This document shows, in pieces, positions 1 through 64,000 of a stretch of DNA of 64,000 nucleotides; the first letter of the stretch is position 1; every line of letters starts with the position of its first letter. The position numbers and the translations under genes are program-made. This stretch comes from Pocillopora damicornis (lineage: Eukaryota), in contig NW_020843829.1 of NCBI RefSeq assembly GCF_003704095.1, forward strand, positions 310,001 through 374,000, given 5' to 3'. Below the pieces are notes generated by a model. That model worked only from the letters and a program-made list of their open reading frames with translations, did no database searches and was not told where the DNA came from.

Positions 1-3000
1 AAACTTAAGTCAAAAGTGATGTATCATGGAATAAGTTATCTGTACTATTCAACACAAGGAGGTGGCTTGTGGTGGATCATTAATGGACTGCTAAACAATA
101 AGGTTATTACCCATTGCAATCATCCATTGCTAGCCACAGACACTAAGGTGAATGGTTGTTTTAGTGTATCCTAGAACAGTGAGATAACATAGCATAAAGA
201 GATGATTATAACTCATTTACTACTGCAATGATTGCAATATTTTTGAGCATGAGTAGCCCAGATATGAATAGCAAAGGATATTTGGAGTTTAAGTAGCTAC
301 ACACAGTGCATATTCAACGCTACCAAAATTTATCACATAAACTATGGTGTTATACAAGGATTTCCAGCCCTGAGAAAAGCTGTAACAACACACATGAAAA
401 AATATGATTTTTTTTTTCGTCTTTGATATCGGCAATCAGTTGCTGGCACGTCAATTGTCTTTTGCACCACTTGGTCAGGTTGATGAATGAATGGAAAAGC
501 CTTTATCATTCTCAATCCATGGTCATATGTCAGAATTTTTTCTGATTATGGCTGCTAAAACAGTGAAAAATTTCTCTTCTCGTGTTCACTTGTCAGCTAT
601 CGAGTTACGGTAAACACTCGAAGAGAAATTCCATATTTACGCGCAGTCCATGTATTATTCTATATCTAACATACTTTACTCTTTGAAACGTCACGCAATC
701 CTCGTCTAACAATACAGAAAAAGCTTCTGCATAGAAAATTAGTACCCTTTCTTTTAAACTTAGATCAACGTGAAAAAAATCCTTATTATCCGATGCCATT
801 TTGAGCTGAAGATTTTCCTGATAAGAAATGAGCCTACCTGACCATATTGGGCGTAAACACCTTGTTTCCTGCGATCCGACGTAGGAGCGATTTGCTACAT
901 GATCCTGGTCTTTGGCCGGCAATGAATTTAAGTGAGATGACCAAAATCAAATAGGAGGTACGAACACTGATTAAGTCGGCTTTAAATAAATAGATAAACA
1001 AAAATAAAAATAAAAAAACATATCAAACGGCAATTTCAGTTACCAACGTTTCCTACAACCTCCGCACAACATGGCGACAAAGTTGAAGAACCGTCACGCA
1101 CGGATCGCTGGGAAGTTTAGTCATGAAACGATTTCCCAACGAAAAGCGCAGAACCTTCGCTTAGCGACGGAAACAGCACGAGAATTTATAGCTGCATTCT
1201 TCGGGGTTACTACCGAAAAGCCAATTTTTCATTTGCCCATTTCTTTCCTTTCTGCATCTGCACTTCGGTTAAAACATTTTATCATTTGCACATCACAGCC
1301 ACACTCGCAAGGGCAAAAGGTAAAAGTACCAAGATCTTGGATCAGCGATTTGTAGACAAAAACGGGGAAAAAGCGAGATTGAAAAAGGGGAAAACAAACA
1401 CTACTACAAAAGAGCTGTAGTGGCATTTTTCTTATTATTCTCGTCAGTTTATAATCAGATGTGCAGCCCGACAGCAATTCACGTACTATAACCACTATAT
1501 ATCTATTGATTTAGAAAGAGGGCCGGACAGGGAAATATTTGGCTCGAGATCAGGACCTCGGGAGCGAGAGTAGTTCACAGACAAGAACTTAAAAAGTTTT
1601 GATATACGTTTTTACGTTTTTTTTTTTTACCTCAATGCTTACTATCTTAAAGGACACCACTAGATTTCTTGAAACAGAGCTAAAACCATCTGCAGGTGAG
1701 AAAACCAACAGAGTAACATTTCAAAAAAGGTTGAAAATAAAAATAAAAGAGCATGCTTGTTTCCAGGCAAAACCGATTTCCCTAGTAAGTTCTTGCGTTT
1801 CATGAGACTCTTCCTGGGTTTTGCGAGTGAATCTTAAATTATTTTAAATGACGTTTCTATGAAATGACTCACAGGGCTCCTTCAGACTAACTGAGAATGA
1901 CTGAAGAGGAAACAATATAATTTTTAACTCATGAATTGCGCACATGCGCAAGAGCGAGTTGTAGATACGATGTGGGGAATGGCACTCGCTCGCTCGATTG
2001 GTTGAAAAGAGTTTTGTTTTCATTTTAGTTTCAACAAGCGGCGCTAGCGACTGGCAGCATGCAAGGATTCACACTGAAATAACAGAACAACCTTCGTTTT
2101 TCATAAAATTGTCATTGACAATCCTTTAACTTGAAAACAATCCGAAGATTCATTGAAAATATCACTTACTGCGAAGCGCTCGGAGTTTACAGATGTTCAA
2201 AGGCTTTTTCTGTGACGGCGTGAGATTGAGGACAAAATCGATCATTACGTTTCGTATCGTGTGTTTTTCCTCTGCGAAGCAACAAAAGATGCCGGCGACT
2301 AACGAAATTACAAGTTAACACGAAAATCAAATAACACCTAAACAAACAATTTTAGCTACCGATTTTCAGTGAATTTTTAAAGACCAATTTTCTTTTAAGT
2401 TTCAAGACAATTTGAAGATTCAAAATACATATGACGGACTAAAATGCGAAAGTCATACACCACAAAATTGATAAATAGGCCTGAAATGAAATTCTATCTT
2501 GTTACTGCTTATACGTTGCCTTGCACGTGACTAAAATCTACCCAGGCGGAGATCCAAAATGACGGTGGCAGTCTTGGCTCAGTTATATTACTCAAAACTC
2601 GTTCCCGTTTGTCTCATTAGACAAAGAGGGAAACGTTAATGTTTTCATTAAGACAGTATTGCCTTGATTTTCTAATATTTACAATGATAGGCAGTAAATT
2701 TCACTTTTCACCCACGTTTTCTTTCAACCTTTTCTTTTGAACCAGAAACAGAAATGATATACGTTTAAAACACATGACATCATCCACCCTTGTCAAATGC
2801 AATAGCATGATCATTTCAATTGTAATGCCTTCTATCCCAACGTTACTTTGTTTCTTTGCTACATTAGCGAACACTGAACTACTGCTCGTACTCTAGATAC
2901 GACAATCAACCACAAAATTCCCTAAACCAGATAACATTAAACATAATCCAAAAAATCGTGTGTCAATTCACGAGTTTGCTCACAGAGCACTTTGATTATA

Positions 3001-3987
3001 TCATCAAAGTCGGTTGACATTGGTACATGTGCAGTCAGTTGTAATACCCTTTACCAGTTAGTTCGTCCAAATCCAAGGGCAAATTTTCATGAGAAGTGCT
3101 TTTTTTTAGCCGGCATTAGGACGGCGCAATATATGCCAAACAAAGTGTTTCGGTGAGGTAACACGCATCACTGCATAAAATTTAACTTGTTAAAGTTTTC
3201 ATTCCTACTAATGGGTGTAAGATTTCTTTGAAAACAAAAAAGAGAGGATTCATTCCATACATCTTGTATTTGTTTATTTTTTTCACAGATGACGTCGGCA
3301 GATGTGTCAGCAATGTCAAAGTAAATCAAAATCCAAAAAAACCAACAATATCTTATCACGGTATCCATATTTTCAGATGAAAGGAGTTGATTAAATTAGC
3401 AATCAGCAGATGATATTCTATGCATATTTTCTTTTGCCGCAACCAGCAGGCCCTTTAAGAAAAAAAAATCAATCTTAATATATTATCCTAAAACATAAAT
3501 GAACTTCTGTTCGCGAAATTTCATTTGCTTGTATGATGTGAAGGAAAGCGACGGTATAGTATTATTACATCTTTCTTGCTTATGATGAGCAATAAATTTT
3601 TTACATGGTCATGAAATATGGGACGGAAATTGCGTTGTAATTGCTAGATCCGGTCGTTTAGTATTCAACAATTGAAACGACATGATCCATGTGGATAACT
3701 TTGTTTTGATCTGAGATCTAAACTTCAATATAACGCGCAATAAGAGGTCTCGACCCCTACTGATATTCTCTAATAGTTTTGAAATAAAGAGTAGTTTTTC
3801 TGATGAAGATGCTCGAACCACCAGGTGAGAGATACAGGGTCACCGTGCTCTTACAAAGAATTGTTTATAAGTGGGAGTTCTTGAAATATTTCCCAGCAAA
3901 CGCGCAGAAAACTGTTCTCTCTGGACGGTCGGGAAAACTGTTTTCAAAGGCTAGAAGATTAGTATGAAGACATGAGATCTTCCATTT

Positions 3988-5061
3988 CTACTGAAAATCC
4001 GTAGTGGAGCTGTTCAGCGTCAAATCACGATGTATTTCTATCGCAGCGGTTCTTTTTACGCTGTTATGACGGACGTTGTGCAAAGCGAAGGTCGAATGAC
4101 TTTTGGTGCGACTTTTACGTCGACTTTCAAATTCAAATTTACATCTGATAATCTCTTTAAAAGATCTTCGGAACTGTCCGCTGTAGAAGCAGTACAAAAT
4201 TGGATTGGCTGCCGAATTTCCAAATATGATCAGTTGCGTGAGTTTCCACAGTTCGTTTCCCTCGTAGACGTAAAAGTAGCGCAGTGCGCGAACGATGATA
4301 AACGGAGACCAACAGCAAAAAAAGACCAGGGTCACTACAGCTAACATCTTCGTTACTTTGTGTTGTTTTGACTCGACGGATCCCACTCCTGAAGTGTTCT
4401 TGACGTGCGTTTGCAGAACGCGCAAAATTTTCGTATGAGCCCAAATCATGAAAACTAAAGGGCAAATGAATATGAAAATTGCTTGAAGGATATAGTAGGT
4501 TTGCCTCCCGCTGTCACCCCAGTTAGTGTTCAAACAGAGCTGCACACCGTTCACTTCTTTCGTCGCGTACCCGTAAAATAAAGGTGCGCATAAAATAACC
4601 GACACAATCCACACAATTTTTATGACTATGGTGCGTTGCTCGATACCGCGATTTCTGGCCAGACTTGTCGATGTGACAGATCGCGATCTTTCATAACTGA
4701 TTGCTACTAAGGTTAGTATTGATGCGGAGTACGATATCTCGATTAGAGTCCCTTGAATTTTGCACACGGGATTGCCACCGGGCCAGTCACCCAGAAAGAA
4801 GTAGACGATGTCAAAAATGGAGAGAATGGCGAACAAAAGATCTGCAAGCGCTAGACTCGAGATGTAACAGAGAAGAATTGATTGTGATGTGCGGTATTTC
4901 TTGTAGCATGTCAACAGTGCCATAATGTTTCCAAAGAAGGCGAATGTGAAGAAAACAACATACAAGATGACATATCCTATAACCAGCGGTAAGGGATATT
5001 CTTTATCCACAACAGAGGGTTTTAAAGTGCTGTTCATCTCTGTGCTGTCATTTGCTGCCAT
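3988..5061 (-). CDS. Class A (rhodopsin-like) GPCR, neuropeptide/QRFP-receptor-like, single coding exon
   Basis: Seven hydrophobic segments. Motifs: GN (TM1), LALADL (TM2), C at the top of TM3, ERS (DRY variant), CWSP, NPILY. N-terminal sequons NDS and NST. First ATG is at 5061; the track starts at a TTG at 5067. Confidence 0.93.
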   Translation of the reverse strand: MAANDSTEMNSTLKPSVVDKEYPLPLVIGYVILYVVFFTFAFFGNIMALLTCYKKYRTSQSILLCYISSLALADLLFAILSIFDIVYFFLGDWPGGNPVCKIQGTLIEISYSASILTLVAISYERSRSVTSTSLARNRGIEQRTIVIKIVWIVSVILCAPLFYGYATKEVNGVQLCLNTNWGDSGRQTYYILQAIFIFICPLVFMIWAHTKILRVLQTHVKNTSGVGSVESKQHKVTKMLAVVTLVFFCCWSPFIIVRALRYFYVYEGNELWKLTQLIIFGNSAANPILYCFYSGQFRRSFKEIIRCKFEFESRRKSRTKSHSTFALHNVRHNSVKRTAAIEIHRDLTLNSSTTDFQ

Positions 5062-8000
5062 TCTCAAAGTGCTAGATTTCCAAAACGCCAGCTGCTAAAT
5101 TTTTAAACGTCAGGTGCTACTCCAAGGCCCTTTAGGGATATTTCGCCACTTTCAAATTTCTGTCAAGCCTCTGTTGAGTACCAAAGGTCTAGTAAAGCAA
5201 TCAAACACAACAGTTTGTTATCAAGCGGAAAAAACGCAACTAGTTGATTCGTATTTCTGTTGCACTGCCTCTCAGCTAATTAACAACGCACTGACCACAA
5301 CACTCTGAATTTGCAATTTCCTGCTCATGTATTTCTCCACGCTCTCTTGGGCACTGCGCTGTGATTGGATGGTCGTAGTGCCCTTAGACACACGATGTAA
5401 TCAAGGCGCGGCTCGTCTGCCCTCAAAATCACAGCCATTGTGGTGTGGAGTTCGTGACCGGATGTACGGTTAGTGATTTCTAGTAGCTAAACAAGACGTC
5501 AACAAGTCTATGTCAATCTTTTAGCTTCAGCCCACACAAAATCTTTATCTTTTAGACTTCCTCATAATATATTTCGACGACGTTCCGTCCTCTGTCTTCT
5601 TCGTAGAAGCACGCAAGAGGCTTGTTTTTCAAAAGTTAACACAGAGGTGGAGACAAACACAACCTTCAAGTTGTTTTCCGGAAGTCACTATTTTTAAATT
5701 TTTATTACGGATTTTCCTGAGTGACATCATTATAACAATGTCCGTCACGCACTTTGATTACTAGCGACAGGCAAATCTATTTGAAATACGAAGGAATTAT
5801 TGCAAGAAAGCCCAATGGAATTTCTAAGAGCTTCCTACACTACCAATAAAGCTGAATGACTTATTTTTAAACTTCAAAAAGCCACAAAGAGCTTACAGCA
5901 AAATAAACACGAGAGAAATTCTTGAGTATGTCACGTAATCGTGGCTTAAGCTGAGTCATGGCATAGCGCGTGGGTGAGCACGTAACAGGCTTGAATATTA
6001 AATGTCTGTCCTTTTCAAGAGCCCATCAGAAAAAACGTAACATATAAACAAAACAGTAAGAAATATCATTTGACGACTGATAAATTAATCATATTTGTGC
6101 GAGAAAATCAACTACCTGAAAATCTTCTCCTAAGGATATTTAAAGTTGGCAGCCAATATAATCTTGATTACCGAATCAATGCAGTTAATTTATGGTTAAG
6201 ATCGTTATCTAACCTTTATAATTAGTAAGTCTTAATTTTCCCCTTCTGTTTTGTTTTTTCCTTTTGTTTATTTCTACATTTATGTGAGTTTTTTATTTTT
6301 CCAATCATAGTAGCTTGTTGATATACAGCTGGTTCAATCTGACCTGAAGCAATCATTTGAGAAACTGATTTTCGTGCGTCTCTGAATTACAGAGGTTACG
6401 AACGCATGCTGTGACTAAATATTTAACTACGAAGGAGACAAAGAAGCATCATAAAGAAAAATCTTAAAAATGCAGATAGAGGTAAAAAACATTTCCAAAA
6501 AGAATAGACATTGTTTTGATAGGTTTAGGTAGCCTATGGAGTTGTTAATTATTAAACTTATCTGACGATAGTGGCTGTCAAAATCCTCTTTTGATACTTG
6601 CCCAAAAGGTCCCGTCCTAATTCATTTTGGGGCTTTTAATTACAGTATTTAAAGGGCACAGTTGTACCAACGTTTGATCGAGGGGGAGGAGGTTGAATTA
6701 CATTTGAGAAATCAGGACTAAACTTCGAGACAAAACCCCATCACCACAAATTCCATGAGCGTGACTTTACACTGCATGAGGTATGTTGAACCGACGTAAA
6801 TCCTAAACAAGCAAACTTTCAATATCATATATTATGATAACATTTGTAATGTGTTGGAAAGATATGTTGATATAAAGAAATAATAAAATGTTTCTTTGAC
6901 GCCTGATAAGTAATCTGTTGGCCATGATATAAAGCAGATCATGCGTTGAGGCGAAGACTGGGCACGATTTCGCATCTCGCTGCTTTCCGGTTTTCCCGTA
7001 TCCGAGAGGATTGCCATAATCTAATTCTCGAGCAGTGGCTTGTTTTTTAGCCTATGTATTGACCATGATTGAACAAGTCAAGTCCCAGCCAATATTCAAT
7101 CGCCCTCTACTTGAGAGGCATAAAGTTATCTATATATCATTGTTAGCAAAAGGCGTCCTTCCATCAGTAACCATTCTCTTTGCACAAACAGTGGTTAATA
7201 CTTACTCATTAACCAGTTGCAAGCTCTTTATGGAGGAAGTTTTGAGGGCGCCAGGGAGGAACAAATACAGGGACCTCCCACGCGGCTCCCTCAATATAAG
7301 CGCCCCAATGTTTGCTCCAAAGGACTTCCAAAGCCCCAGACCAATTATGGCCGCCTAACACTTCTGACTGTCTCACTCACTTGCTCTGTCCCAGTTTGTT
7401 CTCGGGACTTAATTACAAGGAGCTGCAAAGTCCATTGTGATCGATCGGTATCTAATTACACAGAGATATGTTTTCCGTGTCTGTGATTTTCTAAATACCA
7501 GCTGTTATAATCGAAATGCTCTAAACTTATCGAAATTACACCGGGACAAGCCCACGTAGAAAAAAAGAGAACGATACTGCTTTTAAGTCCTTTGCAAACT
7601 GGAACACGGGACAACAAGGCGAAGGCGGAATGAAGCACTTGAAAGTCGGACCCGAGTGTCCAGTTCGGTTCCATTCATAAATTATATTGCTCCTTCACTT
7701 TTTTCTTGTAGAAACCGCTAAGATCTGATTAGTAATTTTCCCTTCTAGTTAATATATATTTACCTGTAAATTAGTTAGGAGAATTTAGTGTTCTATCAAG
7801 ATGATAAGTTTGTCTATTCTCATCACCTGCTCTATGAATGATGTATGTCTAGTGTCAAGTTTGCTAGAAACGTAGTCTTCTTCCGTTTGATAATTACCTC
7901 TTGGTAGAAGAGTAATTGCCCTTAATTATATTAAACTTGACCCCTATCAGACACTTAAGTGGATGTGGATTTACAATATTTTTTTCGATACGCCCTTTAG

Positions 8001-10126
8001 TTAACACCAGATAAGATCGTCTATCAACATAAAAATAATTATATTTTGCAAACACTGGATTGTTCTCTCGGTCTTAACGACAATATCTATATTGAAATGT
8101 GTATATGAGATGAATTGCTAGTACTTGAGCTGCTGGGATAAAATGGAACGACGGGATATCCTGGCTATGAATTTTAATTTCGTCGAAGAATGGTACTCTT
8201 TAGGATTTGAAATTCGTAACCGACTGATTTCTATATCGATATGAAAACTCATCACTACGGTTACCGTACGCGTGTGAGACAGAAGCATGTGCTTTTGTGC
8301 GAGATGAATATTGCTCGAAAGCTGACTGATAGAATATGATTGTAATGTTGATGTGTTTTTAAGAAAAATAATCGCGAAAAAATTATCAGATTAAAGTATT
8401 GATAAAGGATGCTTCGAAAGCCTAATGCACTAAAAATAAAGAGGCGAGTGAAATCTTGAGAGTCCATTAATAGTAGGGGTACGTAGAAGGTCGAAATTAA
8501 ACCACCCATGCAATACATCTTCTGTTCTTCATTGAAAGGACAGAACAGTATGGAACAAAGCGACATGGGATTTCCTTGGAAACAAAGCAAATTTAATGCT
8601 TGTTAAACTACATCACATTGTTTATTATCGTTCATTTTTTTCACTCCTGTCAGCAGAAACTAGATGTGGTCTTTATTATGAAAGTTTTAACTTTAGACGT
8701 GAGTTATTCAAATGTGGTTTGTGATTTTGGTGCCATTAAAATCCATCTCCACTAGGGCACAGAAGCTATCGGACTCCGACTCTAACCTGAGTCCACAATC
8801 CAGAATCTAAATCAAGATTTACCTTCCGAAATTGCGACCAAAAGGGAACATGCATCGTGTCAAGAAACATTTCGTATTTGATTGTCGAATAAAGAAAGAA
8901 GTAATCACTTGCCGCCAGCGTAACCAAAACAGTTCTGGATAAAAGCAAATATACATTTTTTGATAACTGCGTACTGACGTGACGCAAGCAGTATTTGAAC
9001 CAGTCAAATAGCAGCCGGATCTCATATGTCCGGCTTACCAAAGCAATCATGTTTCCAAAAATAATTTTGTTCAAGACTAAAAAATTGGAAGGGGTCAACA
9101 GCTCACGAGCAACTTCTGTTCCCCAATTTTCTTGTTCTTTTTCGAAGGTTATCAGTGTAATTTATTTAGATTTCAAGTCAAAGCTTGACATCTATTCCGT
9201 TTGTTTAAAGTGCATAAATAAATAATTAACATCCTTTTTTTCCCAGTCGGTGAGAAAATCTTGTATGGTAGCATGTGCAGAACTGAGCCACTTACGAAAG
9301 AACTTTGCACCAAATGTGAAACCTCTGATTAACTTTTTTGATTTTTCACTGTCAGCGAAAGGGTAATAAATTTAACAAAATGGCTTGCTTTTGTTCTCTT
9401 TAAGTAGGTAAAAGAAAAGCGTTAAACCTTTATCCCATTCGCTAGTCTCCGCAAATGGTGGGATGACAAAATATCGCGCGAGATAATCAGCTAGTCTTTC
9501 TTTACTTTACAAATGATTAATTACCATAACGAGTTTGCAAGACATCTGTTTTTCTATTTTTACTTTAGGGTGGTCACGACCAAGAGATTGGGTTGAAACT
9601 GTTTTTCGTACTCTCTGTGCCGTTTCAAATGTTATTTATTATTATGTATTTCCTATTTATACGAAAAGTAGCTATCTTTGTCAATCTTTGTTTTAGTGCG
9701 TAAACAAACATTCGAATTTATACTGACGTAGACTTAAAAATCTGTACGCCGATGCCATTTTCCAACAACTTTCATTTACTCTGAGACGACAGGTGTCATT
9801 CAGAAAATACTGCAATCATTAACCTATCAGAATTTTTTATCATTGTTACAAAAAATGTTATAGTCTGTGTTTAAATTTTTATGACACTTGAATGATATCA
9901 TGATTCTCCGCGGAAAGCGTCAACAGTAAAGACAGAGGAACTAGAATTTCAAACTGATATTCGAGCATTTTGATTGCTGTTTACGTCATTGCTGGCCCTC
10001 CTAAGACCTCCTTGTGTTGATGAATTCCGCCTGTTAATTTACCAGCATCACGAAATAATTCAGTTGGATGTAGTAAATTCTACTGTAGAACCATATTTCA
10101 CACCAAATTCTACAGTCCAAGAGGAA

Positions 10127-11101
10127 ATGGCAAACGGTTTATCATTGAACTCACTCATGGGAATATTCTTCATGTGTTTTTACATTGTAGTGTATTCAAC
10201 CTCGAGTTTAGGGAACGTAGTGGTGTTGTATATCTGCGCTAAAAATAGTCGAAACACAGCCTTTCAACCTACTCGCACAGCATTTTTCAATCTTTACATC
10301 GCCAATCTTGCCATTGCGGACCTCCTTTTCACGCAGTTGACGATTTTTGATGCTGTTTACGCGATTCTCTACGAGTGGACCACAGGAGCCATTTTGTGCA
10401 AACTTCAGGGGTTTCTTGTCGAGTTATGCTACTCCGCTGGTATACTCACTCTTATAGCAATCAGCCGCGAGAGGGTTAAGTCAATCTCGGATTTACGGAT
10501 AAAATCGCGCATTCAGCGAGTCAAAGAAAGACGATCTCGCTCCATAATCGTGTGGAGTCTGGCCATACTGCTATGCTCCCCTCTTCTCTACGCGTACAAT
10601 TTGACGGAAGAAACTTCAAACGGTAACAGCGTCATACGCTGTTTAAACGACGCATGGTCGCACCTCGGAAGGCGAATTTATTACAGTTTAACCGGGGTTA
10701 TACTATTCTTTACTCCTCTTTTAATAATGATATGGACGCAGTTGAAGATCAAACGCGTTTTTAAATCGCAGGTCGCACCAAATCAACAAATCGCTCTTTC
10801 AATGCGAGCGCGCCAAAGAAAAGCTAGTCGAATGTTGGGAGTAGTCACGATAGTCTTTTTCGCGTTTTGGTCTCCTTTCATTTTCACTCGAACACTTCGT
10901 TATTTTAACTGGTATGAAGGGGAATTAATTTGGAGACTAAGCCAGTTATTAACCATAGCTTCTGCTGCGGCAAACCCTTTCATTTATAGTTTTTACAGCA
11001 CACATTTCAGGCTGTGTATAAAGAGGTTTCTAACTTGTAGATGTGGGCTAATGGCTGCAGTTGACACTGGGGACAATTCTACTGTGAATTCTCTGTATTA
11101 A
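10127..11101 (+). CDS. Class A GPCR, paralogue of the 3988-5061 receptor; 5' end uncertain
   Basis: Motifs GN, LAIADL, CKLQG, ERV, FWSP and NPFIY. Shares R.LRYF..YEG...W.L.QL with the other receptor. First in-frame ATG is 10127, but the frame is open upstream. Confidence 0.9.
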   Translation: MANGLSLNSLMGIFFMCFYIVVYSTSSLGNVVVLYICAKNSRNTAFQPTRTAFFNLYIANLAIADLLFTQLTIFDAVYAILYEWTTGAILCKLQGFLVELCYSAGILTLIAISRERVKSISDLRIKSRIQRVKERRSRSIIVWSLAILLCSPLLYAYNLTEETSNGNSVIRCLNDAWSHLGRRIYYSLTGVILFFTPLLIMIWTQLKIKRVFKSQVAPNQQIALSMRARQRKASRMLGVVTIVFFAFWSPFIFTRTLRYFNWYEGELIWRLSQLLTIASAAANPFIYSFYSTHFRLCIKRFLTCRCGLMAAVDTGDNSTVNSLY

Positions 11102-11869
11102 GAGATTGTTTTATGCTTTATTGTATATAAACAAAGAATTCTAAAATGAAAACAAGTATTCAAAAATAGGGTATTCATACCTCATTTACAGCTGCCAGCT
11201 GTGCTAGCAAAGTGGAGTCCGTGTTGGATACAGGCTTTTACTATACCAGTTTGAATCCATGCGGTTATTGCCTGAATTTTAAGCTCTGTATTTTCTTTAA
11301 TTTCTCTCAGCGTTTCCTTAATTATCGTACCCATGTGATAACATAAGAATTCTGTCAAGCCTTTACAAAATCTTACACGCTGAAGATGTGCTGATATGCA
11401 AATTATGTAAAGTTTCCTTTAATTTGCAAAGTAATCGTAAACATGTCTGAAAATCTTAGAAACTGAAATCTATTCATCTCGTTTTGTCAGACCATTTTTA
11501 TCGTTTTGAGCTTCGTGTCAGTTCCTTTGTAAAAGATATTAGAAAATACCTTCCACAATGTTTCGGAGGTTTGAAAGAAAATCACGGGTATTTTTTAAGC
11601 CGGTAGTTCAAACTGATTAATTAAAACGAAAGAGAATCTACCCACTCTCTCTGTTTTGATATTTAAACCGACTAAAGCTGAATCCTTGCCGAGGAAAAGT
11701 TTAATCGTGAAAACGTTTTGTGGCTATCGGCGCCTACAACAGCCAACTGTAGTAATCAGGATAACAATCATTATGATTTGACCATGATACTACGAATAGA
11801 TTTCTGCCCTGATCTGGAAACTCCAGATAAGCAGGAAGTTTAACAGAGGAGGGCAACGGNNNNNNNNNN

Positions 11870-12816
11870 GTTTTTCACCCGTAAGGAATTTAAAAGGAAT
11901 AACTTCAAATCTCACTTGAAAATTTGCACGTCACGTGTTTATTTTCTGATTTTTTTACCTGTCACGTATAGACCCTCTACCACCCTCTTATTTTGTCATG
12001 TTCGTGTTCTTTCGTATCAAACTAAGACCCGTGCACAAGTAACAGGTAGGGAGAGGTGGGTACGGAATCTGTGGTCTTGCTCTTTCAACATCTAAATTTT
12101 ACAGCAAGGGAAAGCTTCTTGCGAAAGATTATAGAAACTAGTGAAAAAGTTTAGGACATTTCAAGGGAACGAAATATATTTGTAGCAAAAAAATACACTC
12201 GAAACCTAAAGATCTTTAAACGAAACATCCGGAGGCCGACAAATTTTTTTAATTAGTCGTTTGCGCAGATTAAGGTAAATGATTTAATACTTTCAACGCA
12301 TATCGCAAAGTCGTCGGCTCGCTTTTCCTACAGACAATTGTTACACTTTCAAAATTTGTTTCCTGCCGCCTCATTTAGCAAAAATGTAATAACACCAGTT
12401 TGTTTAGACTATCCTCTGGGCATCATAAATTTTCTGTTAGCAGACTCGATTAATTTTAGTCATGAAATAAGACCGCGAATGTTAATGCGATTTCAGTTGA
12501 TCAGAAAGTAAGAAAATTTCAAACGTTGCGTGGCGGATCACAAGTTTTCACAATCGTCATAAATTCACGGTTACTGTGATCATAAAAGTTTCCAATTAAA
12601 TTACTGAGGTTTTTGTGTTTCCCCTTGCATTTTCTGCATTGGTATAGTTACTACTAATTAATTTTCCGGCAATAATCGGCTTTTTATCCCCCATTGTGGA
12701 CTAAGCTCTCACCATTCCCTAGCAACTAGTTGTCGAAGGAAAAAAGAATAATTTTAATTTCATATAATCTGGAAATTTAAATTTTATTTTTACCAGCTGA
12801 CTGGTCTATTTACGAT
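11870..12816 (+). repeat. Segmental duplication copy A (direct repeat of 24700-25622)
   Basis: Colinear shared blocks such as gggagaggtgggtacggaatctgtg, ttttacagcaagggaaagcttcttg and aacgcatatcgcaaagtcgtcggct. Scattered substitutions. Confidence 0.92.
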
Positions 12817-13699
12817 CAAATTGAGTTTGAATTTTCTTAAAGGAAAAGTAAGAAAAACTTTTCACGAAATAGTTTGATCTCAGATGCATAAAAGCATCGG
12901 CACAGTCCATTCATTTCAAAGACTTTTCATAGCACTCATTAATTCCATTCAGGATCTCTAAGTATATGAAGTTAATATGTACAACGAATACGTTTATTCG
13001 GGTGTTTATATTTCCTGCTTTTTTTACGTTAATAATCGCAAGGGTTAAGAAAAACAAGGAGCGGGAATTAACTTGAAGAAACAAGAAGACTAAGTCACGG
13101 GAAAACACGAGCAACTCGACTTTTCATCTGATTGATTGAGCAGGTGACGCCAGTTTCTCGGCCAATCACAGAAAGGAGCATAGTAAAACTGGATTTTCTT
13201 CGACAATCGAACAATGGAATATTTTCTTACACCGAATGATAACTTGTTTTTTCAAATTAACTTTGGCATTCTCCAAGTAATTGTAATCACTTTCAAACAT
13301 TTTTTTTTTTTTCAGTAAATGATTTAGAACAATTTCATGATGAATGCTCTCTTCTCTTCCGCAAAAAATTTGGATCAGTTTAACCTTCAACACTTCCCTT
13401 GGTTTACAAAATAGCTGAAAAGGGAAAAAAGTTTTAAAGGAAGACCGATATACACAATATCCCTCCTGTTTACTTCATTAGCATCAGGGTTTGGCGAGGA
13501 AAACTGAGATTACTGATGAAGCAGACAACAAGGATATGGGAGGAGAGATCACTGACAGGTTTTGGACTTCAACCAAATGACACAAATGCATAGTCAATGA
13601 AGTCCTACGTCATGCTATTTACAGTCGAGCCTATGTACACTCAAGTCATACTTAAATCAGGTGGAATAATGAAAAGACTGACTTCTGCCATAGTTTTAA

Positions 13700-13904
13700 C
13701 CTTTACACCCTAAGAGTGACCAGCATCTAATTTCTTTTCACAGTTATACGGCTGAATAATATCTCATTAAGTTCACGAGAATGAAGAAAATGATCACCAA
13801 CCTAAGAAGCTTTGATTGATGAAACAAATCTCCTTGTCAGTACCAAAGGAAATGTATGGAGAAAAGTAAGGAGAATATAGATACTGATGTTAGGGTGTAA
13901 AGGG
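13700..13904. mobile_element. TTAA-type (piggyBac-like) MITE, reverse orientation relative to the 23847 copy
   Basis: Ends ttaa-cctttacaccctaa and ttagggtgtaaaggg. Body is homologous to 23847-24050. Confidence 0.75.
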
Positions 13905-14280
13905 TTCGCAACCTATTTTGACTATTTCTATTTTCGGTCATTGGAATTCAAATAAGGCTACCTTTTTTGTATTAATTTGTGTAAAATTTGAAAACTTTCC
14001 TAACGAAAGATAAAATGATATAGGAGACGGATTTGGTAAAACAATTTAAAGCCTTTCATTTTCTCTTAGCTATGGTATTTATGGAATTCCCTTTTTCCCG
14101 TAGTATCTTATTCTCCAACAAATTTCGTTTTCTGGCAAAAAATTGTTATTCTGTCCTAAAAGTATCATGTCTGGCACTTTTGGGTTTATATTCTAAATAC
14201 ATAGTTAATTCAGAATGTCATACAACCGACTCTGTGAGATATGGTAGACGTTCGTCCAATCTCCCTTTTCCGTTATACCA

Positions 14281-14426
14281 TCAGAGAGTTATTCGCACGG
14301 CTACCACATCATTATCCTCTGGTGCGAGCTTTTTCAGACGGATAATCAGTCCATGATCTTGATACTCTTTTCCCACTGCAGGTCACCAACGGCATGCTGC
14401 ACAGTACCCAGATTGTCGTGACTAAG
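14281..14426 (-). pseudogene. Orphaned 3' TPR repeat of the STAND gene, separated by an insertion
   Basis: Reads LSHDNLGTVQHAVGDLQW, then after a 1-nt deletion KEYQDHGLIIRLKKLAPEDNDVV. It continues the 42-aa unit in register with the gene's final EHVDVA. Confidence 0.85.
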
Positions 14427-14437
14427 TGCCACATCGA

Positions 14438-14661
14438 ATAAAGGGGGTACGTTTCTATAGAAATTGTGGTGCTGCGTCGGTGGGAGAGTATAGCAGGTAA
14501 TTTAGTGATAACAACTGAGTTGAAACGTTAATTGGCCACCGTAAGGAGTGAAAAGGCTGACAAAGGGCTGTCCTTTGGGCTCGAAACGTCAGCCTTTGCA
14601 CTCTTTACGGTGGCAAATTAACGTTTTTAACTCAGTTGATAACACTTAATTACCTGCTCTA
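14438..14661. mobile_element. 224-bp Penelope-like terminal-repeat insertion with fold-back structure and degenerate hammerhead core
   Basis: 11-bp TSD TGCCACATCGA at 14427-14437 and 14662-14672. Inverted arms of ~72 bp at ~14490-14561 and ~14588-14661. Core ctgacaaagggc...gctcgaaacgtcag. Same family as 47919-48077. Confidence 0.85.
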
Positions 14662-17600
14662 TGCCACATCGACATGTTCAAGTCCGAGAATTTTCAGACG
14701 AATGGCAAGTGCACGATCATGACATTCTTTCGCCCGCTGTTGGTCCCCAAGACCATAATGCACAGCACCCAGATTATTGTAACTATTTGCCACATTTACA
14801 TGTTTAGGTCCGAGCTTTTTCAGACGAATGGTAAGTGCACGATGATGATATTCTTTTGCCTGCATCAGGTTCCCGAGACCATGATACACAACACCCAGAT
14901 TATTATAACTGTTTGCCACATCGACATGTTCAGGTCCGAGCTTTTTCAGACGAATGGTAAGTGCACGATCATGAAATTCTTTTGCCTGCTGCAGATCGCC
15001 AAGATCATGATGTACAGCGCCCAGATTATTGTAACTATATGCCACGATGACATGTTCAGGTACGAGCTTTTTCAGTCGAATGGTAAGTGCACGATCATGA
15101 CATTCTTTTGCCTGCTGCAGGTCACCAATGGCATAGTGTACAGTACCCAGATTATCGTAACTGTATGCCACATCGACATGTTCAGGTCCGAGCTTTTTGA
15201 GTCGAATGGCAAGTGCACGATCATGACATTCTTTTGCCTGCAGCAGGTCACCAAGATCATGATGCACAGCACCCAGATTATTGTAGCTATATGCCACATT
15301 GACATGTTCGGGTACAAGCTTTCTCAGACGAATGGTAAGTGCACGATCATGACATTCTTTTGCTTGCAACAGGTCACCAAGGGCGTAGTGTACAGTACCC
15401 AGATTGTTGTAACTATATGCCACATCGACATGTTCAGGTCCGAGCCTTTTAAGACGAATGGTCAGTGCACGATCGTGACTTTTTTTTGCCTGCTGCAGGT
15501 CGCCAAGGTCATGATGCACAGCACCCAGATTATCGTAACCATATGCCACTTCGATATGTTCAGGTCCGAGCTTTTTCAGACAAGTGGTAAGTGCACGATC
15601 ATGACATTCTTTCGCCTGCTGCAGGTGACCAAGGGCATGGTGCGCAGTACCTATGTAACCATATGCGTTTACAATGTCTTCGTCACCAAACACGTCGTCA
15701 CATTGAGTTAGTCTCAACGTTGCGTTGAAGTACCTTAATGCTGATCGGAATTCACAGTGTTTTTGGCAGGTGTGACCAAGAGTTTGGAAATAGTTCCGGT
15801 AGTCATTAGGAGTGGATGATCCGGCTTTTATAGCGTCAGTTATACCCTCTTCTGAAAAGAGACCATCGATTATCTCGCTCAATGTGACTAAATGAGGAAC
15901 AATGTTCTTGCTTCTGATAAGAGTATGTGAGTCATCCTCAACCAGGGCATGACCTATAACTTGGTAGAATGACAGAATAGCCCCATCAACGGCTTCAAGC
16001 TCTTTGTTTTCGGCGAAATTTTCCATGACAGCATTAATGACGTCATGGAAAATCTGGTGCACTCGCATGTAGACGCCGCTGTCATCCTCTTCAAATAACA
16101 GCAAAGAGCATTTGCAGATTCTCGTAGCAAGTATCTCAGGATCTTTAAGCTCTTCATTCACTTTGTTAAGATAATTTACAACAATCTCTAGACTCAAAGG
16201 ATGCGGTGCACAGACAGAAAGAAAATGAAAAGTGTGCTCCAAAACTTTATCGGTTGTGATCGTCTTCTTAACAGCAAGTGTTGTGGCTGCAGTCATGGAC
16301 TTTTTGTAACTTGGGTTACTTCCAGAGAGCATGGCTTCTGTTGTACTTCTCTTCCCTTGGTCCAATTTCTTTAGAAAGTCATCCCAGCCAAAATTGGGAG
16401 TTAATTTGTTCTTTCTTACTTCTCTCACATAGGTGGCAGCGCTTGCCAGGGCAAGTGGTTGGTAGTCTAATACACGAGCAACCTCTTTTTCCATTTCTGG
16501 GTCATTAAAACCAGAAAGCATTTCCAACAGAGAGCCGGCTTCATGAGGCTCCATACCTTTGCTGACTGGGATGTGTTGAATAAATGAGCCAGACGGCGGG
16601 ATAGACGCGGTGTCCTGTGTTGTTATCAACAACTGGCCCTTTGCGCACTGCCCATTTCCTGGATCAGGTAAATTACCGTCCAGATGAGACATGTTGGTGA
16701 CGTTATCAACTATCAGTAGCCACGATGAGTACAGCTCGATTTTCGTGCTGATCAGTGTCCTTAGACTTCTGATCTTCTCATCAATACTCAAATCTTTGGA
16801 GATAAGTGTGTTAGTAACAGCGTATTCTGGGCACTTCAGATGTCGAGCGAAAGTGGCGTACGATTCCATAAGTGTTTTAGAGTTTTCAGCATTCAGTGTC
16901 ATTACGAACGATGTACTTCCTTTGACCTCGTCAAAGAAATTGTTGGCTACAAGTGAGGCAATCTGCGATTTACCACTTCCAGGGTTTCCAGATAAGTACA
17001 AGTAACTTAATCCTGTGGAATTTTTCAGCGCTTTTAATTGTTCAATTATCTTAGATACATCGGAATCTCGATTTGCGACATCATGAGAAGGCTTAGGAGG
17101 AAGAATGCAAAATGAAGAAGCCTCGCTGTTTAACTGTTCTTCAAGGGTTTTCCTTTGTTGTTCTTTTTGCTGAAGTTCCTTTCCTTTTTCCTGCAATTTC
17201 TTGTTGTTTTCCTGAATTGCTTTCTCTTTTTCTTGAAGATTTTTGTCTTTCTCCCGAACTTCTTTCTCTTTTTCCTGAACTTCTTTTTCTTTTTCCTGAA
17301 CTTCCTGCTTGAGGTCGTCCACCTTCTTCAAAACATGTATCAACTGCTCAGTGGGAAAACATGTTTGGGTTTTTACGTCTTGAATTTTCACAATAGAAAG
17401 ACCGAGAGCTAAAAATGCATTTTCCACTTTGCTAATGGCATTTTGAAACTCTACGTCTGAGAGGTGACCTCGTGCGATATGAGCGAACTCTTCGTTCCGA
17501 AACAGCCTGAGTTTATCCACATTTGACCGGACGACTGGATTGAGACTATGGATGCAATCGGAAAAAAGAATGGCGTAAAACAGCATGGTGCAGTCCCACT

Positions 17601-17850
17601 CAGCTCTATTGCCTTTAGTCATGGTTGTTAATAGACGTGCATGCTTCTTTTGGTTCCGTAGCGATTCGCCATTCCAGAAATCCATTCCATTTTTGGGATC
17701 ATCTTTCCATTCTCCTAACGTGGCCTTGTATCGACTATCCCATTCTTGTTTGAAGATTTCTCGCAGTCCCTCGGTCAAGATGTCAGTGGTAACGTAACAA
17801 ATCCTGAAGTAGTTTAGTTGATCTTCACTGTATTTCACTGAAGAGGCCAT
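14659..17850 (-). CDS. NLR-like STAND protein: DZIP3-like HEPN + coiled coil + NB-ARC-type ATPase + TPR array
   Basis: HEPN motif RNEEFAH. Heptad repeat EVQEKEK. Walker A GNPGSGKS, Walker B LLIVDN, LLITT, YQPLAL (GLPL-like), VHQ (MHD-like). Eight 42-aa TPR units (first one degenerate). Probable start MASSVKY at 17850; upstream 'FSFFK' is a polypyrimidine tract with AG at 17892-17893. Confidence 0.9.
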   Translation of the reverse strand: MASSVKYSEDQLNYFRICYVTTDILTEGLREIFKQEWDSRYKATLGEWKDDPKNGMDFWNGESLRNQKKHARLLTTMTKGNRAEWDCTMLFYAILFSDCIHSLNPVVRSNVDKLRLFRNEEFAHIARGHLSDVEFQNAISKVENAFLALGLSIVKIQDVKTQTCFPTEQLIHVLKKVDDLKQEVQEKEKEVQEKEKEVREKDKNLQEKEKAIQENNKKLQEKGKELQQKEQQRKTLEEQLNSEASSFCILPPKPSHDVANRDSDVSKIIEQLKALKNSTGLSYLYLSGNPGSGKSQIASLVANNFFDEVKGSTSFVMTLNAENSKTLMESYATFARHLKCPEYAVTNTLISKDLSIDEKIRSLRTLISTKIELYSSWLLIVDNVTNMSHLDGNLPDPGNGQCAKGQLLITTQDTASIPPSGSFIQHIPVSKGMEPHEAGSLLEMLSGFNDPEMEKEVARVLDYQPLALASAATYVREVRKNKLTPNFGWDDFLKKLDQGKRSTTEAMLSGSNPSYKKSMTAATTLAVKKTITTDKVLEHTFHFLSVCAPHPLSLEIVVNYLNKVNEELKDPEILATRICKCSLLLFEEDDSGVYMRVHQIFHDVINAVMENFAENKELEAVDGAILSFYQVIGHALVEDDSHTLIRSKNIVPHLVTLSEIIDGLFSEEGITDAIKAGSSTPNDYRNYFQTLGHTCQKHCEFRSALRYFNATLRLTQCDDVFGDEDIVNAYGYIGTAHHALGHLQQAKECHDRALTTCLKKLGPEHIEVAYGYDNLGAVHHDLGDLQQAKKSHDRALTIRLKRLGPEHVDVAYSYNNLGTVHYALGDLLQAKECHDRALTIRLRKLVPEHVNVAYSYNNLGAVHHDLGDLLQAKECHDRALAIRLKKLGPEHVDVAYSYDNLGTVHYAIGDLQQAKECHDRALTIRLKKLVPEHVIVAYSYNNLGAVHHDLGDLQQAKEFHDRALTIRLKKLGPEHVDVANSYNNLGVVYHGLGNLMQAKEYHHRALTIRLKKLGPKHVNVANSYNNLGAVHYGLGDQQRAKECHDRALAIRLKILGLEHVDVA
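14662..15690 (-). repeat. 126-bp coding tandem repeat (TPR units)
   Basis: Unit starts at 15567, 15441, 15315, 15189, 15063, 14937, 14811 and 14685. Confidence 0.95.
17135..17310 (-). repeat. 21-bp coding tandem repeat forming a coiled-coil linker
   Basis: EVQEKEK EVQEKEK EVREKDK NLQEKEK AIQENNK KLQEKGK ELQQKEQ. Confidence 0.85.
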
Positions 17851-18046
17851 ACTCACTTCGAACGATTTCTCAGTTAAGTTCGGTAACTGTCCTTTGAAGA
17901 AAGAAAACGAAATTTTAAACATTTCTGAGCAGAGAAATTGCTCAGAAGCCCTTTGAATTGTTTTGTCTTAAACTGTGCTAAAAATTTAAGTACTCTTGCT
18001 TTTTATAGAATGAGAGTCAGTGTTACAGTTAAACTTACAGCAGTGA

Positions 18047-19125
18047 CGCTCTCTCCAAATATATGGCTTAAGTCCGCACAACGAGAGTTACCGAGTTATA
18101 CCATATCACGAGTCAAGTTCGAGTCAACTTGGTTTTTTCCCTTTAGGATTTAAGGTTTCAATTTTCTTTGTCGAAATGATGCACCAGGGATACAAGAACA
18201 CCTAGTTTTAAGCTTTTTCGCAGCCGTTTGCGAGGGTTAATCCTGCCCTGGTTCATAGCTGCAATCAGAGAAGTAAAAATTTCCAAGCATCTTTGAGTTG
18301 TCCTCAATGATTCCACCCCTTTTAACTACACACACCTTAGGCACAAGTCCCACTTCAACGACAAACTGTCTTAACTGACTTAGAGTGCGAAAAAGAATCT
18401 CAATATTTCTCGCACTCCACCGCCATTTTGTTGCATTTACGGGCTCCCACTGAAAAACAGCACCACAAATTAACTGATTCTCTCCCACCCAGGCCGAAAT
18501 TGTGAAGAACAGATATAATTTTCCTCTGAGACGTTTGTTTCACCAGAATGATCTTGTCCTACTCTTCATGTTTTACTCATGAAATACAGGCTTCACTTTT
18601 CAAGATTTTCGAAGCATCACAAAGTTGTCAAGACGTCGTTACGCCACGCGAGGATTATATAAGGCATGATATATTCTGTGTTGCATCAGTGCCTGGAAAA
18701 AGACATTGAAAATAACGCGAGTCCATTTTCTTCGTAGTGAGCATCAGTTGTGGCTCTCACTAGTGTTTTAATATGTCTTGATGGACAATAACGGCCTTTG
18801 AAACGTTTCGTAAACTTCGCGACAATTCCGTAGCATTGTAACACCACTGAAGTAACAATTGATGATGCGGGAATTCAGACAAATTTGACCCAAGTAAATA
18901 ACCTACTGAATGCACGGCTTTGATTTTTGTTTGTTTTGTTTAGCTCTTCTTTTTTAAAAGCTACATTAATCATGTATTTTCTATCGCTATGATTTTATAA
19001 AAAGGGAAAAAAGTTAAGTTGGCTCAAACTTGACTGGTGACCCGAACTTGACTTAGGCTCACAGTTGACTCGTTACACGGTATAACTCGGAGCTAACGCA
19101 TACGTAAGCACATTTGACTGAGAGC
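18047..19125. repeat. Diverged inverted repeat pair (~18047-18142 and ~19003-19125)
   Basis: ccgagttatacc...acgagtcaa...gagtcaactt...ttttttccc is mirrored by gggaaaaaa...aagttggctcaaacttgact...ttgactcgt...ggtataactcgg. Confidence 0.7.
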
Positions 19126-21905
19126 ACATCGCTGGATTTTGCAGAATTTGGGTCTACATTATTGTCTCACTCGAACTTGAGGTATGACAAGTTGTTTTTC
19201 GTGATTATGGGGAGATCAGATACACCTAACGACTGCCTCACCCACCCCTCCCCTTTCACCTTGAACCTTTGATAAAAATTATCACTCTGAATAAAACGTT
19301 TGTTTCTTAACTTCTCATTAGGAGTTGAAAGGGTTCCTTTGCGAAAAAAATAATTAAAGGCAAAGCAAAAGAAAACTTAACAATGGATGGGCTGATATGT
19401 AATTGTAAGTAGCGAGACTGTACAAGAGTGAGTTTGAAAAAGCCCAGTTGGAAGGAAAGGGCTGTAGAGTAGAGTTCAGATCATGTCGAAGGACGGCCTA
19501 AGTTGTGATAAATCGTAATCATTTCAGTTGCAACCCGCAAACGACCTCAGCTAACTTATGCTCCTTTGGTTTGAAAAGTCTTTGTTTTATTTTTAAGGAA
19601 AAAATAATTTTATATCAACTGAATTTAGTGGAAACATCTTTCGATTCATTTCATGCCTTCACCTAAAGCACTTGTTTATGTTTCTCAAATGTGTCTGGTA
19701 TCATATTACACAACGTTGGCTCTCTATTAATTAGTTCTTTGGAGGAATACTCTATACTTTTATATCTCTCTATAGAGAGAACACTCTATTCTTATGGCAT
19801 GCGTTCATCGCTCACTGTGCTGCGACATTACACTTGCTTGCAGGTCGTCGACAAGGGCACGTCCCTGTTTCTCGTTGAGCGATGACTTAAGTATCAAGAA
19901 CACTCTCCCTGCTGCAGCAGGAGATGGTTGCATTAAGGGGACTTTTATCTTCGAACTATTTACCAGCGGTGGTTCCTAATATCGCTCTCAGGGGCTTACC
20001 TATTTTCTGCTTCGCGACCTTCTTCTTGTTTTGATATTTAAGCAAGGAGTGGTTAGAACCTATGCAAACTAACCGCTGACTGGCTAGGCGTTTTTCCAAG
20101 TCACAACTATAATGGAGAGACGGCATATATGTACAGAGCTTGGAAAATTGAAGTTTACTAAACGTCTTCAGAAGTACCAGAGTCAAAACACCCAAATCTA
20201 ACAAAATTATGCTCCTGGCGACAAAAAATGTAGATGAAATTGGCGGAAAATGCTAAATGAAACAGCAATTTTCTTTTGAAATAAGCGTAAAAATAAAAAT
20301 GTTCATTAAGCCAAGTTATACCGATCAAAATGCATTTTTGTGAAGGGCCTACCCAGTACCCGACATATTTAGTGGCTGCTCGCTGACTATGCCATAGTGG
20401 AGGCGGTGTTGGGATAACTAAGCGCAATCGCGCAAATACGTAACTGTAATTTGAAGTCAGCTAAAAAATCCTTTGAAGTCCCGCATACGATGTGTTAAAA
20501 TCCTCTGAATTTCCCGAAAGAGACTATCTAGCTTCAATATCATACTGATATGATCTAACTTTGCGAGTATCAGTTCCGGCATAAAGTTTAAAGGAGAGAA
20601 GTTCAAGCATGCCTCTGCCGTTCCGTGTACGTTTTACTAGTGGTTGCGATAAGCACAAAAAGTGTTGGAGTAGTTAAGCGCATTGAACTGTTAATTTATG
20701 GCACGGGTTTCACAAGTGGAAATGCACGGACATGTTTGACTTAAGAAGATAAACGCTCGTTTTCTATCAGTAAATAAGTAGATAAATAACATTGTTTGTT
20801 GATTTTATTAGTTTTGTAATGGAATATGGAGGGTTTTACGTCGCTTTGACGAGGATAAAGACATAATGTCAGCAATAACGAAAAAAATAGACTCAACCGG
20901 AAGTATTAGGCAAAAAATATACATGTTAATCAAATTTACATAATAGAATCCGCCCTGGGATGAATTTCGGGTTCGAGAATGTTCCAATCGAATGAATGTT
21001 GTACAATTTAGTAAACTTATGAGTAAAAAAACCTTTAATTCAAAATTCAAACCGGCATTGTTGGTTTCCATCATCTATCTCTGGATCTCTCATCTCTGCG
21101 TCTTTCGAAATACATCCGATAACCAAACGTGACTGAATTCAAACATCAAGTATTCGCTATAAATATAACAATGACGAAGGAAGCTAAGAACAGCAACAGC
21201 CGCGGGTAGAGAGCCCCTTCGAATTCCTCTCTTCCTCGCCTCGGCTCATGGCTAAATCTTTGCTAATGTGGTCTTAATCTCTCAGTGAAATAAATAGGAA
21301 AGGCGAAAAAAAAAAAGCCTCTACTAGACTGGCACTTGATAGAACAATGAGAGTTGCTATAACACATTTGCCAGTATTTGCCAGAAGAATCTTATGGCAA
21401 CGCTAATCGATAGAATTTAGAGGGAATTTACTTAAAGTTACTTATTTCAAACAACAAGTAACACAGAACATCAATGACTAAGCATCATGCCACTTTTAAG
21501 TCCTATTATTGTAACTTTATCGCTTCCGCAAAGTTTGCCTAATGATGTATAAACAATTGTGAAATGTTAATTCAGTAATATACGTCAATCAATGATATTT
21601 ATCGTACTTACTGTGTCGAAGTATTCCGGAGATGAACTGCAAAGCTGTAATACTATCACTACAGTAACGAATAAAGGTTCCTGTCACTAATCATCCAGAG
21701 TCGAAATTCGAAAGCGGAAGACGCTCAAGTCACATGACGTATGTCTATTGGAAGCCTATTCTAAATGTGCGTGGAACCGTTTATAATTAAAACTTATCAG
21801 AAGGAAAAACCATTGAAGCTTATGAAAGCTGGTTTTGAAAGTGACCCACAACATTTTGGACAAAGTATGCGTGATCCAAATATGCGTGACATGAAAAGAA
21901 AATTA

Positions 21906-22446
21906 ACGGCTCACGCGATTTCCTGTGGACACGTAAAGTTCTGTTGCGTGACAATGTCAAGCATTCTTCGAGCCAAAACGTTGAAACAACGAGCCTCAGC
22001 GCGAGACGAAAGCAAAGAGGTGAAAAGACATGGGCGAAAGAATGCTCAAAGCCTTATCGTAACCGTCCTTTGCTTGCCTGTTACAGGTCACCATATACCT
22101 TACCCAGATTATGGTTACTAACTCACATCAAGATTCTCAGGTCCGAGCCTTTTCCAATGAATGGCCATAGCACGGTCACGCGATTTCCTGTGGACACGCA
22201 AAGTTCTGTTTCGTGACAATGTCGAGCATTCTTCGTGCCAAAACGTTGAAACAACAAGCCTCAGCGCGAGACAAAAGGGAAGAGTTGAAAAGACATGGGT
22301 GAAAGAATGCTCAAAGCCTTATCGTGACCGTCCTTTGCTTGCCTGTTACAGGTCACCATGTACCGTACCCAGATTATGGTTACTAAACCCCACATCAAGA
22401 TTCTCAGGTCCGGGCCTTTTCATACGAATGGCCACAGCACGGTCAA
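21906..22446. repeat. Tandem duplication of a ~266-bp composite unit (TPR fragment + unrelated sequence)
   Basis: cacgcgatttcctgtggacacg occurs at 21912 and 22177. Each unit ends in TPR-type acaggtcacc...acccagattat...caggtccg. Confidence 0.9.
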
Positions 22447-22862
22447 GACGCTCCTTTACCACATCCACATTCTCAGATTCGCGCTTTTTGAGACATATGG
22501 CATTGTTCAATCATAACATTCTTCTACACGTTACAGGTCACAAGGTTATGGTACACAGTACCAAGATTATTGTAACTATTTGTCACGTCAACATGCTTAG
22601 ATCCGAGCTTTTTCAGACGAATGGCCAGTGCACGTTCATGACTCTTTTGCCGCCTGCAGGTCGCCAAGGCCATAAAGAGTAGCTCCTAGATGATTGTAAG
22701 TGGCTACAAAAAGGAACATGCTCTGGTTCAAGCCTTTTTTCAAGTACTTTAGCGCGGAGTTATATCGCTCTTTTGCCGCCATGAGGTCACCTGTAGCGTG
22801 AAATACACCACCATGATTTACATACTTTGTTGCAATGTCCAAATGCTCAGGTCTGAGCTTTC
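22060..22862 (-). pseudogene. Decayed TPR array related to the STAND gene
   Basis: DIATKYVNHGGVFHATGDLMAAKERYNSAL and ATYNHLGATLYGLGDLQAAKES, with frameshifts. The DNA ccgagctttttcagacgaatgg is shared with the intact array. Confidence 0.8.
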
Positions 22863-23795
22863 AGAGAAATAGTCGTTGATTTGCAATTCTTTGTCTAATT
22901 TCTCGCGCAATATCAGGACTCATATACTCTGCTCACCTCGAACTTAAGTTTCGACAATAGATCCAGTCAAGAATCTAAATCTCTTGATACCTTCGTCATC
23001 AACAAGAAGACTCGATCGCTTTCTTCCGCACTTCCAAACGTTGTATATCGCTGTGACATCATTTTAGAAATAAAATTCTAACGAGAACACGATAACTCGC
23101 TAATTAATGCGATTTACAACATTTTGGTGACTGGTCAATGAGGCTCATTGTTCTTAGCGACCCATAAATTGTGCGGAATTACGTTCATTTTGGAAAATTA
23201 ATTACTTTAGGTTGGCGATTACAGCTGCAGTAGCCATAACAACCGATATATACACCTTCGCCGTGCTCTACCTTCGTCAAGCATCAACATGTATACAACC
23301 CCACAGTATCTCTACATGAGTTATGACGGAAGGAAGCCAAAAGTTTTTCCCATAAACAACTGATGTAACAAGAAAATAAAATAAGTTGAAGTTCACACAT
23401 TATCGACATTCACTGAAGGAAGAAGAACTGAGAAACGACAGAGAACAATACAATGAAAGGTGGTGTTTGATTGTTTAACAGTTTCTGCAGTAACATAATA
23501 TCATTGTATTTACAATAAAATTAGCCCTTGAAATCAACCTGTATTTAACAAGGTAAACCTCAATCACTTCTCAGAATTACAATTTTTTCAGCTGAGATTT
23601 CTGTTCAGTGGTCAATGATGTCAGGTTTCCGGCAGAAAAAAAAGAAAAATTCGCAAAAATAACAACAATCTTAAAAAAGTATGGCTCAGACAGTTCCATT
23701 TTTAGAAGATTCTCATGAGATGATAATAATAATTAAATTAAAAAACCGTTAGAGCACTCACAGAAACTTTGTTTAATTAGCAATTTGATACATAG

Positions 23796-24140
23796 AGATT
23801 AATACATGGGTGCGTGTAGATATGAAATTTCTCTTCGAGTGTTTAACCCTTTACTCCCTAACATCAGTATGCATATTCTCCATACCTCACCCTAGACATT
23901 TCCTAAGGTTCTGACAAGGAGAATTTGTTCAATAATCAAGAGATTCTCTAGTTGGTGATCATCTCCTTTATTCTCATGACCTTAGTGTTTGATTCAGGGG
24001 TGATATTGTAAGGAGAAATCAGATGTTAGTCAGTCTTAGGGGTTAAAGGGTTAAGTCGAACGAGTCAGATGTCGAGATGTCGAGTTGAACACGAGAAGAG
24101 AAATTTCATATCTACAAGCAGTCATGTATTATTCTGTTTA
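23796..24140. mobile_element. Palindromic MITE-like element hosting a nested TTAA MITE; related fragment at ~570-665
   Basis: Inverted ends taatacatg...tagatatgaaatttctcttcgagtgtt and aacacgagaagagaaatttcatatcta...catgtatta. Confidence 0.65.
23847..24050. mobile_element. TTAA-type (piggyBac-like) MITE
   Basis: TTAA at 23843-23846 and 24051-24054. Ends CCCTTTA...TAAAGGG. Confidence 0.85.
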
Positions 24141-24363
24141 TCATATAAACACAATAGCCCTCTAATGACAGGAAAAGTCCACTTTATTTTAATAAAGTCG
24201 ACTTTTCTTGTCAGTAAAGAAAAATAAACGAAAATAAAAGGATCGACAATCCCCGAATAAAAATCGTAAAGTGAGTTAGTGCACTCAAGATGAAAACATA
24301 TGCAAAACATGATCAATCTCAATATCCTGGAATTGTGGAAGTATATCTCCTAAAATAGCCCTT

Positions 24364-24640
24364 TCAATGAGGTACATGATTGATCTGTTTGCGCAACTCC
24401 TTACAATGGTCTCTGTCAATAAAAACACTGCTTGCTTTCACTTCAACATCTTCAGTTTTTCCCGCAGTCACTCATTGTTGGAAGAGATCTCAAATACTTC
24501 TTCTATCAGCCGATACAGTGCACGGTCTTGGCAAAGCTCTACGTTTGGCTCAAAGGTCCTGTTCTTCAGTCGCGTCTGAGAAACCATCGTTGGAGCCTCC
24601 TAATCAGCAAAGTAGCTCTTTTGAGCGTTTCAATGTTTTG
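24364..24640 (-). pseudogene. Pseudogenised duplicate of the TEKT1 3' coding region
   Basis: Aligns to 25726-25868. Reads [43 protein letters not shown], then DVEVKASSVFIDRDHCKELRKQINHVPH*. Contains a frameshift, stops and an internal deletion. Confidence 0.88.
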
Positions 24641-24699
24641 CAACGAAGTTGGGGGAGAGGGGGAAGGGAATTCGCGCGTCAAGTGTACTTTAAACAGTA

Positions 24700-25622
24700 T
24701 TTCCCCGTCACGAACTTAAAAGGAATAACTTCAAATCTCATTTTAACTTGCCCTTTTTGGGCCTTTTTACGCGTCGCGTAAAGACCCTTTACCACCCTCT
24801 TGCTTTACCATGTTCATATTCTCTCGTGTCGAACTAAGACTCGCGCACAAGTAATGGGGTAGGGAGAGGTGGGTACGGAATCTGTGTTCTTACTCCTTCA
24901 AAATTTACATTTTACAGCAAGGGAAAGCTTCTTGCCAAAAATTATAGAAACTAGGGAAAAAGTTCAGGACATTTCAAGGGAATGGAATATATTTTTTTAG
25001 CAAAAAAACACATTCGAAACCTAAAGATCTTTAAAAGAAACATCCGGAGGCCGAAAAATTTTTTTAATCAGTTGTTTGCACAGATTAAGGTAAATGATTA
25101 AATATTTTCAACGCATATCGCAAAGTCGTCGGCTTGCTTTTCCTACAGACAATTGTTACACTTTCAAAATTTATTTCCTGCCGTCTCATTTAACAAAGAT
25201 GTAATAACACCGGTTTGTTTAGATTATCCTCCAGGCATCACAAATTTTCTGTAAGCAGACTTGATTAATTTTAGTCATGGAAAAAGACCGCGAATGTCAA
25301 TGCGATTTCAGTTAAGCAGAAAGTGTAAAAATTTCAAACGCTGCGTGGTGGGTCACAAGATTTCACAATCGTCATAAATTCACGGTTACTGAGATCATTA
25401 TTAAATTACTGAGGTTTTTGTGTTTCCCCTTGCATTTGCTGGATTGGTATAACTACTACTAATTAATTTTCCGGCAATTATCGGCTTTTTATCCTGCAGT
25501 GTGGAATAAGCTGTCACCATTCCTTGGCAATTAGTTGTCGAAGGAAAAACGAATAATTTTAATTACATATTACCTGGAAAGTTTACATTCTATTTTCACC
25601 AGCTGACTGATCTATTTACGAT
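24700..25622 (+). repeat. Segmental duplication copy B (runs into the gap at 25626)
   Basis: Homologous to 11870-12816. Confidence 0.92.
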
Positions 25623-25725
25623 AAGNNNNNNNNNNNNNNNNNNNNNNNNNNNNNNNNNNNNNNNNNNNNNNNNNNNNNNNNNNNNNNNNNNNNNNNNNNN
25701 NNNNNNNNNNNNNNNNNNNNNNNNN

Positions 25726-28092
<2,367 letters not shown>

Positions 28093-28272
28093 CTTGCTTC
28101 CTTTTCTCAAAATGTCCGTCTTCAATGGAGTAAACTTGATTTGTAATTCTTGTTGCGGGAAGTCCTGGAAAACAAGCCGACGTTCCTAAGCAACAGCTGA
28201 TCAGGTGGGTCATTACAAATTTGAGCCGATTGTTGCTATGGAACTATCAGCGGTAATACATCTTAAACTAAG
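28093..28272. promoter_or_regulatory. Bidirectional promoter with two RFX X-box-like sites
   Basis: GTTCCTAAGCAAC at 28182-28194 and GTTGCTATGGAAC at 28232-28244, lying between divergent ATGs 180 bp apart. Confidence 0.65.
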
Positions 28273-29346
28273 ATGGCGGACGATTCTATCCATATGAGTG
28301 TGGTTCAGATTGGTGAAAGAAAATTACGGTTTTTGGAATGGGCAACGACAGACGACACGATTTCAAATTCTCAAGAGCAAAAAGATAACATTCTTTTATT
28401 TCTTGGGGCTGATGTGCTATCTGGGTGTTCTATCGCTGTATCTAACTTACCAAGGATGCATGCGAAGTTTTCCAAGCAAGGCCTAGCTGTTAAAGTTAAT
28501 TTCCCTAATTCTCTTCGATTGCATGGCATCCATGGCTCTGCTCGTGGTGTTTGGTTCTACTCAATTCAAGGCCTTTTCAGAGTTTGCTTTGAGTATTACA
28601 ATCGCGAGGAACAACTAGAATGCCTAACAAAGCTCTGCGCCTCTTGGAAGTTAAGATTTACAGACAAGCCATTTAGGCAAAGAGAAATTGAACTCAATTT
28701 TCAAGATACTCTCAAACAACAGGTGGAAATCCCTGCAGGCCCAGATGACGCAGATTCAACTGGACAGCCTTACTCGGATAAAAACGTTAACCCATCAGAA
28801 ATCACATCCACTAAAATAACGGAATCTGATGGCAACATTTCTCACTCGCCTGCATCAGGTTCTTTTTATCACGGATGCATTACAACACCCAACTGGAAGC
28901 GATACATGAAAGAAATCGAGAGAATTTCGAAAGAAGCAGATCATTGTGACTTTGAAGATCTTCTTGACACCATTATTAGAATTTTAAAGGAGTATGAAGT
29001 TCAAACAACTCCTAAACAAACTGGATTATCAGGAGTACTTGTAGCAGTTAGCAAATATCTTGGTGATGAATTTAATAGACTCCAGCTTGAAATCAGTGAA
29101 AGAGTAACCGAGTTCAAGAAAAGGCATATAACTTCAATTGATAATCTTCCCCCATCATCGATTCTTGTCAAAGAACTTTTCCCTGAGTGTATGCAGGTTT
29201 TATTGTTGAGTTGGATGGGAAGCAGGGATGGTGGACAAGACATGAACAGCATTGTGCAAGTGATATTAGAACTTGTGAATATGAGCCTGGTTTCAGGTGT
29301 CGCTCATGTCTTGTATTCTAGGTTGATACAAACTGATACAGTTTAA
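28273..29346 (+). CDS. Uncharacterised 357-aa single-exon protein
   Basis: Long uninterrupted ORF in AT-rich DNA with aagATGGCG start context. Globular N-terminal part, low-complexity linker, helical C-terminal part. No family recognised. Confidence 0.8.
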   Translation: MADDSIHMSVVQIGERKLRFLEWATTDDTISNSQEQKDNILLFLGADVLSGCSIAVSNLPRMHAKFSKQGLAVKVNFPNSLRLHGIHGSARGVWFYSIQGLFRVCFEYYNREEQLECLTKLCASWKLRFTDKPFRQREIELNFQDTLKQQVEIPAGPDDADSTGQPYSDKNVNPSEITSTKITESDGNISHSPASGSFYHGCITTPNWKRYMKEIERISKEADHCDFEDLLDTIIRILKEYEVQTTPKQTGLSGVLVAVSKYLGDEFNRLQLEISERVTEFKKRHITSIDNLPPSSILVKELFPECMQVLLLSWMGSRDGGQDMNSIVQVILELVNMSLVSGVAHVLYSRLIQTDTV

Positions 29347-30144
29347 TGTTTGAGTGTTCTCTCTAATTTAATTCTAGTATGTAAAATATTTTATAGGCTT
29401 TTGACAAACCTCAGGGGGTGCAAACTTTTGGCAGTTTAGTTGCTGCCCATAATTGAATAAGTTACAGTCTGAATTGGTGTCTTGTAACTCTTTTCCTTAC
29501 TGTAAAATTTGACAAAGAGTGTTTGTACAATTAAAAGAAACCTCTTGCACCTGTTGGTATTTCAAAATTACTAATACAGCTGACAAATTTGGAAAAGTGA
29601 TGAAGCATTTCTGAAGGGAAAGGGGTAGCGATTACAGAAGTCAAATGTTTCTGATTAAGATATATGGGGAATTAAGGACAAAAAGAGGATAACAAGGTGA
29701 TTTATACAATTTTTACAATTTGGCTTCCTGTTCTATGGGAAAGAAATATAGAATAATTAATGACATTATTGATGAGAGAGAATCAGTAAGAATGGTAAAT
29801 GCTGTGCCATTCATCCATCAACCAGACCACATGGCACTTAAGGTGAGTGATGTGTCAGCAGCTTATTGGCAACATCTAGCTCATAACAAAACGTTGTAAT
29901 TTTACATATGCACAGTTATGGCTTTTCTCAGCAGGGAAATCCTGCCAGTTTGTATATAAGTCATGAAGTATATGAAGGTAACTTTTCTTTCATTTTAATA
30001 CTGCAACTGTAAGTTAACAGTTTGAATAAATTTAGATTAAAATTTACATTTAACATACATCAAAAATAAATAGGACATTTAATACAGATGACCCTATAAT
30101 CTGAAAGGCTAACATACTCAATAATTTAGAGTAGTTTTTGAAGT

Positions 30145-32330
30145 TTACTGAGGTCTAAAACCCACTTCTTCAACCCCATCAGGCATTTCTTGAAGTTCAA
30201 TTAACTCGTCAAACTGCTGTACATGAAACTTTGATACCTGGTGGTCTATCATTGTTTTTATCACCCTGTAGCCCTGAACTGTCTCAAACAAAACAAAGAC
30301 TGCCATAATAATGTTGACAGCTCTCTCCATTGGCATTATCAACATACTCTCATTGAGCAGTAGCATTAACGTCAATGGGAGCTGAAGCACTAGGGTTAAG
30401 ATCCAGAAACCAGCAAGCTCAGGAACCTGATGAAGGGAAAAAGAGTGATTAAGGACAGTGGTGACCTTGGAATAATTTTGTTTCAATCTTAGTAACCTTT
30501 GGTTAAATTGTACAAAAAAAAGAAAAATTGTAAAATAATTGTGAAAAAATACTTTGTGGCTGACATGACCCTGCCTTCTGTCTCAGCCAAAAGACTCATC
30601 AAATACCTCTTGGAATTTTCAAGAACTTGTTGAGCATCCCCCGAAGGTAACAATGTTGGCAGATTGGCCCTCTATTGCAGAAGGATTCCCAAAAGCATGT
30701 TCACGAGTTACAAGTTATACAATGATAATTTTTTTTGTTTGTTAATTTTTGTTTGAAATCTTTTTTCTTCTTCTTCTTCTTCTTCTGGCTGCTCTTGTCC
30801 ATTAATTCTTACACCTATGCTGCTTGTCAACAAATCTCAAAGCCTTAATAAAGGTACCAATAGACTATGCTCTTTTTTTCATACATCATCACCAATTTTT
30901 ACATGTCAAAGAACAATAGATTCAACATATTTTGAAAAGGAAGATTAGATGTCTCAGTCTACCTTTTCCTGAAGATTTCCAGCATATCCCAGGTAAAGTC
31001 TGGCAATCTCCACCAGTGCCATTGCTACATATATAACAATTGTTATGAACTTGTATACTGAGTCCAGCTTTTGATACTAAAAGATACATAAAAGAGAGTA
31101 TCACAACTATTTGCAGACCAAAAGCTATTTTTCAATCTTATTTTTTCTCATCCATTGAGTTGATCATGTGAATAAGACTGATTCTTAAGCTCACATTTTG
31201 AGCATTAGCCATTTTTCAGAGCCAATTTGTCCTGACAAAGAGCTAATTCTTGGAAAGTCAGCTTTAGAATATCTTTACTATGGCCAGCTCACATTATTAA
31301 CTAAGTTGATAAAAGCAAATCATCTTGCAATACCCCAACTGATGTAACAAAACAGTTTCTTGAGAATCTTAAACTGCTTCATTATTTTTTCAAGTATTTA
31401 CCAAATTCAAATGTAGTAAATTTAAACTAGTTTCCCATCATTTCAGCGACTGAGAATTTGACAATCAAGACTTGCAGTGTAGCCTTTACTTTCACCGAAT
31501 AATAAGTGATTTTGGCAAGATGATAATTGGTCAGTTTATTTAAGACAAACCCTTGCTGATCAAGTATAAATTTGAAAGTTGCATCCACCTACTTCTTAGT
31601 TCTTACATTTGCAGCAGAAATGCTTGCAAACATAACTAAAAAAAAACAAACCAACAAAAACAATTATTGAGTCACAATTATGTAGAGGAAAGTTATCTAA
31701 CCTTTGCCACAAGCATGACAATGCATGTTATGTACCAACAAGGGGAAAAATAGACATTGAAGTACAATGACATCTGCAAGGCCAAGTTAGATACAATTTC
31801 ATTTCCTATGAAAGACAGTGAAGATGAGATGAAATTGCCGATACATCAGTTAAATTCATTTATCTTATTATGTCAGATTAAAAAAATTTAAGAATCTCAC
31901 AGCCCGTTGAAAGATGAGCCGACGGAATCTTTGCTCCCTCCCCCCCTCCCCCACCTACCGCCAGGTCCTATCATAATTCACCAAGGAAAGAAGGTGTCAC
32001 TTGAGTCACAAAAACTCTATGGCCTGAATAAAATTTTCTAATAACGCGGGACTGAGGCCTTTCATAAGAAATAACATCTCAACAGTTTTATCGTCAGCCA
32101 TTCATTTTGAGTCCCACACGAGTTTATTTTGACGTTGCTACGTTGAAAGAGTGACAGGTCTGGGATCAAAAAGGTTTTCAACACGTGAAGAATTACTAAC
32201 AATAATAGGGGAAAGAGAGTTGCTAACCTGAGCTCACCATATGGTGTCGTGGATGGTTTCGTATCGAACGTGATGAGGGAAAAACAGTCTCTGTTACTGA
32301 GGTAAATGCAGCCCTGAGAGTGTCTGCCAT
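30145..32330 (-). CDS. TMEM17: Transmembrane protein 17 (ciliary transition zone)
   Basis: Exons 32330-32228, 31805-31702, 31076-30963, 30426-30145. Peptides GNEIVSNLALQMSLYFN and RLYLGYAGNLQEKVPELAGFW. Confidence 0.95.
31157..31371. mobile_element. Degenerate copy of the Penelope-like terminal repeat in a TMEM17 intron
   Basis: tttgagcattagcc...ctgacaaagagctaattcttggaaagtcagc...aacagtttct resembles the 47919 and 14438 copies. Confidence 0.5.
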
Positions 32331-32428
32331 GTTTGTTTGTGTTTTCCAACCTTCCCAAGATGCAATGGTATGCGAAGTAGCTTCGCCTGTCCCATACGTC
32401 CCTGCGCTCTTGCAGAGGTCAAGACAAG

Positions 32429-35709
<3,281 letters not shown>

Positions 35710-36392
35710 AGGGATTCTGTCATTTAAACCTTTGATTTCTAACTTTGTAAAAAAAAAAAAAAGTCCTGTTCTTTACCTTGCACAAAATAAGACCCTTTTG
35801 AAGACTGGAGGTGCATGTTGAGGATTGGTCTACTGGAGGTTGTTTTTGACCTCAACTGCATTATCTTCATCAAAGACTGTTTAACGGGCACATATAGTCA
35901 GCACAGCCATTAAGTAATGAATATACCCATGATTGTGTGAGATAAATAAATATCTGGGTTTGTTAATGTGCTTGTTGCATTGTTTATTTCTTGCATGAGT
36001 CTGTCTGTTTATGAAAGAGGCAGATTTGCCAAAAAGTAAATAATAATATTAAATTGAAAAATTGCCACTAAGAACATGTCAACACATCATGTAACTTCAT
36101 CTGAGAACATAATTTTTGAGCTTGGCCATTGGAAGCTTTAATTACAATATTCTCAGAAAAGGAAATCTTTTCACTTCATTTTTTCTTCATTGTGCAAAGC
36201 ACAAAGTTAGATATGAGCTTTCTGTGTACAAATATCACAGCACCAGCCAATTAGTAGGCCACATTAAATTCTTTGTGATTTCAAGGTTTTTGTATCACAA
36301 AACAACAATTGTTATTACATCAGAATTTGCTGCTAAGTGCTAATTAGGACAGGACATCTGATGTTATAGTGATTTTGAACAGTTAATGTTTA

Positions 36393-38267
36393 TCAAATAT
36401 CATCTTGACTTTGAAGTGCCTCTGCCCAGTGAGGACTATTTGCATTTGAATCTGAAGTTTGTTCCATGCCATTGCGATGTTTGAGTAAATCTCGCCATAA
36501 AAATGTGTGATAACAAGTTGGACAATCTCCCTCCACTGGGATTAGATGTGAGCTGTCCTCACTTTCCATCAGGAATCTTGTGGCCAAACAAATGAGATGA
36601 GCTTTCATTTGACAACTCTCTGAAATACATGAAAGACAGTCATTTGCATCCTGAAATAGAAAACTTTTTGTTAGCTTCCTCTAGTTATAATAGCAGATAT
36701 CTGGGTTACACCCTGGTTCAGATGCTCTCAAATTAATAAAGAATGGATGATTAACATTGGAATGGACATTTCTTTCAGTTTCCAGTTTGTGGTATTTCAT
36801 CTAAGAAGGGCTACCATCCAGAACGAGCACTTTTGGTGATGGCTTAACTATCCTGCAAGCAAAAGTCCTCTAATACAACTGCTTTAACATGCATTGTCAA
36901 TTATATTCAAATACCAAATTCAGAGATTATGGATTTGTTAACAAGGTTATCATAAATTTTCATAGCAAATGACTGAGTTAGAATATATGCTGGTAAAGCA
37001 GTAATTTCCATGCAGTACATACATGCATACCTTGATCTCTTCAGAGCAAACCACACAAGTATAGTGGGAAATATTGATATCTTCTAATTCCTCTCTACCT
37101 CGCCTCTTGCTTTTCTCAGGTTTTCTTTTACTTAGAGGTCCATATGCTATAGGCATATGAGTGGGTGGTTGTTTCTCAAACTCCATTTTGTACTCTTGCT
37201 TCAACCATCTTATCGTGAGAGGAAGTCGATTCCAAGGACCAACATTAAGCATCTCAGAGAGGACTCTAAAGCGGAATTCAACATCTTTTTCTTTAGTCTT
37301 TTTGTTAGAGATGTGGCGAAGACGTCTGGACTTTCCTGGATTTTGCCAAGCCCACTCAAACTGTTTAGTCACAAAGAAATAAATATTATGATAAATCATT
37401 AAAATCAATACCATGATAATGAAAGGGACATGTAGAAGAGATGGAATCACTCGCCTGTAAGGCAATAATATCGCTGGGAAACCCATGTATAATCAGAATC
37501 ATCTCCCTGTTGACAAGATAAGATTGTCTGTATCAAAATTCAACAAAACAGTTCACACAAGTGACAGATTCAAGATCAGATGTTGGACCAGACAGATCCA
37601 TCCCTCATGCAGGAAGTCTTCGAAGACAAGGGGTGACAAAAAGAGAATTTCACCCACATCAGGAAATTATCACAAACATTGGGTATGAAGAGAAAGGAAA
37701 GTAATATTTTCAACTGGGTAATAGTTTGATTTAACACAAAAGTCTCACACTAAAAATTAAAACAAACGGACAGAGGAGAGTGCAGAGAATTGATATTTGG
37801 ACCTTCGAAGCAAAAAGGTTTAAAGTTTCCTTGCCACCAACAACTCAGATATCAAAATCGTCGGCATCAACGGGAACATCTATATCTACATTTATTAAGT
37901 TTGTAAAATATGTACAGACATCACACCAACTGGTTCTGCACACCGATCTAGATTCTGCCGGTAAATTACATCAATCATTAGGTTAGTCAATACAGGATAC
38001 CATAGTATAGTAAAATTTACAAGTCAATGTGCCTGAAGAAGAAGAGAAAATTAATTATTCTCGGGGTACGCTTTTCACTCACCATGGGCCTCGGCCGCTT
38101 GTTTTGTAAGCACCTCCTTTCTGCACCCCTCCATTATGCTGTTTGATCCTGCGATTAGGATCAACAGTAAATCCGATATAAGTGCGTCCCTTATAGCGAG
38201 GATTTAGACAGTATAGAAGATAAACACCAAAGAAGCCTGCCTCTGTGTTGTTCACACATTCCTCCAT
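36393..38267 (-). CDS. SLX1: Structure-specific endonuclease subunit SLX1 (GIY-YIG + RING)
   Basis: Exons 38267-38083, 37506-37455 (GC donor), 37360-37031, 36650-36393. Peptides GVYLL...YIGFT...[13 protein letters not shown]...FEWAWQ, HLICLA...GDCPTC. Confidence 0.95.
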
Positions 38268-39722
38268 TTATTTTCAAACTTTCGCACCATGGAAGTCACT
38301 GACCGAGGAAGAATTGGGGACGAGTCCCCATCATCATTGCCAGTCCCTTCCTCGTTTCTCGTTCTTTTTCAGACGTGGTTGTTCATTCCTTATCACTCAA
38401 CTTAATTTTTGCACGGATCTTTCGAAAATGAGAGATTCACTTTTTAAATGGTATTCTCTCTGTTTGGTTTTTTTTTCCTCTCTCTTTTTTTCAGTAAATT
38501 TAACTGACGTTTCTCGTAGCCTTCAAATACAAGTACACCATATACACCTTCATAGCACCCCTCTACAATAAGCTCTCCATGTAGTGCTTTGAGATTGCAA
38601 TAAGGCCCTATTCCCTCTACCTCTTAACCAATACTCTAGCATTGTTATTCATTTGGGTTAAGAATTAGTATAGTTAAAAATATACTAGTACTTGTCAGCC
38701 TTTCATAGTTTTCAATTGAAAAACACAACTCAACACAAAGGATGTGTGGTATTGAATAAAGCTGAACACAGCCAGAAATAAAGTGATTACCACTTGGTTC
38801 TCATCCATGAAGTTTCAATCAGCCCTTCCCACCCCTCTCACCACAGGAAGGACTGGAAGTTAATAAGTGTTTCCAATTTCCACTTCTCTCACACGGAGAT
38901 GGGACAACCATAAATTCTCCTTGAAACACCAGACCACAACAGAAACACCGTTGGATGCCAATTTCTTCCAAAGTTTTCCAATAGAATCAGCACAAAAACT
39001 TGTAAATATAACTAAAATAATCAAATATTTTATCAACAGTCTTCCTCATCACAGGAAGTGATAAGGAATTCACACCAATTGCCAAGCTTATCATTCTTAC
39101 ATCAATGTGAGCATGGATTACTTTCATAGACAAAAACTGTTGGCAGCATCTGTCTCTTAATTTATGAGAAGAGATTAGCGTGGAAGACTGTGACTTCCTT
39201 TTCCATACTTATCACTTGCACTCATGTTGACAACACTCATCAAGCCACATGACAATGGGAATCCCTTTGTCTCAAATAAACAAATTGTCATAAACAAAAC
39301 TGCCTTGCTGTTACAACCTAAATAAAATAGAGCCTGTATAAAAATGCATTGCAAGAAACTCAAACCAGACTTTTTTCAATCTCTTTAAAGTTTTACTAGA
39401 TTGAAAAACATCATTTTTCATTACTAAAATTAAACATTCAATGTGGAAAAAGAAGTTTTCATTTGCTCCTTAACTGAAAAGCAATTCTCATCAAAATGAT
39501 ACTACATGACAAAACAATTGTATTTATTTCTTTTATAGAAAGGTTGCAGTGGACATTTACAACTGTTTACATCAGTTTTCACAGCATGCAATTCACCAAA
39601 GACTAGCCATCATGAAGAAAATGAAGCACATGAAGTTTGCAGGACAAAATTCCCAATTGTTCACATGAAAGCCACATGAAATAAGGCATTCTTAGTCTAT
39701 TACATAATTCACAATTCCTCTG

Positions 39723-41051
39723 TCATTCATCATCATCTTCAGCATTTTTGACATATCGGTGCTTGACGTGATTCCACAATTTCTGGTGATAAAAGAAGGC
39801 AAAAGATATGGGTGTTTTTTGCACAAATAAATACAAATCAATGATGCATTCACAAGATTTTTGTTTACCTAGAATCAGAGCTGGAAAGAAAATGTGAAAG
39901 GTACCTTTCTATTTGGACAGGAATGTTATAAGATTTTGTAAGAGGCAAATTACTATGCTGCTTCTAGGGTGATTTACCTAATTATTTCCTATGGTTTATA
40001 GTCACTTTTTTATCTGATATTCTACAAAAGAAGGCAGTTAGTTTGGCATTAAGGATAGACTCCTTCCCTAATAGTTTATGTGTAATAATAATCTTGGTCT
40101 GTGTATCTTTCTTACTTATTGCAGCCGTTATATTTGTGGAATGACTTATTTCTATGGAACCATCAAATCCCTTTTCAGAACAATCTGACATGAAGTGACT
40201 AAACTGACTGCATTCTATATGAAGAAGTACATGCCATATAGACACCATAAAGTACCTGAATTTATTGTCCTTATAATACCTAGAACACCTTTTTATCCCT
40301 CAGATCAAGTTGTCATAAACTAAGAATTCTGTATGCCATGTAGTATTACTTCCAGTACATTCAAATGCTTTTAAGCAATGTAGTCAACTATCTGAGTATG
40401 CTGCATGCAGGGCTAAACTGCAGAATGCTGCCCACTTTGGTCCACCTCACTTACATGTGTTGGGAGGCTTTGAAGATCAAGACATAACGCAATAGACACT
40501 ATTCTTATTCAATGACATGTAAATGAGTGACTGAGTGTTCTGCTGTTGCTCCGCATGCAGTTACCCACTGCAACTAATGGTTTGGTTTCAATGATTTCTG
40601 GAACTGGTGATCAAATTCTAAGTAGTAACGATACACTAAAACCTAACTAAGTTATTTCACATACAACTTAAAATTTCGTCAAATAGTACATTTAATATTT
40701 CCTTCTGATATTAATTTATCAAGTATCGTTTGATCTTGTGTAATTTCATATCAAATATCCTAACTCGCATAGTTAATAACTAAATGCATTTCTCATTACG
40801 ATCACATTACAAGCAGTAAAGTACAAGCTTTATCTCTCTACTTCACAAATTTGCGTTCAGTACGTAAACAGACTGACTATCTGTTAAAACTAAATATTGA
40901 GTCAGCTCACCCCTCGGTTCATAGTTTCCCATAAGTTATCCATTCCAACATCAAAGATTCTCTCAAATGCAAATGCTCCAACAAAAATGGTTACAGCAAA
41001 GGTTGAAGTTCGCCGAAATAAAGCATTGTAAACTGTTCTACCAATACTCAT
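39723..41051 (-). CDS. UQCR10: Cytochrome bc1 complex subunit 9
   Basis: Exons 41051-40911 (YNALFRRTSTFAVTIFVGAFAFER...NRG) and 39782-39723 (KLWNHVKHRY...). Confidence 0.93.
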
Positions 41052-41301
41052 CGTCACTCTTGAATCCTGAACCGTCAAAAGTTTGAACCGGCTTTTCACA
41101 TACGAAGATGGCGGCTGTTGTACTTTAATTTTGCAAAGGATGATGGTCAGGTTGACGTTTGGAGTGTGAAAAGACCTATGGGATATTACGTCATTTTGGC
41201 GCCAATATTCACCATCTTTACCATCGTTCGAATTTCGGCGTGAAGCGTTCAGTGATTTCGCTGCTAATTATTAGAGTTCTTTAATTTTCTTCAACGATCG
41301 A

Positions 41302-43966
41302 ATGTCGACTATGCTGTGTGATAGCTCACAAGTGGACGCTGAGGACATGGATGTTCAAGAAGCAAATGCTTTTAGGTTCAGCGAAGAACCTTCTCTGGAG
41401 AAAATGTAAGCTAACTCTGCCACTTTACGTTACATATGTTATGCCTTCGCTTTCTACTAATGATAACCTTCTCCCCTTCGATTTTTTTTCACATGAATGC
41501 AGGCTGATACGAATATATCTATTATTTCAGGTTTCAATTTTAGTTTCCCTCTTTACTTTCAGTCGACAGATGCAGTCGCAGTTTGCTAAAGAAAGAGACT
41601 GGGACCAATTTCACCAGCCCAGAAACCTTGTGCTTGCAATGGTATGAGAACTTGCTAATTAACCCTTTAACACCCAGATCAAATTTGTAATTCTCCTTAC
41701 TGTCAACCATACAGTTCTTATTGTTAGTTCAGAGAATTAAGTATTTGATCAACTAATTATCCCCAAATTGATATATTTCTTTATTCTCACCACTTGTTTG
41801 CTTGATATTGTATCGATACTGTAAGGAGAAATTCTGTCTTGGTCACTTATGGGAGTTAAAGGGTTAATTACTGATTAACCTGTCTTGGGAATTGAACTAA
41901 TTGACTTACACTCAACTTAATACACTTTTTTGTGCTTTAGTTTCTGAGAAAACCAGATCTTTTCTTTCTCTAGCAAACTGAGGATCACTGGGGTCACTGT
42001 TGTGTAAAAATTCAGCTACTTAATATGTAAAGGGAGGATTTACCAAATTTGAATTATTTCTTTTGTACATGCTCTCCATGACATTGTTTGGTTCTCGTAT
42101 TCAAAACAGTGTGGAAAGGATGACACAATCAAATTTAAGTTTAGGTGCTACCCAAGGGTAGGCTCCCCACTTATATATTAAATTATTGCCTATCTCTATG
42201 CAGCTGATATATTCTAAATTCATTACCCTCTCCCTCCCCCCAGGTTGTCTTCCCCTTCCCATGTGTTCTCTAAGTGCAACTCTTTCCTAAATTGGAGAAA
42301 TATACATTTCTATTGTTTTAATTTATCATGAAGTCTAGTTACAGATCTTCTATAGTTATATAATTATTTAGCTGTTTAAAATGTTCATGCAAAGCCCCTA
42401 TTTTGGTCAAGTTTTTATCCCTGCTTTTGTTGTAGGTTGGGGAAGTTGGAGAAGTAGCAGAATTATTGTAAGTGAAATATTACTGATTCAAAGTTTGTTG
42501 TCCTGTTGTACCACAAACATTAAGATAGGTTCAATTGAACAAGTACCTACTGGTAGGCTTAATTATTTGTCATTTCTTCTATCCTTTTTCATATTTATAG
42601 CCAATGGAAAGGTGAAGTAAAGGAAGGACTCCCAGGTGAGTGTAAGAAGTGTCCTTACTTTCTTTCCATGAACATCTCCACACTAAAATATCTGAAAGAA
42701 ACAAAGCAATATTCCTTTCTCTTGTACAGTCGAACCTCGATTGTCTGGACTCATCGGGACCTCGGTAAATAGTCCGGATAATCGAGAGTCCGGATAATCG
42801 AAAATATGAATATTAATGAGATAGAAATGTGAAATAATTATCTGCTTATCTTTAATCAATAGAACGGCTAGCTTTCGCTTGGTAGGCATGTTTTTGATTT
42901 GAGCTTATGATCGATTGCTCGTGTGTTTACATAACCCACACAGAAGAAATTCCCTTGGCAACAAAACAATTGAGCCAACCATATTTCAGCTGAACGCATC
43001 AGAATATTTCTTTGTCTCGTCGCACTTTTGAATTTTGAAAAGCACATAGGATAATATGCTGTTTCAACAGTCTTTTGAAAGGATTATTGGGCTTTTTGCG
43101 ACTTTGGGTTTTCAAGATCACAACTAATTAATATTCATGGAAAAATTGGGACCAGAGAAGAAAGTCCGGATAATTGAATAGTCCGGATAATCGGGGTCCG
43201 GATAATCGAGGTTCGACTGAATTAAGTTATAATAGCCAAGTCCTTGTTGGAGAGAGAGGTGTGGGGGGAGTAAAAGCACAACACAACAACATAGCAAGGT
43301 CTTGACCTTGGCCCTCTCACACTGGAATCAAGTATAACAACTGTTAGATAGGCTAACACATCTCTTTATAAGGAATATGGCCTATTTGTTGGTTCACTTA
43401 AATACAAGATGGAGAGGTCAGAACAAGAGCACAGGGCTACTCATTATGTTGAGTTTTTGGGCAAAACACTCAACTCTTGTGGCACCTCTGAGAGTAGAAG
43501 TGAACAATGACCCCAGCAAATGATCATAGAAACATAATGGAAAGTGGGGAATGACCTGTAAATGGACTAGCATCAGAAAAATCCTAAGCCATGACTTGAA
43601 AAATTTAAAGATTTCAAATTTATTGTATGAGTAGTTCTTGTTTTAAAATCAGGTAGTGATCAAAACTTAGAGAAAGCAAAAACTCACAACTGTTCATCCT
43701 AACGGGTGGATTTTGATCAACATCTCAGTAAATTGTTTGTGATTGCTTTTCCAGATTGGTCTCTGAAAGATAAGCATCATCTCGCCCAAGAACTCAGTGA
43801 TGTACTTATTTACCTGGTCAGACTTGCAGAAAAATGCCATGTTGATCTTCCCAAGGAGGTGGTGGCTAAAATAGCATTGAATTCCAAGAAATATCCTGCA
43901 GATCTGGTGAAGGGATCAAGCAAAAAGTATACAGAATACAAGGAAATGAATTCATCTAATAACTGA
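41302..43966 (+). CDS. DCTPP1: dCTP pyrophosphatase 1 (MazG-like)
   Basis: Exons 41302-41405, 41563-41641, 42436-42467, 42601-42635, 43755-43966. Peptides ERDWDQFHQPRNL, VGEVGEVAELFQW, ELSDVLIYLVRLAEKC. Confidence 0.94.
41663..41863. mobile_element. TTAA-type MITE in DCTPP1 intron 2
   Basis: TTAA-CCCTTTAAC...GTTAAAGGG-TTAA. Confidence 0.85.
42727..43219. mobile_element. Non-autonomous Tigger/pogo-like DNA transposon in DCTPP1 intron 4
   Basis: TIRs CAGTCGAACCTCGATT and AATCGAGGTTCGACTG, with TA on the left. Internal ccggataatcg repeats. Minus-strand MPTKRKLAVLLIKDKQIII resembles a pogo transposase N-terminus. Confidence 0.85.
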
Positions 43967-45525
43967 AAGATTGTTTCCCTGCTCAGGATAATTTTTTTTT
44001 TCATAAATTGAGAGTGTGGGTCACTCTGCACAGGAGACAGTGCTAAAATTATACTTGCTTAAAATTCTTTCAATCTATAATTTTAGACACAGCTTTTACA
44101 ATGAAGTTGAATCAGCTTGTTTCAATGGTTTTTGTCGCAACAATCAGAGAGTTCAGCTGGTTGAACTCTGATCTACTAATAGGGAAAGTTTGATCACAAG
44201 TAAGGCTGTCTCCTTGAAAGAGTTCTTCACTTTGAAAGTAAGTTATGTATTCAAGAAACTATTAACAACTGGAATACTACTAGTAAATTCATCAGTTGGA
44301 ATACCAAAATGTTTACACGACTTTTGTGACAATGATATTGTACCACTCATAAAGGCATGGAGAAGTCTAATTGATAAAATTGTAGGAGATCTGCAAGTTG
44401 AAACTCATTCTTGTCATGGATATGATTGATATAAATTTGTAAATATAATTTTATAAATAGCCTATTTATTCTTTTTGCTTGGGCTAGACCAGGTCATTCA
44501 TGTTTGAAGTTAATGTTTTATTTCTTTATAGATAGCAAAATCATGTTGATTTATCTTAGCCAGCTTTTTACAACACAGAGTTTAGGCAATATTGACTGTT
44601 GATGAACACTGATATCACTGTTGTTTTGTTTGCATCAGGGGATGTTTTTAAATTAACTGTTTTTTTTTTAAATTTTGCATTTGATGTTCTATTTCACCTT
44701 GTGTAATTTTTTTGTTAACTTTTACTAGCTTTTGCAAACGCCTTGTTACTGATTCTTACAATTTAATGCAATTGCTACTTTTCAGTCATGTAGTTAACAG
44801 GAAAGTTTAATTTTAAATTACATTTCAGTGAAAATGAACTTTGCATTCCTTCTTTTCCCAATTCTTGTTTTAATTTAGTTCCAAACCTTGTGGAACATTT
44901 GCTTAGTATAAATAGTGGTGAAGTGGTAATGAGGGAATGAAATGTACATTAATTTATCATCAGCAAATTTTTAATGCTACATTTTAACTATTGTTTGAAT
45001 GCTAAAGCTGGATTTTTTTTAGAGGGTTTCAAATGATGTCAAGGCAGCCATATTGATGTATGAAAACAATAAAATGGGGAACATTTTGATGTACAAAGTC
45101 AATCCTTTGGCTTGTGTACTCTTTCCTTGCGAAAACACTTTCCTTTGCTACAAGCTGCCTACCATGAGAGCAAAAACATTTTAATGCCCACAAAACACAG
45201 TGTTGCATGCCAGAAAGAGGATGGATTCCTGCTTTCAGTACTGATGGTGAAGGGTTGTTGGAAAGGGCAACAACTCTGCCTTGCCTCATCCCTGAAGGTT
45301 TGGGTTCACCATGTTCAACCATCAACCTAGTTTCTAAGCCCTCATTTTTGCTTTACAAGCTTGTCTGCATTTGTGTTACACTTCTCACCACTGGGATGTT
45401 CATTTGGAGAGAGAGATACATGGATGGCTTAATGAGAACAAAGGCTGTTTCTTTCACCTCACCCCACCCCCAAAGGATTTTAATAAACGGGTGAGCGGGC
45501 TCTGGAAACGACGAGTTTAAAAAAA

Positions 45526-48037
45526 ATGGCGGACGACGATGGATTCCGAGTGGTAAAGAAAAGTAAAGGTCGCAAACACAGGAATAACAGAGATAAAAAC
45601 GGATCTTTTGTGAAATCTCGGAACATCTCGACCTCCTATGATTCAGAAAAGTGCGATGTAAATGAGTTAAAAACGAAAATCGAGAAATGCAGGCAGGCAA
45701 AGGTTTACTTTTTTACGAAAGTTTTGTATTTCGCCTTGACGATGTACTGAAGATGAAGGTTCTACATGTTTACTTTACTGAATCCAGATATTTTATCTAT
45801 TAGGGAAGAAATTTTCGGGAGTGAGTTTCTTTTAAATGTTCAAGGTAAAATATAATAATTAGAGCATTATCTGTCAACTTTTGTCAGCCCTCCTTAGCCC
45901 TTCCCCACCCCCACCCCCTTCTGCCNNNNNNNNNNNNNNNNNNNNNNNNNNNNNNNNNNNNNNNNNNNNNNNNNNNNNNNNNNNNNNNNNNNNNNNNNNN
46001 NNNNNNNNNNNNNNNNNNNNNNNNNNNNNNNNNNNNNNNNNNNNNNNNNNNNNNNNNNNNNNNNNNNNNNNNNNNNNNNNNNNCCTGCATTGAGAGTCCA
46101 TTGTGCTCTCCGCTCAACCAATTGCTGCCTGCTAGGATTAATTACTCATTTACTAGTTGGCCAATAGAAGGATCATTTTTCAGAGGAGGTACAAAGAGGT
46201 GCTATACAAAGGGATCCCTCCCTAACAAGTCCTCAATTTTGTTTCCGTTTAGAACTACTTTGTGATGGTCATTATAAGAAGAAGTCCTGTTGTCCAGCTG
46301 AGTCTGCTGTTGGACCAGATAACAAATTTAAAGTCATCCCAGAAGAACCTGTTACTGATATTGTTTGTTATGGAATTGGAAAACTATCTTCATGTCCTAT
46401 AGCTAGATATCAGTTTGCCTTTTTGCTGTTATTGAAAGAGTTGTTAAAGGTAACTATGTCTGGTGATATCATTAACTGTCCAAATAGCAAAGCTGCTGGA
46501 CATTTATTTCTCTAATCTTGTTCTTAGATAAACCACCTAAGTCTCATACTCACTTCTAAAAGGACAGTACAAATTGGGTACCCAAAATTATCTGGGAGAT
46601 GATAAAAACCTCTTGCAGTAACCTGTTATGTCCTAGTTTCCCATTCAGGATGATAATCAATACTCCTAGTCAACTTGGGTGTAGAAACTAGGATAAGTAT
46701 GAGTTGTACCTGTGACTCGGCATTAGACTTTTTTACTTGGAGGGTGACATTCATTTAGCGATAGGGTTGTAACATGTTATTGTACATTTCCAAAAGAGAC
46801 TTCTAGGATGTTTTTGAACAACAGATCTGCAATATTTTGTTGACTGTAATACAGTACAGTGATCTTTTCCATCATGGTTAGGTAGAATTGTTTTGTGATT
46901 AATAACCTTTTTATCGATTTTTTGTGACTAGATTAGTGGATTGTGTTTTGTCTATGAACCTCATTTTTCTCAAGATGACAAAGCAGTTGTTGAAGAGTTG
47001 GGATGTTCTCTTATTGATCACAATGAGGTAAGATTTCTTTCTTAAGTATCAGATTTATGAATAAAAGGTGATGGACGCTTGAAACATGAAGGAGTCAAAA
47101 CAATGCTACACTTTAGTCTAATTACTCTAATGACTGTTTTCTTTTTTCTTCTTTCTTTTTAGGAAGGAAAGAGGAGGGTAGAAAACTTAACTCTTTTTTT
47201 CATGCTTCATTGTGGTAAACCCCTTTACAACAGTGTTCTTTGGGCTAACTGGGGTCTGGGGCTATCCAATGTTATCATTCTTGGGAACAGATTTACAAGC
47301 TATCAAGAAAGGTAGGGGTCTTGTTTAATTTTTTTTTCATTTAGGTCATTACCATCAACTGTTTTTGTGCTCCATGGCTTTCCCTTTTGTGAAAGTGGGT
47401 TGGTTGGTTGAACAAATAAAAAAGAAGAAAATTGAACATAAGAAATAATAATTCTTGGACTAAACCTTAGTTCAGGAAAAGCCTGAATAAAGATGTTTAC
47501 TTACTTTGGTTACAGGAGATACAAGTTTACCTTGATTAAGCATTAAATGATAGGTATCAAGGAACATCAATTTTTTTTTTATACTGTTCTCTACAGAATA
47601 CCCTCCAGAAAGCTAAGAGAAGAAGCATCATATATTTACAATGTATCTTTTTTCTTCAGTCTATCATATTTCCATCTATATAACATCTAAAATCTGAATT
47701 TAAAACTTCATGCCAAGAGTGTTGCCAGAGAGGGAGTTAAGTTTCTTAAGGAGATACTTTGTTTTCCAATGCAACTTTGACAGTTAATAAGCTCCTATAG
47801 GTAACCTAATTGCTACTTAACAATAATTTAAAAATTAGGAAAAAAGTCTTCACAGGTTAACTGAAAAAGAAGCCTAAAAAAACTTCATGCTCTAAGGGGA
47901 AGTTAATCCATGCTTCCAATCACTCTGAAGAAGGGCTAACACTTGAAATGTCAGCCTTTAAACTCTCTATGGTGGCCAATTTACGTTATCAACTCAGTTG
48001 ATAACACAAAATTTCCCTGTGATACTCTCCCACTGAT

Positions 48038-48073
<36 letters not shown>

Positions 48074-48613
48074 ATTCCAAGATAGTGGTTAGGCACTACT
48101 TGAAAAAAACATGCAGTTGTTTTTGTTTCATATAAACTATCTTTGGGCAACAACTTGTCACAATTAAGGCTATTTGTGACTGTATAAGAACATTTTTGTC
48201 ACTTTTTTTCTTCAGTCTTTTGCTAGATCACCTTTTCATCAGTTTTTCAAATGTGCCACTGAAAAAAGGTATAATTCTTTGCTAATAGCTAGTTTATTGT
48301 AAATGTTATTCCAACAACAACTCAAACATTAAAATTTTTTCATATAGAAGTTGTAATTATTATGGATAACCTTTGGTCTGTTGTCTTTGTTCCTTTACCT
48401 GTAACCATTCAGATACTTCCGTATACAAGTGAGACACCAATTCCTAACACTTTTCATCACAGTGATATCTTCAATGACTCTGGAATCCATTGGTTTCCCA
48501 GGGAAGTGCTGGCAACAGTACCAGAAACATTATGGAAGGATTGCGCTGAACCAGTGTACTGTGAAGATGACCCTGAAATTGTGACATCTGATGTAAACAT
48601 TTCTGTTTCATAG
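45526..48613 (+). CDS. SRRD: SRR1 domain-containing protein
   Basis: Exons 45526-45692(?), 45804-45844, 46253-46449, 46932-47027, 47163-47311, 47597-47643, 48413-48613. Peptides VCYGIG...ARYQFAFL, NEEGKR, FMLHCGKPLYN.VLWANW, DIFND. Confidence 0.9.
47919..48077 (+). mobile_element. Penelope-like terminal repeat with decayed hammerhead core in an SRRD intron
   Basis: ctctgaagaagggctaacacttgaaatgtcagc...gcagcaccacagtttctttagaaacttacccccttt. Matches the reverse complement of 14438-14561. Confidence 0.75.
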
Positions 48614-49629
48614 CCATTTTAAGAGTTTTTTAAAATAGTTTGTCTGAAATTTCTCTTATACTAATAATAATTCCAGAAATTCCTCCCCTCCTTCCATGCT
48701 AATGAAACAAACAACATTATCGTGAGACCTTTAGTTACCTCAACCAGAACTTTACAACAGGCATAGGCTGTCTTTACGCTAACTTAAATTTGTGTTCTCG
48801 TGCCGTAATTATCGGTTTTTACAAGGTTTTTCGTTATATATTTTTTTTTATGCCTCAACATCAAATGCACATTACTATGAATACATTTAGTGGACAATGA
48901 AGCAAAGTTCCACCCTACGATTTCTGTCTATGACGTCCAATGAAACCCTTAGGGAGTTGAAGGGGAAGTTATCAAATCTCTGTACGTCCACTTGTTTTCA
49001 ATGCATCTTTGCTCTCCAAAAGATGACGACAAATTCGGAGACTGGTTTCGATGGAGAAACGTTATTGGTTAAACTGGCTCTCGGAGAAACTCAGTTTAAT
49101 CAGAGCCGCTACAAACCAAGTAAACCTGTTATGGACCCAGATTTTGCGCAAAAAAGATCGGTTCCAATCGGCAGAGAAAAATTAGAAACTTTTAGTGTGG
49201 TAGGGTTATTGGTGGGTCTAATTCTCAATCTTTAAATTCATGTAAATTATACTTTCTGGCTTCGACAAAATATTTTAAAAAATAGAGTTTTTAGACAAAA
49301 GCGAGGCCAAGAAAGCTAATTTGCACACATAGAAAGATAACTAATCGCACACTATTATGAAAGAGGTCCATAGCTGAGACCTCTCAATGCACAAATTTCT
49401 GTTCGTGTCGCCCACCAAGCGCTGGTGACGAGGAAGCCTCAGGGCTCCTGAGAACTATATATATAGAAGTAACTACGAAATACTCTAAGCACGCTCTTGG
49501 TTTTACATTCTTTCGGTTGAGACCTATCGTGATACGACCAAGATTGTGTTCTTGCATTTGAGAGTACATTAGTCTTCCATTCGTTGCTGTTATTTTCAAA
49601 CTTTTGCATCTTGCTTAGCGTGCGTGAAA

Positions 49630-49910
49630 TATATATTTATACCTAGAGGCACTATTGTAAAACACCCTAAAAGTGAAATTCTGCGAGAGAAGCACATCAC
49701 CAAAACACAGAAAGCTAACTTGTAAGTAAAAAAAAAACTGCCTTTTTTTAAAGGGTTTTCGCCATAACCCGAAAAACATCATGCACTAATAGGGAAACGG
49801 AACATTGCACAGAACCAGCACATTTTTAAGAGGAATCTTTTAGGAGCCTCATCTCGTGTCGTGTGGTCAGGATAAAACCCCTAAAGAGTACTTAATAGTT
49901 AAATTTGAAC
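49630..49910 (+). mobile_element. Highly decayed Penelope-like ORF remnant
   Basis: Fragmentary VKFCER...KKLPF...GKRNIAQNQH..RGIF*EPHLVS...TPKEYLIVK. Resembles, from memory, the post-RT segment of Penelope ORFs. Confidence 0.4.
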
Positions 49911-50129
49911 TCGATGTTCTTTCAAAGAATCCTTTTACGGTTTTTGTGGTTCGTGCCCGATCCGCTGGTCATACAATTTGTACACATCTCAACATTCAGT
50001 GACAACGAGGGAAGATACAGGTAATGTTATCTTGGTGACGACAACCAGGAGATTTCACAAAATATTTCACGCGTTTAACATACCGACCTTACTTTATACC
50101 TACTTGATATGGAGACCACGCTTGATTAG

Positions 50130-50227
50130 TATGGGTACGAAACGACTAATCTGACTGGTTACGAATGGTCCTAGATGGGTTCGAATCGACTGGGTAGGGA
50201 ACATCCATGGGTACGAAACAACTGGTA
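50130..50227. repeat. Short degenerate tandem repeat (tgggtacgaaacgac motif)
   Basis: About five imperfect copies of the motif. Confidence 0.55.
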
Positions 50228-52702
50228 AGCAAGTATCCGACTATATAAACCGGGCAAAGAATCAGTTTGAATAACTACTGAATCGATATTTGACCAATAC
50301 ATTTGCCTTATTGACCAAGCTTGGGTTAAGTTGGCTGAATATTGGCTGAGTTCTTTTTCTGCTTGTTCGATCAAGGTGGCTGAATATTAACCTCTTCTTT
50401 TTCCGTGTTTTCATGGAATTCGACTTCGTCTTGGTCTTGAACGCAAACAAAAAACAAAAAAGGCTCACATTGATCGGCTGGCTCAGAAGTGAGTAGTAAG
50501 AACTATTCAAAATCTCGCGGTAATTTCCTACCATTTCTTGGCATACTTATAGAAATTAACTCGTTTTCGGTTCTCGAGTTACTCAGCAGATTCAGGCCAC
50601 AAAACTTTCCTCAATGATTCATAAAATACCTTTACTCTTGGAGAGTAAGTCAATTTTTTTAGACTCCAGTGTTCTATACATGTTTCGATCATTGGAAATC
50701 TGTTCGTCAAATCAAGGAGACATTAGGGGAAATCAGATCAGAAATCAGGCTGACTATTTTATCGAGGGGCAAAACAAGATTCAACTGAATCGCTGTACAC
50801 TAAACTGCGAGTAAAGAAATAAATTAAAGCGAGGGGAATTTATGATATGCCATAGCATTGGATCAGCCAACATCAAAAAGCGAAAAGCTGTTTCAGTCTT
50901 TAATTCATGAATACTGAAAAATGGTTGTTAAATACGTAAAATACCGAAAATTACAGTGTTTACAAAACCGAGCAACAGTACTAGAACATTGATTTCAAAA
51001 GGATTAAATTTGGTAAACTATTTCCTAATCTATCTATAACTAAGCTCTTTGTCGCAAGATGTTTTCATTCATATACCTGTCTTGAAGAAAGCATTGGCTT
51101 AACTTGATTCTATATATTTATCAATTTATATTTAAGATTTATGAATTATTTTCTGTTTTACATCGTTACGCATTTTTTTTTGGGATGCTTAATTTTTTTT
51201 AGCAATTAATTTTTTTTTAATTTTTATGTTATTCCTTTCGCATGACCAAGAATTGAGAATTGAGTTTGTCAGCCTTTAAAAATTTCAAGTGGTTATATAA
51301 TTATGATTCGAATTCGAATTCGAATTGAACAGCATTTACTTAAAACCACTTTCTATTGTTTTTTGAAAAGCAAATTTACTGAAATACGGAGAGACCTTAC
51401 TTCTTAGTAAACCCGGAAATAACAATCTTTTACTCATTCTTTGACGAACTCGTTGACTTAGTCGTAAGCAGTAAGCAACCTTGTTTGTAAGCTTCGGTTC
51501 AACAAAAAAATAACACTATCACTCAGTTTCCGTTCGTAATTAATTTAGAGTTCGAAGATCGATTTTCTGATTATGGTGTCACGCTTCTCAGTTTAGTACA
51601 GTTATAATTTTTAGTCACCAGAATGACTTACTGGACTTGTAACGGTTTTCCTTAAGTTAACGGACCGTAAGAACGCAATAAAACCGTAAGATTATGAACT
51701 ACCGTCCAAAATATATTGCTTATATCATATAAATACTTCTCCTATTGCAATATTAAAAAACACAACAACAATTTAAAATTCTTTATCATGAAGTTTTTAA
51801 ATATGCCCGCCAAACGTGGCTTTCAAATCCGCAACTTTTGATCAATTTGGGGTCACAGTTTCAGGTTGAACTTTATTGATTTTTCGACGTTGTACAACTC
51901 GGAAACTTCTGTCCACGCTCTCCACGGTTACACACACAGAATAATATATCAAACTCACGTGTAAATTTGAGCGAAAAACAATTGTTAAAATAACAAAAGA
52001 AGAAAACTTTTTTCCAATCATTAGCTTGATTAACAATTCCTGTAATTTAGAGTGTAATTCAAATTACAACCGTCAAATAAATTTGTCATAAAGACACATG
52101 CACGGTATTCAATATCAACTCACCTTTGAAACATTATATCAATTAAGTTGTCGTCAATCCCAGACCAATATTCATAATTGTGGAGAATTCTTTGTATTCA
52201 ATGCTTTTAATCTTATCTTCTCTTATTCTGATTCAGGAACTCGCAAAAACGTCTGACCAAAGGTCACCTCAGAGCACCATAATAGACATGCTCGTGGTGA
52301 GACTGTCAATATTTTGGCTGGAAGAAGTCTGCATCCAACTGGTGACAGCTTGAAACGATCCGAATTTCATTTGAAGATTCTAATGAATTTGGATGCGATC
52401 TTAGAGTGTGATGACCCTTTTGGTTTGTTAGATCCTGAGTTAAAATAGTCCATCTGTAATCTCACTGGCTAGGCTTGAACCACATAACTGGCAAGTAATG
52501 TGATACAAGGAATACAAACAGCTGAATCGTTCAAAGAAACTTCAATATATTAGCGGTCAACCAGCATCTTTCTCGCCGTCATTAAAAGCCGTTTTATTTT
52601 GATCAACGTAACCAATGAACCTTCCAGTAGCATAGATCAGTGATTCCATCGGATCTACGCGACGTTATTGACAAATAACCTCATCTGAGCTTTGTATTGC
52701 AA

Positions 52703-53869
52703 ATGATGAAGCTTCATCTAAGGTATCGTCCAATTCAAGAGGTTGGCTTCCTACAAGTACTTTGCAGTCGAAAATATTACAGGGCCATGTGGTTGTGTTC
52801 TTTAACAGTCTTAATTATGATGATTACTTATCACCTAAATGGGGAAGAACTAGGTATACGTGAGTTCGATAGAAAGAATTTCGTCGGAGGCAAGTTCAAA
52901 CATGCGATATCGCTGCTTCTAAAGAATTCTTCGCCCACGAATACAAAGCTGATCTTAAATGCAAGTCTCAGTATAAAACAAAAATCGACTGTGATACAAA
53001 ATTCTACAAAAGATGGATCAACTCATACAAATGATTGTCAACGTTGGTGTCACAAAAAAAACACTGCCAGTTCGACGTATTTTCTCAGTGGAGTCTTGCT
53101 TGTACGAATTTACTCCAGCGACTTGGCAAAACTCAGCACAAGAGAACTACTCCAATGGCTTTATTATCTAAAGTACGCTGGTTTTGAACATGTTTACGTG
53201 TACGATGCTTATGTTTATGAGAATGAATCACAAAAGAACGCTCTTGAATTCCTCGTAAAGGAAGATTTCGTCACTTACGTGGACTGGAGTCACAACGCGT
53301 TTCCCTACTCAATAACTGGGACTCAGGAAAGTGCCTATCAACATTGCTTAAAAACTTGGGGCAATAAATCGTATTGGCAGGCAAGCATCGATATGGATGA
53401 GTACCCTTTCTGTCCAGAGGACACTAAACCCAATTTTATGCAACGTTTCATAGCTAATTTTTCCAGAGAACAACCTCGTGTTTCTCAGATAACGATGAAA
53501 AATTTCCTGTTTCTTGGTAAACCTCTGAGCGATAAGGAACACCCGATCCTTATCGACCGCCTCAAGCGGAGAACACACAGACCGGCCAACGATTTGGTTA
53601 AACCCATCTACAAGACTTCGCATATAAAGCAATCTCATGTCCATCACCACGACTTGTCACATGGCTTTTCAGTGGACGCTGATGAAAATAAGATAAGACT
53701 TAACCATTACTGGGGTGCCAGGCTTCAAAATTGGGGAGAAGACACGCCAGAAATTTTATCAAAAACAATGGAAGATAACACAGTGGAGGAAATTGTAAGA
53801 GAACTCCAAAAGTGTGATCATGTTTGCCTGCCGGACGGATCCATAATTCATACAGTTCGCTGGAATTGA
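52703..53869 (+). CDS. Type II membrane glycosyltransferase, GT92/DUF23-like
   Basis: N-terminal TM helix and stem. WLYY...GFEHVYVYD, Q.SAY.HC, DxD motif IDMDEY, KPI, HVHH, RLNHYW. Single exon; first ATG at 52703. Confidence 0.8.
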   Translation: MMKLHLRYRPIQEVGFLQVLCSRKYYRAMWLCSLTVLIMMITYHLNGEELGIREFDRKNFVGGKFKHAISLLLKNSSPTNTKLILNASLSIKQKSTVIQNSTKDGSTHTNDCQRWCHKKNTASSTYFLSGVLLVRIYSSDLAKLSTRELLQWLYYLKYAGFEHVYVYDAYVYENESQKNALEFLVKEDFVTYVDWSHNAFPYSITGTQESAYQHCLKTWGNKSYWQASIDMDEYPFCPEDTKPNFMQRFIANFSREQPRVSQITMKNFLFLGKPLSDKEHPILIDRLKRRTHRPANDLVKPIYKTSHIKQSHVHHHDLSHGFSVDADENKIRLNHYWGARLQNWGEDTPEILSKTMEDNTVEEIVRELQKCDHVCLPDGSIIHTVRWN

Positions 53870-55789
53870 GCGATTTTCGATCTTTTAAACTAATGTTATG
53901 TTTTTATTTGTTTAAAATGTTGCCAACCGCTTTATATTTATTTTCTTTTGGTATAGATTACTACAATAATGAATACAAGACAACGAGACAGAAAATGAAA
54001 ATTAGAAAAAATTAAACCACAACACACTACATTAAACGATGCTATTGAACTATAAAATGTTTTTCTTTGTCCTTATCAATTACATTCTGTTGTTCGTAGC
54101 CAAACAAAATTTAAGAAGGGAAAAAATGCTTTCACCTATATTTAGAGATAGAGCTCTGTAGATAAGAGCTTAATGAAATATTCATTTAATGAATGAGCGT
54201 TCCAAGAAGAAGCTCTGTGTGTCGCCGGCGTTTAAAAGATAATAAGAAATAAAGAAAGGAACAAAGGCATTATGAATTGTGTTATTTTACTAAGTGATAA
54301 TAACTTGAGAGTTTCTTCACAGCTTCCTTGAGTTGGATTCTTTTGTATTTTTGATGAATTTATTCACAATCTCGTGAAAGGAACATGCAGGTGTTATCAT
54401 CGAGTTTGTTGAAATTGAATAGAGATGAATTAAATATGCAAAGTGTTTACTTTATGAACATTACAGTTAAGATGAAATACCATTTAGTTTTAAGCCTTTT
54501 CAGTGTCGTTAATTTTAATAGTCGGTGAAATAAACCGTTCGCATTTAGCAATTCCCTTCTCGTATGATTGGTATATGTGCAAGTGCACAGGATGAAAAAA
54601 AAGTTATATTTGTTTTGTTTTGTTACCATGCAGAGCAGGTAAAATGGTCATATCTTGCACTGCCAGCTAAGTCTTGATCGCGTGATAAAACAAACAAAGA
54701 AACTTAAATCCGAAACAAAACAAAAGAAACATAAAAAACGATGTTAGCCTATTTAGATTATTTAGAAAGTCTGTAAATTCTAGGAAAAGCCACTTGAAAA
54801 AAAAATTTATAGTAACATCGTCACAAACTCAGAAACAAAGCGTCTCGAAGGATATTTAAAACATACATTATATGAACCAGGAATAGTTTCATATAATTAT
54901 TCATTTTGCAACTCTTTGATATAAACTCTTTACCATGTCAAAATTTTCCTAGTAACCAATATAGTTCGTTTAAGTTTGCTGGGACTAACTTTGGTCTCGT
55001 TCTTCCTACGGGATTTTTATCACTTTATAAACGCCAAAGGACTTATTAACGCCCTTTGAAATTGAAGAAATTTTACGAGGCTTCCGGTTGAGCAGAGGGA
55101 GAGCAGTTGTTGTTGAGTAGGAACAAGGTTTGCAAAGAGAGGGCGAGGTTGAAGATCATCAAAGTGTTTTCAATTTTCTTTCCTCATAGAATGACTCTAG
55201 CACTGTTTCATGCTGGTGCAAGTCTGTTCGTTTGGCAGAGTACGATGCCCTAGTTGCTTTAGAAGTGCGAGGTAATACAGAAGTCCTATCACATGATGGC
55301 AGTATCCACCTGCTTCGGCTACGCAAGAATATCTTCAAAACAAGGACCCATCAGTTGACTTGGAAAACACCTATAAGATGTGGGGTGGCTTGCTCTTTCT
55401 CATATATCGTGAGCACTACAAACTCACTTTCACCGCGTCTGTAGTTTGTACCACTAAAAATGAATAAAGGAGTGTAAAATGATGATCAGTAAAACTATTA
55501 CTGCTAGTAATGATAGGCAAGAGAAAATTATTTAATCAATTAATATTACTTTTAATGTCGTGCAAATAACCTGGTTCTACCGTCAATTTGTAGGCTTTCG
55601 ACGTACTACTGCAACCAGACCCCTCTTTCGCGTACTGCCCGACATCATCAAAGGTCAGTGTTGAGAAAACCGATAAATCTTAAGTCTTTTCTTCAACTAA
55701 TTTCATGGTGGAAAAGAATAATATTTCCTAGGTATTATTATCAACAAGCTCAGTGTAACGTTTCGGTCAAGATAAGAAGCTAACCTCCA

Positions 55790-58320
55790 GGGGTACGCCC
55801 GAGGAGCACTAGTGACGAGTTTCCGAGTCGGGTGATTGTCGGCTATTCAAATATGGCAGACTATTCCACTAACACCATATTTGCAATTTACCAACAGTCA
55901 AGCCACGTGATTGAACCAGACATGAACATCATTATATGCTTTGCATGTGAAGAATACATTGTAAAGTTTAAACCAAGGAAATTTCGCTAAATCTTGCATG
56001 GCTTCACCCTTGTCGATCGATAAGTTTCTCGTTCAGCAGAGTTTTAGCTTAACACTGTAGCCGCAAAGACGCCCTTTTCATAGTGCTACTGATTAGAAAG
56101 ATCCCCAAGATGAAATTTCTATTGGCTTGTACCTCTAGCCAGTGGGTGTCTACAAAACGAAGACCGAAGACCAAAGACCGAAGACCGAAGACCGAAAACG
56201 AAGACCCTAATTTTTTTGCCCCAATAAGGCACGGACAGTTAAAAAACCAAGCCAAAGCGTTCCTCAGCGCAAACAGATGTGAAAATAACGGGGATTTTCG
56301 TTTTGCAGAAAAGACCCCCTGAATCTGAAAAACGAAGACCCTTACTAAAACACTTTGTTAGACCCCAATTGACGCGAAATCAAGGGGGTCTTCGTTTTGT
56401 AGAAAAGACCCCCTGAATCTATAAAACGAAGACCTTCAGTAAAACGTTTTTTCAGACGCCAATTGAGGCGAAATCAATGGGGTCTTCGTTTTGTAGAAAA
56501 AGCCCCCTGAATCTATAAAACGAAGATCCTTGCTAAAACGCTTTGTCAGACCCCGGGGAAGGGGGGGGGGGGGAACTCCTTTACATTGCGTATAGGGGTA
56601 TGTGCTGCCCGACGGGTCTATGACATTTTCGTCTGACAAAGCGTTTAAGCGAGGGTCTTCGTTTTGCAGATTCAGGGGGTCTTTTCTACAAAACGAAGAC
56701 CCCCTTGATTTCACGTCAACTGGCGTCTGACATCCGGAGGGGCACTCAGGTATTTCAGTTAGTCCCCGTTTGATAATACACTGCTCTAAGAATTTTGTAA
56801 ACTAAAACACACAGGGCCATGCTCGTAAGCTAAAGATGCGCTACACAGGGTTAACACTTTGCTCGTTGACGCATTGAACCGTATTTGTAATAGCAATTAA
56901 TTTCTCTTTGAATAATTTGTAACGTCTGCTTACAAAACTGGAGCTTTCGAGCGTTCGAAATGTATACGCCGTTCTAGCAAACGGTTAATATATAGATTGA
57001 GCCGGGCCTAAAAGCGGAGCTTCGATTTTTCGACTACCTGACATCTTTGAGCCCAATGTTATGATTTTGCGGTTTGTACTTGTCGTCAGAGCCTTAAACA
57101 AAATTTAAAGTGTATTTGTACCACAAATGTCGCAAATCTTCTGCAGATTTTTGGCAAGTATCTTTAAATCTAATTATTTTATTTTCCCTTTGTGAATATT
57201 TAACTTAAAATACCTTTACATGAAACTGTTTACTAATCTTGTTTTAATTGTGTTGTTGATTTTCAAACTGATGCCATTCTGACAAGAGAAACGGAGCTGT
57301 TTTTAGCTCACTCATGTTACGCAATGAACAAATTGTTTATATACTATAAATTTCACCCGATGGTGAAGGTGTTAGCCACGAAATCCAAAGGTCTGAGGTT
57401 CAATTCTCGGGTGAGGCTTTTGTCTTCTTTCCCTCTTCTCTCTCTTTTTTTTTTACACATTTATTTTAATGTTCGAAGTGTCTTATTTGTGCCCACTTCA
57501 CGACATACAGATATTCTTTCCCGTTTTCCCAAAATAAATTCTCGAACGATTCAAAATAAATAAATTCAACGATCGCTGCAATTTGCGAACAAATTTATTG
57601 TTTCAGACGTCCGCGGACCCGCAGAATTGCACCAGCCGAGTTCCTCTCCTGTTCCTTGCCTTATTCCTTTCTTCGGAGTCACGCTGCGGTGCTAGAAATT
57701 CCACTTATCGAATATCCAATGTCATTAAGCTTGTATGGCTGAGGTTGCCATATTGGTGTGACACCACCCCCACCGCCCACCCACCGTCGTTGTCGTCCTC
57801 GTCGTCGGAGAGGCCCGCGAGCTATACCGCTGGCCATGTTGACCATGAAAAAAGAAACACAGGGGTTTCATAATTTCCATGCATGTTTTTTTTTTTTTTT
57901 TTTTTTGAAAGGCTTCTCCAATTTTTATAGGTATGGGGCTTTGCTCCCTGGCCCTTCGGGCCGGCGAAGCACCGTCATAAAATTGGATAGCTCGTTCTAA
58001 ATTCTAATTCTAAATCAGGAGCTCCGAAATCATGACCCCGTCGGGCAGCACATACCCCTATNNNNNNNNNNNNNNNNNNNNNNNNNNNNNNNNNNNNNNN
58101 NNNNNNNNNNNNNNNNNNNNNNNNNNNNNNNNNNNNNNNNNNNNNNNNNNNNNNNNNNNNNTTAGGGTCTTCGTTTTTCGGTCTTCGGTCTTCGGTCTTT
58201 GGTCTTCGGTCTTCGTTTTGTAGACACCTTCTAGCCAATAGGATCTCAGGAAGCTTAGACAATACTAACGACAATCACCCGAATCGGAAACTCGTCACTA
58301 GTGCTCCTCAGGCGTACCTC
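55790..58320. repeat. Layered inverted repeat block with GAAGACC/AAACGAAGACCC sub-repeats
   Basis: Three inverted pairs: 55790-55847 / 58261-58320, 56145-56210 / 58162-58228, 56592-56616 / 58037-58061. Confidence 0.85.
57355..57520 (+). mobile_element. Degenerate tRNA-derived SINE
   Basis: aatccaaaggtctgaggttcaattctc is B-box-like; no intact cloverleaf. Confidence 0.4.
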
Positions 58321-58380
58321 TTGCCGGTAGGATTTAAGCCCAACGGATCCGAACGGTATATAAATTTTCAAAGACGTGCA

Positions 58381-64000: not shown

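Follow-up and report, generated by a model that had tools for sequence, protein, structure and literature searches.

The window, i.e. the whole analysed stretch of 64,000 nucleotides of Pocillopora damicornis DNA, holds a real and transcribed coral gene whose single protein chain joins an N-terminal HEPN domain, an NB-ARC-type STAND module and a C-terminal TPR array, a design that had been catalogued earlier. The protein is probably a ligand-gated RNase receptor, with RNA cleavage, ligand and dimer all putative. Four features escaped the preliminary description: (i) a CaaX box in many relatives; (ii) the loss of this box by an insertion; (iii) a TTQ sensor-1 motif; (iv) a fixed order of 14 repeats in the closest alleles. 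The following features have been delineated:

22041..22908, minus strand: separate broken TPR relic 5' of exon 1 (frameshifts, stops, 265-bp duplication)
21612..21721, minus strand: non-coding exon 1, about 110 nt (X13 RNA contig; donor ACA/GTAAGT at 21612/21611)
17892..21611, minus strand: intron 1 (polypyrimidine tract and AG ahead of 17891; RNA contig ends)
14659..17850, minus strand: CDS P0001, 1063 aa, single exon (Met at 17850; ORF translation)
17350..17850, minus strand: DZIP3-like HEPN domain, residues 1-167 (PF18738, Atlas features, all-helical model)
17499-17479, minus strand: RNEEFAH motif, residues 118-124, R118-N119-x4-H124 (homologue alignment)
17119..17349, minus strand: heptad linker, residues 168-244, one long predicted helix with a 21-bp repeat unit (repeat scan and model)
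16015..17118, minus strand: STAND module of NB-ARC (AP-ATPase) type (Foldseek, Pfam, motifs)
16989-16966, minus strand: Walker A GNPGSGKS, residues 288-295 (motif)
16719-16699, minus strand: Walker B LLIVDNV, residues 378-384 (motif)
16623-16615, minus strand: sensor-1 TTQ (motif)
16464-16447, minus strand: YQPLAL, the GxP helical-domain motif (motif)
16062-16057, minus strand: winged-helix VH, within RVH; hxhH motif (motif)
15688..16014, minus strand: helical arm from STAND to TPR array, residues 613-721 (helical in the predicted model)
14662..15687, minus strand: eight 42-aa kinesin-light-chain-type TPRs and six residues of a ninth (repeat and profile analysis)
14437..14655, strand not assigned: high-copy hairpin-containing element of about 220 bp with target-site duplication, ending the ORF (genome copies and flanking duplications)
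14210..14436, minus strand: severed, decayed C-terminus with the last TPRs, capping helix and CaaX box CMTF at 14224-14213 (P0031 match)

The single coding exon of about 1060 residues given in the preliminary description has been confirmed at 1063 residues; it lies in one stop-free frame (17967-14659, minus strand), and a further non-coding 5' exon has been located at about 21721-21612. Residues 1-720 are 98% identical to a named Pocillopora gene model. Transcription was confirmed as well, the ORF being covered by RNA contigs in all four runs, from four studies. The X10 and X13 contigs end at 17890/17891, i.e. at the splice acceptor, and X13 has 110 letters past it, with variants at 21668 and 21686 at equal depth; RNA depth is at most 3.4 across 18.2-21.2 kb, compared with 12-59 inside the exon. 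From the contig ends and the donor, the joint between exon 1 and the coding exon can be placed with some likelihood. The coding sequence outside the TPR array is under purifying selection (19 synonymous and 15 non-synonymous variants listed, sites 480:1680; pN/pS about 0.23).

The reading of HEPN, STAND and TPR without a death domain is supported by profiles, fold matches and motifs. For the head, the sole Pfam match is PF18738, the DZIP3-like HEPN proposed earlier, with an E-value of 6.9e-5 and a score of 23.1 bits under the cut-off of 27; this family is matched at E<0.1 by 14 of the 16 own-genome rows, and three further HEPN-named families match too. The Atlas feature score to DZIP3-HEPN clusters is 0.95, with 204 features in common. 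HEPN domains are defined by Rx4-6H at the end of helix 3, a polar residue after the arginine and an acidic residue upstream (PMC3710099). In the predicted structure, all-helical with a mean pLDDT of 91, the R-x5-H motif closes helix 105-122, the polar N119 directly follows R118, and D86 is a conserved acidic residue of the domain. The N-terminal R-x5-H head and the conservation of R and H among paralogues were upheld: both are retained in 118 of 121 rows (window gene and 120 homologues) and are invariant in a further alignment (83/83), while among own-genome rows, with identity down to 25%, R, N and H show no change at all (16/16; of 19 loci retrieved, 4 were excluded for a gap, frameshift or stops). 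D86, R118, N119 and H124 are present in all 34 close-clade rows covering those positions, and the RNEEFAH motif is no chance occurrence. The closest solved HEPN structure, 2hsb, gives a weak match (Z 4.8, rmsd 3.4, 93 aligned) below that of a BAR domain (Z 7.5), and a profile search of solved structures recovered no HEPN. With the model of HEPN plus linker, Foldseek gave no match at E<=0.001 and a wide VIA fold search gave coiled coils alone, swamped by the long helix; since this helix was part of the query, both blanks carry no weight against a HEPN fold. The heptad helix spans 77 residues, with position a 79% hydrophobic and position d 85% Lys. The linkers of 116/121 rows vary in length by steps of 7, which also follows from slippage of the 21-bp unit.

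The STAND module has an Apaf-1-like NB-ARC fold according to its predicted model: the best Foldseek matches are Apaf-1 (E 1e-10), the STAND-TPR structure 6mfv (5e-9), CED-4 and plant NRC/ZAR1-type resistosomes, with SAMD9 (9zjs, E 2.6e-6) also among them. The expected NB-ARC profile was borne out by this fold and less so by Pfam, where the score of 16.6 bits is under the cut-off; paralogue L030, at 29.6 bits, is over it. A profile search of solved structures gave no STAND relative under E 0.05. The P-loop, Walker A and B, GxP and hxhH winged-helix features of NB-ARC membership are all present, and the Walker A and B motifs described as intact are so, with Lys and Asp kept in 35/35 close-clade rows. 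Pfam detected no NACHT or LRR in the protein, and TPRs stand in place of LRRs, so that by sequence it is NLR-like, outside the strict sense (NACHT plus LRR). The helical arm behind the module is the part least conserved in the close clade (84%).

The preliminary description overlooked that the sensor-1 arginine (TT/SR) is absent, being Gln in 120/121 rows. This bears on a different reading, in which the HEPN head is a binding domain for RNA or a partner, without cutting alone, and the whole protein serves as sensor or helper, signalling via another NLR or adaptor, its TTQ switch working without the usual nucleotide exchange. Avs7, in its active state, contacts ATP through the sensor-1 Arg (PMC13581612); no assay of a DZIP3-type HEPN was found in the literature searched, and distant members keep structural columns better than R/H (both retained in 112 of 143 representatives; R118 ranks 20 of 165 columns by conservation). 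Such a helper is nevertheless unlikely, as own-genome paralogues with 25-31% identity still have R, N and H unchanged at the surface, and TTE/Q occurs in active plant TIR-NLRs which remain ADP-bound (PMC8559963), making TTQ compatible with an active switch. TTQ is thus a variant which does not bar NB-ARC membership, and by analogy it may permit activation without the usual Arg-ATP contact.

In the preferred reading, a ligand-gated RNase receptor, the protein would act as a one-piece immune switch. A ligand would occupy the TPR groove, the NB-ARC would open and oligomerise, HEPN heads paired in the oligomer would form the RNase, and translation would be shut down or invader RNA destroyed. The heptad linker would be a weak zipper, pairing only once the NB-ARC gathers the chains. 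Autoinhibition and oligomerisation are assumed by transfer from known STANDs, and a two-motif active site likewise from known HEPN RNases; Las1 requires two juxtaposed HEPN motifs (bioRxiv 760058).

The TPR array has a DNA period of 126 bp (7.9 copies, 84% matches), and its repeats, previously called near-identical, agree on average at only 76% of positions in the protein and at 84% in the DNA. In each of the eight closest full-length alleles 14 repeats follow one another in the same order (8/8), so the array is not allele-hypervariable; the variable receptor of the preliminary description holds between repeats and paralogues and fails between alleles. Compared with this common 14-repeat allele, the window gene lacks exactly six, namely repeats 5-10, and long close-clade proteins have 4-16 repeats each. 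Six groove-contact positions, named beforehand from PMC1261162, vary about 2.5-fold more than the rest in the window gene (0.49 vs 0.20, p=0.006; the control includes buried positions). Positive selection on the groove is not supported, as groove pN divided by overall pS gives 0.68-0.92 across six genes and does not exceed 1. Variability of the groove is a general property of TPRs.

The close clade forms 34 clusters at 81-98% identity, whereas paralogue L030 falls in one 360-member cluster at 98% with no other match above 87%. This contrast, together with an NB-ARC and highly alike 42-aa TPRs as in fungal NLRs (PMC13449251) and Podospora repeats among the matches, would suit an allorecognition receptor for cell death, comparable to those het NLRs of fungi whose repeats are highly conserved, and triggered by colony contact and not by infection. 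It is very improbable here: repeat shuffling is absent among the eight close alleles, and with four named clade members on one 7.18-Mb record the diversity appears to be at least partly tandem paralogy. An orthologue of Nephrocystin-3 has been ruled out, as the label reflects a resemblance of the TPRs and the head is a different domain; with HEPN and NB-ARC scores under the Pfam cut-offs, such genes become labelled ‘uncharacterized’ or ‘Nephrocystin-3’.

A C-terminal CaaX box is carried by 42/113 and 41/107 long homologues (background below 3%), by 4 of 7 complete own-genome copies, by 2/18 NCBI-sourced models and by 5/48 distant representatives, the last ruling out a box universal in the family. 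On these HEPN-NB-ARC-TPR relatives the box was not found in the searched literature. The window protein ends in VDVA without a CaaX. Its ORF is ended by a high-copy element: out of 2612 candidates 40 were scored, and 39 of them proved to be further near-full-length copies; target-site duplications of 9-15 bp flank 7/7 copies read, with an exact 10 bp at the window insertion. Rfam gave sub-threshold hairpin matches alone, and the element is a putative small retroelement. Beyond it, the severed tail with its decayed box matches the intact C-terminus of P0031, ending CMIF (E 4e-13); the gene thus lost its ancestral predicted anchor signal by insertion. This match also ruled out the downstream relic as a second gene. 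RNA contigs of X1 and X5 pass from the tail into the element, and the tail is now 3' UTR. The 10 joints listed for the four RNA runs include none that splices out the element, contigs showing presence and not absence. Whether the insertion is present was assessed on proteins and RNA contigs alone, as a metagenome contig scan recovered no relative. The CaaX-bearing relatives are presumably prenylated and membrane-bound, and the window orthogroup cytosolic.

The lack of the capping helix and of six repeats in the window copy counts against the ligand-gated RNase reading. These losses, the truncated ORF with its decayed tail, a frameshift at 17595 in one RNA contig (X10), a CaaX retained in just 5/35 close-clade rows, many ending at premature stops, and the adjoining broken relic would also fit a duplicate in decay within an otherwise working family, which the retroelement would have cut and deprived of cap and anchor while transcription went on. 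Decay is, however, rather improbable, because 7 of the 8 full-length close alleles share the truncation, with open frames of 1302-1339 aa in all; two frameshifts and one stop, three lesions in all, fall within the tail of about 230 bp, and none within the 3.2-kb ORF; and pN/pS is low with catalytic residues intact. The fast turnover earlier read from flanking relics stands at clade level, with one of the two relics being the gene's own tail and that at 22.0-22.9 kb a separate one, in which no HEPN or NB portion was detected.

Among known systems, coral OG0000193 (Noel et al. 2023, PMC10236652), set beside the window gene by domain order, shares the three domains and their order; in the available part of that source, whose supplement tabulates HEPN/NB-ARC/TPR proteins for five corals, 15 of the 30 rows listed, of 53, are exactly HEPN / NB-ARC / TPR. 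The HEPN type is that of the DZIP3/hRUL138 family (Anantharaman et al. 2013), and this work already proposed RNA degradation tied to NACHT modules (PMC3710099). With this coral listing, the NACHT-HEPN RNases proposed in 2013 and the precedent of SAMD9, the implied novelty of the design falls away; the available portions of both accounts do not mention the family's CaaX, TTQ or heptad linker. A functional study was likewise not found in the literature searched, in agreement with the preliminary description. Human SAMD9/SAMD9L are alike in being STAND-TPR proteins of an animal that carry their own RNA nuclease and lack a death domain (PMC12680541), the SAMD9 nuclease being a tRNAPhe anticodon nuclease (PMC10246899). 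However, their nuclease, like that of bacterial Avs9, is AlbA_2/Schlafen-like and not HEPN, and they have additional SAM, SIR2 and OB domains and lack the 42-aa repeat array. Bacterial Avs/bNACHT proteins such as SeAvs7 share the order of enzyme effector, STAND and TPR sensor, and HEPN figures among the effectors listed for bacterial NACHT proteins. In Avs7 the ligand leads to a tetramer and an active nuclease (PMC13581612); it has a Cap4 DNase and a sensor-1 Arg, whereas the window gene has a predicted RNase, a sensor-1 Gln and a spliceosomal intron. Fungal NB-ARC-TPR NLRs (het-z, Podospora) share highly alike TPRs with variation at few positions (PMC13449251), but have other effectors and HNWD repeats quoted as 80-100% identical, compared with 76% in the window gene. 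NLRs of this kind are recognised by very similar repeats, by diversifying selection at hypervariable sites and by shuffling between alleles.

The boxes CTIL of OAS1 p46 (PMC8357416) and CVIS of ZAP-L (PMC8568172) are found letter for letter at C-termini of family members. In OAS1 p46/RNase L and ZAP-L, a CaaX sends antiviral RNA pathways to endomembranes, and the RNase L KEN domain is a HEPN (PMC3710099). OAS1 and RNase L keep sensor and nuclease on separate proteins without a STAND, and the window gene has lost its box; the likeness is possibly convergence, and no homology is claimed. A tentative further reading, itself doubtful, is that stony corals have a family of lipid-anchored one-chain RNase receptors, OAS1 p46 and RNase L in one chain, in which a geranylgeranylated TPR tail would keep the sensor at endomembranes, be they organelles of viral replication or the vacuole of the symbiont, the TTQ NB-ARC would oligomerise in an RPP1-like way and the weak heptad zipper would pair two HEPNs; the insertion would have fixed a cytosolic version in the window orthogroup.

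In nine of fifteen cnidarians surveyed, no other non-LRR domain accompanies NACHT as often as the DZIP3-type HEPN (PMC8260672), which is also frequent on coral NACHT/NB-ARC proteins (PMC10236652). With a single coding exon, expression and intact motifs, the window gene is a simple test case for this HEPN type. If the CaaX boxes of the relatives are used, these would be membrane-tethered NLR-like nucleases, a hint as to where corals detect invaders or police symbionts, and the anchored and unanchored natural paralogues within one genome would offer a ready comparison.

The gene under study lies in a stop-free frame on the minus strand, extending from 17967 to 14659, with a methionine at 17850 that yields a protein of 1063 residues. 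Its best named matches are Pocillopora gene models (84-98%), followed by other stony corals (54-61%), which points to a Pocillopora-like coral as the origin of the window. Among the domains expected from the preliminary description, TPR_12 was strongly matched by Pfam (E 2e-70), DZIP3-HEPN and the P-loop only weakly. Eighteen sequencing runs contain at least half of the sampled words (11/18 recorded as RNA), and five were examined for contigs. RNA contigs, which indicate presence and not level or induction, cover the ORF in 4/4 runs from four studies; the gene is transcribed, as the preliminary description required. The depth of at most 3.4 across 18.2-21.2 kb, versus 12-59 in the exon, argues against DNA carry-over.

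The contigs of runs X10 and X13 end at 17890/17891, directly past an AG acceptor. Beyond this acceptor the contig of X13 continues for 110 letters, and these, with variants of equal depth at 21668 and 21686, place exon 1 at about 21721-21612 (-), donor end ACA/GTAAGT; we infer the splice joint itself. Within exon 1, about 11 codons at 21700-21665 make up a short upstream ORF. At least 39 RNA variants fall over the ORF; among those listed, 34 are outside the TPR array (19 synonymous, 15 non-synonymous), and the ORF remains under constraint. One X10 contig (depth 12) carries a 1-nt deletion at 17595, within the HEPN coding region, which may mark a null allele that is expressed or an error in the contig.

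The N-terminal head is read by us as HEPN on joint evidence: (i) grouping with DZIP3-HEPN clusters in the Atlas (0.95); (ii) an all-helical predicted model (pLDDT 91) with the RNEEFAH motif at the end of helix 105-122, in agreement with the HEPN description in passages of PMC3710099; (iii) conservation of the motif, as given below. The structural match to HEPN 2hsb is weak (Z 4.8, rmsd 3.4), and the score of 23.1 bits against Pfam PF18738 falls below its cut-off of 27. R118 and H124 are jointly retained in 118/121 rows (this protein and 120 homologues) and in 83/83 rows of alignment A1. The search of the coral's own genome gave at least 22 matches (40 candidates scored); 19 stretches were fetched and 15 aligned with the window, loci L027, L031, L035 and L036 being excluded because they had a gap, stops or a frameshift. 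All 16 rows share R, N and H without exception, at identities down to 25%, so the conservation of R and H among paralogues holds. Among 150 distant representatives both residues are retained in 112 of the 143 covering rows, and several Trp/Phe columns outrank them in conservation. The RNase activity of the head is putative. Two further divergent HEPN groups with RN-x3/4-H intact occur in the genome, at L037 and L038 (G000:C2707, C883) and at L039-L041 (C3886, C4392, C2266). L039 and L040 carry a different NTPase exon downstream, the sensor-1 region of L039 being LTTRE; L039 and L041 have long TPR frames, apparently intron-split.

Residues 168-244, encoded by a 21-bp repeat, form a single predicted helix. 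Linker length ranges from 30 to 151 residues in steps that are multiples of 7 in 116/121 rows, and slippage alone would give such steps. In 111 linkers, hydrophobic residues account for 79% at heptad position a and Lys for 85% at position d, leaving one hydrophobic stripe only. This suggests a weak zipper that would pair upon oligomerisation; a plain single-helix spacer fits these data too.

The model of residues 245-762 (pLDDT 82) matches Apaf-1 (E 1e-10), an archaeal STAND-TPR protein, CED-4 and plant resistosomes, which makes it an NB-ARC. Walker A reads GNPGSGKS in 118/121 rows. Sensor-1 carries Gln instead of Arg in 120/121 rows (TTQ), in contrast to Avs7, where the sensor-1 Arg contacts ATP (passages of PMC13581612); TTE/Q occurs in RPP1, where it is reported to be associated with an ADP-bound active state (PMC8559963).

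The TPR array has a period of 126 bp, 7.9 copies and 84% matches at the DNA level, and its seven inner repeats share 76% protein identity, so that calling them near-identical was too strong. Groove contacts are made by TPR positions 2, 5, 6, 9, 12 and 13 (passages of PMC1261162). Between-repeat difference is 0.49 at these positions versus 0.20 elsewhere in this gene (p=0.006), 0.54 versus 0.19 in 30 close proteins and 0.52 versus 0.24 in 69 distant ones; such variability is a general TPR trait. No positive selection was seen at the groove in six genes (pN there over overall pS, 0.68-0.92). The variability ascribed to the receptor holds between repeats and paralogues, not between alleles of this gene: in the nearest 90% cluster (56 members), 8/8 full-length members among the 15 listed share a single order of 14 repeats. 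Of these, the array in the window comprises repeats 1-4 and 11-14. The homologue P0393 differs from the window protein once in the first 889 residues, and the RNA variants Y906N and I908L correspond to the absent repeat 7. The short array reflects either a collapsed assembly or an allele with a deletion.

The flanking genes are two GPCR genes and tektin; the features of the locus are as follows.

Features around the gene (window coordinates)
3988-5094 (-), rhodopsin-family GPCR gene, single-frame
9974-11101 (+), rhodopsin-family GPCR gene, single-frame
14437-14655, abundant hairpin element of ~220 bp, into which the ORF runs
22.0-22.9 kb, broken relic, TPR-only
28267-29346 (+), 359-codon frame without Pfam match, head-to-head with tektin, covered by a 2.6-kb X13 RNA contig
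47942-48077, partial copy of the ~220-bp hairpin element, near 48 kb
52679-53869 (+), family 92 glycosyltransferase frame
58036-59637 (+), ~480-codon frame following an N run, no Pfam match, glycosyltransferase-like by eye

The clade divides into 34 clusters at 81-98% identity, one 7.18-Mb record carries four named members, and the nearest other own-genome NB-ARC is 59% identical; the clade is thus arranged in tandem and changes fast, with few members in this assembly, and at clade level the fast turnover supposed for the locus is supported. The relics cited for it are partly genuine: the one at 22.0-22.9 kb is separate, and the downstream one is the gene's own tail.

Many relatives end in a CaaX box, a predicted C-terminal prenylation signal. 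Cys occupies the fourth-from-last position in 42/120 homologues (42/113 among those of at least 750 residues), divided into 37/86 distant and 5/35 close rows at backgrounds of 1.2% and 2.8%; these counts are not independent, since kin share labels. The 42 ends have I/V/L as penultimate residue in 37 and L/F as final residue in 36, and comprise 20 unrelated tails. A second search, with the outgroup paralogue L030 as its starting point, yielded 41/107 (background 1.7%), and in a FastTree of 128 rows the box is scattered across the entire tree, both sister rows of this clade included. Four of seven complete own-genome copies carry it (CKIL, CIIS, CSLL, CVIS). Its rarity in 48 long distant representatives (5/48) and 18 NCBI-sourced models (2/18) counts against generality; many rows lacking the box stop mid-repeat, which may reflect either genuine truncation or a fragmented assembly. 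In the close-clade proteins P0003, P0005, P0018 and P0022 the last TPR joins the CaaX tail (CVIF) directly, without a capping helix, and the box seems to be retained by a different route. L030 (G000:C1766:43992-46878) behaves as a conserved gene, with one 360-member cluster at 98%; ending in CSLL, it is a good counterpart, with predicted anchoring, for experiments. Searches of openly accessible literature, bioRxiv supplements excepted, showed no mention of CaaX for these proteins among the matches listed, and neither did the main text of PMC10236652; in one paper matching the searches, CAAX is a plasmid tag. The box is present on OAS1 p46 and ZAP-L, according to passages of PMC8357416 and PMC8568172.

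In the window gene the box has been lost to the element at 14437-14655. Behind it lies the old gene tail, with two frameshifts and one stop, ending in CMTF and matching the intact C-terminus of the homologue P0031 (CMIF) at E 4e-13. The loss is old and shared, because 7/8 close alleles terminate at the same point and RNA contigs of runs X1 and X5 span the decayed tail and the element. At least 39 more near-full-length copies exist (40 scored of 2612 candidates), and 7/7 copies read by eye carry variable target duplications of 9-15 bp, which are typical of non-LTR retrotransposition. Rfam gave hairpin matches below threshold only; the element presumably resembles Penelope-associated coral repeats.

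The class itself is catalogued. In PMC10236652, DZIP3-like HEPN heads are numerous, NB-ARC proteins mostly carry TPRs, and at least 15 of the 53 rows of OG0000193 (15 of the 30 listed) are HEPN/NB-ARC/TPR. Further sources list HEPN fusions and propose RNA degradation (PMC3710099), and describe HEPN-NACHT expansions (PMC8260672, PMC9646362), a HEPN active site built from two motifs (bioRxiv 760058), SAMD9 as an animal STAND-TPR nuclease (PMC12680541, PMC10246899), repeats of fungal NB-ARC-TPR NLRs (PMC13449251) and bacterial NACHT effectors (bioRxiv 2022.07.19.500537). Separate literature searches showed no functional study of this class among the matches listed, in line with the preliminary description. 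The gene is a real and expressed member of this class and, by a modest margin of belief, likely a ligand-gated RNase. What this analysis adds to the catalogued class is that many relatives carry a CaaX box, that retrotransposition removed it from this gene, that the switch reads TTQ and that the heptad linker has a single hydrophobic stripe.
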